This document shows positions 1 through 64,000 of a stretch of DNA of 64,000 bases, in pieces. The stretch lies in contig NIVC01001948.1 in NCBI GenBank assembly GCA_002269645.1, forward strand, positions 241,953 through 305,952. Direction: 5' to 3'. Every line of letters begins with the position of its first letter. Position 1 is the stretch's first letter. The DNA comes from Macrostomum lignano. Taxonomy: Eukaryota. Made by a program: the position numbers and the translations under genes. Under the pieces are notes generated by a model, which did no database searches, was not told the DNA's origin, and saw only the letters and a program-made list of their open reading frames with translations.

Positions 1-3000
1 CACGCTGAGCGGAGTCCTGCTTCAGCAGACGTTTGACAGCCTCTTTATCCTCGGGTGGCAGGGTTAGGCCCTTGGGAAATTCCACATCGAATGTGATAAA
101 CAGGGAGCCTTTGACATTGTTATTCTCATAATTTGGCATGCCTTCGTTGGCTTTGCGAAGCATCGCGCCAGGCCAAGTGACTTTCTCGCGTGTGACGCGG
201 ACCTTGTGCCCGTCCAGATGTTCGATGTCCATGGAGAAACCATTCAGAGCGTCTACTAGGGTGATGCTCAGGTTGGTGTACAGGTCGTCGCCGCGGCGTT
301 GGAATCGGGGATGCTTCAGCTGATGGATGCGAAAGCGGAGGTCGCCCGGCTCGCCGTCGATGTGGGGCTCGCCTTCGGCCACGAACGGGTAGATCTGGGG
401 GTGGAGGGTGCGGGATTGGCGCTTGTGTGTGTTGCGGCTTTGACATCATTGCCTGAAATAGTGGGCTATTGCCTAAAATAAAAAACCATTTTTAGTATAT
501 GGACTAGCCATTTAGCCCCCCACGGTGATTATCCAAGAATATAGGGTGATTATCTATAAGTATAAAGTGATTATCCAGGAGTATATGCCCATTGTTTTGA
601 GAAGTACAGTGGATTCTATTAAAAATTTTGGCGAACTCTCTTATAATATTAATTTATTAAGTTGGACATTGGGCGATTTTTAACATAGCTGATAAGTAAA
701 GAGCGATTATTTCGACAATTTACAAGCTTAGGCAAGATTCCATTTATCGAAAGAAGACAAACCTGTCCATCTCTCATTCCAGGCTCAATCTCCAACTCCA
801 GCAGCTTCTCCTCCGGAACTAAGGTGACATTTTCGCACTCGTCGCAGACTTCCTCCTGGGTCATCTGGAACCGGCCCGGCCCCAGTGACCTCGTTCGCAT
901 CTCGTGCCGACAGTTGCAGCGACGCTTGCCCGGGGCCTTCTTCTTCACCGGCTTGTTGCGGACAATCTCCACGAAGTTGCCATTGTACAGCTCCTCCAAG
1001 GTCACGTCGAGGTCGACCACAACGTCGCCGCCTCGGGGAATCTCTCGCTCCTGGTTGCCGCCGCCAGTGTGGAATTGAAACATGTCGCCGAAGAACGACG
1101 AGAACGGGTCGCTGCCGCCCCGCCCAACGCCGTCCTTCAAGCCTTCCTCGCCGTGGGCGTCGTAGATTTTGCGCTTCTCCGGGTCCGACAGCACCTGGGG
1201 AATTACAAATTGGATTAATAGGGAATTACAAATTTGGTTAAATGGGGAATTACAAATTAGTTTAAATGGGGAATTACAATTCCGATAAAAGGGGCATTAG
1301 AAATTGGATAAATAAGGATTCAAATAATTGAATAATTGGGGAATTACAAATTGGACAAATTGGACATATTGTATTATGGGAATTATAAAGTAGACAAAAA
1401 AGGAATTACCAATTTAATAAAAGGAATTAAAAATTGGATAAACAGGGAATGAAAAGTTGGTAAAAGGATAATTATAAATGGTATTAAAGAAAAATACAAA
1501 ATGGATGAAATTGAAATTACAAAGTGGTAATTTAAAACTGAAATTCAAAAGCTAATTCAAAACAGTAGTTCACCATTTCCAGAAAAACACAACTCATTAC
1601 CTCATAAGCAGCATTCAGATCGCGGAACCTCTCCTCAGCTTTGGGATCGTCCCGATTGCGATCCGGGTGCAGCTGTTTAGCCAGGCCTCGGTAGGCCTTC
1701 TTCACCTGGTTAACAGTGGCCGCCCGTTGCACCCCAAGGATCTTGTAGAAGTCGCGACTGTTAAGGGGTGAAGTTTAATGCAAGTTAAACTTTTTTGCTT
1801 TGGGGTTTTTCAAGTATCAGAATTACAGGGGGATAAATAGTGACCAGTAGAACTCTTGTCTAAACAGATTGTCAATTGACTTCTCAACCAATTACACAAA
1901 GCCAGCTACCATGCTCTCTAGTTTAATGGCATTCATTTCAAGGGCCAATAGAATGTTTTCATGAATCTAACTCCTTGAGCTGCTGGCTTTATTATTCTTG
2001 GATCATGGATCAAAGTGACATTTACCAAACTAGACTGCTTCATATTGAGTATCTGAGTAACATAGTCAATTTGACAAAGGACCAAATAGCCAGAAGGATG
2101 GAGCATAACATTCTATGCTTTTTAATGCAATACTGGTCAAATAAGCTTGCTCATATTTAGCCAAATATATTTCTATTTTAGATATTTTAACTTAATATAA
2201 AATTAAAATCCTAATACATCAAATAAGTATAAATATAAAACTTGCCTTGATTAGTTAATTTATTATATCCAGATTTCAAAATACTTGAGAAAATATATAA
2301 CCAAGTTGCCTTGCTAAACAATTTAGTCCTAATAATTATGTATTATGAGTTTTATGATAAAACAAACTTTATAATTTAGGTTAGTGACAATTTTATTTGA
2401 CAAGCAATGGGGCAGGACTGTTAGCTAAATAGTAGAAAGCTTATTTGACTGGTGCCAGCTAAAGAAGCACTGCCAATGCATTAACCTTGCTTTATTTATA
2501 ATGAATCTAATTTGACAATAGATCAAATTGTCAACTAGTATTTTGTTAATTGGGGAGCCATTGCCCTTAGGTCACTTCATTAACTGGCCAATCAATAGAC
2601 TTCTAAATGTGGTCACTTTGTCAATTACCATTTGTGACACTTTAAATTGGTAGTTACTTTGTCAATTGTGTTTGGGGCATAACTAAGGAAAGGACACTAG
2701 GAACATGTCCAAGAGGTGGACTTTTTACTGCCTTTGCATCTTTGCTTCTATTGCTAACACTGAATAGATTGATGTCTCTGTCCCCCTAATATAAATCCTA
2801 GCTATATATTTGACTATGCATTATATACATATACTAGGATAGAATTTATCCCAAAAACAAAAATCCAATTCTGTATAGAGAGTAAATAAAATAAATGCAT
2901 ATGTAGAACTTCATTTTTCTTTGGCCTTAAATATGTTTGAATTTTCTAAATTATTTAAATTTAAATTTAAACTTTAAATTCAAAATTGAATTCCAACAAA

Positions 3001-5135
3001 ATAAAAAGGATACTTTAAAAGGAATAATGAATAATGATAAATAATTAGCCAATTAATAACTGAATTAGTGATGGATCCGAATATTTGGATTCAGATTCCG
3101 AATCCGAAAAAAAGTCTCACTTTTTTAGAAATCCAAATGTTTCGGATTCGGAAATTTTATTTTCCGAATATCCGAATATGCTTCTGAATATGAAAAAAGC
3201 AAACAACCAAAAACAAAATTATGCTAACGTAAAAGAAATACAACTTTCTAAAAGAAAGTCAGTTAAAAAACGATCAACGCAAAATTTAACGTAATATTGC
3301 TCGTTTTTACAATTGTCTGTTTTGCAATAACGTATATTATTAAAAAGTGTTAATAAGTAAAGTCACTTTACATTGGAACCTTTGAGGCATTCAACCTAAA
3401 GTTGCAGAAACATTTAATCGCAGTAATCATTGTTTAAGTGTAATCATCACTTTTTTTCAAAATGCAAATTAATGTGCATGGACTTTACGTGCACACAGTA
3501 AAGTTATCAAATTGCACAAACGTTATGTCAGTTAGTATTAGTATTTGGAATTAGTTAGATTAGATATATAAGAATTGAGTTCAATTCTAAGTTTAATTCA
3601 ATTCAAATACTAGATAGAAATAGTATAAGCCCGAGATTAGATTGAATCTTGTCAGTAAATTAATGTACAGCGCTAATACGATTATTAATTAGATGATGAG
3701 GCATTTTTTGTCATTTAAAGGTGTCATAGTTACTCCCGCCATGTACCTTTTACTTTTTTCTACATTTGGAAACACATTTGGATATTCGGATTTGGATTCG
3801 GAATTTTTTTGTACATTTGGATTCGGTTTCGGAAACTTGCAAAAATCTACATTCGGTCCATCACTAAATTGAATAAAATCATGACTAAAGACCTTTATAC
3901 AGAGCTCAATTTTCCAAACACATTTGGTACCAAAGTAATTACCATACTCCAGATCATGTAGTATATGCTCGAAAATTTGGGTATGCATTGGCCTTGCATG
4001 CCAAAAGTAGGCATGCACAATTGGTGTGCATCAATCCTAAATAATAGTATGCCTGCATACCTGGCATATATTTCATAGAATCATGCGAGTTATTGTGAAA
4101 TAGAAAAAAAGATAAAAATAGGTTCAGTTTAAGCGTAAAGTTCAAGCATTCTAGGTTTTTAAGCTTGTAATAAAGCATTTAAACAAATATTTGCATGTAT
4201 TAATTTTCTACTATAAACAGTATCATTGAAAAAGCAGAAAAATAAACCTAATTATTTTCTAAACAAGGTTCATAACGCAATTTAAATAAGGTCACTTATT
4301 TATAATTATTGTCACAATGTAAAAAGGTCATTTATTGTCACGACATAAAAAAGGTCATTAATTGTTGCAACACTGTCATAGTTTTGAGAAATGGGCATAC
4401 ACTCAATTTTTGGTATGCATTTGTATTTATTTTTTGGGGTGTGTATGTGCACCCAGTATGATCCAGACTATAGAGTAATTATAGTAGGCTTTAATTAAAA
4501 ACTTTGTCAATTGCTAGGCCCCTACTAATTTAGCCAAATATTTAGTTCATCAACTGCAAATATTGCTACCCTTATATCAAATAATCACTTTGTCAACTAT
4601 TTGAGGCTAGCATCCTAATATGCTTGTACAATATGCAAATTTTTAAATGAAATCATATAACTTTTTTGTAATTGCTAAAAACCTACACATTTAATTATAA
4701 ACCCTTTAAGTTATATAGGTTTACTAGAGATATGCTCAAAAGTGTGCAAGTTTTTGTCAATACACCAGGAATGCATCTAGGATTTTGTGCAAAATTATAT
4801 CCTAGGCCCTAAGTCCTAACCCTTAAATCTAAGCCAAATCTAAGGCATTAATTAAGCAAGTGGCTATCAATAAAATATCTTGTCACAAAAATGACTGTAA
4901 TCCAAAACTTAAGCAAGACATTTAGACAAATTGCCTATAGAAGTATAGGGCCAGATCTTTAGTAGGGGGCCTACCGCCTAGGCCCTCCTGTCCTGAGGCC
5001 TCCTTCCATATGGCATACATGTGATACATTTAGAAAGTAAAAAAGAAAAAAATGCTAAACATCTTACCCAGCAAAGCCATAATCAGCTAGAAGTACAAGA
5101 ACAATAATGACAATAATATTAATATTCACGCGCAT
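1..5135 (-). CDS. DNAJB11: DnaJ homolog subfamily B member 11 (ERdj3), 3'-partial; exons 5068-5135, 1601-1757, 763-1194, <1-394
   Basis: Exon 1 encodes a signal peptide ([23 protein letters not shown]) and splices GG|T into [10 protein letters not shown]-domain with HPD (AKQLHPDRN), Cys-rich linker (CNCRHEM..CDECENV), C-terminal [25 protein letters not shown]. All introns are GT-AG with consistent phases (2,0,0). Confidence 0.96.
1198..1530. repeat. Degenerate ~20-24 bp tandem repeat (GGGAATTACAAATTGGATAA-like) in DNAJB11 intron 2
   Basis: Repeated ggaattacaaatt words visible through the intron. Confidence 0.7.
3066..3866. mobile_element. Non-autonomous hAT-type DNA transposon (MITE) in DNAJB11 intron 1
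   Basis: TIRs TAGTGATGGA(T)CCGAAT ... ATTCGGTCCATCACTA; flanks AACTGAAT / AATTGAAT (8-bp TSD, 1 mismatch); subterminal GGATTCGG/CCGAAT repeats; no transposase ORF. Confidence 0.85.
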
Positions 5136-5364
5136 TGTTTTGTAAACTGAAGGTATAGAGTCTAGATTTTACTTTGTTTATGAGCTACAGAGCTGGGTCT
5201 AGCCAATCGAAGTCTAAATGAATTCGCTATAGATTTAACCTATTGTCATTGATATTTTATATTAATAAATTATAATTTTAGTGACTTTTTTCTAATTCTT
5301 ATCCTAAACTATTTGTTATTAGCTTTAACAACGGCTATTGACTAAGACATCAACTACCACTTCG

Positions 5365-5373
5365 TGACGTGTC
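5365..5373. promoter_or_regulatory. TGACGTGTC, UPRE/XBP1/CRE-like motif upstream of DNAJB11
   Basis: Motif ~230 bp upstream of the ATG of an ER chaperone that is a known UPR target; function is inferred only. Confidence 0.35.
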
Positions 5374-5463
5374 AATTCAGCTCGTTAACTTCGCAGTGAA
5401 AATTGACTATTATCTGAAAATAGCATTTAAACTACCGCGAAGTGCGCCAGATCAAGATAAGTA

Positions 5464-8224
5464 GGGTCTGTATAAAAGCAGGGCACCATTGGCACATTGG
5501 ACACCCCTTATGTTAACAAAAATCGAGTTTTGATCGTTGTTTTGCTTGAATAAATATACTTTGGCTTTCGAATAAAAATGTAAATATTTATTTATAATTG
5601 CACTTTTTCATATACTTCTAACAACCATGAGATTGGTAGTATCAACAAGTTTTATTCTACATTTAAATTCATTTCTTATCTTGCTTTATTGTCGAACTAC
5701 TTTCGGTACGTCATTTTCATTTACCTAGTTGGTGCACTTACAGAAAACATAGAAACATTAAATGCCGTTTCTTGTCCTCAATAAACGTTGGAAAAAGTGA
5801 GCAGCAGACTAGTTGCAGAATTTTATTGCCGGACATGGCATATTTGACTATTTGCAGCTGCTCTGGCTTGTTTACTGCCTTTCCATAAATCAACAGCAAT
5901 GGTGAAAGTGAATCTAATCCTTCTCTCTCTCTCTCTCCCATAATGTTAATGTTTGATTTGCTGTTAATATGGATTTTTAAAATCCCCCGTGTCTTAAATA
6001 AAAAAACGAATAATTTTTTAAGTTGTGATTTCCATCAAAATGCAATTAATTAATGTTTTAAAAACATTTAAACTCAATAAATTATTTATTCTCTTATCAA
6101 ATAGAATCCAACTCTAGAATCTTTTTCAAGGAAGGAATACTAACTATCCTTAATATTCAATATGCATGATAATAAAGCAGTGCATTACTTTTTCAATTTA
6201 GAGAATCTAACAAGGAAATAAATATAATTTAGTACAGTACCATTGTAAGCAAAAAACCATAAGTTTACAGGTACAATTTTTTGTAAAGATAGATACAGCG
6301 GAAAATTAAAATTTGACAAAAGAATACCACAAACACTAAAAATGGGGAGAAAAGGTATTACAAACATTGGCATTAATAAAAAAGTAATAAATATTGCAGC
6401 TGAGCAAATGAAATTAGCAATTAAACAATGCAATGAGTTAAATGATAAATAACAAAGAAATGCTAAATAACATCTAGCAATGTATATTAAAGCAATTGAA
6501 GTGCACTCTGAGTTGAAAGGCTTACAACTCATAAAGTACAGTTTAAATGCAATGTAACTTTTTATTTATTTGTAACTTTATAATAATAGAAATCATTACC
6601 ATAAGCAATTGTATGAAAAGTTGCTATTAATAGTCTTATGTACTTTATCTCTACTCTAAGAGCTAACTTTCTATAAATATATATGATTCCTTGTATAAAA
6701 TTAGGGATTCTTTAAAAAATTCATGCTGTAATATGCATATATCACACTCTTGACCCAAGAAAATTATTGAAAGTGGTCAACCAATTAGCACAAAAAAAAT
6801 ATAGACGGCTGTAATGGTGCAAGTGGTGTTTCGGCACACCACTTAAATTAAAGTTGAAATTTTTGGAGCAGTTACACTAAAGAAAATTATTATTTTATAA
6901 AATTAAGAGAGGCTAATAAAATTAGTAGGGCTTGAATTGAATAATATGCTGTGAAGACTCAAACTTGTAAGCCAAGAAGGCTAGAATTAGGGTTAGCAAT
7001 TAGGCAATTAGGCGAACTATAGACATTAAGGAATGTGTAGGTATTAAATAAATAAATCATGCAGGTGCTAATAGTAGCTTAAAACCTATCACTTGGTCCC
7101 TTAGAATGCCATAATTTTGGACATTAGAATTAAAATATAGTGTTTTACTGATTGGGAACTTGTTCTTATTGAAAAACTTCTTATAAATATAGAAATATTA
7201 ATATAAACAATACGAATAAATTTGCCTATTAAAACTTTGTGGCATTTGTAGGATTTTAGAAGAAGGAAGTATACCCTGCAACATACGTGCAGAATATTTA
7301 TGTGCTAAAGGATTTAGGTCTGAAATAAATGACAATAAATGTTATGTGAAGATGGTTTATATGTTGTTTTTTCAAAGCGTCACATATAAACTTTCAGTAA
7401 AAAGACTTCTTGGTCTGTGAGGTAGATTTTTTACTTATATGCTTGCATTTTTTAACTCATAATTTAAATGATTAGCACAATTTCTTAAATATCATGACTT
7501 GGCAAATTATTCATAATAATGTTTTCTTAAAAGGATTGTATATAAAGAAGAGACTGTAATTTGAACTTTCACTGAGTAGCTATTCCTTTTTTTGTTGGTT
7601 GAAATCATACAAAAAGTAATTGAACTAATAAAAGAAGAAGCTTGGAAATTATTAATTTAATCATCATCTTACAAAGTAAAAAAAACTTTTTGGGTGCAAT
7701 TTTTTCATCAAATAATCTGCCAATGTATTAACTTTTTTAATATAGAAATACTTGCAATTTGGAATATCCAAAGTTCGTTCTTCATGAAGTAATCCTAACA
7801 AAATAAGTTGTGGTTTTTTGATAAGAGCAGAATGCTTCATCATTTTATGGAAAATTGAGTTCTGACTATTAGTTTGATCATTTCATATATCAGGCATATT
7901 TAGCATTAAATCGGTACGCCTGTAGTACAGAACCTTCGGGGTAGTAAAATCACAGTGTAATAGCATTGCAAGCTGCAGTTTTTGCATGTGCGATTATTTT
8001 AAAAAATCGAATGCCAAATTAAACATGTACAAAAAACGATAATACAAAGAATATTTAACAAATGATCTATCACGAAAGCAAGGATGTCATTTCTATTATT
8101 ATCAATTTTTTAAATTATTTAAAAGTATCTCCGCAAGTTTATTCTGCATTTTCATATCTAATTTTGTTATAAAAAGGGGTGTCCAATGTGTCCAATGTGC
8201 CAGTGCCAGCTTTTATACACACCC
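5464..8224. mobile_element. Mutator-like (MULE) non-autonomous or decayed DNA transposon
   Basis: Imperfect TIRs GGGTCTGTATAAAAGC..GGCACATTGGACACCCC / GGGGTGTCCAATGTG..GCTTTTATACACACCC; perfect 10-bp direct repeat AAGATAAGTA at 5454-5463 and 8225-8234; AT-rich interior without an intact ORF. Confidence 0.8.
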
Positions 8225-9363
8225 AAGATAAGTACAACAAATATAAACACCTTAGTCTTTAAACTAAATAACTGACTAAGCTTTAAAAAAATTTACGGAC
8301 ACACGAAAGAAAACTAATAGATTTGATGGATTTTTATGACAATAGGTAATGGCGCCGTTTTAATTAACACGATAAACGCCGCGGCATGAGGTTCAGTCAA
8401 CGTTTCGTTTCAACTCTCGACAATGCCCTTGTAAAAGTTTAGGCTCATTTGTGAATTAAATTTTGCCTACCAATGTTTAAAATGTACAACGGATGAATCA
8501 GATTTTTTAAACGCTGCCTAAGGGCGATTTGTACTCTTTTTATTATGTTTCAAATACATTCGCAACTTTTGAAAATGTGAACAAATTAGCATGCATGTAG
8601 ATGCTCTAAAATTTAAGTTTAGCTGATGATTTTATTTAGCTTTTCAAATAATTTTTTTCATTAAATGCACTTTCTTTTTTAATATAGAATCATAAATATA
8701 TAATAGATAACTATTAACGGACGAGTTAATACTAAATATTTTTGTATTTTTATTTTACGTTATTTATTAAAAGTTAAAAGTTAAAAAGCACTTCTAGTGA
8801 TCCTTGGTAAATATGTCCATAAAATAACTATGCAAAATGCTTGAATCGGCAAATTAACAATTTTACTAATTTACAATTAACAGAATTTTAAGTTCATTGT
8901 TGGTATAATAATGGTGCCCATTGTACAAATATTTTCTTTGAAGACGTCCATCGTTCGTACTTTAAGAATTTTGGAATTGTTATGCATATAACAGCTAGTT
9001 TTAAAATTTGCCTACAATTGTTTTACCACTGTCAGCTCGTAATGTAAGCAAAAACACGTCCACACAAAATATTTTCCAGTAATATTTTTATGATAAAGAG
9101 AAGCTAGGGTGCATCAAAGTACATGTATTAAAATTTAAGTAAGTTTTAAATGAGCTATATTACAGTGCTAGTTTTCATTTTTTCGTCTCTTCTTTTCTGG
9201 TGTACTTTATAGCGAATACTCGTATGAAGCGAAAAATTTGTAGATATAGTTACCGATTATATATGATAATTAAACCCAACATACTCTTACCTGGAATTGA
9301 CTTGGAGAAGAAATAGATTAGCTACTAAAAACTAACAGAAAACGAAAAATTTCTTCTCAGGCG

Positions 9364-10101
9364 ATGCGATTCGAAGGCAAGAGATTCCTCATCACTGGCT
9401 GCAACCGGGGCATCGGCCGCGATCTCGCCATTTCGTTGGCCAAGCAAGGCGCCGAAGTGGTCGCCTTGTGCCGTTCCGGCCTGTCCGATCTACCGGCGGC
9501 TTGCCCCGACCCGGAAGCCCGAGCTCGCCTGCGCCCCGTGCAGTGCGACCTGAACGATTGGTCGGCCACGCGAAGCCTCGTCCTGAGCCTTGGTCGATTC
9601 GATGGTGTTGTTAACAATGCAGGCGTTTCCAAAAATGAGGCAGTCGGTTCCATCACTGAGGAAAATTTGCAAAACTTGTTTCGCGTCAATCTATTCGCCG
9701 CGATCAATGTCGGCCAGACGGCCGCCGAGTCGATGCAGAGCGGCGCCAGCATAGTGAACATCTCATCGCAGGCCAGCTTCATGGCGCTGCCAGGCCATAC
9801 GGCCTACGCGGCTTCGAAAGCGGCGCTGGACTCGGTAACTCGCAGTTTTGCTTCCGAGCTGGGCAAACGCGGCATTCGATGCAACTCTGTCAACCCTGGC
9901 GTGGTAATGACGGACATGAGCCGGGCTTATTGGTCAAATCCGCAGGTTGGCGAGCCCATGCTCGCCAGGGCGCCGCTTGGCCGATTTGCCGAGGTACCCG
10001 AAGTTGTTTCCGTTGTTGAATTCCTACTGAGCGACGAAGCCAGCATGGTTAATGGCGTGGTGCTACCAGTAGAGGGCGGAGTTTCTGTTAACCAGCTCTG
10101 A
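9364..10101 (+). CDS. DCXR: L-xylulose reductase / dicarbonyl reductase (SDR family), intronless CDS, 245 aa
   Basis: TGCNRGIG cofactor motif, NNAG, YAASK catalytic motif, NSVNPGVVMTDM..WSNP..PLGRFAEV..LPVEGG matching the DCXR C-terminus. Confidence 0.88.
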   Translation: MRFEGKRFLITGCNRGIGRDLAISLAKQGAEVVALCRSGLSDLPAACPDPEARARLRPVQCDLNDWSATRSLVLSLGRFDGVVNNAGVSKNEAVGSITEENLQNLFRVNLFAAINVGQTAAESMQSGASIVNISSQASFMALPGHTAYAASKAALDSVTRSFASELGKRGIRCNSVNPGVVMTDMSRAYWSNPQVGEPMLARAPLGRFAEVPEVVSVVEFLLSDEASMVNGVVLPVEGGVSVNQL

Positions 10102-11229
10102 TTTATGCTAACTATTACCTAAATTTACTAGTGGTAAAACGTCAGTACTATATAGTATAATTACCGAAACAGTTTTCTTGTGACTGACTGAGCGACTTGC
10201 GTCAGATCGACGTGCAACCTTTTAGTAGAAATTAACGTCCTTAGTTGATCTCTCTCATGCACTACTTGGGGCTCAAATGACTGGATTCCGTATTACTGGG
10301 ATTACTGGCTTAGCTAGAAAATCAATTAGCTACTTTTGATTGATAGTTTCGTAAGAATCATGAATGTTTCGTGTGCTACAACTCCTAATTTCTAAGTTCT
10401 TCTTGTTTGCCAATTCGAAACGAGTCACGCTTCCACTGCATTAATTGTTGATCAGGGAATCGCAATAAATTTCTTCCAAAAACAGCCTATAAAAAAACAC
10501 AAAAATATTTACGGTGACTTGAATTGTAGTTTTTGCTTTTCGGGGGGGGGGGCGATTTCTCAAGATCTGAATTTCACAATGTTTAAAAGATTTAGATGCC
10601 TTTAAAGTTGTTTAATCCCAGCTATACAAGGGTTTTAAAAATCTGTATCCTCTCTAATGGCATCTCAGGATGAGAGCAGCATTCATTTGGTTGATATAAT
10701 TTTATGGACTGCAAGGCTATATCTAACTCGTGCTGTATTAGCTATAGCGTACCTTAGAACGACATGTATAAAGAAAGATATGGCAAATTTGTTAACAAGC
10801 GTTTCGTTATATCGTTTAGCTACATTATGTAAGCGAACTGGTTCAGAGCCTTAAGAGCCTGACCTAGGAATACTTCTACTATCTCACATATTATCTACTA
10901 CTACGAATCAAGATTGTAACTATTTTATATTAATTTGGACTTGCTGCACAGATTAGGACTTTCAGTGCAATTTGGTCTGTTTGTGCAATTACGAGTATAG
11001 CTACTCGGGCTCCAATTGTGCGATAGTGGCTCCTGATAGTGCGTGCGGCTTGGGAGTGCTTGCCAATTCTATTCCTGCAGCAGGGAATGCATGGTTTTGT
11101 TGCATAGCTGAATAATAGAATAGACAAATATAGATAAATTAATCATTAGTTTTTACTTCATTAGTCAAAGGCAAAGCATTCGAACTAAAAGCCTCTACCA
11201 AATGACATGAAGAGGATGACATTTAAATT

Positions 11230-11740
11230 TCAATTGAGCACTCCAGCAGGGTCTGCGATCGCCTTCGAATTGCCTTCGGTAGCAGCCGCGGCGGCCAAGC
11301 CGGCCCTGCGACTCATCTCCTCAATCGAGTAGGTGCTCGTCAGCTCGTTGTAGAGCTCATCCAGCCCAACTTCCTGGTCAGTGGCTTCGCCTTGGCTTTC
11401 GCTGGAGTCACCTCTGCCCAATGAGTTTGCTTTCGATTTCGCTGCCGCCTTGGCTACCGCAACTGCGGTGGTGGCGACGGCTGCACCGGCGGACGTCTTG
11501 CCGGCTTTCAGTGCGGTTCGACCCGGTGCAGCTGCGGCAGACGTTGTCGAGTTCGCAGCCATTGCCAGCGGAGTTAAGGAGCGCCGCCTGGGTGGCTCCG
11601 GCTGTTGCTGCTGCTTGGGCGTCAGTCTGCCGGCTGGAGTCTGCCGACTAGCTGTCGGATTCGGCGTCCGGGCCTGTCGGTTTGGCGACGTCCGGCTGCT
11701 GCTGCCGCGGGCGTCGGTCTTGGACAGAGGCTTCAGTCGG

Positions 11741-11794
<54 letters not shown>

Positions 11795-14700
11795 CAACTG
11801 CTGGACCGGCGTCGTTTCACCAGCTTCTCGGCTGCCGGACTGAACAGAGCAACCTCGGGCGTTGTGCAGCCCTGCGCTCTGGCCCACTGCTCCGCCGTTC
11901 GACCGGTCCGTTCGTCAGTTTTAGACACAGATGCGTGGCCCTCGATGGCCAGTAGCGAAGCGCTTTCGGTGAAGCCGTTCTTAGCGGCAATCAGCATGGC
12001 TGTGAAGCCTTCCTTGTTCACGCGGTCAATGTCGAGACCAAGGCGTCGGAAACATTTGATTAGTATGCCGATGCCAGTGTCGTTGCCAACTCTGGCGCAG
12101 TGCATCAGGGGCGTGTTACCTGCGAATTAATGCATAGGAGAGGGATTGTTTTCATGTGGGAGCTGTGGTAAACCATCCAGGTGATTCAAGTGTGAGCTGT
12201 GGTAAACCATCCAGGTAATTCAAGTGTGAGCTCTGGTAGAGCATCCAGGTGATTCAAGTGTGAGCTGTGGTAAACCATCCAGGTGATTCAAGTGTGAGCT
12301 GTGGTAGAGCATCCAGGTGATTTAAGTGTGAGCTGTGGTAAACCATCCAGGTGATTTAGGTGTGAGCTGTGGTAAACCATCCAGGTGATTCAAGTGTGAG
12401 CTGTGGTAGAGCATCCAGGTGATTTAAGTGTGAGCTGTGGTAAACCATCCAGGTGATTTAAGTGTGAGCTGTGGTAAACCATCCAGGTGATTTAGGTGTG
12501 AGCTGTGGTAAACCATCCAGGTGATTCAAATGTGAGCTGTGGTAAACCATCCAGGTGATTCAAGTGTGAGCTGTGGTAAACCATCCAGGTGATTCAAGTG
12601 TGAGCTCTGGTAGAGCATCCAGTGATTCAAGTGTGAGCTGTGGTAAACCATCAAGGGGATTTAAGTGTGAGCTGTGGTAGACCATCCAGGTGATTCAAGT
12701 GTGAGCTGTGGAAAACCATCCAGGTAATTCAAGTGTGAGCTCTGGTAGAGCATCCAGTGATTCAAGTGTGAACTGGTGATTCAAGTGTGGGCTGTGGTAA
12801 ACCATCCAGGTGATTTAAGTGTGAGCTGGTGATTCAAGTGTGAGCTGTGGTAAACCATCCAGGTGATTCAAGTGTGAGCTGTGGTAGAGCATCCAGGTGA
12901 TTCAAGTGTGAGCTGTGGTAAACCATCCAGGTGATTCAAGTGTGAGCTGTGGTAGAGCATCCAGGTGATTCAAGTGTGAGCTGTGGTAAACCATTCAGGT
13001 GATTTAAGTGTGAGCTGGTGATTCAAGTGTGAGCTGTGGTAAACCATCCAGGTGATTCAAGTGTGAGCTGTGGAAAACCATTCAGGTGATTCAAGTGTGA
13101 GCTGTGGTAAACCATCCAGGTGATTCAAGTGTGAGCTGTGGTAAACCATCCAGGTGATTCAAGTGTGAGCTGTGGTAAACCATCCAGGTGATTTAAGTGT
13201 GAGCTGTGGTAAACCATCCAGGTGATTTAAGTGTGAGCTGTGGTAGAGCAACTAACTCAAATCACTTGGAATTTCTAGACCCTAATTAGAAGTTGAATAC
13301 CCTCTAGTCCAATGGAAACTTCTCCAAATGACAACAAAATTCTAGCTAAGGTGTCTTTAAAAGCACCCTATAAAAAAGCAATTCCATCGCAGTTAATGAC
13401 TCTGCTAATTCCTAAGCTGGAGATGTGACATGACATTGCGTGCCAGGTGAATTCAATTTTTTAAGAGGAGCGCACCCGATTGCCTATAGTTATTTGGGAC
13501 AGGATCACGCATTTACTGACAAATCTCGTTGTAGAATACAGTCCGGCACTTTTTCAAATCAGCCGGATCCGTAGCCTCTCCAATCAGTTGGATCGGTAGC
13601 CTCTCCAATCAGCTAGATCCGTAGCCTCTCCAACCAGCTGGATCGGTAGCCTCTCCAACCAGCTGGATCGGTAGCCTCTCCAATCAGCTGGATCGGTAAC
13701 CTCTCCAATCAGCTGGATCGGTAGCCTCTCCAATCAGTTGGATCGGTAGCCTCTCCAATCAGCTGGATCGGTAGCCTCTCTAATCAGCTGGATCGGTAGC
13801 CACTCCAATCAGCTGGATCGGTAGCCTCTCCAACCAGCTGGATCGGTAGCCTCTCCAATCAGCTGGATCGGTAGCCTCTCTAATCAGCTGGATCAGTAGC
13901 CTCTCCAATCAGCTGGATCGGTAGCCTCTCTAATCAGTTGGATCGGTAGCCTCTCTAATCAGCTGGATCGGTAGCCTCTCCAATCAGCTGGATCGGTAGC
14001 CTCTCCAATCAGCTGGATCGGTAGCCTCTCCAATCAGTTGGATCGGTAGCCTCTCCAATCAGCTGGATCGGTAGCCTCTCTAATCAGCTGGATCGGTAGC
14101 CACTCCAATCAGCTGGATCGGTAGCCTCTCCAACCAGCTGGATCGGTAGCCTCTCCAATCAGCTGGATCGGTAGCCTCTCCAACCAGCTGGATCGGTAGC
14201 CTCTCCTATCAGCTGGATCGGTAGCCTCTCCAACCAGCTGGATCGGTAGCCTCTCCAACCAGCTGGATCGGTAGCCTCTCCAATCAGCTGGATCGGTAGC
14301 CTCTCCAATCAGCTGGATCGGTAGCCTCTCCAATCAGCTGGATCGGTAGCCTCTCCAATCAGTTGGATCGGTAGCCTCTCCAATCAGCTGGATCGGTAGC
14401 CTCTCCAATCAGCTGGATCGGTAGCCTCTCCAATCAGTTGGATCGGTAGCCTCTCCAATCAGCTGGATCGGTAGCCTCTCCAACCAGCTGGATCGGTAGC
14501 CTCTCCAACCAGCTGGATCGGTAGCCTCTCCAACCAGCTGGATCGGTAGCCTCTCTAATCAGCTGGATCGGTAGCCTCTCCAACCAGCTGGATCGGTAGC
14601 CTCTCCAACCAGCTGGATCGGTAGCCTCTCCAACCAGCTGGATCGGTAGCCTCTCCAACCAGCTGGATCGGTAGACTCTCCAATCAGCTGGATCGGTAGC

Positions 14701-17700
14701 CTCTCCAATCAGCTGGATCGGTAGCCTCTCCAATCAGCTGGATCGGTAGCCTCTCCAACCAGCTGGATCGGTAGCCTCTCCAATCAGCTAGATCGGTAGC
14801 CTCTCTAATCAGCTGGATCGGTAGCCTCTCCAATCAGCTGGATCGGTAGCCTCTCCAACCAGCTGGATCGGTAGCCTCTCCAATCAGCTAGATCGGTAGC
14901 CTCTCCAATCAGCTGGATCGGTAGCCTCTCCAATCAGCTGGATCGGTAGCCTCTCCAATCAGCTGGATCGGTAGCCTCTCCAACCAGCTGGATCGGTAGC
15001 CTCTCCAATCAGCTGGATCGGTAGCCTCTCCAATCAGCTGGATCGGTAGCCTCTCCAATCAGCTGGATCGGTAGCCTCTCCAATCAGCTGGATCGGTAGC
15101 CTCTCCAATCAGCTGGATTGGTAGCCTCTCCAATCAGCTGGATCGGTAGCCTCTCCAACCAGCTGGATCGGTAGCCAAATAACCAGACCAATAGCACCTC
15201 ACCGTCCTTATCCGGCAGCTCCGGGTCCACATTGTGACGCACCAGTAGTCGCACAACATCATTATGCCGCATCTCGCAGGCGTAGCTCAGTGCCGTCCTC
15301 CCGGAGTCGTCCTGGTAGTTTGGCTGAGCGCCGTACGCCAGCAGCATCTGCATAATTCTCTGGCGACACTTTTCCTCCTGTAGAAGTTTTTTTGAAGTTT
15401 CAGATGTTTAAGTGGCATTCAAGTGCTTCATTCCTTTTTAATTGTTTTATCAAATCCAGTTTGTACGGAAAATCCAGTTTACATGTACACAAAATATAGG
15501 GGCGCCAGCACCAGGGGCGCCAGCACCAGGGGGTGCGCCAAATCTACTGCAAGGAGGCGCCAAAGCCACTGCAAGGAGGCGCCAAATCTACTGCAAGGAG
15601 GCGCCAAAGCCACTGCAAGGAGGCGCCAAATCTACTGCAAGGAGGCGCCAAAGCCACTGCAAGGAGCGCCAAAGCCACTGCAAGGGGCGCCAAAGCCACT
15701 GCAAGGGGCGCCAAAGCCACTGCAAGGGGCACCAAGGCCACTGCAAAGGGCGCACTAAAGCTAGTCAGCGCCAGGTGAAGGGAACAGTGAGTTTTTCAAA
15801 TAAAATTTTTGTAATAGTTCAAGTTTCCTTGAAAAGTCAACCAGTAAGAAATTGACACCTTTGAGCAGTATACTCAAGCCGGGTGAAAATTCAAAGTTTA
15901 ACTTTGACTTGCCTACATCACAATAGCAATTGAAATTGTCAATGTCGAGATTTACATGTAGAAATCGTTGATAAAATCAATTAAGACAGAGGCGAAACTG
16001 CAGGTAGATGCTGACTGACACATTCATCAACCCTTTCTGCACTACGAGAGCGTATTAGGAGTTCACAGAGAGCTTCTTAGCTGATCACCTGTGACAGGTG
16101 TGGTGAGGGAGAGGAACTAAAGTACACGTTGACAGGAGATTTCTACAAAAAATGGAGAAAAAATCTGAGATGAAGGAACCGCGTCAGCTGAGCAGGATGA
16201 CACGGGGCTCACGGATGCTACAGGCTTAATGAGCGACAGGCAGGTGAACTCCTGGTCAGCTTACAGTTGCACTCTTGCATGCAAGCAACAGTATAGGCTG
16301 ATCCGTTCGACTCAAATTGCTTGTTTTTCATGGCCTATCATTTTTCTGCTGGCAATTTTTTGATCAATTTTTTGGAGCAAATGAGGAAACATGTGAAAGG
16401 ATGGGGAGAGGAGGGGGGAAGGCAGAAGAGGGGGAGAAGGGAGAGAAGAAGAGGAGGGGAGAGAAGGGGGAGAAGGGAGAGGAGGGGGAGAAGGGAGAGA
16501 AGGGGAGGAGGGGGAGAAGGGAGAGGAGGGGGAGAAGGGAGAGGAGGGGGAAAAGGGAGAGGAGGGGGAGAAGGGAGAGGAGGGGAGAGAAGGTAGAGGA
16601 GGGGGAGAAGGGAGAGAAGGGGGAGGATAGGGAGAAGGGAGAAAAGGGGGAGAAGGGAGAGGAGGGGGAGAAGGGAGAGGAGGAGGAGAAGGGAGAGGAG
16701 GGGGAGAAGGGAGAGAAGGGGGAGAAGGGAGAAAAGGGGTAGAAGGGAGAGGAGGGGGAGAAGGGAGAGAAGGGGAGAAGGGGGAGGAGGGGGAGAAGGG
16801 AGAGGAGGGGAGAGGAGGGGGAGAAGGGAGAGAAGGGGGAGGGGGAAGGGAGAGGAGGGGGAGGAGGGGAGAAGGGAGAGGAGGGGAGAGGAGGGGGAGA
16901 AGGGGGAGAAGGGAGAGGAGGGGGAGAAGGGAGAGGAGAGGGAGAAGGGAGAGAAGGGGGAGAATTGGGAGAGGAGGGGGAGAAGGGAGAGGAGGGGGAG
17001 GAGGGGAGAAGGGAGAGGAGGGGGAGGAGGGGGAGAAGGGAGAGAAGGGGAGGAGGGGGAGAAGGGAGAGGAGGGGGAGGAGGGGGAGAAGGGAGAGGAG
17101 GGGAGAGGAGGGGGAGAAGGGAGAGAAGGGGGGAGGGGGAGAAGGGAGAGGAGGGGGAGAAGGGAGAGAAGGGAGAGAAGGGGAAGGAGGGGGAGAAGGG
17201 AGAGGAGAGGGAGAAGGGAGAGAAGAGGGAGAAGGGAGAGGAGAGGTCAGATGGGAAAGGGAGAGGAGAAGAGGATCGGAGAAGTGAGGAAAAGAGGAAC
17301 TGGGAGAAATTTCAGGTACATGTAAGTCAATAGAGATGGGCAAACTACAAGCGTGGGATGAAGCAAGCATCAGACTGTGCATGGATTATGTACACAAAGC
17401 ATCTCCAGCAGGCTGCATAGTCTGAGTAAACGCTACGCATTCCGGATAGAGAAATGCAAATAAAAAGAGCTGTGTGATGAGACAGGGTCAGAAACTGCGG
17501 CAAGGGCCTGGCGGGTTAGTGGGAGAAACCAGCTGAGAACATCGGGACATGCAAGACGAGGCTAAACGCAATCAGAGAACATGGAAGCTACTTGTAGCGC
17601 ATTGCAATCAGATATGCTTGTGGCTATAGATGCAGGACAGCCTGCAACAGTGCAGTGTACTCGTATAATCCACTTGTTTATTGTGAGCATTTGGCCACAC

Positions 17701-18834
17701 GTAGATGAATTCAGTTTATAGTTAAACAAACTTTGAATAGAATTGTAATATTGCTTGTGTAAGAAGCCCGTAAATCCTTGTTCCTTTATTTGGCACCAAG
17801 GGGCGCCAGTACCAAGTGGCGCCAGCACCAAGGGGCGCCAGCACCAAGGGGCGCCAGCACCAAGTGGCGCCAGCACTAAGTGGCGCCAGCACCAAGTGGC
17901 GCCATCACCAAGGGGCGCCAGCACCAAGGGGCGCCAGCACCAAGGGGCGCCAGCACCAAGGGGCGCCAGCACCAAGGGGCGCCAGCACCAAGGGGCGCCA
18001 GCACCAAGGGGCGCCAGCACCAAGGGGCGCCAGCACCAAGGGGCGCCAGCACCAAGGGGCGCCAGCACCAAGGGGCGCCAGCACCAGGGGCGCCATCACA
18101 AGGGGCGCCAGCACCAAGGGGCGCCAGCACCAAGGGGCGCCAGCACCAAGGGGCGCCAGCACCAAGGGGCGCCAGCACCAAGGGGCGCCAGCACCAAGGG
18201 GCGCCAGCACCAAGGGGCGCCAGCACCAAGGGGCGCCAGCACCAAGGGGCGCCAGCACCAAGGGGCGCCAGCACCAAGGGGCGCCAGCACCAAGGGGCGC
18301 CAGCACCAAGGGGCGCCAGCACCAAGGGGCGCCAGCACCAAGGGGCGCCAGCACCAAGGGGCGCCAGCACCAAGGGGCGCCAGCACCAAGGGGCGCCAGC
18401 ACCAAGGGGCGCCAGCACCAAGGGGCGCCAGCACCAAGGAGCGCCAGCACCAGGGGCGCCAGCACCAAGGGATGCTAGCATAATCCCAAAGGGAACGCTG
18501 ACAACCCTTAATTGTAGCATAGGTATGCAGCCACCACCATCCGGAATGCAATGCTTGCGCTCACCGTAATATACACAGATCTAATTAGCGGCGTTTTGCC
18601 TTTGAAATCGCGAAAATTTGTCGCCAACCCGACGTCGCCTTCGCAAGCTTCCAATATAAATTTGGCCAGGTGGCTCTTGCCGCGATTAACCGCGTCAAGG
18701 AGCGCATTGGCCGCGGTCTCCATGCCGGGCTGATCGCGGGCGGTCTTTGCAGCCGAGCTCTGCAGCTGCTGCTGAGGCAGAGCTGAAACTTTTCCTGCAG
18801 CCTTCATCTGGCTCTGAGGATAGGAGCGGTTCAT
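11230..18834 (-). CDS. ANKRD63: Ankyrin repeat protein, ANKRD63-like, 444 aa; exons 18565-18834, 15203-15377, 11230-12119
   Basis: LLDAVNRGKSHLAKFILEA, GKTPLI, GRTALSYAC, GNTPLMHCA, FRRLGLDIDRVNKEGFTAM resemble the ANKRD63 N-terminus. GT-AG introns, phases 0 and 1, total 1335 nt; low-complexity C-terminal tail with 17 Gln. Confidence 0.8.
11743..11793 (-). repeat. Coding (CAG)16CAA polyglutamine tract
   Basis: Pure ctg run on the + strand, in frame in the last ANKRD63-like exon. Confidence 0.95.
12157..13250. repeat. 34-bp minisatellite (GTGATTCAAGTGTGAGCTGTGGTAAACCATCCAG), intronic
   Basis: About 30 head-to-tail units with no unique spacers. Confidence 0.95.
13559..15176. repeat. 25-bp minisatellite (CAGCTGGATCGGTAGCCTCTCCAAT), intronic
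   Basis: About 65 near-identical units running up to ~25 nt from the exon-2 donor. Confidence 0.97.
15498..15760. repeat. GGCGCCA-core repeats (16-bp then 22/21-bp CAAGGAGGCGCCAAAGCCACTG)
   Basis: Tandem units visible; they account for ORFs 15423-15855. Confidence 0.9.
16404..17245. repeat. ~840-bp polypurine (G/A) tract of ~18-bp GGGGGAGAAGGGAGAGGA units
   Basis: The + strand is almost exclusively G and A. Confidence 0.95.
17793..18473. repeat. 16-bp minisatellite (CAAGGGGCGCCAGCAC)
   Basis: About 42 units; accounts for ORFs 17562-18569. Confidence 0.97.
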
Positions 18835-19096
18835 CCTTGGGAATCCAGGTATTTACCTCTCTGCTGTAAACGCTTTCGGGAAAGGCGATCGCGGACAACG
18901 AGCTTTAAACCGTATTTTCTGTTCAAGAAACATTTATGTAGCTGTTTCTGCTCTCGGGTGCATAGCCAATCGGGCATCAGATGGGAAGCAGTCGGAACTT
19001 CTCTGGGAATTTTCTAGCCAAGGAGTCCAGCAACTAGAACCTGGACTAGCGCATCAACTGATTTTATACAAATGGGTTATGAAAAAGAGTTAGCCT

Positions 19097-19307
19097 GTTC
19101 AGTCCAAGGACTGGGGGGGGGTCGCCACATACGCTCAATTACCCCCAGCTAATGCTGACCTCCATTGTACAACTGGGTGAACTGAGGCAATGCAGAGTTA
19201 AGCGTCTTGCTCAAGGACACAAATTGTTCCGATCTTGAGTCGTGAATCGAACCCACGACCTTCAAGACGCGAGTCCGACGCTCTGACCATTAAAGGGTTC
19301 AACCGCC
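19097..19307 (-). mobile_element. tRNA-derived SINE with CORE-like body, copy 1
   Basis: Minus strand has an A-box-like TAATGGTCAGAGC and B box GTTCGATTC; body CTGGGTGAACTGAGGC..AGAGTTAAG..CTTGCTCAAGGACAC resembles the MIR/CORE domain; paralogous to 20405-20609. Confidence 0.75.
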
Positions 19308-19723
19308 TGTAAATCCATGGTCTGGCTTCGGGTCTCCTTGACTACATTTAGACTGACTGCATGCATGGCCCAACCCCGGAGAGAAAGATTTCCTTGATGT
19401 GTTCACTTCAGCCTGCTAATTGGCAATTAACTTACAGTCGAAAAATTGCGTGCGCGTTTCTAATCATCGAACTGGAGCAAAAGTACACTTACTAAAAAGT
19501 TAATTCTGAATCTTAGGATTATTGTGCTGAACTTTCTAAATGCTACTACGAGAGGGAGCTTGTTTTCAATGGTTAAACATTTTTATATTACGTACATGTA
19601 ACGGTGCATGCAAACGTAGTTTAGTGCATGCTAGACAGATAACACAGTAAAATAGACAAGCCCACTTGGTAGTACAAAAGAAACTCAGAGAGTAGCTTCT
19701 CAAGGGCGATGGTAGGTTCTCAG

Positions 19724-20297
19724 GGTGCCACGGTAGATTCTTAAGGAGCCACGGTAGATTCTTAAGGAGCCACTAGATTCTTAAGGAGCCACGGTAGATT
19801 CTTAAGGAGCCACGGTAGATTCTTAAGGAGCCACGGTAGATTCTTAAGGAGTCACGGTAGATTCTTAAGGAGCCACGGTAGATTCTTAAGGAGTCACGGT
19901 AGATTCTTAAGGAGCCATGGACCCACGGTAGATTATTAAGGAGCCACAGTAGATTCTGTAAGGTGCCACGGTAGATTCTTAAGGAGCCACGGTAGATTCT
20001 TAAGGAGCCACAGTAGATTCTTAAGGAGCCACGGTAGATTCTTAAGGAGCCACAGTAGATTCTGTAAGGTGCCACGGTAGATTCTTAAGGAGCCACGGTA
20101 GATTATTAAGGTGCCACAGTAGATTCTTAAGGAGCCACGGTAGATTCTTAAGGAGCCACGGTAGATTCTTAAGGAGCCACGGTAGATTCTTAAGGAGCCA
20201 CCGTAGATTCTTTAAGGTTCCACGGTAGATTCTTAAGGAGCCACGGTAGATTCTTAAGGAGCCACGGTAGATTCTTAAGGAGCCACAGTATAGATTC
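19724..20297. repeat. 21-bp minisatellite (GGTAGATTCTTAAGGAGCCAC)
   Basis: About 27 units. Confidence 0.95.
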
Positions 20298-20404
20298 CAG
20301 AGCAGAATTAAACGACCCCTGAACGTAGTGTAGTTTCTTTTTAGTTTTTACATGTGTGTTTTATTTTTGTGCAAAATTTAATAGCGATGATTTCAATAAC
20401 GGCG

Positions 20405-20609
20405 GTTCAGTCCAAGGAGTGGGGGTCGCCACACACACCCTCAATTACCCCAACTAATGCTGGCACCCATTTTACAGCTGGGTGAATTGAAGCAATGAAG
20501 AGTTAAGTGTCCTACTCAAGGGACATAAATTGTCCGAGAGAGACGGGAATCGAACTCCCGACCTTTCAGTGGTGAGTCAGACGCTCTGACCACTAAAAGC
20601 TACAACGCC
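20405..20609 (-). mobile_element. tRNA-derived SINE with CORE-like body, copy 2
   Basis: Minus strand GGCGTTGTAGC..TAGTGGTCAGAGC..GGGAGTTCGATTCCC head; CCCATTTTACAGCTGGGTGAATTGAAGC..GAGTTAAGTG CORE-like segment; same GTTCAGTCCAAGGA tail as copy 1. Confidence 0.78.
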
Positions 20610-21865
20610 GTAAAGACGCGCTCTATTACTGCAGCCTGTACTTGTAAGGACTAGAATTTGTTGAAAAGTTTTAGGTTAGAAATTAAGTTTGTAAACTTTC
20701 TTGGACAATTTCACGAATGAATAAATATCAATAAAGCTAGGGAGCCCACAAGTAACGCTCAAAACCTGTAAAACTTTATTTCGAATAAACATTCTTTTAA
20801 AGAGCAATCCCGTAACACATGGATATTGCTCAATATTACTTATAATAGTATAATTTTTATTATGTAACAATCAATGACAAAGTCAATAACGCTCGTACTT
20901 GGAACTTAGTGTCTGGATCATAATTAGTGCATCTCTGTATCGCATCTACTACTGCTAATAGCAATTTCAAGTTTTTTTACTTGTTAAATTAACAAAACTT
21001 TGACAACGACCCACACAAAGCAATTAACAAAGTTTGATAGGAAATGTCTCGTGAAACATTACGGAATGATAAAAATATACATCTTAATACTGCAATATAT
21101 TTTTAATAGATAGTAATAAACAATATCCAGAAGAATTAAAACAAGCCAGATGAAAATCATATTGCTAGATGCATAAAATGAACAATAAAACAAGGCAAGG
21201 CACATATTGGTTTCAGTTCACAGCGAGGGATCACAATAAAATTTATGACTAATAATCTAGCTAGTTAAGGTGCTTTGACCTTCAATTGTCTAGTGCAAAA
21301 GAAAAGTACGACAGTACCTAAAAATGATAAAATCTTTGGTTTTATCACCAGACCAAAGGAATCGACCGAATTGGAAATTAAATAAAGCTATTGGGCTCAT
21401 TATTTATGCAATAATTATGCAATAGTGAGCAAAGAAGATATCATAACTCGTAAATGTTTATTCGTTTTTTTATTAACAGCTAAGCTGTTTTAAATAACAG
21501 AGCTATTGCACACAATCGGCATAAAATACTGGATTGCAGACCACCGTGCAATGAAGTAATCGCAACCACTATTTGACCTTCAATTGTCCACAATTGGCAC
21601 CGCAGCACCGCGGTCTGGCGCGCCGCTCTGATGTACCTGCTTGCCAGCGACCCAGGCTCTGCTTGTGCAATTAAAGCCATAGAAGTGTACACGTTTAACT
21701 ATAAAATAAAGTCATAGGGCCACTGTACACTCCTGTGTGCCTGCTCAGGGGAGTCGGCGGAATGGGCAGTAATGCCTCTCGCCGCTTAAAGTGCGTCAGG
21801 GTGCACATAGCCCTTGCCTATCTATATAACTAAATTAACACCGATCCTATTTGACCTTCAACTGT

Positions 21866-24264
21866 TCACCTGTCGGTTTTATCCGCCCCAGTAGCACCAG
21901 AAGAATCCGCCGACACAAGCGCCATAGCGGCAGTATAAACGCTAGTAAAAGAATAGCCTTCAGCTCCGAGCATGTGGCTATCGTCTAGAAAGTACTCAAT
22001 GTACTTTAAATGGCAGAGCAGAGCCGGCTGGCCGGAGGTGGCCACAACGAATGCCAGCACGGGCACCAGATCGTCGGCGCCGATTTCGCCGGCCCCGGCG
22101 GCCGATCGCATCGCCGCTAAGGCGCTGTTCAGAGTGTCCTGCAACAGTTGGCACTTTGCCAAAGGCGTACCAGGCGAGGCGCACAGTCGGCGCAGTAGGT
22201 CGCGCGATTCCGACAACGGCGCTAAATCGGTTGTTAAACTGTCGAATCGTTGACCGACGCCGCACAGTTTAGCAACGGATTCTAACTGAGAGGTGACCTG
22301 ACAGTCTGCCTGTTTGTCCCCTGCTACTTCGATCATGACAGCGGCCAGTCTGCTGAGATGAGGCCGCAGTACGATGGCCAGTCGGGCCAGGGCGCACGAC
22401 TCCACCCGGGGGGAGAGCAGGCGGCCAGACAGCAGCGCGGAGCATGCGGCCACCTCGTGACTGGCTAATCCGCCATCGCTGCCGCCGCCGCCGCAGAGAA
22501 GACAGGCGGCCAGAGCCAGCCGACGCAACAGACGACAGGCGACGCGGCCGACTCTGGCTGAGGAATCGTCGCGATCGGCGTCAAGCAGCAGACTGTCCGT
22601 CAGGCTCAATAGTTCAACGTCGGGAGCCTCGACAGAGTCGGCAGGGGTTGGCGGCGCTACGGACAGCCGATTGGCCAGCCGGTCGGAGAATGCGGCAATA
22701 AAAGCAGCCAGTGGGTGGTCGGGAATGGACAGCACGTACTGCAGGCGGGCAGGCGGCTGGCCGGCGGATTTCTGGTACAGCTGATCCCGGTACAGCACCA
22801 GGTAGTCGAACTCGCTGCACCGGCAGTACAGGGTGCGCAGCTCGGCGGCATCGATGGCCTTTTCCTTGAAGGGGGTGGGGGCACCGAATCTTATCGCCTC
22901 TGACACTGAATCGTATCGCCTCTGACACCGAATCTGATCGCCTCTGACACCGAATCTGATCGCCTCTGACACTGAATCTTATCGCCTCTGACACCGAATC
23001 TTATCGCCTCTGACACTGAATCTTATCCCCTCTGACACTGAATCTTATCGCCTCTGACACCGAATCTTATCGCCTCTGACACCGAATCTTATCGCCTCTG
23101 ACACTGAATCTTATCGCCTCTGACACCGAATCTTATCGCCTCTGACAACGAATCTTATCGCCTCTGACACCGAATCTCAGCACACTTGACACCGAATCTT
23201 ATCGTCTCTGACACCGAATCTCAGCACACCTGACACCAAATCTTATGACACCTGACACCGAATCTCAGCACACCTGACACCGAATCTGATCACACCTGAC
23301 ACCGAAGCTCATCACACCTGACACCGAATCTGATCACACCTGGCACCGAATCTCATCACACCTGACACCGAATCTCATCACACCTGACACCGAAGCTCAT
23401 CACACCTGACACCGAATCTGATCACACCTGACACCGAATCTGATCACACCTGACACCGAATCTCATCACACCTGACACCGAATCTGATCACACCTGACAC
23501 CGAATCTCATCACACCTGACACCGAATCTTATCCTAGCAATAATTATCAAACACTGACTGACACAAAGGAAAATATCACAGAATCCTTAAAGCCAAACCT
23601 CATCAGACTCCACAGGTCCGTCATTATATTCGAATACCTCCGTATGCAGCTGAAACAGGCGGCTACAGTCGGTCCGTTTAGCCAGCAGATCATCCTGCAG
23701 AGCCTGTTCAAAAGCCGCCTGTTTCGGCTTAGCCAACTGCAAATTCTCTTCTATTCGGCGTTGCAAAGCCAGGTGTAAATTAACCCGGCGTGGGTCACCT
23801 TTGGGCAGGGCGCTGGTCCTAGCCAGATGGGCGCTGTAGAGCCGCCTGTTCAGCTCCATCGCTTCTTGCATGGGGGATTTACGCGGACCAAGATAGGCTG
23901 GAGCTGGAGGAAGTGGAGAAGAGGCAGTACCCGCAAGCTGCGCCGGAGTCTGGGCCGCTGCTTGATGAGGCGGCGGCTTACCCGGTTGCTGGGGTGTCCG
24001 ATTACCAGGAGGGGCGGCATTTAATAACGCGTCGCTTCGTTCTAAACACAATTTCATCAATCGCATCAACTTCCGCTGCTCATCCAACTGTTGAGCTGAT
24101 AATTGAGCAACTGGGACAGCCTGAGAGGCGGCAGCAGCAGCTGAAGCAACAGCCGCAGCCAGGACCTGCTGCATGCAGGCTAAATAAGGGAAATAGCATC
24201 GTTCGCTTTGGCCTTGTTCGTCCTGACGGAGAACGTCTAGGACTGCCGTCACGGCCGTCTGTGA
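21866..24264 (-). CDS. VPS9D1: VPS9 domain-containing protein 1; exons 23599-24264 and 21866-22864; start codon not found in the genome
   Basis: N-terminal RKLMRLMKLCLERS, LALQRRIEENLQLAK, VLSIPDHPLA and the VPS9 core IGADDLVPVLAFVV..LGAEGYSFTS match VPS9D1; phase-0 GT-AG intron; acceptor CTGCAG|TCA at 24264 with an in-frame TAA immediately upstream. Confidence 0.88.
22882..23533. repeat. 22-bp minisatellite (CTGACACCGAATCTTATCGCCT grading into CTGACACCGAATCTCATCACAC) in the VPS9D1 intron
   Basis: About 30 units in two subtype blocks. Confidence 0.95.
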
Positions 24265-24374
24265 CTGCAGCGGAATTTTTTAATCAAATCAAAATTTGCG
24301 GTATAATAAGTTATTCTTTTACGCCAATAATAGTTCCAATCCAAAGAGCACTGCATCTTGAGAACCTTTCCGGG

Positions 24375-25340
24375 AGTCAATCATCTAGATAAACTTTCCT
24401 AGAAACCGTTATGTAGATAAACTTTCCTAGAATCTGTCATCTGGAGAACTTTTCCTAGAATCAGTCATCTAGAGACCTTTTCCTAGAATCAGTCATCTGG
24501 AGAACTTTTCCTAGAATCAGTCATCTGGAGAACTTTTCCTAGAATCAGTCATCTAGAGACCTTTTCCTAGAATCTGTCATCTAGAGACCTTTTCCTAGAA
24601 TCTGTCATCTAGAGAATCTTTCCTAGAATCAGTCATCTAGAGAACTTTTCCTAGAATCTGTCATCTAGAGAACTTTTCCTAGAATCTGTCATCTGGAGAA
24701 CTTTTCCTAGAATCAGTCATCTAGAGACCTTTTCCTAGAATCTGTCATCTAGAGACCTTTTCCTAGAATCTGTCATCTAGAGAACTTTTCCTAGAATCTG
24801 TCATCTGGAGAACTTTTCCTAGAATCAGTCATCTAGAGACCTTTTCCTAGAATCTGTCATCTAGAGACCTTTTCCTAGAATCTGTCATCTAGAGACCTTT
24901 TCCTAGAATCTGTCATCTAGAGACCTTTTCCTAGAATCTGTCATCTAGAGAATCTTTCCTAGAATCAGTCATCTAGAGAACTTTTCCTAGAATCTGTCAT
25001 CTAGAGAATCTTTCCTAGAATCAGTCATCTAGAGACCTTTTCCTAGAATCAATTATCTAGAGAATTCTTTCTTAGAATCAATCATCTAGAGAATTCTTTC
25101 CTAGAATCCATCATCTAGAACTTTTCCTAGAATCCATCATCTAGAGAATTCTTTCCTAGAATCAATAATCTAGAGAACCTTTCCTAGAATCCATCATCTA
25201 GAACTTTTCCTAGAATCCACCATCTAGAGAATTCTTTCCTAGAATCAGTAATCTAAAGAACTTTTCCTAGAATCAATCATCTAGAAAATCATTCCAAGAA
25301 TCTGTCATCTATACAACCATTCCTAGAATCAATAAAGAAC
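24375..25340. repeat. 28-bp minisatellite (TCATCTAGAGAACTTTTCCTAGAATCTG) between RPL13 and VPS9D1
   Basis: About 34 units. Confidence 0.95.
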
Positions 25341-25565
25341 ATTTCTCAGAATTCCTAGAAAAAACATTTTAGAAACTTTCGTATTTCCGCATAACAGAAA
25401 AAAAAACAAGAAAGACTTGAAATTTTTAATCCATCAATCAAATTGGGCACGCGCAAGTGTATTTAACGGTGTCAATTTTATTCAAGTTGTTAGTTAAGCT
25501 TTTAACGCACAAAGTGAGAAACAGCCACCATTAGATCAGCTATATAGCTCAGCTCAGTTAACTCA

Positions 25566-26189
25566 TCACTTCTTCTCCTTCTCAGCCTGCTCGGCTTTCT
25601 TCTTGCGCAGTCCGTCGAGCCGCTTGTTCGCCCGAGCCTGTCGGATAGCGTGGAAGGCGTGGAACTTCTTGTCGTCCTCCGATTGGACGCGAGCCTTCAC
25701 GCGGCGCAGTCGGCGGCCCGGAGCCACCACAGGCGGCAGCGGACGCTGTACAACAGAACGGAGCTCCTCCTCCGAAGCTTCGCCAGCCTTCGGCGCCTTG
25801 GGATTCTTCGGGAATAGGATCAGCTTGCCGCGGTAGGCCTTCAATCGCTGGGCATTGCGCTGCAGACTCTCGGCTGAGCGATTCTTGCGCCGATGATCAA
25901 CGGCGATGCCGATGGTTTGGGCGAGTCGGCGATTGATGCCGGCGGCCTTGAGCTCGTCCAGGCTGAAGCCGCGGCCGGGGCGGACACGCATGTTGTACCT
26001 GATGGTCTGGCAGCGGACCACCGGGCGAAGAGGCCCGTTCACTGGCCGGGGCGCTATAAGGCGCGCCTTCTCGACGCGAGCTTTACGACGGCGCTCCTTG
26101 CGAGCGGGCTGGTTGAACCAGGTGCGAACAAAGCGCTGCCAGTCCTTGTGGAAGTGGGCATTCGGTATGATGTTCTTGCGCTTCACCAT
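25566..26189 (-). CDS. RPL13: 60S ribosomal protein L13 (eL13), 207 aa, intronless CDS
   Basis: [59 protein letters not shown]; ATG at 26189; acceptor at 26200; AATAAA near 25478. Confidence 0.98.
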
Positions 26190-26329
26190 GGCGACCGGAA
26201 CTGCATGCAAATCTGCAATTGCAAAAGTCAAACTTTGTTATTACTATGAGTAGGTTGACTGGATTATTTGTTTTTTTATTGAAGAAGTTAGATCTAAACT
26301 ATTAGTTAGAGGACTCAAATGGGGACCTT

Positions 26330-26560
26330 TGACCAACATTTCTGAGCTAAAGGATATTGATGCTATTCAAACAAATTTCTACAAATACCTTTTCAACCTA
26401 CCGAAGCATCTTTTTAGCAATAGTATTATTTAAGCTGAACTCAGCATCTTGCCAATTTCCTACACCAGATCCATAAAGCCTTTTAAATTTATTTAGTTAA
26501 AACTAAGACACAAAAACACTATCAACACCCCCATTGAACTCTGAAGCAAACACAAGCTCA
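26330..26560 (+). mobile_element. Decayed non-LTR retrotransposon fragment (RT C-terminal region)
   Basis: Translates as IQTNFYKYLFNLPKHLFSNSII*AELSILPIS, resembling the F.K.IL.LP...N...RAELG..P motif of LINE ORF2 C-termini. Confidence 0.35.
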
Positions 26561-26919
26561 CAAAATCTATGGAAAACTAATAATGTAACTAAAATACTAC
26601 ATGGCATCAATTTGGAATGCATGACCACAATGAACCCAGACAAAAAATCTCTGTTTTACATTACCTTCCCACTCCCAAATCTTATATACATGCCAGAAAA
26701 TTCCAACATATAACAGATAAATTTTACTATATGAATGATATATAGCTGATACAACTGCATAATCTTGTAGTTGACAATAATAATTGTGAGTGGCTGTGGC
26801 ACTAAAATGAGTGCCTGCGGCACTAAAATGGGACCTGCAATGCCAATCTATGACATTGTTTTATTAATTACCTTATTTTATATAAAAAATGATCAAATTT
26901 TGCAATTGATTTGTTTGAG

Positions 26920-27200
26920 GCGGAAGGCCTTTTAGTTCGATAGATGGTATGGCAGCGAAGAGTTTGTGCTGCTTTGCGCGTGTATTTATATATTTACAAA
27001 CAACGCCAGATTGAGGGGCCAAGCCAAGGGAGGTGCGAAACAGGTGGCGTGGCGTGATTGGCTATGCCAACCCCCCCGGCTTAGCGAGCCGGCTAGCTTG
27101 GCGCGTACCCACCCCACCTCAGCTATAGACATAGGCGGGGGGGGGGGTTTCCAGTGCGGCTGCACTGGTGCTGCCGGTCGCGTAGTCTGGCCGCCACATG
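26920..27200 (-). promoter_or_regulatory. GC-rich island, probable RPL13 promoter or first exon
   Basis: Local GC/CpG-rich block with a CCAAT box (ATTGG on +) upstream of RPL13 in AT-rich surroundings; inferred from position. Confidence 0.35.
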
Positions 27201-27749
27201 TTACTAATATTACTGCATGCCATAGGTTAAATGTTCTAATGCAAATATTCCATGCAAATGCGTCATCCATATGCATACTTAACTCTAATTCTAACCCATA
27301 GACATCTGTGTGTTGATGAATCTTGAGTATTTGTGTTATGCAACCATATATGCATCTACATAGGTTATTCATCCTAGCAAAATGCATCAGGAACAAGAAC
27401 TACTATAGTCCTTATGGAGTCATGAAAATTAGTGAACTGTGTCCACAAGTTCCCACTCCTCTACCCTGCTATGTGTAGTCAACCAAAGCTAATCCCCTAT
27501 AACAAGTCTTGATATCTAATAATGCTCTTGGAGAATATCATGCACAATTCACATGCATCATACCATATTGTATAATGAATTTCACTCTGTCATGCTTAAT
27601 ACTAGGCTTCTGTAAGCTGGTCTAAAAGGAAGCAATACCTATCAAAGAAATGGCAAAATGATATATGTTCTATTTCTATGACATATATTATTCTATAATT
27701 CAAATCCAAAAAGAAATATTGTGTATATCTATCATACTTATCAGTCATT

Positions 27750-28628
27750 AGTATAGCATTTTGCAGTCAAGCCTGAACCGCGGGCATTCAAATTAGACGC
27801 TTGACCAGATCTCACTGCTGGCACAAATGCTATCTATGGCCTAGACAAAATCACACTGGTGGGCACTCAATTTAGACAAGGGGCATTCAAATTAGACAAG
27901 TTCTCAGGCGCATTGGCTGGGCAATTCAAGATCGTGTTGCATCTGTTGTCAGACAACCATTCTGTGAACCCTGAACTATGAAGATAAGAACAAGTTATAA
28001 CAAAGTAAGCATGTGTGAACAAACAAAACAGGGTGCTCAGCACATCAATGAACAAGAGTCTCACAAGAGTCTCATCTGATAGAGAATTCAAACGATGTCT
28101 TCATTTGCCAGACAGCGTGGGATGAAGCGGAGCGTGTGCTGATACCAGTGAACGCACTTCAGTGTAGTCACGTCATCCATCGCGATTTCCCCGCACCTCT
28201 GCAGCACCATCAGTCTCCATTGAATGGCAGTCATGTCAGGAGGCGGAACAGCCAATTCTCTCTGAACTTCAGGATTGGACAGCTGCCTCTTGACTGCTGA
28301 TTTAAAGGCACTGTGAGCCAGTTCAACTGGGTTCAGGAAAGGAGAGTAAGGTGGTAAGATCTTCAGTTCAATTCGACCAACCCACTCCTCCGGGATTTGC
28401 AATCCGTCGTGGATTGTCCATGGTCTTTCTCTCTGGCACACATAGACTTTCCGCTGCTTGTCTAATTTGAATGCCCATTGTCTAAATTGAGTGCCCGTCA
28501 GTGTGTTTCAGTTTGTGCCACAGACATAAAGTTCTGCTTGACTTGGGGATGGATTCTGAAATTTGGCTCTTCCCTTCTTGTCTAATTTGAATGCCCGCAG
28601 TTCAAACTTGACTACAAAATGCTATACT
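27750..28628 (-). mobile_element. Internally deleted IS630/Tc1-mariner transposon
   Basis: Long TIRs AGTATAGCATTTTG.AGTCAAG..TGAAC.GCGGGCATTCAAATTAGAC at both ends with inner GGGCATTCAAATTAGACAAG repeats; residual ORF 28088-28441 contains LPPYSPFLNPVE (DDE_3 third-acid motif); the ends can be read with TA flanks. Confidence 0.88.
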
Positions 28629-29811
28629 TAGTGAGTTGCAAGATTTAGATTTGACTAAGCTTGAAAAGAAGACTTTTGACTCTTTATAATCAATTATTCT
28701 TTACATGTATAATATTTGTTTTAGGAGTATATTATAATATATGTTTTTTCTTTGTGTTTGCAATGTTTTAATTGCAATTTTTAGTGGCAGCATAGGGCAA
28801 GAACAAATGTCATTTTAGGCTAGTGAAGCATTGTTTAGATTGCTATTTTATAGAAGTTTAAACAGAATCCAAAATCTTAAAATAATCAAGATGGCATAAT
28901 TTATTATTGAAGTTTCATACTTTTCATTTTTATCATTTTCATTTAGAAATAAAAAAACAAATTTTGATTAAATTGTTTGTGTGGTATAACTTGAAAAATT
29001 ATTGAAAACATTTTATATTTTTTGTAATTTTCTAATAAATAAACAAAGCACCTTTGCTCGTATTTGAATTTATCATCAAATGTAAACCAAAAGTAAGTAT
29101 AGGCCCTAACATTTTCACTTTTATCAATAAATAAACCTAAAATAAAAAACTATTTTAAGAAATCTAGTCATTTCTAGAAATTGAATTAGAAATGGAATGT
29201 ATTATAACAATTGATTATGACTATTCATATTTTATAAGTCAGAAATGTTATTATTGATCAAACATTATAATATATACTTAGAAAGTTAGTAAAGTAACCA
29301 TTGATCAAACATTGTATACTTGGGAAATCAGTAAATTAACCATTGATATATCAAACATTGTATACTTGGGAAGTTAGTAAAGTAACCATTAATAAAACAT
29401 TGCATATTGGGAAAATCAATAAAGTAGGCCTAACTATAAAAAACATGACATACTTTCTAAAACAACTATATATCCATTAGAATAAAACATGGAGACTTTT
29501 AAAATAGGCCTATTCCTACAACTTACATGGTAAACTTGGCAAATATATGTATTATTACTTGCAATTAAAGACCAATGTCTATTTTCCAAGTACTTTCCAA
29601 GTTAGTAATGCTTTTTCTAGGTATTAACTAGGCCTAATAACTAGGCTTACCCTATCAAGTTAGTCATCTCCAATGGCGGATCCATAGAAGGGGAGGTTGC
29701 CTCCCCCTTTTGCCATGGCTAAACTTGCATATAAGGGGGGAGTATTGCACTTTTTGGCTTATTTAGAGTTAGGCCAATCTACCCAGGATTGCCACTCCCC
29801 TAGGAATTACA

Positions 29812-30320
29812 ATCACTTTGGCAACAAGTCACTTTGGCAACAGTCACTTTGGTGACAAGTCACTTCAGCGACAGTCATTTTGGTAACACATTTGGATCAC
29901 TTTGGCAACAATTAATAACAGCTAAAGGACATATTTTTTGCCAATGAAACTTCACAATTAAAAAGTATGATTTATCCTGCCCCCTCCACGCCTCATGCCA
30001 CCTTTCTTATCCCTATTCTAATCTAATTAGTTAACATACGAGTACATAGTAGGCCTAATGCATGCACATTTACAATCCCCCCACTAGAGCTTATATTAAA
30101 CCGCCTTCTACTTATTAAATTGAAAATAAATATACCTAGCTAAATACCTAAATATATATAAATATAAACTTGTATTGCTTTTTTATTCATGCAGTTTCAT
30201 TGGCAAAAATTATTGTATTATAAATACATTTTTAGCTATTATTAATTGTTGCCAAATTGATCCAAATGTGTTGCAAAAATGACTGTCGCCAAAGTGACCT
30301 ATTGCCAAAATGATCAGTGA
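29812..30320. mobile_element. Foldback/MITE-like element with ~140-bp inverted arms built of GTCACTTTGGCAAC repeats
   Basis: 29812-29953 is the reverse complement of ~30192-30320; no TSD resolved. Confidence 0.6.
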
Positions 30321-30572
30321 CCTCTCCTGGGAGCCTAGGCCTACTTTAAAAATCCTGGATCTGTTACAGGTCATTTCAAGGTTTTTTTTGCTGAAAAATT
30401 TAGTTTTTTGTGGCCACAGGGGGGGGTTAGTTAATTGGCAGTTGATGAAATGATCATAGGCAAAAATAAAAAATTTAAAAAAATGAGCTCTAGCCTCTAA
30501 GTACAACTTACAAGTCTAATATCAGGCCTAGACTTGTAAAACACATTTATAAATCAACCTACAAAGGCTGCT

Positions 30573-31058
30573 GGCATAACTATGGTTTTGTTCGTTATAT
30601 TATTTTATTTAAAAAAGCAAAAAGTTCTTAGAGATTACGACAAACTGTACTCGGAGAAGTTCAGAAAAGATGACCCACCACCAAAAAAGTTCAAATTAGA
30701 GTTCGAAGTCACGAGAAAGATAATTAGAGGGGATAATAATGTGACACCCAGTAGAGAAAGTTGCCAAACACATTCTGTGGATATAGACGGCGCCACAGAA
30801 ATTCCTGCAGATGAGTTTCGAATAGACCATCACTCGTCCCGTACATGTTGCAAAACTTCGCCTTGCAATGTGCACCCACGTTCCCTCGATAATGTTCGTA
30901 TGAACCTTTGGGTCCTGGGGGTCCACAAAATGGAGCCGGTGGTTTACAGACGCGTGGAATGATTGTCGTAGGAGCCGGTGGTCGTCCAGCCATTTCTTCG
31001 TACGCTGGAACAAATTTGAAACAAGAAATAATATAACGAACGAAACCATAGTTATGCC
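30573..31058 (-). mobile_element. Merlin (IS1595/ISXO2-like) deletion derivative
   Basis: TIR GGCATAACTATGGTTT.GTTCGTTATATTATTT; 8-bp TSD AGGCTGCT/AGGCTGCC; frameshifted transposase C-terminus HASVNHRLHFVDP..VHTNIIEGTW..K..FETHLQEFLWRR. Confidence 0.88.
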
Positions 31059-34000
31059 AGGCTGCCTAGTACCTACTAGGCCTACTATTAGAAAGGGACA
31101 TAATCATTGTCCAAACTGGCATCATTATAATATGCCGTGTTTTCTAGGTCAAATTTGTAGACAAGACATTGACAAGACACTGACTGTCTGACTTGAACTA
31201 GCCTAGAACTAGTGAAGGCTCTGTTGCCCTCGCAATGAGTCCTCATCAGATTCAGCAACATACTGAATAACATGGATAGGCCTACTAAAATTAAACTAGA
31301 AAACTTGCAAACGAAAGAGGTCCTTAAAACGTTCTAAGGACTAGGCCTAACCAATTTCAATTTCAAACTTATACTAAGACAGGCAATGATTAGTCTGCTT
31401 TAAGCTAGACGTGTAGAAACATGAAATCTTGCTTGGCCTATAAATGATTTAAAATTGTTACAATGTATAACAAACCAAAATTCTCTATAATTAAGCAACG
31501 TCAGTTGGTAAAAGGCATTATGTGTTTTTACTTATTTAAAAATATTCTTTCATTAAAGTCTACTAATATTGTAATTACAGTTTTTAAAATAACGAAAAGT
31601 CTGTTGAAATATTTCAAGAAAAAAATACTAATGCTATAGCAAGCAACTTTGCAAGCCTCTCACGTAAGGCGGGCGGTCGGGAGTCGGGACTAACAATAGC
31701 TGGCTATGCCACTATGCTAGCCTGCTTAAAGATAAACATCGAATACTAAACTTTGTCTTATACTAAGTTACTAAGTTTTTACATATTTTGCCGTTAGATA
31801 AGTTCTCAGTCTAAGCCCTAAAAGGGAGACTAAGGTCTACTATCTGATGATCTAAATATTTGATAATTAGGCTTAAGTCAGAAATTTTAGGTCTTTATAT
31901 TTTATTAGGCCTCATTGGCCCCCTAGGCCAAACTTTAAAGTTCACTAATAAAAGATAAAAAATAATTGTTTCATCTTAGACTTAGGCCTAGTTAGAATTA
32001 GATTAGAATTATAGGCCTATATAAAATTAAAATAGGCCTATAAAAATAGGCCTAGGGGGACTACTATTAGAAAAAAGCAAAGAATATTTCATATTTGCAT
32101 TTCATAGGCCCTTATGATACTTTTTTGTATTATGTAGGCCTAAAGATGCATTATGTAAAGAAGTATCTATTTTCCATGCCATGCCTTACCTTTATATCAT
32201 AGATATATTAGGCCTAGGCCTAGCCTATAGAATTAAGCAACTTCTAGCTAGCTAGGGCCTATTGGCTTAGCCAATAATAAAATTTATTAGCTACTAGCTA
32301 TTAGCTATTAGTTTACTAGCTAGCCTAATTTAAGCTGTCTACTAGGCCCTAGCATCTAGAATTTTATTGTTTCCCCTTGACTTTACACTTACATGGTTAT
32401 ACAAATTAAATCAAGTAGGGCCTAATTATCTTGCTAGTTCGATGCAATAAGCTTTTTATTAGTTGGCTATAAATCTTTTGATATAATCAAATTTAAATTA
32501 GCTATGAAGTTTCTCACTATATGCAATTAAATTAGGCTTAGTAATAGTTAGTTGGATACAAATGCATTAAAAAAGCCTATTTAAAACAGTTTTCAAATAT
32601 TTAATCCCACTTAGCAATGAGCTAGAACTTAATAAAAATATATTTATCAATTATCATCTTGGGCACATTTGATATGTTTTGGGGAAGAAATTATAAAAAT
32701 CAACTAAAAGCCTTTTAGGAGATTATCATTTGTATATAAGCAAGCAAACATATATAAACTTTTTATTTTTAGTATATTTCTTGCTCTTAGGCAATTTACT
32801 GCTCTAAGGAAATCTTCTTTAGACTATTAAGTAATTTTGACTTTCAATGGGTTTTAATTCTCCCAATGTTGGGGTCTCTTATAAAAAAATAAAAGAAATA
32901 AACTGGATAACAAACTTGATTAGTAAGCCTATCTTTCCAAATTGGAAGTTGATTATAAATGTTTACAAGCAGTTAGAAATACCAAGTTGTTGCTCTTTTA
33001 GTTTTTAGGCTTTTATTTATATTGGCTGTAAAGTCAGTTTCATACCATTATATAGGCCCTACCATTAGAACAAATTTATTTATAAAATATTTTTTGGAAA
33101 CACTAATTCAATGAAAATTAAGGTTAAGCTTTAAATGCAGTATTTTTAAAAAAAAGAATAAGTTTTGAAGAAGAATATACAAGAAAAGAATAAGCCCTAT
33201 ACTAGGTCTATATAATGAATGCTATATTACTAAGCCTATAAAAAGAGCACTATGTCACTAGCATATTCAAAAGAAAATAATTATTAATTTTTAGTATATG
33301 GATTAATTGATCAATATTACTAAATTAAACAAGCGAACTAGATATACAAATTATTTTCTTGTAAGTATATTTCAAGTATTTTAAGTATATACTTCAAAAA
33401 ATAACTTTAGGACTTAAAGACTAATTTGAGCTTTTAATTTCATTGACTAGTAAAAAGTAAATCAATAAAAATAACTAGGTAAGTAGATGTTGTTAGTGGT
33501 ATTACAAACCTTTTAAAAGGAACTTTAAGTCATAGGTTAGAAAGATTTTCAATGCTTTATATTATGAATAAGATGAATATGATTGGGATAATAAGGTTAA
33601 GTATAGATATAAAAGGTTTTATTTGAACACATGAATATACCATAAATAAATAATATATTATAAATGAGTTTTAAGTAAACTTTTGCTTTAATTCTTTATT
33701 TTCTCATTATATTTTATTAAGTGATAGAAGAACCATTGCTATTGGAATTAATATCAATTTAAAGTTTAAGGAAGTTATAGGAAATTAAGTAGCTATAGAT
33801 ATTGATTGATATAAATAAACTATGGGAAAAATTAGTGCTACCACTATAGATACAAATATAGGCAATTGTCGGTTATAGTAGAACTCTAAGAATTAATATA
33901 TTGTAATTACATAATCAATAATATAATCTGGATTAATATAAAAATATATATATCTTCCTAATAATCATAATATACTACCTAAATGATAAAATAGTAGTCA

Positions 34001-34786
34001 AAGTTCTTAAACATATAAGTGTATACAATATTATTGTCCTGTATATTATAGGCCCTATTATTTAACCTTTCAGTAATAATATATTTTTAGTATGGCTTAG
34101 TTATAAACCAAATATATTTTTATAAAATGAATTATTTATATTAGATGACCTTGTTTGTTCATTATATGCTCAAAGTACCTTGATAGCATTGGCATAGTTA
34201 TGATGTATGATAATTAAAATTTAAACCTCCAAGTAATTGATATGCTTGCATTAGTTGGCATTGGTAATCCCTAAGTATGTCTATGTTATTTAGTATTCCT
34301 CATTTGTATTATAACATGGAATATCTAAAAGAGCAGATTGAGCAAATTGCCTAATAAAATGATTATTTATGCAATAGTGCTTCATCTCACATGCCAGAAA
34401 CACAATTTAACATAATTTCAAGTGTTTATCTTATTGAGAGAAATCCCTACCTAAAAAATTTTATCTAAAGGTTTTGAAATTTGAGATTTTTATTTTTCTA
34501 TTTTGATTGGATTTTTTAAATAAAAGTAAGCCTTTTTGTCAACTGAAATGTTAAATGTAGTAAAATGTTAAGTTAGCCATGCATGCACCTGTAAAGTAAA
34601 ACTCAATTGAAGCATTCTGGTAGGGATTTGTTAGTCAGACAAGTGCTTAGATTTTTGTCTGATGTGTTTTAGACATAGGATGAAGCACTTTGTAGTTCGC
34701 ATAACCATTGTATTTGAATTTTTTTGGTCAATCCGCACTTCTAGATGCACCATAGTTGCTATTTTAATCTCTGAACTCCCGCAGAC

Positions 34787-35104
34787 ATGGCCCCAGCCTA
34801 TGAGATCTGTGTCGGCCTGAAAAAGGGCCACCGCATCACGGCCAACACGCCTCGCCCCAAGCCAGCCAATCGTCGGGGCAAAAGTACTAAAAATAGCAAA
34901 TTTGTCCGTTCCGTTATTCGCGAAATTGTCGGCTACGCGCCGTACGAGAGGCGAATTGTTGAACTGTTGAAAATCTCCAAGGACAAGCGGGCGCTGAAGT
35001 TTGCTAAGCGTCGGCTTGGATCGCATCTGCGCGCCAAACGCAAGCGCGAAGAGATGGTGCGAGTTGTGCAGGCGCAGCATCGCAAGAAGGAACAGAAGGA
35101 GTAA
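34787..35104 (+). CDS. RPL36: 60S ribosomal protein L36 (eL36), 105 aa
   Basis: [64 protein letters not shown]. Confidence 0.98.
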
Positions 35105-35271
35105 CTTGACCCGATGACCCTTGCCATCTGTGGCTCTTTAATGTCGAGTTATGTTGTGTCCTAATTCAATTATACAGAACACTCGACAAATGCTTGGATT
35201 GAAAAAAAAACCTTTTTGTGTTAACAATTAAGCGACTGTCTTTTGTTGTTCATATTGCCTTTGTTATTTAT

Positions 35272-36490
35272 AATCTAGAACACCAGTGTTTGTACAGGTG
35301 CCAGAATCTAGAACATCAGTGTTTGTACAGGTGCCAGAATCTAGAACACCAGTGTTTGTACAGGTGCCAGAATTTAGAACACCAGTGCTTGTACAGGTGC
35401 CAGAATCTAGAACACCAGTGTTTGTACAGGTGCCAGAATCTAGAACATCAGTGTTTGTACAGGTGCCAGAATCTAGAACACCAGTGTTTGTACAGGTGCC
35501 AGAATCTAGAACACCAGTGTTTGAACAGGTGCCAGAATCTAGAACACCAGTGTTTGTACAGGTGCCAGAATCTAGAACACCAGTGTGAGTACAGGTGCCA
35601 GAATCTAGAACATCAGTGTACAGGTGCCAGAATCTAGAACATCAGTGTTTGAACAGGTGCCAGAATTTATCTAGAACATCAGTGTACAGGTGCCAGAATT
35701 TATCTAGAACATCAGTGTACAGGTGCCAGAATCTAGAACACCAGTGTGAGTACAGGTGCCATAATCTAGAACACCAGTGTTTGAACAGGTGCCAGAATCT
35801 AGAACACCAGTGTTTGTACAGGTGCCAGAATCTAGAACACCAGTGTGAGTACAGGTGCCAGAATCTAGAACATCAGTGTTTGAACAGGTGCCAGAATTTA
35901 TCTAGAACATCAGTGTACAGGTGCCAGAATCTAGAACACCAGTGTGAGTACAGGTGCCAGAATCTAGAACTTCAGTGTACAGGTGCCAGAATCTAGAACA
36001 CCAGTGTTTGTACAGGTGCCAGAATCTAGAACACCAGTGTGAGTACAGGTGCCAGAATCTAGAACTTCAGTGTACAGGTGCCAGAATCTAGAACACCAGT
36101 GTGAGTACAGGTGCCAGAATTTATCTAGAACATCAGTGTACAGGTGCCAGAATCTAGAACACCAGTGTGAGTACAGGTGCCAGAATCTAGAACACCAGTG
36201 TAAGTACAGGTGCCAGAATCTAGAACTTCAGTGTACAGGTGCCAGAATCTAGAACACCAGTGTGAGTACAGGTGCCAGAATCTAGAACACCAGTGTTTGT
36301 ACAGGTGCCAGAATCTAGAACACCAGTGTGAGTACAGGTGCCAGAATCTACAACACCAGTGTGAGTACAGGTGCCAGAATCTAGAACTTCAGTGTACAGG
36401 TGCCAGAATCTAGAACATCAGTGTACAGGTGCCAGAATCTAGAACACCAGTGTTTATACAGGTGCCAGAATTTATCTAGAACATCAGTGT
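35272..36490. repeat. 33-bp minisatellite (TCTAGAACACCAGTGTTTGTACAGGTGCCAGAA) with 29-33 bp variants
   Basis: Tandem units between RPL36 and NPL; accounts for the CQNLEHQCLYR ORFs. Confidence 0.95.
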
Positions 36491-36931
36491 CAGTACAAGC
36501 GTCGAGTCTAATGCAATGTAAACATGTAATGCATACGGTCTTCTGGTAAATCAAGTTCTCCAGATTGTTTATGTAACGCCAAAATCCAATAGAGTGAGGT
36601 ACTTTTAATGCGTGTACATGGAAAGTTATTCAAATAAAAACTCTTGAGCTCCTCAACAGCCGCTGATATGCATTTGGGCACATGTGCTAAAATACTGTAC
36701 CCAATCAATCTGCCGCAGTGTAACTAGAGAAGTCGGTAATATTGTTGAATAATTCAAAGACATTTTCGTTCGAGGCACGCATGCATTTACTTGAAACTTG
36801 AAACAAACGTGTCTTATTCCCACCCGGAAGCTAGCGTATAAAATAACACTCAAAACACCCCAACAGGTGTTTCAGCCCTACTACTCGAGTGGTTCTCGTT
36901 ACTCGTTACTCGTTACCAGTCAAGTTTAACA

Positions 36932-38306
36932 ATGCAGCAATTCCGTTTACCGAGACTGACCGTCCCAACGTTCACCCCTATGACGCCAGACGGGGAGTTG
37001 GACCTGGACAAGATCCCAGCCTACGCACGCCTGCTCAGCCAGTCCGGGGTACGGAGCGTCTTCGTCTGCGGCAGCACCGGCGAGTTCCCCAGTCTCAGTC
37101 TGGACGAGCGCAGGCGTGTTCTCGAAGCCTGGTGTCAGGCCCGCGCTGACGGCCTAATCGACACGGTGACCGCTCACGTGGGCACCTGCTGTCTCAAGGA
37201 CACCATCCTACTGGCCAGACACGCCGTGCAAAAGTGCAACGCGGACGCTGTAGCATCCGTGGCTCCCTGGTACTTCCCTATTGACCAGATCGACGCTACA
37301 GTGGAACTGCTGGCCAAGGTGGCTGCTGAGTGCGACGGCAAGCCCTTCTATTATTACCACATCCCGATGTTCACCAACAGCAAGCTAGACGTGGCCCAGC
37401 TGATGCGCCGGGCCGCTGCACTTGTGCCGAACCTGGTCGGGCTGAAGTTCACGGACTCTTCGCTTAGTCAACTGGCCGCCTGCTCGGAGGTTGTTGCACC
37501 CGACGGGCGACAGATGCAGGTGCAGGCGCGAGTTAAAGTTGCCTTTATGGTGGATTTATTATGCTCTACTCAGACCTTCCCACACTACCCAACCTACTCA
37601 ATCCCTACCCAAACTACTCAACCCCTACCCAACCTACTCAACCTATCAATCCATCCAATCAACTTGACCTACTCAACCTACCAATATATCCAATCTACTT
37701 AACCTACCTAACCTACCAATCCACTTAACCTACTAAACCTACTAATCCATCCAGTCTACTTAACCTACCAATCCATCCAATCTACTCAACCTACCAATCC
37801 ATCCAATCTATTCAACCTACCAATCCATCTAATCTACTCAACCTACCAATCCATCCAATCTACTCAACCTACCAATCCATCCAATCTACTCAACCTACCA
37901 ATCCATCCAATTTACTTAATCCACACCACAACAGGCCATAATCGGTCTGGACGACCTGACTTTGCCAGCCAGATCGGTGGGTGTCCTGGACGGCATCGGC
38001 GCCAGCTACAATCTGATTCCGGACGTTGTCAATTCTCTAGCCGACAGCTTTGACTCGGGCAATCTGAGCACAGCTCGCAGCGAGTCCAGCCGCATCCGGT
38101 CCCTATTCGAGGCGATCTCATCGGCAGTGGAAGGCTACGGTATGGTGTCGCTGTTAAAAATCACCATGTCCTTGATGCGAATGGACCTAGGACCGCCGCG
38201 TCTGCCGTTGAAGCCGCTGAATTCGCCTGCTAGAATCATTCTAGAACAGCGGCTAAAGTTCGACGGATTCTTAGCCAGGGATGAAGCGCAAGAGAAGCTG
38301 GCTTGA
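36932..38306 (+). CDS. NPL: N-acetylneuraminate lyase-like (DHDPS/NAL aldolase family), 319 aa; exons 36932-37519, 37935-38306
   Basis: TFTPM, GSTGEF substrate loop, FYYYHIP (catalytic Tyr), GLKFT Schiff-base Lys, GIGASYN, MDLGPPRLPL; phase-0 GT-AG intron. Confidence 0.85.
37575..37925. repeat. 26-bp minisatellite (ACCTACCAATCCATCCAATCTACTCA) in the NPL intron
   Basis: Tandem units visible. Confidence 0.9.
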
Positions 38307-38444
38307 AGACCAACTGAATTTAGAATGACATTTTGAAGACAATCGACTGCCGAGTGTGATTTGAAGCTTAAAGGTCATTTGAAGCTAATAAATACACTTC
38401 TTTAATGGGTTTTCACCACTGTGTAACTTCCAGTGCCAAGTAGC

Positions 38445-38900
38445 TAGGGATTTTTGCTACTGGGGAATTCCTGCTACTGGGGATTTCCTGCTACTGGGGT
38501 ATTCCTGCTACTGGGGTATTCCTGCTACGGGGTATTATAGCTACTGGGGTATTCCTGCTACTGGGGTATTATAGCTACTGGGGTATTCCTGCTACTGGGG
38601 TTTTCCTGCTACTGGGGTATTCCTGCTACTGGGGTATTCCTGCTACTGGGGTATTCCTGCTACTGGGGTATTATAGCTACTGGGGTATTCCTGCTATTGG
38701 GGTATTCTTGCTACTGGAGTATTCTTGCTACTGGGGTATTCCTGCTAGTGGGGTATTATAGCTACTGGGGTATTCTAGCTACTGGGGTATTCCTGCTACT
38801 GGGGTATTCCTGCTACTGGGGTATTCCTGCTACTGGGGAATTCCTGCTACTAGGGTATTCCTGCTACTGGGGTATTCCTGCTAGTGGGGTATTCCTATAC
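38445..38900. repeat. 17-bp minisatellite (CTACTGGGGTATTCCTG)
   Basis: About 26 units between the convergent NPL and NuMA 3' ends. Confidence 0.95.
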
Positions 38901-39637
38901 GGTATCTGAGAATTCCTGCTGTCGTCAAAGTTTTAAGGGCCGCTGTTAGAGTAGATTAGTGTAAAAAATTCCATGAAAACCCGTCAGTAATGACGACAAT
39001 TTCAGTTTTAACAAAATGCATTACAACTAAAGCAGCACAGACAGAGTTTTAATGTATTTGTGTGCGTGCAAGCAAACTGACGTTTTGCTATTAGTAGCAA
39101 CAGCAACAATAAGGAAATATGATTTATGTAAAACAGCTTTTATTTGGTATTTGAGTGGACTATAAAATGTAAAATTAAAAAGTAACAGTTTATTTAAAGA
39201 TTATTTAGGGTATGGATATTTTAGCACTAAATAATTAATTCATAAATGCGCGTATTTAAAACGGACTTGCTGTAGAAAAGACGGATGCTTAACAAAATGC
39301 CCACAACAGTAGGTTTCTTTTATAATAAATAAAGCCAAGAAAGAAGCAACAGTGACAACGAAAATGCATGCTAAATTATATTAAACTACTATGAGTAATA
39401 AAAAGCAGTAGAAATAAACAAGGAAAACAGTTTGAACTGGGGAAATAGTACATACAGCACCAGTATGTTTTGTAAGCCAAAATGCAAACTTTTCAACTCG
39501 GAAAAGATGTTTAGAACAATAAGAAACAACAAAGGTTTTTTTATTCAAATCAATCAGAACTAAAATAGCCAACTACTACTGGTAGGCGACGCGGTATAAA
39601 ACAGTTCAGTTGCTATGGCAACGCACAGATTAATAAG

Positions 39638-42600
39638 TCAGTCGCCCATTACCAGTTTGCGTACAGTCTTAGCGCTGCTGCTGCTGCTGCTGCCGCTGCC
39701 ACCGCCTGCGGGTCGGCGAGGTCCCGGCCTGCCCGGGTTCATCTCGATGCTATAGACCAGGGTTTTCTTAGCTGGCACAACCGGTTCAGCCGAGCTAGAC
39801 GAAGCTGATAGAGAGCTGTTATTGTGCTGCTGCTGCCCAATGGCATGGCTGGAGCGATTCTCGCGTTCTGAGCCGCCGCTAGGCCAGCGCTGATGCTGCT
39901 GCGGCTGCTGTTGCTGCAACGTCGACATGGAAGCCGACGTATTTTTCGGCCTAGTAGAAGCGGCGGCCGATGTCGTCAACGCCAGTCTTGGCGCGGCAGA
40001 TTTCGGCGATTTGAACAGGCGCTGACGCTGAGGTGGCGGCGGCGGCTGCTGCTGCTGCTGCTGTTGCTGTTGAATTCCGCCAGCAGACAGGCGGTTACGA
40101 TCGCTCAGCACAGCGGCGGATGTCGACGACCATGTCGACGCTAATGTCGATGTCAGGGCTGACGTGGCGATGGTTGAAGTGGACCGACTTGCCACGGCGG
40201 ACGAAGCTGGGATTCAGTTTGAGGGGCAGCAAAATCAGTCTGCGAACATTGCACTGACACAAATTAACTGTCGAACGTACCTAAAGCTAAAATACCACTT
40301 ATGCCGCCGTTTTCTGATACGACTTTTCACCGCGTTGCTTCCCTGCTCTCTCTTCTCTCTCTCCCCTCTATCTTCTTCCCTTCCCCTCTCCCCTTCTCCC
40401 CCTTCCACCCCCCTCTCTTCCCTCCCCTCCCTTTCCTCTCCCCTCTCTTCCACCCAGGTATCACTTTTTTATCACTGAGGCTACAATGCCACTCACCAGT
40501 GGACTCAACAATAGACCTGGGCGTAACAATAGAACAATAGAATGAACCAACACAGGTCAAATATTAACAGGAGGGTCGTGACTTCGGGGTCAGAGCACTT
40601 TCTCACCCCCAATCACTCGATTGCAAACTTTGTCTCCATTGCTATCGAACAAGTTCTTAATAACAACAAAATCGAACTTAGGGAAGAGATCTGGAATAAA
40701 AAACTGGGGACTGACAAACCGCCGGGTACGAACATCAGGGTCGACAATCATCTCCGACCCATCCCATTGGTCCTTCCTTTTCACCCATCTACGGTCTGGC
40801 TCGCCAACGAGATAGCTAAAAACTTTGATAAGCTACAAAATAAACCAGGCTCCCGCATACTGCCCGCTTTTACACGGCAACGTAACTTACAGAGCCTCCT
40901 GGCTCCCAATAAGTCAAGTCTCAGCCAGGAAACCAGTAACTTACAGAGCCTCCTGGCTCCCAATAAGTCAAGTCTCAGCCAGGAAACCAGTAACTTACAG
41001 AGCCTCCTGGCTCCCAATAAGTCAAGTCTCAGCCAGGAAACCAGTAACTTACAGAGCCTCCTGGCTCCCAATAAGTCAAGTCTCAGCCAGGAAACCATTG
41101 AATCATTTTAACCAATGCGCTCATTTTACCCTATTGAAGTACAATATTTATTCACGTTTATTTCTTTCAATGATTGTACTCACAAATATCGATTTTTATG
41201 CTCCTACCCTACCCCCAATACCGAAATTTCATCTAATCGTATAATATCGTATATCGTACGAGTATAGTACTTCGAAATAACAAATTTTATATAATAAATA
41301 TACTGTGTCGATTAAAATTAATGGTGGAAAGCCACTGGGACAAGTTAAAGCTAGGCAAAACAGGGTTTTAAATGTACATCCCTCACATGTACAACTACTC
41401 ATCAATTTTATCAGACTAAGAAAAATAATACTTAAAAGACCAACTTGAATTGCATGACACACAGATTTTTTTGGCCTGACGAAGAGCCCAGAGGCTCGAA
41501 ACCGGTAGCCAATATTAAATTAATTATTTTTTTAAACACGCCGTGACCTCTCTTCTCTCTCTCTCTCTACCTCTCTCTCTCCCCTCCATCTTCTTTCCTT
41601 CCCCCCCTCTCTTTCCCCTCTATCTTCTTTCCTCCCCCCCTTTCTCTCCCCTCTATCTTCTTTCCCTCTATCTTCTTTCCTCCCCCCTCTCTCTCCCCTC
41701 TATCTTCTTCCCTTCCCCTCTCCCCTTCTCCCCTTCCACCCCCTCTCTTCCTTTCCCCTTCTCTTCCCCCCTCTTTTTACTTCTCCTCTCTTCGCTTCTT
41801 CCATCCCCCTCTCTTCCCCCCTCCCTTTCCTCTCCCATCTCATCCCCCTCCCTTTCCTCTCCCATCTCATCCCCCTCCCTTTCCTCTCCCATCTCATCCC
41901 CCCTCCCTTTCCTCTCCCATCTCATCCCCCTCCCTTTCCTCTCCCATCTCATCCCCCTCCCTTTCCTCTCCCATCTCATCCCCCCTCCCTTTCCTCTCCC
42001 ATCTCATCCCCCTCCCTTTCCTCTCCCATCTCATCCCCCTCCCTTTCCTCTCCCATCTCATCCCCCCTCCCTTTCCTCTCCCATCTCATCCCCCCTCCCT
42101 TTCCTCTCCCCTCTCTTCCACCCAGGGATCACTTTTTTATCACTGAGGCTACAATACCACTCACCAGTGGTCTCAACAATAGACCTGGGCGTAACGCTAG
42201 CAGTCTGAGTCTCAACCGGATACGAGCTGCGCAGCTGAGCCGGCTGCCGCTGATTCCTCTGCTGCAGTTCCGCGATACGCTTCCACTCAAGCAGGTGCGC
42301 GTCCTCGTCTTCGCAGGACAGCTGGCCGCCTTTACCGCCGCCGCCGCCACCGCCTGCGCCACCAGCAGCGGCTGAGCAGCCGTTATTACTAGCGTTATTA
42401 CTAGTGCTCAGAGCGAACGGTCTGCGATCAAACACTGGTGAAGCGGCCATGTTCACGTCGGAGTTGGCCCGCACCAGCTGGTGCACCCGGTTCGACTGCA
42501 GCGGCGGCGTTGTCGGCAACTGGCGCTGCTCGTCGGCAGGCTCCGGCGATTCAACAACTCCACCGTTGCGACGCTGCTGTGCCGAGCGGATGTTGGCGGC

Positions 42601-45600
42601 CTCCTCCAGTTCCTGGCATCTCACCAGCAGGCGCTCCTTCATCTCAGCTTCTTCGTTGCGCTCTTCGATGGCTTTTTTCAACGCCGCCTTTCTACGCTGA
42701 CAGGCCTCAACTAGGCTGGCCTGCTCAAGCTCCACCTGGTGGAGATTGGACCGCAGCTTGTGCGCCTTTGGGGTGGGATGGGGTGCAAAGCAACCATGGC
42801 ATAGAGAATCGTGATATGTACCAATAATCCATGGGACAATTCACTAAATCTTCTCTCACACAGGTACATAATTCCTGACACAAAACAAGAATTCCTGACA
42901 CAAACCAAGAATTCCTGACACATACCAATAATCGCTGACACAAACCAATAATCCCTGACACATACCAAGAATTCCTGACACAAACCAAGAATTCCTGACA
43001 AACCAAGAATCCCTGACACATACCAAGAATCCCAGACATATACCAAGAATCCCTGACACAAAACAAGAATCCCTGACACATACCAAGAATCCCTGACACA
43101 TACCAAGAATCCCTGACACATACCAAGAATCCCAGACATATACCAAGAATCCCTGACACAAAACAAGAATCCCTGACACATACCAAGAATCCCTGACACA
43201 TACCAAGAATCCCTGACATATACCAAGAATCCCTGACACAAAACAAGAATCCCTGACACATACCAAGAATCCCTGACACATACCAAGAATCCCTGACACA
43301 TACCAAGAATCCCTGAAACACAGAATCCCTGACACGAACCAAGAATCCCTGACACATGTCTAAAATCCCTGACACAAAACATAGAATCCCTGACACATGT
43401 CTAAAATCCCTGACACAAAACATAGAATCCCTGACACATGTCTAAAATCCCTGACACAAAACATAGAATTCCTGACACAAAACTAGAAACCCCGACAAAC
43501 CTCCGCCTTGGATGCCTTCAACTCCTCCTCCGCAGCCTCCAGCTCTTTAGTCAGCCTATCCGTCACGGCTTTAACCTCGCGTTGAACCTCTTCGCGGGCA
43601 GCTGCCGAGGCGCGCAGCTCGGCGCCGCTGCGCTGCCGATTGCTTCGATACTGCAGCTCCTGCAGCTGGTCCTGCAGCTCGGCCAGCTCCAGCTCCGACT
43701 TCGTTCGCAACTCGCGCAGCTTGTTGGCCGCTTCGGACTCCGCCTGCAGCCGATCGCTAGTGGTCGCGAGTTCGCGCCGGAGCCTGGCCGATTCGCGCTG
43801 CAACTCGTCCTGCTGGCTGGCCGCCAAGGCCAACCGATTGGACAGGCGATCGATCTCGGCATCTCGGCTGAGCAGCTCGTCTTCGCAATCGGCCAGGCGG
43901 CGCTGAAGGCTCTCGACTTTCCGCTGGGCTCGGTCGCGTTCCATGGCGATCGATTCCGACGCCTGCTCGGCCGCTTGGCGGGCCTGTTCGAGGTTATTAT
44001 GATTTATGATCAGGTATTGTTTGCGTTTGGAGTTTCCAGCATTGCATTTTTAGCTCAGGTTTTGCTCCAGAGACTTTTTTGGCGAAATCCTGACACATTT
44101 TACAGGGCAATTCTGGCTAAACCCCATCGGGGCTGGCCGCCAGTGCTGGACTGTCAGGCGTGGGGTGGAAGGTCCGCTGGCCACGGACACGAAAGCTGGA
44201 ATTACGGCCCCTCTGCTAGGGTTGACCCTGGTGGACCTGGTGGCAGGCTCGCCGACATGCCCTCTGCACACTCACGCGGCGACGCGGTGGTGCAAGGCCC
44301 CTGTTCTGTGGTGAGCGGGACATTGACAGCTGGCTGTGCCATGTTGCAGTCAGACCGTTCCCATAGGCCCAATGACCAGGTGACCCAGTTGGGCCGTCAA
44401 CAACAATCAGGGCCATGCTGACACATTTTTAGCTTCATACTGACACCTTTTCAGCGCCATCCTGACACATTTTTAGCTTCATACTGACACCTTTTCAGCG
44501 CCATCCTGACACATTTTTAGCTTCATACTGACACCTTTTCAGCGCCATCCTGACACATTTTTAGCTTCATACTGACACCTTTTCAGCGCCATCCTGACAC
44601 ATTTTTAGCTTCATACTGACACATTTTTAGCTTCATACTGACACATTTTTAGCTTCATACTGACACCTTTTCAGCGCCATCCTGACACCCTTTTCAGCGC
44701 CATCCTGACACTTTTTAGCGCCATTCTGATACCTTTTTTAATGCCATACTGACACTTTTTCAGGGCCAGGTTGACACATTTCTCAGCTTCATTCTGACAC
44801 ATTTCTCAGCTTCATCCTGACACATCTCTCAGCTTCATTCTGACACCTTTTTTAGCTTCATTCTGACACATTTCTCAGCTTCATCCTGACAAATCTCTCA
44901 GCTTCATTCTGACACCTTTTTAGCTTCATTCTGACACATTTCTCAGCTTCATCCTGACAAATCTCTCAGCTTCATTCTGACACCTTTTTAGCTTCATCCT
45001 GACACATTTCTCAGCTTCATTCTGACACATTTTTAGCTTCATTCTGACACATTTCTCAGCTTCAATCTGACACATTTCTCAGCTTCATTCTGACACATTT
45101 CTCAGCTTCAATCTGACACATTTCTCAGCTTCATTCTGACACATTTCTCAGCTTCGTCCTGACACTTTTCTCAGCTTCATCCTGACACATTTCTCAGCTT
45201 CATCCTGACACATTTCTCAGCTTCATCCTGACACATTTCTGAGCTTCATTCTGACACTTTTCTCAGCTTCATCCTGACACATTTCTCAGCTTCATCCTGA
45301 CACATTTCTCAGCTTCATCCTGACACATTTCTGAGCTTCATTCTGACACTTTTCTCAGCTTCATTCTGACACATTTCTGAGCTTCATTCTGACACATTTT
45401 TAGCTTCATTCTGACACTTTTCTCAGCTTCATTCTGACACCTTTTTTAGCTTTATTCTGACATCTTTTAGCGCCTTGTTGGCACATTTTCAGCACCACCC
45501 TGTGACACCCTAATACGAGTGTAAAAGCAATCCTCCAATTGTAAATCAGCTCACTTTGACGATCTCAGCGTCAACCCTCGCCTTCTCCTCCGTCGCGGTG

Positions 45601-48600
45601 TCCAGCAGGGCCTCCCGCTCAGCCAGGCGTTTGTCCTTCTCGGACAGGCTGTCACGCATCAGGCGCAGCTCCTCCTGGAGATCTTTGCATCGGCGCTCGA
45701 GATTTTCGGCCAGCCGGCGAGAGTCCAACAGTTCGGCGCTGGGTTCGGGTTCGGATTCGACGGCGGCGGCTGCCGTAGCGGCTGCGGTAGCGGCATCGGC
45801 TTCCAGTTGACAGATTCGCTCTTTGGCATTGTCGAGTTCGCATTGGATGTTGGTGAGCTCGCCTTCGAGTCGGAGTTGAGTGTCCGCGGCGATCACCTGC
45901 TGGGCTTCCAGCTGCTCGTGCAGGTCCGCAACTTTGCGTTGATTGGCCTGGGGATGTTGGAGATTTTGTTGAGTTGAGTTGTGGGACTATGAGTGCTTTG
46001 AATATTCTGAGCTGCACAATGGGGATATTCCAAACTACACAATGGGATATTCCAAGCTACACAATGGGATATTCCAAGCTACACAATGGGATATTCCAAG
46101 CTACACAATGGGATATTCCAAACTACACAATGGGATATCCCAAGCTACACAATGGTATATTCCAAGCTACACAATGGGATATTCCAAGCTACACAATGGG
46201 ATATCCCAAGCTACACAATGGGATATCCCAAGCTACACAATGGGATATTCCAAGCTACACAATGGGATATTCCAAGCTACACAATGGGATATTTCAAGCT
46301 ACACAATGGGATATCCCAAGCTACACAATGGGATATTCCAAGCTACACAATGGGATATTCCAAGCTACACAATGGGATATTCCAAGCTACACAATGAGAT
46401 ATTTCAAGCTACACAATGGGATATTCCAAACTACACAATGGGATATTCCAAGCTACACAATGGGATATTCCAAACTACACAATGGGATATTCCAAGCTAC
46501 ACAATGGGATATTTCAAGCTACAAGCTCACCTTCACCGCAGCATCGTACGCAGCCTTCAAGTCGGCCAGTTCAGCCAGAGCCTGATCTCTGGCAGCGCGC
46601 AGTCCTTCAGCGAATTGGCGCTTCTCATTTAGCGCCGATTCGAATTCGGCGCGCGCTTCAGCTTGGCGCCGGTCGGCGTCCTCCATAGCGGCGGCGCAGC
46701 GCTCCCTGGTGTCGTGCGCCTCCTGACTGCCGGCTTGCCGGGCCAATTGAAGCTCTTCAACAGTGTGCGCCAGCTCGGCGGCCAGCTGATCCCGATCCTG
46801 CTCAAGGCAACGCTTCACTTCGTCTAGTTCGCGTTCTCGAGTTTCGAAGTTTTTGCGCGAATTAGCCAGCTCTGCTTTGACCGACGCTAGGGCCGTTTTG
46901 TGCTCCTCAGCCTGCATAAGCAGCTCGGTTTGTAACTCTTTCACTCGTTCGTTGGCGCTGTCCAACTGCGATTCCACGAACTTGTAGGCCTCTTGCATTT
47001 GTTCAATGAGCTGCAAGCGTGTGTTGTGTATGGCTTAGTGACGTATGAGCCACACTTGCCAGGGTGACATGTTGGCGGCAGATAAAGTGGGATTTGCATC
47101 GAAGGAAGGAAGGGGAAACATTGTGAAGGGAGATTGTGAAGGGAGGGAGAAGGTGATAAAGAGAGGGAGATAAAAGCGAGGGTAAAGATGGTGATGCGAG
47201 GGGAAAGATGATGGAAGGGAGGGGAAAGATAATGGAAGGAGGAAGATGATAGTAGGGGAAGAAGATCAACGGAGAGGAAAGATGGTAAAGGGAGGGGAAA
47301 GATGGTAAAGGGAGGGGAAAGACGGTAAAGGGAGGGGAAAGATGGTAAAGGGAGTGGAAAGATGGTAAAGGGAGTGGAAAGATGGTAAAGGGAGGGGAAA
47401 GATGGTAAAGGGAGTGGAAAGATGGTAAAGGGAGTGGAAAGATGGTAAAGGGAGTGGAAAGATGGTAAAGGGAGGTGAAAGATGGTAAAGGGAGTGGAAA
47501 GATGGTAAAGGGAGGGGAAAATTGGTAAAGGGAGGGGAAAGATGGTAAAGGGAGAGTAGAGATGGTAAAGGGAGGGGAAAGATGGTAAAGGGAGGTGAGG
47601 GGAACCAGTGTAAAAGTGAGCAATAGGATCAACAATCAATTCCAGCAGATCCGCAGGCGTCACTCACAGTTTTAGTTCTCTCAAACTGCTTCTCCAGCCG
47701 TTCCACACTGGTAGTCCTATTTTTCATTTCGGTCAGCGCGGCATCCTTAGCGGCCGTCTCGGCCTCCAGTTTGCTGGCCAACTCCCGCAGCCTGTCAGCT
47801 TCAGCCTGCAGATCGGCAACCCGATCGTTGGCAGCGGAAGCCTCCAACTGAGCAGCGTCCAGTTGGAGCTCCTTGCTGGCCAGCTCCTTGCGCAAGTTGT
47901 TCATTGTAGACTCGATAGAGGCGACAGATTTCTTAGCGGCCGCTTCGCGATCGGCGGCTGCATTCTCGGCGGCCTGCTTGATTTTCTCTGCCTCTTCCAA
48001 TGCCTCCTTGGAGGTGGCGTCGGCTTCAAGGCGAATCTGCAGCATCTCCATCCGCGCAATGCCCAAATCAGCGTCCAGCTTGTTTCGTTCCTCGCGAACT
48101 TTGGCGGCATCAGCTCTGGCTGCTTCCAGCTCCTGTTCCAAGTAGTAGATCTTCTTCTCCGTGACGCCGAACAGGGTCTCGGCCGAGTCTGGCTCGGCCG
48201 CCGCAGCCATGGCCGAATCGTCCAATCTGGAGCTCATCTCGGCCAGCTGTTGGCGCATCTCGGCGCAACGGCGCTCGGCCGCCTCGGCCGAATCTTGGGC
48301 CTCCTTTTTGGCCTGCAACAGCCGGTTGATTTCGCTGTGGGGGGGGGGTAGGCGGCGATGATTCTCATGCATACCGTGAGATTTTGTGATGATTCTCATG
48401 CATACCGTGAGATTTTGTGATGATTCTCATGCATACCGTGAAATTTTGTGATGATTCTCATGCATACCGTGAGATTTTGTGATGATTCTCATGTATACAA
48501 TGAGATTTTGTGATGATTCTCAATGTTCTCATGTATACACTGAGATTATGTAATGATTCTCATGCATACAGTGAGATTTTGCGATGATTCTCATGTATAC

Positions 48601-51600
48601 AGTGAGATTTTGTGATGATTCTCATGCATACCGTGAAATTTTGTGATGATTCTCATGCATACCGTGAGATTTTGTGATGATTCTCATGTATACAATGAGA
48701 TTTTGTGATGATTCTCAATGTTCTCATGTATACACTGAGATTATGTAATGATTCTCATGCATACAGTGAGATTTTGCGATGATTCTCATGTATACAGTGA
48801 GATTATGTAATGATTCTCATGCATACAGTGAGATTTTGCGATGATTCTCATGTATACAGTGAGATTTTGTGATGATTCTCAATGTTCTCATGTATACACT
48901 GAGATTATGTAATGATTCTCATGCATACAGTGAGATTTTGCGATGATTCTCATGTATACAGTGAGATTTTGTGATGATTCTTATGTATACAGTGAGATTT
49001 TGTGATGATTCTCATATAAACAGTGAGATTTTGTGATGATTCTCATGTATACAGTGAGATTTTGTGATGATTCTCATATACACAGTGAGATTTTGTGATG
49101 ATTCTCATGCATACAGTGAGATTTTGTGATGATTCTCATGCATAGTCGGTGTGATTTTGATATGCCAATTAACTATAGCCGAATACTCACGAATTAGCGC
49201 GCATCAACTCGTCAGTGAGGTGTCCAACGTGCTCTTCGGCTTCCCGTCGAGTACAGCTGCCCTGCCTGTTGGCCTGCAGTCGTTCCAGCGTCGCTTTCAT
49301 CGCCTCCCGTTCGTGCATCAGCCTGTCGAACTCCTGCTCCAGGTAGCTGTACCGATCGGCATACCGGCTCATCTCTTGTAGCGACTCGGTCACGTGACCC
49401 AGCTGCTCGGCCTGCTCAGCTAATCGACGATTTTCCTCTCGCAGCTCGGCCAGTTCGTTTGATTGGTGGCCGAGCTCGGACCGGCTGCGGCGGAGACGGT
49501 CTTCCAGATCGGAGCAGTCGCGCTCCCGTCTGGCCAGCTGGTTCTGCGATGCGCATGAGAATGAATAAAAATACCAACGCAAAGGTAATTCTGCCGATTC
49601 TGTTTGACTCCTGAACACATTACATGCGCGCCAATGCTGTACTCATAGAAACGCTCAGAGCTGGTGAAGGGAGGGGAAAGATGATAAAGAGGGGTAAAGA
49701 TTATGAAGGGAGAAAGATGATTAAGGGAAAGATGTTTAAGGGAGAAGAAAGATGATTAAGGGAGAAAGATGCTTAAGGGAGGAGAAAAGATGATTAAGGG
49801 AGGGAAAGATGATTAAGGGAGGAGAAAGATGATCAAGGGAGGAGAATGATGATTAAGGGAGGGAAAGATAATTAAGGGAGAAAGATGATCAAGGGAGGAG
49901 AAAGATGCTTAAGGGAGGGAAAGATTATTAAGGTAGAGAAAGATTGTGAAGGCAGGGGAAAGATACTAAAGGGAGGATAACGATGATGAAGGGAGGGGAA
50001 GATTGTGAAGAGAGGTGAAAGATGATGAAGTAAGCACAGCGGTGTACAGCTCACACAGGGTGTACAGCTCACACAGGGTGTACAGCTCACACAGGGTGTA
50101 CAGCTCACACAGGGTGTACAGCTCACACAGGGTGTACAGCTCACACAGGGTGTACAGCTCAGGCAGGGTGTACAGGTCACACAGGGTGTAGAGCTCACAC
50201 AGGGTGTACAGCTCACACAGGGTGTACAGCTCACACAGGGTGTACAGCTCACACAGGGTGTACAGCTCACACAGGGTGTACAGCTCACACAGGGTGTACA
50301 GCTCACACAAGGTGTACAGCTCAGGCAGGGTGTACAGGTCACACAGGGTGTACAGCTCACACAGGGTGTACAGCTCACACAGGGTGTACAGCTCACACAA
50401 GGTGTACAGCTCAGGCAGGGTGTACAGGTCACACAGGGTGTACAGCTCACACAAGGTGTACAGCTCAGGCAGGGTGTACAGGTCACACAGGGTGTAGAGC
50501 TCACACAGGGTGTAGAGCGACCCTTTGACTTTTTAATCAGGGTGCCCACATGGGTTGTAGAAACATTAATAACAGCAAACCTGAGCATCAAGCAGCTGCT
50601 GCTCGAGCATGTCCTTCATAGTCATCTCCGACTGCAGCCGATGATTCAATTGTTGAATCGCCTCCGACTCGGCAGTCGATGCCGTCCATGTCGCCGCCGC
50701 GGAAGTTGACATAGACACCGAGCCAGCTACCGAGTTCCTCTGTCGGCAGCGTCGGCGAACCAGAGGCGAAGCGGCCAGGTGCAGCTTCAGCGGTGAGCAG
50801 GTAGCGGCAGTGGCAGCGTCCAGAGACCCGCCAGTTGGACCAGCGGCAGCAGCGGCGGCCGCAGCGGCGGAAGCAGCCGACGGGAACAGCACCCGAGCCA
50901 GTTGAGGACTAGCCGAAGACTTCTCCGCTGCTGCACCAGGATGATCTTCATCGTCAGCGGTAGAATCCGTGTGCAAAGCTCGAAGCTGATCCAGGCTTAG
51001 GCAGCCGTCCTCGGTGTCTAACAGCTGTCGGGTTAGCGACATCACAGTGCGCTGACTGGCTGCGCCAAGGCGGTCGGCCGCGGCGGCCACGCGAGCCTGC
51101 GAGCTGCCTGTCTGCAGCCAGGCGCCCAGCAACAGCAGGCAGAGGCGCAGGGCCTGCGTGCATATTTAATCCGTTAGTTCTGAACTAACTGACTCCCACT
51201 GACTCACTAGTAATCCCACTGACTCACTAGTAATCCCACTGACTCACTAGTAATCTCACTGACTCACTAGTAATCCCACTGACTCACTAGTAATCCCACT
51301 GACTCACTAGTAATCCCACTGACTCACTAGTAATCTCACTGACTCACTAGTAATCCCACTGACTCACTAGTAATCCCACTGACTCACTAGTAATCCCACT
51401 GACTCACTAGTAATCCCACTGACTCACTAGTAATCCCACTGACTCACTAGTAATCCCACTGACTCACTAGTAATCCCACTGACTCACTAGTAATCCCACT
51501 GACTCACTAGTAATCCCACTGACTCACTAGTAATCCCACTGACTCACTAGTAATCCCACTGACTCACTCACTGGGAATCCCACTGATTCACTAGTAATCC

Positions 51601-53806
51601 CACTGACTCACTCACTGGGAATCCCACTGATTCACTAGTAATCCCACTGATTCACTAGTAATCCCACTGACTCACTCACTGGGAATCCCACTGATTCACT
51701 AGTAATCCCACTGATTCACTAGTAATCCCACTGACTCACTCACTGGGAATCCCACTGATTCACTAGTAATCCCACTGACTCACTCACTGGGAATCCCACT
51801 GATTCACTAGTAATCCCACTGACTCACTCACTGGGAATCCCACTGATTCACTAGTAATCCCACTGACTCACTAGTAATCCCACTGACTCACTGGGAATCC
51901 CACTGACTCACTAGTAATCCCACTGACTCACTGGGAATCCCACTGACTCACTAGTAATCCCACTGACTCACTGGGAATCCCACTGATTCACTAGTAATCC
52001 CACTGACTCACTAGTAATCCCACTGACTCATTAGTAATCCCACTGACTCACTAGTAATCCCACTGACTCACTAGTAATCCCACTGATTCACTAGTAATCC
52101 CACTGACTCATTCATTGGGAATCCCACTGATTCACTAGTAATCCCACTGACTCACTCACTGGGAATCCCACTGATTCACTAGTAATCCCACTGATTTACT
52201 CACTGGGAATCCCACTGATTCACTAGTAATCCCACTGACTCACTCACTGGGAATCCCACTGATTCACTAGGAATCCCACTGACTCACTAGTTATCCCACT
52301 GATTCACTAGTAATCCCACTGATTTACTCACTGGGAATCCCACTGATTCACTAGTAATCCCACTGACTCACTCACTGGGAATCCCACTGATTCACTAGGA
52401 ATCCCACTGACTCACTAGTTATCCCACTGATTCACTAGTAATCCCACTGACTCACTGGGAATCCCACTGACTCACTAGTAATCCCACTGACTCATTCACT
52501 GGGAATCTCACTGATTCACTAGTAATCCCACTGACTCACTCACTAGTAATCCCACTGACTCATTCACTGGGAATCTCACTGATTCACTAGTAATCCCACT
52601 GACTCATTCACTGGGAATCCCACTGATTCACTAGGAATCCCACTGACTCAGTCACTGGGAATCCCACTGATTCACTAGTAATCCCACTGACTCATTCACT
52701 GGGAATCTCACTGATTCACTAGTAATCCCACTGACTCATTCACTGGGAATCCCACTGATTCACTAGGAATCCCACTGACTCATTCACTGGGAATCTCACT
52801 TGATTCACTAATAATCCCACTGACTCATTCACTGGGAATCCCACTGATTCACTAGTAATCCCACTGACTCACTCACTAGTAATCCCACTGACTCATTCAC
52901 TGGGAATCTCACTGATTCACTAGTAATCCCACTGACTCACTCACTAGTAATCCCACTGATTCACTAGGAATCCCACTGACTCATTCACTGGGAATCTCAC
53001 TTGATTCACTAATAATCCCACTGACTCATTCACTGGGAATCCCACTGATTCACTAGGAATCCCACTGACTCATTTACTGGGAATCTCACTGATTCACTAG
53101 TAATCCCACTGACTCATTCACTGGGAATCCCACTGATTCACTAGGAATCCCACTGACTCATTCACTGGGAATCTCACTTGATTCACTAATAATCCCACTG
53201 ACTCACTCACTGGGAATCCCACTGATTCACTAGGAATCCCACTGACTCATTCACTGGGAATCCCACTTGATTCACTAGTAATCCCACTGACTCACTCACT
53301 GGGAATCCCACTTGATTCACTAGTAATCCCACTGACTCATTCACTGGGAATCCCACTGATTCACTAGTAATCCCACTGACTCATTCACTGGGAATCCCAC
53401 TGATTCACTCATTAGGAATCCCACTGACCAAAATAAGCTAAACAGATGCCATGTAAAATCTTACCTGTAATTCGAATCCAGAATCCTGGGCCATCAGGCA
53501 CTCCCAATTAACCAGTTCAACAATTCGAACCCGATAGAACGCGTCCAGGAACTCTTCGATAGCCGCAAATCGAGCCATTGGCGTATCGATTGCAGCCGTT
53601 TGGGGCGCCGGAGCCGCGCAACAGCCGAGACTGACGCAGAGGTCGCGCAATAAGCGACCATCGGCCAAGTCTGACTCTGTTGGCGGTCTGTTGCCCTTGC
53701 CAGAGGAGGGAGAAACAGTGCCGGATAATAGCTGGCCAATCCAGGCCAACAGGCAGGACCGCCTAGCGGGGTCTACTGGGGCAGTGGTGTCCTCGTCCTG
53801 AAGCAT
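39638..53806 (-). CDS. NUMA1: Nuclear mitotic apparatus protein (NuMA) orthologue, ~1475 aa; exons 53465-53797 (or 53806), 50581-51153, 49191-49543, 47668-48334, 46531-47010, 45555-45947, 43501-43983, 42165-42735, 39638-40206
   Basis: N-terminal hook/CH-like head (CLLAWIGQL, DLADGRLL, RFAAIEEFL, LLDTEDG, SPL), long coiled coil, and tail SCEDEDAHLLEWKRIAELQQRNQRQPAQLRSSYPVET matching recalled human TCQDEPEQLDDWNRIAELQQRNRVCPPHLKTCYPLES. All 8 introns GT-AG, phases 0,0,2,0,0,0,0,1 close the frame. Confidence 0.85.
40881..41097. repeat. 54-bp x4 tandem duplication inside the Penelope ORF (SNLQSLLAPNKSSLSQET)
   Basis: Four near-identical in-frame copies. Confidence 0.95.
41471..41512 (+). ncRNA. 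Minimal type I hammerhead ribozyme
   Basis: TTGGC-CTGACGA-A-GAGCC(CAGA)GGCTC-GAAAC-CG-GTA-GCCAA: stem I TTGGC/GCCAA, core CUGAnGA and GAAA, stem II GAGCC/GGCTC, palindromic stem III ACCGGT, predicted cleavage after A41507. Confidence 0.85.
41545..42120. repeat. Polypyrimidine (+ strand) low-complexity tract with a 26-27 bp unit (CCCCTCCCTTTCCTCTCCCATCTCAT)
   Basis: Visible C/T tract; a shorter version lies at 40340-40455. Confidence 0.9.
42862..43495. repeat. 20-bp minisatellite (CCCTGACACATACCAAGAAT), NuMA intron 7
   Basis: About 30 units. Confidence 0.95.
44418..45480. repeat. 23-bp minisatellite (CTGACACATTTCTCAGCTTCATT), NuMA intron 6
   Basis: About 45 units. Confidence 0.95.
46012..46521. 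repeat. 22-bp minisatellite (AATGGGATATTCCAAGCTACAC), NuMA intron 5
   Basis: About 23 units. Confidence 0.95.
47110..47600. repeat. Purine-rich 20-bp repeat (GGGAGGGGAAAGATGGTAAA), NuMA intron 4
   Basis: Tandem units visible. Confidence 0.9.
48357..49143. repeat. 31-bp minisatellite (GATTCTCATGCATACCGTGAGATTTTGTGAT), NuMA intron 3
   Basis: About 25 units. Confidence 0.95.
49665..50030. repeat. Purine-rich degenerate ~20-bp repeat (AGGGAGAAAGATGATTA), NuMA intron 2
   Basis: Visible degenerate units. Confidence 0.8.
50040..50518. repeat. 18-bp minisatellite (GGGTGTACAGCTCACACA), NuMA intron 2
   Basis: About 26 units; accounts for the CTPCVS ORF. Confidence 0.95.
51190..53428. repeat. 20-bp minisatellite (CCCACTGACTCACTAGTAAT) with 24-bp variants, NuMA intron 1
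   Basis: About 100 units, evolving into an alternating 20/24-bp higher-order pattern. Confidence 0.97.
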
Positions 53807-54565
53807 TTTACAGTGTGATTAAGCTGAAGCAATATGGGATCCCCAGTCCTGAAGCATTTTACAGTGTGATTAAGCTGAGGCAGGATGGGATCCCCAGTCC
53901 TGAAGCATTTTACAGTGTGATTAAGCTGAGGCAGGTTGGAATCCCTAGTCCTGAAGCATTTTACAGTGTGATTAAGCTGAGGCAGGTTGGGATCCCCAGT
54001 CCTGAAGCATTTTACAGTGTGATTAAGCTGAGGCAGGATGGGATCCCCAGTCCTGAAGCATTTTACAGTGTGATTAAGCTGAAGCAATATGGGATCCCCA
54101 GTCCTGAAGCATTTTACAGTGTGATTAAGCTGAGGCAGGTTGGGATCCCCAGTCCTGAAGCATTTTACAGTGTGATTAAGCTGAGGCAATATGGGATCCC
54201 CAGTCCTGAAGCATTTTACAGTGTAATTAAGCTGAGGCAGGTTGGAATCCCTAGTCCTGAAGCATTTTACAGTGTGATTAAGCTGAAGCAATATGGGATC
54301 CCCAGTCCTGAAGCATTTTACAGTGTGATTAAGCTGAGGCAGGTTGGGATCCCTAGTCCTGAAGCATTTTACAGTGTGATTAAGCTGAGGCAGGTTGGAA
54401 TCCCTAGTCCTGAAGCATTTTACAGTGTGATTAAGCTGAAGCAATATGGGATCCCCAGTCCTGAAGCATTTTACAGTGTGATTAAGCTGAGGCAGGTTGG
54501 GATCCCTAGTCCTGAAGCATTTTACAGTGTGATTAAGCTGAGATAGGATGGAATCCCTAGTCCTG
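53795..54565. repeat. 51-bp x15 tandem array containing the NuMA acceptor and ATG
   Basis: CTGAAGCATTTT recurs every 51 bp from 53798 to 54512. Confidence 0.95.
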
Positions 54566-57500
54566 ACCTGACTTTAAATCCAATATGCTAAATTCCCTGG
54601 ATCTAGAGTTCTATTCTAATTATGGCAACAGCAATGACCCACAAATTTATGACCCACAAAATTGTTGTTGGAAAGTATAAAATATCAGCTTTAATGTGTC
54701 AAAAAATCATCCTTTTATGCCTTTAAAAAGGTAATCTTTTTCTATTTGAGCTAGGGTTATAGCTCTACAATATGTAATATTATAGTATATACTATATATA
54801 TATACTATACTATACTACTATACTATTATATATATATATATTATATGTACTATATGAACTATAGTACTATATTGAACCTCCATTTTCAGGGAGCACATGT
54901 CCATCAACATATGAACCACAAGTTATTTTTTATATATCTGGCTCATTGCGGAGACAAGAGGCTAATTCAAAATGCTAGCATGAGAATGAACAATTAAGTC
55001 AATGACACCAACACTATATTGGGGACATTTAATAAGGAGTTTTTTGGTATTACATTATATAAACCTAACTACCTAGAATAATTTATGAGTTTCTGCTAAT
55101 GTAATAAATATGATAGGCTATATATATAACTTTAAGTTCTTTTGAAATTAGTATTGTTATCATTCTATTAGTTTATTCAAATACTTTAGAGGAGCATGCA
55201 AGATGCAAGTAAAGTGTATATAAAGGGCCCCTCCCGATTTTTTACTAAAAAATAGTCACCGATTAACCAATTTAAATCCACGCCAAAACTAAGAAATATA
55301 ATTTGTTTTACTACTCATATTTTTTATAATATTTCGCGCGAGTTAATTTTTGTTTTAAATCATCATAAAAATTAGTATAAATAGAAGCGTTTTCGGTGGA
55401 GGGAGGACCAACCTCGCGCATTGCGGTTCAATAATACAAGTTGATAGCAATTAATAAGAGTTCCAAGAAAATAAGAATTGAAGAAGTGTTTTCTGTATTC
55501 ATTCCTTTAAGAAGTAAGAGTGAAGTAGACGGAGGTGTGTACCATATATACTACTAAGAAGGAAAGTGTTGAGTAGTAAGAGAATACGAAGTAGATCTGA
55601 AGTCATACGCATAAGAATAACCGGAGGCTATGACCCTCTGATCTCAGTAACGCCCAAGGACTTGCAAAGTACATGGAATACATATACTAGTATAGCCAAT
55701 AGATTACTCAGGCCAAAAGTACAGTGAACGCTACCGGAATCAGAATAAACGCTACCAGAATAACAGAGGAATAAAATCTTTAAGAGCTAATAGTTTTCTA
55801 AGAATAATACTCAGACTAAATACTCAGACTAAATACTAAGATATATACTCAGATCAATTCTAAGAAACATTTCTTGGATTATTCTAAGATTGATAAACTC
55901 ATAATTTATTAATAGGATAATCCTGGTGGCAGCTACCAATATTTATAAGAATAGAAGTTTAGCCCTTTGACAACTTTAGTGACAACTGTGGAATCATTTA
56001 AAGAGACAGAAGAAACACACCTGTGACAACTTGGTGGTAGCTAGTAAGGCTAAACAAAATAATAATTAAGAGCCCTGGGACAGCTTTTAGTAACAACAGT
56101 GGGATATTATTAAGAAGGAAGAATCACCCCTGTTACATGTAGTCTGATGAAAGTAGCAGTTAATTACTTATTCTAACAATTTTACTAATTTTTAGTATAT
56201 TTGATATACACTAAAAATGTCTTTCAAAATTAATTTTAAATAAAGTTCTTTAGGTGATGAGCCCGTTGCATCAAAAAGACCATGTAAAAAACTAAAAGGT
56301 AAGTAAATTGCAATGCCATTGGTGTGCATTAAATGATTATTCAAATAGGCTGTCAATATATTCACCATAACATGCTCTTAAGAGTGTTTGAAGTTCAGCT
56401 CTGGTTTGAATTGACTTATTTCAATAAGTTGACAATCTTGTTTGGCCAGTCATTAGCACCAAATTGTATCTATGGACTATGTCCTCTATAGGTATACTAG
56501 ATAATAATACTTTAAAATCAAATCAAATTAAAATCAAATACTTTAAAATCAAATCAAAATAGAATTTTATATAGAGATGGCTATTACTATTATATTGGAT
56601 CTAATAACCACCAACCAAGTAGTTTTTTGTTTTATTTTCTTTCAGAAGTACAATTGCTTTAATAGACTCTTTACTCTCTTAGTTTCACATGCTACTCAGT
56701 ATTTGTCAATAGCCCTTGGCACTGCTACTAATGTGGCTATACCAATAGTCCAATACCAATGATTCTAAGTGAAACTACTACTGCTGACTCAATAAGTATA
56801 AGTCTATTCTAATGAATATATATATTATGATGCCATTACTTAACAGTTAAGAAAAAGGCTATTTTTTCTCTAATCGATCACATAGATAGATAGAGACAGA
56901 CCATTTTTAGTATATAGGATGGAGTTGGCAAACATGGAGCATTGACTAATTGCATAGATGTGCCAATTAGTCGATGGAAAAGACAATGCTATCATACATC
57001 AACCATTAAAAGTCATTGTTTAAAGAGCACTTTTGCAATAAGGCTATATTTAGTATACTTTTTAATGAAGGCTCAATTATACAGTTATACATGTTCTGCT
57101 CATTTTACTTGCTCATTATTACTATAAAAATAACCATTTTACTATTTATACAGTCACCATAACAATTAGGCCTAATAACTGCATAAGGCTAAAAAATATA
57201 ATATATAATATATAATTTCAATTTTTTATTTCCTTTTTGTTTTTTAAAACTATTTTTATAGATTGAAAAATAATAATCTAGAACATAGTCATACATATTG
57301 CAAACTTTAAATACTAAACTAAAGTCCAGAAAAGAACATTGGATAGGGGCCTACACACACTTGAACTAAGTCTAAGTCTAATGGTTCTTAACCTGTGAGT
57401 CGCAACCCTTAGTGGAGTTGCTACATTGCCTGACCATTTTCTAGGGGTCACAGCAAGAAATATATGAGTAAGTCATACTTAATTATGCATTATATTGATT

Positions 57501-58389
57501 ATAAAAGGGGTTGCAAACATTAAAAATTGATCTGCAAGTGAATAAATTGGTAGGCCCTAGTCTAGCTAGCTGTCTAGGATTAAGTAAGAATAGCTAGAGA
57601 AGGGAATGCTCTAATAGCAAATGTAAATATATTATAATGCCAAATTATGTTCCAATCCTAACCTCAAGATACAGGCCTATAATGTTTTTTTCTCTAATAT
57701 TGGAGACTGGACTAGAAGCTTGTGTGAAACAATACTTTGCTAAATTGATTTGTCCCGCTATGACTGTGATCAACTTTACAATTTTGTTGAGCTAAGGCCC
57801 TACCTGGCCTAATCTTACAATAGTTAGGCCACTATGCCTAGGCTAAACTAGACATAGACACTTAATATTATTTGAATGAAAAGCTATTTATATACTATTA
57901 AACCATTACACACTTCTATTCTATTCACTCTAGAACCTAATAAATAGCTGATACAAGAAAAAACCTTAAGCATTGATAACATTGCGGATTAAATAGTAGT
58001 AGTAGTAGTAGTAAGTTTGGCTCAGGCAAAGAGCCTGTTTTGCCTATATGATTTGATGTATTTAATATTTGTTGAAAATGTTGATTTTCTTTAATAAAAA
58101 AGTCCAAACAAGAATTTGAATTGCCGCTTTTTTAAAGCGCATTGAATTATTAGCCTTTTCACGAAGTCTACTCCAGAATCGGAGTAAATTCCGATTCCAG
58201 AACCAGATTCGCTAGGAAAATGAAAAGCATCGAGTAAATTTTATTTTTTGTCAAAAATTACTTAACATTTTTAATATTTTATTTTTTCTAAGTTACTTAT
58301 TTTTTGCCTTTGAAGTTATATTAGAAGTTAAATTGACTTTAAATATTTTTCATTTTTTCCATAGAAATATGTAAATATGTCAGCCAGCT

Positions 58390-58600
58390 GTCCTTCTTCC
58401 GCCCTGCGCAGGGCCCTGCTTGGACTCAACCGCAGGGACATCAGCTAGGGCGGTGACCATGGCCCTCTCGGGTCATGGCTGTTTTATTGCCAGGCATCGC
58501 CACCTCCCGGGAAAAATCCGCAGTGAGAGGAATTATTGCCCATTCCACCTCTACGGTGTCGAGAATGTGGAGCACTTCATCTGTGAATTTTGTACAGTAA
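58390..58600 (+). mobile_element. LINE ORF2 3' fragment (CCHC zinc knuckle)
   Basis: ALSGHGCFIARH..YCPFHLYGVENVEHFICE resembles the LTGHG..C..C..E..EH..C motif; paralogous to 61185-61330. Confidence 0.6.
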
Positions 58601-59409
58601 ATTTGTCCCCGACTTAAGCATTGATCTTTGGACAAATTTACTATACAAAATAGTTACTACTCGTCAATTTTTGCGTCACACAAATATTTATTATCGTTAT
58701 AGTCTCGTTAGATCCTTTTTCGTTTTATTAAAATAAACCTAGCTGAATATATGCACCACCGGAGTGCGAAACGCGTGACGACACTCGAATGTTGACTATT
58801 GGATTCCTATTCGTAGCTCGTAGCAATTCAGCGACGCAGCTTGTTGCCTTCGCTTCTCCCGCTTCAACTCTTCATTAGCCGCAGAAACGTCAGCTGCTGC
58901 ATGGCCGCTTTGTCGTCCTGTCGATAAAGCGGTCGGTGTACGCGCAGGCTAAGTTTGCGGCCAGGCTCAGACTGGGTTTTTTAAGTTTGGAAATCCAGTT
59001 GCCAGCTGGCCCTTGGGGCTCAAAATCCTGTTGCCAATGGCTATTTTCTGTTGCCCATTGGAAACTAGCCAAATTCTCGAGGATGGATATTTCCAAGGCT
59101 ACGTTTGAAAAGCAGAAATTTGTTCTCTCAACTCTAAGATTGCTATATCTATGCTGCAAACAATCCAATGTACTATAAAATGAAAATCTTGATTGCTTGC
59201 TTGTATGTTTGTGCGCAATCTAACAATTCCATCATATCGATTCATATGACAATTTTTTACACTTTCAAAATTATTTTTGAAATTGGCAACTGGGCACACG
59301 GGGGAAAAAGAAGTTGCCAGATTGGCCTCTGATGCCGAAAATCCAGTTGCCAATGAGATTTTCAAGGGGCCAAAAAAACCCGTATGGCCCAAAAAACCAG
59401 GGATCAGTT

Positions 59410-60830
59410 CTATATTATGCTTCTTGTGTGCTCTCCGCCACTGTTCGACTCGCTCTCCGCTCCTTTAACTGCAGCCGAGAGCGGCCGCCTCACCAGATTC
59501 TCCATTGAGTCGAGGATGCATGGGTAGTAGGCCCAGACTCCATTGAGGAGTCTTTACCGGTAGCGGAGAACTTCGCTACAGCCCGAATCGTCATTCAATT
59601 CGCGACTGGAGATAACGAGAGCAGACATCGACTCAGCCGAGCTGCTGTTATCGGAGCAGCTCCACCAGGTGCATGGTTGCCGGTCGGTTGGCACGGTTCC
59701 AAAAAGCACCGACTTGCGCGCCGTCAAATGTGGTGGCATCAATTCTCAGATTCTCTATAAATACTGACTGCATGAGCGGTTTTCAAGTCCGCGCGACCTC
59801 CGTCGACTCGAGCAACGCCTTTTAAAGTACTAACGCCATAGAGTCAGTAAAAACAGTCTCAGCCGACAGGTTAATTGGGTCCCGATTGTCAAACGACCAT
59901 TTCAGTGCTGTCCGATCGCATGGTCTACTGCTGAACAGCTGGGTAAAGCTTGAGCCGAAGCTGACAACATTACATTTACTCCAGAAGGTAGGGATTTAAG
60001 GAACAATAGGAGCGCCTCCATTGCTGAACAAAATGTTCGGACCGCTCATCGATCCGCTCCTTCTGCGCCAAGTCCCTTCGCCTGGAACAGGGGTGGCCTC
60101 GTCTAGGAATGCCGTGAGCTCAAACTCGGCCTCGCTGCTCAACTGCTCTACCAATAGAATTCAGATCGCAGGTTGCACTTCACATCGCGCAGATCTGGAA
60201 GGCCGTTCACTTTCTCCCGTAGTTTCAGTCCCGACAGCCATGGTTGAGCTGCGGTCTGCGAAGGGCCCGAACCTTGCGACCTTGTCAAGCCGACTATCCT
60301 CAGGCTTGTACGGCTCGTATTGCGGCACGCGAACCCTTGGGATTGTGAGACTAACTTTATCTATGCTCGGCATCTCCAGCTCGACAACGCTGCTCATTTC
60401 GATTTTCACCTTGGCTCCGGCAACCACTGCTGAGGTAGCATTCCTTGAGCTCGGCCGCGAGCCGTCCACCTCGCAGTAGCCCGCATCGACAGCCGCACTG
60501 TAGGTAGGTGGCTTTGGCCTCGGTCTTTTGCGGCACTCGCACTTGACGGTGCGATTGTTCAACTCAGCAACCAGTCGGTACACTTAGGACGGATTAGTCA
60601 TCAGGAAACTTAAACTTATAACGTCGCTCAGGGTATCTGAGCTTCGATTCTGGTACAGCGTTCCAACCGATGATGCTGACCTGCCCCGAGGACTCGACCA
60701 GGGGGCCAAGGCCGCTGATTTGCAATTGCGTAGCCGTCGTAACAAAGCCAGCAGTCCATCTTGAGCCCTTGACAAGCAAACAATTTTTAGGTGAGCGAGA
60801 GGCTGGAATAGAGAAAGGGGGCTGCAATGA
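59410..60830 (-). pseudogene. Decayed coding-like segment, probable retroelement ORF1/gag relic
   Basis: GC-rich, with broken reading frames (e.g. 60161-60583 KPPTYSAAV..), no splice model found, and flanked by LINE scraps; family not recognised. Confidence 0.3.
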
Positions 60831-61184
60831 GCTTTATATAACGCCTGCAGCGCTTGTGAGAGGTTGGGGGTGTGCTTCAAGCGTAAGTAGAATATTTTTC
60901 TTCCCTTGTCGCAATCTGTCGCTCTACTACATGTATGGTCGTATGCAACGAAACCATGAATGTCATTCAATCCCTGTAAAATTGTGCACTTGCACTAATA
61001 GTGCGTGTACAGGAGGCCTTTTGCAAGTTGCAACACGCATCATTTTTACTTGGGTATGAAACTGGCAGCGTACGCAAGCTTCTATTTTTAGGTCTTGAAA
61101 CTGAACGCACAATCGTACACCAACAGGCACTGTACTGATACTAACTTTTCTTAAGTAGAATTGCTTTTTAATGCTGAATATACT

Positions 61185-61330
61185 ACTATTAGACAACCAT
61201 TGCCCTTCCAGGCTAAAATCCTCAGTGAGGAATCCCCATTCTGCCTCTCCGGTGTTGAGAATGCGGAGCACTTCATCTGTGACAGCCCCGACTTTGCTCA
61301 GGACAGACTCACCTACTTCGGCTTAAACCA
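61185..61330 (+). mobile_element. LINE ORF2 3' fragment (degenerate CCHC knuckle), second copy
   Basis: SPFCLSGVENAEHFICDSPDFAQDR; shares GGTGT.GAGAATG.GGAGCACTTCATCTGTGA with ~58555-58585. Confidence 0.6.
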
Positions 61331-61887
61331 GGATATTTACGGATTTAGTGTAATTAGATGTTAACTGACTAGTGATCCTGTTCTAACCTTAGCGACAGAA
61401 ACGTTTTGCGTTAAAGATATTCATTTAAAACATCCGCATACGCGTAGACCCTCGCCTAAACGATGAATAAAAATATTTATTAAGATTTTGGTCTTTAGAA
61501 CTGAAACATTCATGAATTTTAGTAACCCTTCAAGACAGATTTCTTCGATAGCCTTCATAATGCATGTACTGTATATAATGATCTATAACAAGTTCTATAA
61601 CAAGATATTTTAGAACAGTTCTTGTACTGTTCTATAACAAGAAGTTATAGAATTGATTGATTAAACTTGTTTTTATTGATTTGCAGCTGTCTATCAAACA
61701 TTAAAAAGAAACAAAAATTAACGAAAAATCAATCAGTAAACGCGAAATAGCAAACAATTCAAAGATTTTGGAGCAAGGGGTGTTTGGATAATCATGTTGA
61801 GTCAGTGTAATATTTTAAACACGATTGAGAAGGTTAAATTGGATACATTAATCAATCACTCAATTAATCAATCAGTCAAGCAATATA

Positions 61888-62145
61888 TCAATCAATAAGA
61901 CGCGGCCTCAGATCACGTGATCCGCCCAGGTGCCGTCTTAAATATTCGTACAGCGCGCTCTGCAACGGCCGGTCGTTCAACGATTTCTCATCTTCTTCTT
62001 GGAGCGTCGAGTCGGCGTCGTGGATCTCGGAATCCTCGGCGTAGTCGGGTAGGTAGCGACCGTTCGCTGGAGCAGCCTGGTGATGCAGTAAGAGTAAGAT
62101 CAACAGAAATAGCTTGGTTAGCGAGCTGTATGGCTCTGAGTTCAT
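61888..62145 (-). CDS. Small secreted protein / neuropeptide-precursor candidate, 85 aa
   Basis: Hydrophobic signal (LFLLILLLLHHQAAPANG), acidic pro-region, dibasic RR before a C-terminal 14-mer; GC-rich ORF with an upstream acceptor and downstream AATAAA near 61670. Confidence 0.6.
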   Translation of the reverse strand: MNSEPYSSLTKLFLLILLLLHHQAAPANGRYLPDYAEDSEIHDADSTLQEEDEKSLNDRPLQSALYEYLRRHLGGSRDLRPRLID

Positions 62146-63140
62146 GCTTGCACTGACAATGACTGTTAGCTAAGTAATTTGCTTAGGTAACTTTATCCAG
62201 CTTGAAGGGCCAGCAAAGCCCGTAGCATTGTCTTGTTTATAGAGTTTTAAAACTCCCGGATGCTGTTTTTGTTCTCAAAATTATAATATCCGTCATTTTT
62301 CCGTCAAGATCAAACCAAAATTTGTTTTTTGACTGTGAGCTGAAAATATACATTAATTGTGGGGCTGGCACAATTACTCTATTGTCTGTATTGCGTCTGC
62401 CTGCCTGTTGTGGAGAAAGAGTTTCTTCGGAGAATAAAATATAATGGACAAAACATACCCTCAACTTATAGAGGTGAATAATTACCTTTCCAAGATGCAT
62501 TTCGAGTGGCAAGTTGACAAGATTTGAGATGCGATAAGGTAAACTTGGCTATGCTCAAAGAGTTTTGCATTTCTTTAGTATCTTAGACAGACAGCAAACA
62601 CATTTGCTATATGCATATTAAGGATTTCGACAATATTTCGGCAAGCTGGCAGATATTTTTGTTTCAGAATTTGCTAATTCACTCTTTCATAGATATACAC
62701 AAAGCGCTCGTATCCACACTTAGTTGAATCACCGACTGAAGGAACAGAGGTATAGCTTAGTTCACCTAAGCTCACTAGAAGAGCAGAAACTGCTGCAGAT
62801 AAACATCTCGATGAAACATCTGTTATAGAAGTGTTCATTCACTGCTATGACGGATGTGGGAATGAATAACTGTACAAGTGAGCAAATATATGGCATTTTA
62901 TAAGCCAATTGATGCTAGCAGTTTGACAAGCACTAAGGGACGACTTTTTGGCACTCTATGGTTCAACCCTGGGGCTTCGGAGCTACCAATTTAATAAACG
63001 GAGCATATAAAGTGCAAAATGCTATGTATACAAATTCGCTGCATGACTCACGGAGATCAATTGCTCAAATCCCTCAAAGTCTGATTTAAGCTGAGTAAAA
63101 AGCAACAGTTTGCGAGAATCCACGACAGGAGGGACGTCAG

Positions 63141-63978
63141 ATGCCGATCAATTATGACAACGTTTTTACGGACGTCGACTTGGCCGATTCGGCCGAGTTT
63201 CTGTCGCGTCTAATTGAAGTTGAGCAATGCACAGAATTCGAAGACGAGCTTCAGGACGAGGCGGAGGACGATGAAGAAGAGAATCCTGCAGCTGAGAAGG
63301 GCGGCCGCACAGCGTCAGGCCTATCCGGATTCAGACAGTGGCTCACGCGCACCAAGCAGCTCGTCGGCGAGCGTCCCGCCTCCTGCAGGCGGTCGATTCG
63401 ATGCACGCGCCAAGGGACCAGCGCAACCATCTGGCCGACATGATTCGGCTCAACCTGCTGCTCGAGTGCAACAGCGCCATCGGATTCAACGCCGATGGAA
63501 CTTTGCGCAACACGGAGGCGGCAGCCAGCGTTACACCCTTTGAAGACGACTTGGACGATGAAGACTCTGATAAAGATTCTGAGCATGTACGCGACGATGC
63601 CGAAGTACTCATGACCAAGGAACGCGTGCTGTCCAGCACATCGTCTGGCAGTCAACAGTTTGATCATCGTCACCATTCTGATTTGATTGGCTCCGTCGTG
63701 TCCGCGGTGGTGGCCCCTGACTGGTTGAAATGGCAGTCCGAATGGCTGCTCCTGTGACGTCCACCGCCGCCAGTCTGATGATCAGCGTGGCTGTTTTTGC
63801 CAGAGCCGGCCGGAGCGGAGGTCCATTGCCGCCTACCGCGAAATGGGCAAAGAGTTGCAGAGTAACCGGATCATGCTCAGTACCATTAAGCATGGATGAA
63901 CGCCCGGGGAAGTATGACCTGCGCGACCTCGACGAGATGACGTCTTTATATAAAGTGTTACCATCAAACCTCAGGTGA
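63141..63978 (+). pseudogene. Frameshifted coding-like locus of unknown family
   Basis: Protein-like codon usage moves from frame 63141-63443 to frame 63338-63757 and then to further frames near 63730; no family recognised. Confidence 0.45.
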
Positions 63979-64000
63979 CATCGATCGTGTCTAAAAGACG

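What the first reader, a model, noticed from the sequence alone, without database searches (positions are those of the whole stretch)
39638..53806. A sequence-recognisable NuMA orthologue in a probable flatworm
The fly (Mud) and nematode (LIN-5) counterparts of NuMA are highly diverged. This protein keeps a vertebrate-like head and tail around a shorter coiled coil (~1475 aa versus ~2100 in human) and would probably be auto-annotated only as coiled-coil or myosin-like. It is relevant to spindle orientation in stem cells and to centrosome loss in planarians.
Basis: partly seen in the sequence, partly recalled or inferred. Interest (0 to 1): 0.7.

Follow-up and report, generated by a model that had tools for sequence, protein, structure and literature searches.

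The report
NuMA gene of the flatworm Macrostomum

Summary
On the minus strand, 53806..39638, nine GT-AG exons encode a 1486-aa protein. It is 99.8% identical to GenBank PAA72665, "hypothetical protein BOX15_Mlig021455g1" of Macrostomum lignano, whose annotation derives from RNA-seq. A second genomic copy keeps every exon, splice site and the reading frame, with 32 synonymous against 10 non-synonymous changes, while intron lengths differ up to 14-fold.

The NuMA reading is supported, mainly by the tail. Residues 1248-1284 (CEDEDAHLLEWKRIAELQQRNQRQPAQLRSSYPVETQ) take human NuMA's LGN-binding peptide (PDB 6HC2) as best hit in the PDB. They match the equivalent exon of a nemertean gene at 57% identity.

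The head is not directly "vertebrate-like". It has no Pfam or PDB hit, and it matches the human NuMA hook no better than the HOOK3 hook. It is clearly homologous to a Tubulanus protein that belongs to Pfam HOOK_N_NuMA and sits just upstream of a coiled-coil plus NLM gene. A coiled coil of about 880 residues lies between head and tail. No HOOK or CCDC88 signature was found.

M. lignano has centrosomes, so the link to planarian centrosome loss is indirect. Verdict: new member of a known kind, modest interest.

The parts
53465..53806 (-). Exon 1 (aa 1-114): start codon and the first two-thirds of the hook-type head. The hook is aligned from aa 13, at 53770.
   Evidence: ORF and donor TTACAG|gtaaga. 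Identical in PAA72665. Homologous to the Tubulanus HOOK_N_NuMA protein. There is a possible SL trans-splice acceptor cttcag|GAC at 53797; the SL ends in ATG, and the NCBI 'partial' proteins start at (D)EDTT.
50581..51153 (-). Exon 2 (aa 115-305): last helices of the hook (to about aa 165, at 51001), an Ala/Ser-rich linker, and the start of the coiled coil (about aa 276, at 50670).
   Evidence: Acceptor ...cacgcag|GCC and donor GCTCAG|gtttgc. The segment FELQALRLCLLLLGAWLQ aligns with ELELAKMTMLLLYHS of human NuMA and FEIGKCVMLLLGAAIQ of Tubulanus. Heptad periodicity rises from about aa 270.
49191..49543 (-). Exon 3 (aa 306-423, ends in phase 2): coiled coil.
   Evidence: Conserved in copy L002 at 99.7%.
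47668..48334 (-). Exon 4 (aa 423-645): coiled coil.
46531..47010 (-). Exon 5 (aa 646-805): coiled coil.
45555..45947 (-). Exon 6 (aa 806-936): coiled coil.
43501..43983 (-). Exon 7 (aa 937-1097): coiled coil.
42165..42765 (-). Exon 8 (aa 1098-1298): end of the coiled coil (about aa 1160, at 42577), a disordered Gly/Ser/Pro stretch, then the LGN-binding/NLM motif.
   Evidence: The annotated acceptor is 42765 (ccccaaag|GCG); an alternative in-frame acceptor lies at 42735. The donor is CCACTG|gtgagt.
42205..42315 (-). [quoted passage not shown]
   Evidence: The best hit in the whole PDB is human NuMA chain 6hc2_B (E=5.9e-4); 3ro2_B also hits. tblastn to the Tubulanus exon CDDEPPFHDLEWGRLNELQRRNTLCPPHMKSSYPVETQ gives E=3.9e-9 at 57% identity. 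Positions follow the domain table in PMC8047419 and PMC12505299.
39638..40206 (-). Exon 9 (aa 1298-1486 plus stop): basic, Ser/Thr/Gln-rich disordered tail.
   Evidence: Acceptor atcccag|CTT, phase 1. Net charge of the post-NLM tail is +15. Conserved with in-frame indels in L002.
39740..39769 (-). Distal tail motif KKTLVYSIEM (aa 1444-1453).
   Evidence: It resembles PRKSCAFEIVM in the last coding exon of the Tubulanus locus and, from my memory of the human sequence, RRQSMAFSIL. This is a resemblance by eye and was not tested statistically.
40424..40532 (-). Intronic 109-nt duplicate (95% identity) of the last 36 nt of exon 8, its donor site, and 73 nt of intron.
53795..54566 (.). A 51-bp minisatellite (15 copies) that abuts and includes the first 12 nt of the CDS. 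Each unit carries AAAATGCTTCAG|GAC, i.e. a copy of the start codon and the acceptor.

Best explanation
This is the Macrostomum lignano orthologue of NuMA (vertebrate NUMA1, fly Mud, worm LIN-5). It is a dimeric coiled-coil adaptor for cytoplasmic dynein.

Shown here: the gene is real, spliced as modelled, under purifying selection, and present in at least three near-identical copies in this polyploid genome. The protein has four parts:
- a helical N-terminal domain of about 165 aa, homologous to a NuMA-type hook domain;
- an Ala/Ser-rich linker;
- a heptad-periodic coiled coil of about 880 aa;
- a disordered basic tail that carries the LGN/Pins-binding acidic stretch fused to the NLM motif.

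Inferred from what is established for NuMA, Mud and LIN-5:
- The hook and adjacent coiled coil bind dynein light-intermediate chain and dynactin.
- The coiled coil dimerises the protein.
- The EDE...W..IAELQQRN segment inserts into the TPR channel of the worm's LGN/Pins protein at the cell cortex.
- The NLM and basic tail bind microtubules.

The protein would therefore focus spindle poles and anchor pulling forces that orient the spindle. In this animal that would apply to neoblast divisions and to spiral cleavage.
For: Gene reality:
- The nine-exon GT-AG model matches the RNA-seq-derived GenBank protein at 1479 of 1482 residues.
- The second copy keeps all exons and splice sites, with 32 synonymous against 10 non-synonymous changes.

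Tail:
- The top PDB hit is the human NuMA LGN-binding peptide 6hc2_B, E=5.9e-4. The aligned segments are 'scededahllewkriaelqqrn' and 'tcqdepeqlddwnriaelqqrn'.
- The same motif, with an identical SSYPVETQ end, occurs in a Tubulanus exon: tblastn E=3.9e-9.
- It corresponds to the minimal LGN-binding region plus the NLM in the published domain maps.

Head:
- An exhaustive phmmer search of 1.84 billion representative proteins gave only one hit that is neither a copy of this gene nor a repetitive-protein match. That hit is Tubulanus XP_074650242: E=1.4e-6, pairwise 3e-13, 43 bits against a best of 9.9 bits in 3000 shuffles.
- That protein belongs to Pfam PF21670 HOOK_N_NuMA (E=1e-13, 51.8 bits against a cut-off of 27). 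Its score against HOOK_N PF19047 is only E=0.17.
- In the Tubulanus genome it lies directly upstream, on the same strand, of a 1977-aa coiled-coil gene that ends with the NLM exon. The same head-coil-tail order therefore exists there.

Coiled coil: heptad periodicity z is mostly 2-9 (dipping below 2 in some windows) from about aa 270 to 1150, with almost no Pro or Gly.

The post-NLM tail is basic, with net charge +15.
Against: - The head is not recognised directly as a NuMA hook. It has no Pfam hit at E<=10 and no PDB hit.
- BLASTP against the human NuMA hook gives only E=0.089.
- hhalign and shuffle tests do not separate the NuMA hook from the HOOK3 hook.
- Both AlphaFold runs failed (pLDDT 43-45), so the fold comparison is void.
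- No classical NLS is present. As far as my memory of the human sequence goes, the Thr-Pro CDK site next to the distal motif is also absent.
- The CC1-box-like and Spindly-like motifs were not tested.
- No functional data exist. No partner protein (LGN/Pins, dynein LIC) from M. lignano was examined.
Confidence: 0.9

Rival explanations
1. It is a HOOK- or CCDC88 (girdin/daple)-family dynein adaptor rather than NuMA. On this reading the hook-like head is of the HOOK type and the tail motif is a coincidence.
For: UniProt names two versions of this protein 'HOOK_N domain-containing protein'. hhalign of the head profile against the HOOK3 hook gives E=0.0062 over 45 columns, which is similar to the NuMA hook score. 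In the shuffle test the head is equally weak against both.
Against: No hit to Pfam HOOK_N (PF19047) or to any HOOK or CCDC88 family, for the head or the whole protein, at E<=10. BLASTP of the head against the HOOK3 hook gives E=47. The exhaustive search found no HOOK or CCDC88 protein among 1.84 billion. The only relative is a Pfam NuMA-hook member. As far as I know, HOOK and CCDC88 proteins have no NLM/LGN-binding motif, and this protein's motif takes human NuMA as best PDB hit.
Confidence: 0.03
2. It is a lineage-specific coiled-coil protein that shares only short linear motifs (the NLM and a hook-like helix bundle) with NuMA through convergence or exon shuffling. On this reading it is not an orthologue.
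For: Detectable similarity to vertebrate NuMA is confined to about 37 aa, plus about 10 aa in the tail. The head is at noise level against human NuMA. The coiled coil shows no specific similarity.
Against: Head and tail motifs occur in the same order and orientation as in the Tubulanus locus and in human NuMA. Twenty-three of 40 aligned tail positions are identical to Tubulanus, including W..(I/L).ELQ.RN and SSYPVETQ, which is far more than a minimal linear motif needs. Mud and LIN-5 are accepted orthologues on the same or weaker evidence.
Confidence: 0.05
3. It is a decaying or non-functional duplicate in a redundant polyploid genome.
For: At least three near-identical copies exist. The introns are swamped by unstable minisatellites.
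Against: The ORF is intact in both copies examined. Indels are only in multiples of three. Synonymous changes outnumber non-synonymous ones 32 to 10, and all splice sites are kept. The gene models derive from RNA-seq.
Confidence: 0.02

Closest known systems
Vertebrate NuMA (human NUMA1, 2115 aa)
   Same: The same three-part plan: an N-terminal hook-type head, a long coiled coil, and a disordered C-terminal tail. The tail segment CEDEDAHLLEWKRIAELQQRN aligns with human TCQDEPEQLDDWNRIAELQQRN, which is the minimal LGN-binding region running into the NLM. The acidic (Q/E)DE triplet that occupies the LGN TPR channel is present as EDE.
   Different: The coiled coil is about 880 aa rather than about 1500. 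The head is not detectably similar in direct searches. The N-terminal half of the long LGN-binding domain (human 1861-1880) has no counterpart. No NLS is evident. The Thr-Pro CDK site next to the distal motif appears absent, judged against my memory of the human sequence. The tail is rich in poly-Gln and Ser/Thr low-complexity sequence.
Tubulanus polymorphus (nemertean) NuMA-like locus: XP_074650242 plus the adjacent 1977-aa gene
   Same: It is the closest detectable relative of the head (36% identity by phmmer, E=1.4e-6 library-wide; 33% by BLASTP). It has the NLM at 57% identity with the same SSYPVETQ end, the same order on one strand, and a distal tail motif of the type (K/R)(K/R)x(S/T)-hydrophobic-(A/V)(F/Y)xI.
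   Different: The Tubulanus head scores above the Pfam HOOK_N_NuMA threshold and the Macrostomum head does not. The Tubulanus coiled coil is much longer. Its NLM exon ends right after ...YPVETQ, whereas the Macrostomum exon runs on for 13 more codons. NCBI splits the Tubulanus locus into two gene models.
Drosophila Mud and C. elegans LIN-5
   Same: They are invertebrate NuMA orthologues, recognised mainly by the NLM and by binding to Pins or GPR-1/2. Mud also has an InterPro-detected hook domain and an EDE triplet in its Pins-binding domain.
   Different: According to PMC12505299, sequence conservation between vertebrates and invertebrates is obvious only in the NLM and ends abruptly N-terminal to it. 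Here the conservation extends about 12 residues further N-terminal into the LGN-contacting stretch (C-EDE-D..LLEW). I did not align the Mud or LIN-5 sequences themselves.
HOOK1-3 / CCDC88 hook-domain dynein adaptors
   Same: They share the general plan of an N-terminal hook/CH-like helical domain followed by a coiled coil. There is weak similarity in the last hook helices.
   Different: No Pfam HOOK_N or HOOK match was found. As far as I know, those families have no NLM or LGN-binding tail.

Membership tests
NuMA / Mud / LIN-5 | NLM (NuMA-LIN-5-Mud) motif in the C-terminal tail | tested here: met
   Residues 1258-1284, WKRIAELQQRNQRQPAQLRSSYPVETQ. The PDB-wide best hit is human NuMA 6hc2_B, E=5.9e-4. 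tblastn to the Tubulanus NLM exon gives E=3.9e-9 at 57% identity. The motif definition comes from PMC8047419 and PMC12505299.
NuMA / Mud / LIN-5 | LGN/Pins-binding segment, with an acidic (Q/E)DE triplet, immediately N-terminal to and overlapping the NLM | tested here: met
   CEDEDAHLLEW aligns with human CQDEPEQLDDW inside the crystallised LGN-binding peptide. The EDE triplet is the same as in Mud. This shows sequence only; binding was not tested.
NuMA / Mud / LIN-5 | N-terminal NuMA-type hook domain (Pfam PF21670 HOOK_N_NuMA) | tested here: inconclusive
   Direct tests gave no Pfam hit at E<=10 and no PDB hit. BLASTP against the human hook gives E=0.089, and the shuffle test gives p~0.03, the same as for HOOK3. 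The indirect route is strong: clear homology to Tubulanus XP_074650242 (E=1.4e-6 over 1.84 billion proteins; pairwise 3e-13), which passes the PF21670 threshold. Structure prediction failed.
NuMA / Mud / LIN-5 | Long central coiled coil between the globular head and the disordered tail | tested here: met
   Heptad periodicity z is mostly 2-9 (below 2 in some windows) across about aa 270-1150. Charged residues plus Gln are 40-55% of the sequence and Pro/Gly are close to 0%.
NuMA / Mud / LIN-5 | Basic microtubule-binding C-terminal region after the NLM | tested here: inconclusive
   The post-NLM tail has net charge +15 and is disordered and Ser/Thr-rich. The distal motif KKTLVYSIEM resembles one in Tubulanus.
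NuMA / Mud / LIN-5 | Localisation to spindle poles and the mitotic cortex; a role in spindle orientation and pole focusing | not testable with these tools
   This needs imaging and RNAi in M. lignano.
Vertebrate-type NuMA specifically | NLS between the two microtubule-binding domains (nuclear localisation in interphase) | tested here: not met
   There is no cluster of three or more K/R residues in the tail. The review states that the NLS is not conserved in LIN-5 or Mud either.
HOOK / CCDC88 | HOOK_N domain (Pfam PF19047) and a HOOK/CCDC88 coiled-coil or C-terminal family match | tested here: not met
   No such Pfam hit for the head or the whole protein at E<=10. BLASTP of the head against the HOOK3 hook gives E=47. 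The exhaustive library search returned no HOOK or CCDC88 protein.

The most novel reading that the evidence does not exclude
An early-branching flatworm with centrosomes and spiral cleavage keeps a NuMA whose LGN-contacting stretch and NLM are near-vertebrate in sequence, and a nemertean shares this. The contiguous LGN-binding/NLM module would then be ancestral to Bilateria, rather than a vertebrate-plus-hemichordate feature as recently stated. The exhaustive head search also found no counterpart in any other flatworm. NuMA may therefore have been lost, or have diverged beyond recognition, in the acentrosomal neoophoran flatworms (planarians, flukes, tapeworms) along with centrosomes and oriented spiral cleavage.
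Probability: 0.25. Interest if true: 0.6.

Novelty: new member of a known kind. Interest (0 to 1): 0.3.

Why it matters
NuMA is the hub that couples dynein to spindle poles and to cortical polarity cues. Outside vertebrates, flies and C. elegans it is rarely named, because only a short motif is conserved. Naming the M. lignano gene is a useful annotation: the gene is present in three copies and none of them is labelled NuMA.

M. lignano is the one flatworm with working transgenesis and RNAi by soaking. It keeps its centrosomes and spiral cleavage. The gene therefore gives a practical way to study spindle orientation in neoblasts and early embryos, and a baseline for asking what happened to this machinery in acentrosomal planarians and parasitic flatworms.

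The gene also shows that the LGN-contacting stretch next to the NLM is conserved in at least two spiralian phyla. This qualifies a recent statement that invertebrate conservation stops at the NLM. It does not reveal a new mechanism.

Tried and rejected
(1) I searched the 5.8-billion-protein index with the whole protein. It returned only M. lignano's own proteins.

(2) I searched with the 244-aa tail. That search was wasted. A short query without low-complexity sequence around the NLM would have been better.

(3) I searched the index with a profile of the Macrostomum and Tubulanus heads. It returned only the Tubulanus protein.

(4) Pfam scans of the head, the tail and the full protein gave nothing relevant.

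(5) phmmer and profile searches of the head against the PDB did not find the NuMA hook 6QJA, although that entry is in the library.

(6) AlphaFold2 on the head alone and with the two-sequence alignment gave pLDDT 43 and 45. The Foldseek search of that model is therefore meaningless: its best E-value is 2.6, and CH-domain proteins appear only at E of 7-8.

(7) hhalign of the head profile against the human NuMA hook gave E=0.0085 over 132 columns. Against the HOOK3 hook it gave E=0.0062 over 45 columns. This does not discriminate.

(8) My first model used the acceptor at 42735. The RNA-seq-based annotation uses 42765, which adds 10 aa, and I adopted that.

(9) Donors nearer to the end of the NLM (42217, 42196, 42185) were rejected for the wrong phase or a poor consensus. 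42165 (CTG|gtgagt) fits acceptor 40206 and the annotation.

(10) P0002 ('RING-type domain-containing protein') and P0010 (1745 aa) are frame-shifted or read-through mispredictions, not paralogues with a different architecture.

(11) P0004, a 459-aa hit in the head search, is a repetitive Ala-rich protein and not a homologue.

(12) Literature searches for NuMA or NUMA1 together with planarian, flatworm, Macrostomum or the gene identifier found no paper describing a flatworm NuMA.
Full report
**What is there**

The window is eukaryotic DNA. GC-rich exons sit between AT-rich or repeat-filled spacers. On the minus strand between 53806 and 39638, a series of long open segments encodes first a helical N-terminus, then hundreds of residues of Glu/Leu/Ala/Arg-rich sequence, then a Ser/Gln/Pro-rich end.

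I listed all GT and AG sites at the segment borders and joined the segments in frame. This gave a nine-exon model with canonical junctions throughout. A search of the 5.8-billion-protein index returned GenBank PAA72665, [quoted passage not shown]. That protein differs from my model at one junction: it uses the acceptor at 42765 instead of 42735, adding 10 residues. With that acceptor my model is 1486 aa and equals PAA72665 except for three substitutions.

**Are the junctions real?**

The GenBank annotation of assembly Mlig_3_7 was produced from a genome-guided RNA-seq transcriptome (PMC5730564). The junctions are thus transcript-derived.

The protein cluster contains three GenBank copies (PAA72665, PAA55371, PAA62350), as expected for this polyploid, redundant genome. 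I fetched the locus of PAA55371 (L002) and compared it with the window:
- All nine exons are present at 96-100% nucleotide identity.
- Every GT and AG is kept and the ORF is intact.
- Indels are multiples of three.
- Codon changes are 32 synonymous to 10 non-synonymous, roughly dN/dS of 0.1.
- Intron lengths differ greatly. Intron 1 is 2311 bp here and 168 bp there. Intron 5 is 583 bp here and about 2950 bp there.

This is the signature of a functional, spliced coding gene.

**The tail**

A phmmer search of exon 8's product against every PDB chain gave human NuMA as the best hit (6hc2_B, the LGN-binding fragment, E=5.9e-4). The shorter peptide 3ro2_B was also found. The alignment pairs scededahllewkriaelqqrn with tcqdepeqlddwnriaelqqrn.

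In the published domain maps this is the minimal LGN-binding region (human 1900-1926) running into the NLM motif (1922-1957), inside microtubule-binding domain 1 (PMC8047419). The acidic triplet that fills the LGN/Pins TPR channel (QDE in human, EDE in fly Mud; PMC12505299) is EDE here.

The rest of the motif...QRQPAQLRSSYPVETQ, matches an exon in the nemertean Tubulanus polymorphus (...TLCPPHMKSSYPVETQ). tblastn of the whole Macrostomum protein against that locus gives E=3.9e-9 at 57% identity over 40 residues.

After the motif the tail is disordered, rich in Ser, Thr and Gln, and basic (net +15). It has no classical NLS. A distal motif, KKTLVYSIEM, resembles PRKSCAFEIVM in the last Tubulanus exon. 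From my memory of the human sequence it also resembles RRQSMAFSIL. I did not test this statistically.

**The head**

- Residues 1-186 hit no Pfam family, although Pfam holds PF21670 HOOK_N_NuMA.
- They hit no PDB chain, although the human NuMA hook 6QJA is in the library.
- BLASTP against the human hook gives a colinear 72-residue alignment at E=0.089.
- In a shuffle test the head scores 1.1 bits against the NuMA hook (87 of 3000 shuffles do as well) and 0.4 bits against the HOOK3 hook (127 of 3000).
- hhalign does not discriminate either.

An exhaustive phmmer search of 1.84 billion representative proteins found only one hit that was neither a copy of this gene nor a repetitive-protein match (E=1.4e-6). 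It is XP_074650242, an "uncharacterized protein" of 184 aa from Tubulanus polymorphus. The pairwise E-value is 3e-13, and the score is 43 bits against a maximum of 9.9 bits in 3000 shuffles. That protein is a clear member of PF21670: E=1e-13, 51.8 bits against a cut-off of 27. It scores only E=0.17 against HOOK_N. It aligns with the human NuMA hook over 111 residues at E=1e-5.

In the Tubulanus genome this gene lies directly upstream, on the same strand, of a gene for a 1977-aa product with no Pfam hit. That product is almost all coiled coil and ends with the NLM exon. The nemertean NuMA has evidently been split into two gene models.

The Macrostomum head is therefore a NuMA-type hook by transitive homology and by shared architecture, not by direct resemblance to vertebrates. 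Both AlphaFold runs (single sequence, then a two-sequence alignment) gave pLDDT of 43-45, so the fold search is uninformative. The predicted secondary structure is all-helical with about eight helices before residue 165. That is compatible with a hook/CH fold but proves nothing.

**The middle**

Windows of 56 residues show strong 3.5-residue periodicity of Leu/Ile/Val/Met/Phe. The z-score is mostly 2-9, dipping below 2 in some windows, from about residue 270 to 1150. Pro and Gly are almost absent and charged residues plus Gln make up 40-55%. This is a coiled coil of about 880 residues, against about 1500 in human NuMA.

**Rivals**

- No HOOK_N or HOOK family hit.
- BLASTP against the HOOK3 hook gives E=47.
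- No HOOK or CCDC88 protein was found among 1.84 billion.
- As far as I know, those families have no such tail motif.

UniProt's name "HOOK_N domain-containing protein" for two versions of this protein reflects a generic hook-domain call.

A convergent-motif explanation is unlikely. Head and tail occur in the same order as in Tubulanus and human, and 23 of 40 aligned tail positions are identical to Tubulanus. A pseudogene is excluded by the selection signature and by expression.

**Mechanism**

By homology, the protein should work as follows:
- It dimerises through the coiled coil.
- It binds dynein light-intermediate chain and dynactin through the hook and the first part of the coil.
- It binds the TPR domain of the worm's LGN/Pins orthologue through residues 1248-1270.
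- It binds microtubules through the NLM and the basic tail.

Together these would focus spindle poles and transmit cortical pulling forces. All of these steps are inferred; none was tested here.

**Context and novelty**

I found no open-access paper that describes NuMA in any flatworm. None of the database names says NuMA. The finding is therefore a new member of a known family, not a new kind of thing.

M. lignano has centrosomes in dividing neoblasts and develops by spiral cleavage, unlike planarians (PMC6119866; PMC4799839).

One point has some wider interest. PMC12505299 states that the LGN-binding domain is recognised in vertebrates and one hemichordate, and that invertebrate conservation ends abruptly N-terminal to the NLM. 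Here, and in Tubulanus, conservation continues about 12 residues further into the LGN-contacting stretch.

Whether other flatworms keep this gene could not be tested.

**Start codon**

The GenBank proteins are "partial" and begin at (D)EDTT. The genomic sequence reads AAAATGCTTCAG|GACGAG, so a good acceptor lies right after the ATG. The M. lignano spliced leader ends in ...TTGCATG (PMC8629364). Trans-splicing at 53797 would therefore supply an in-frame ATG and give MDEDTT... instead of MLQDEDTT.... This is an inference and was not checked against reads.

Noticed in passing
window 40207-53464 (the eight introns of the gene); compare L002: Almost every intron is filled by its own minisatellite array with a period of 18-54 bp. 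For example, 51194-53409 covers 96% of intron 1, 48357-49144 covers 92% of intron 3, and 46002-46523 covers 90% of intron 5. The unit differs between introns. The homeologous copy has the same exons, but its intron lengths differ up to 14-fold. Several units (introns 2, 4, 8, and also 16312-17382) share a purine-rich GGGAG/GAAAGATG core.
   Followed up: partly
window 53795-54566: A 51-bp minisatellite of 15 copies runs right up to, and includes, the first 12 nt of the coding sequence. Each unit repeats AAAATGCTTCAG|GAC, so it carries a copy of the start codon and of the likely spliced-leader acceptor. The SL ends in ATG, which would explain why the GenBank proteins are 'partial' and start at (D)EDTT.
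   Followed up: partly
window 40424-40532 vs 42092-42200: A 109-nt segment covering the last 36 nt of exon 8, its donor site and 73 nt of intron is duplicated at 95% identity 1.67 kb further into the same intron. This creates a second potential donor. The 13 codons of exon 8 after ...YPVETQ are absent from the Tubulanus exon, which ends exactly there.
   Followed up: partly
L001 10001-19836 (Tubulanus polymorphus OZ123230.1): The nemertean NuMA orthologue appears to be split by NCBI into two gene models. One is a 184-aa hook-only protein (XP_074650242, 'uncharacterized'). The other is an adjacent 1977-aa coiled-coil protein that ends with the NLM exon at 18313-18432.
   Followed up: partly
window 38009-39653: UniProt A0A1I8HCV3 (1745 aa) extends this gene past its stop. 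It uses a donor at 39653 and reads antisense ORFs of the neighbouring DHDPS-like gene, so it is a chimeric misprediction. A0A1I8FCF6 ('RING-type domain-containing protein', 859 aa) is a frame-shifted version of the same gene.
   Followed up: yes
window 649-38306: Neighbouring genes, by Pfam: a DnaJ C-terminal fragment (649-1194, minus); a single-exon short-chain dehydrogenase (9364-10101, plus); an ankyrin-repeat protein with poly-Gln (11230-12105, minus); a VPS9-domain protein (21866-22972, minus); ribosomal protein eL13 (25566-26231, minus); a DDE_3 transposase remnant (28088-28441, minus); and a DHDPS / N-acetylneuraminate-lyase-like gene in two exons (36932-37702 and 37962-38306, plus).
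   Followed up: partly
window 16001-18600: This stretch has extreme strand asymmetry (GC skew 0.56, AT skew 0.46). It is made of tandem arrays that read as long artefactual ORFs in several frames (PSPSSLP... and GAPAPRGASTKGRQHQ...). These are probably intergenic or intronic satellites rather than genes.
   Followed up: no
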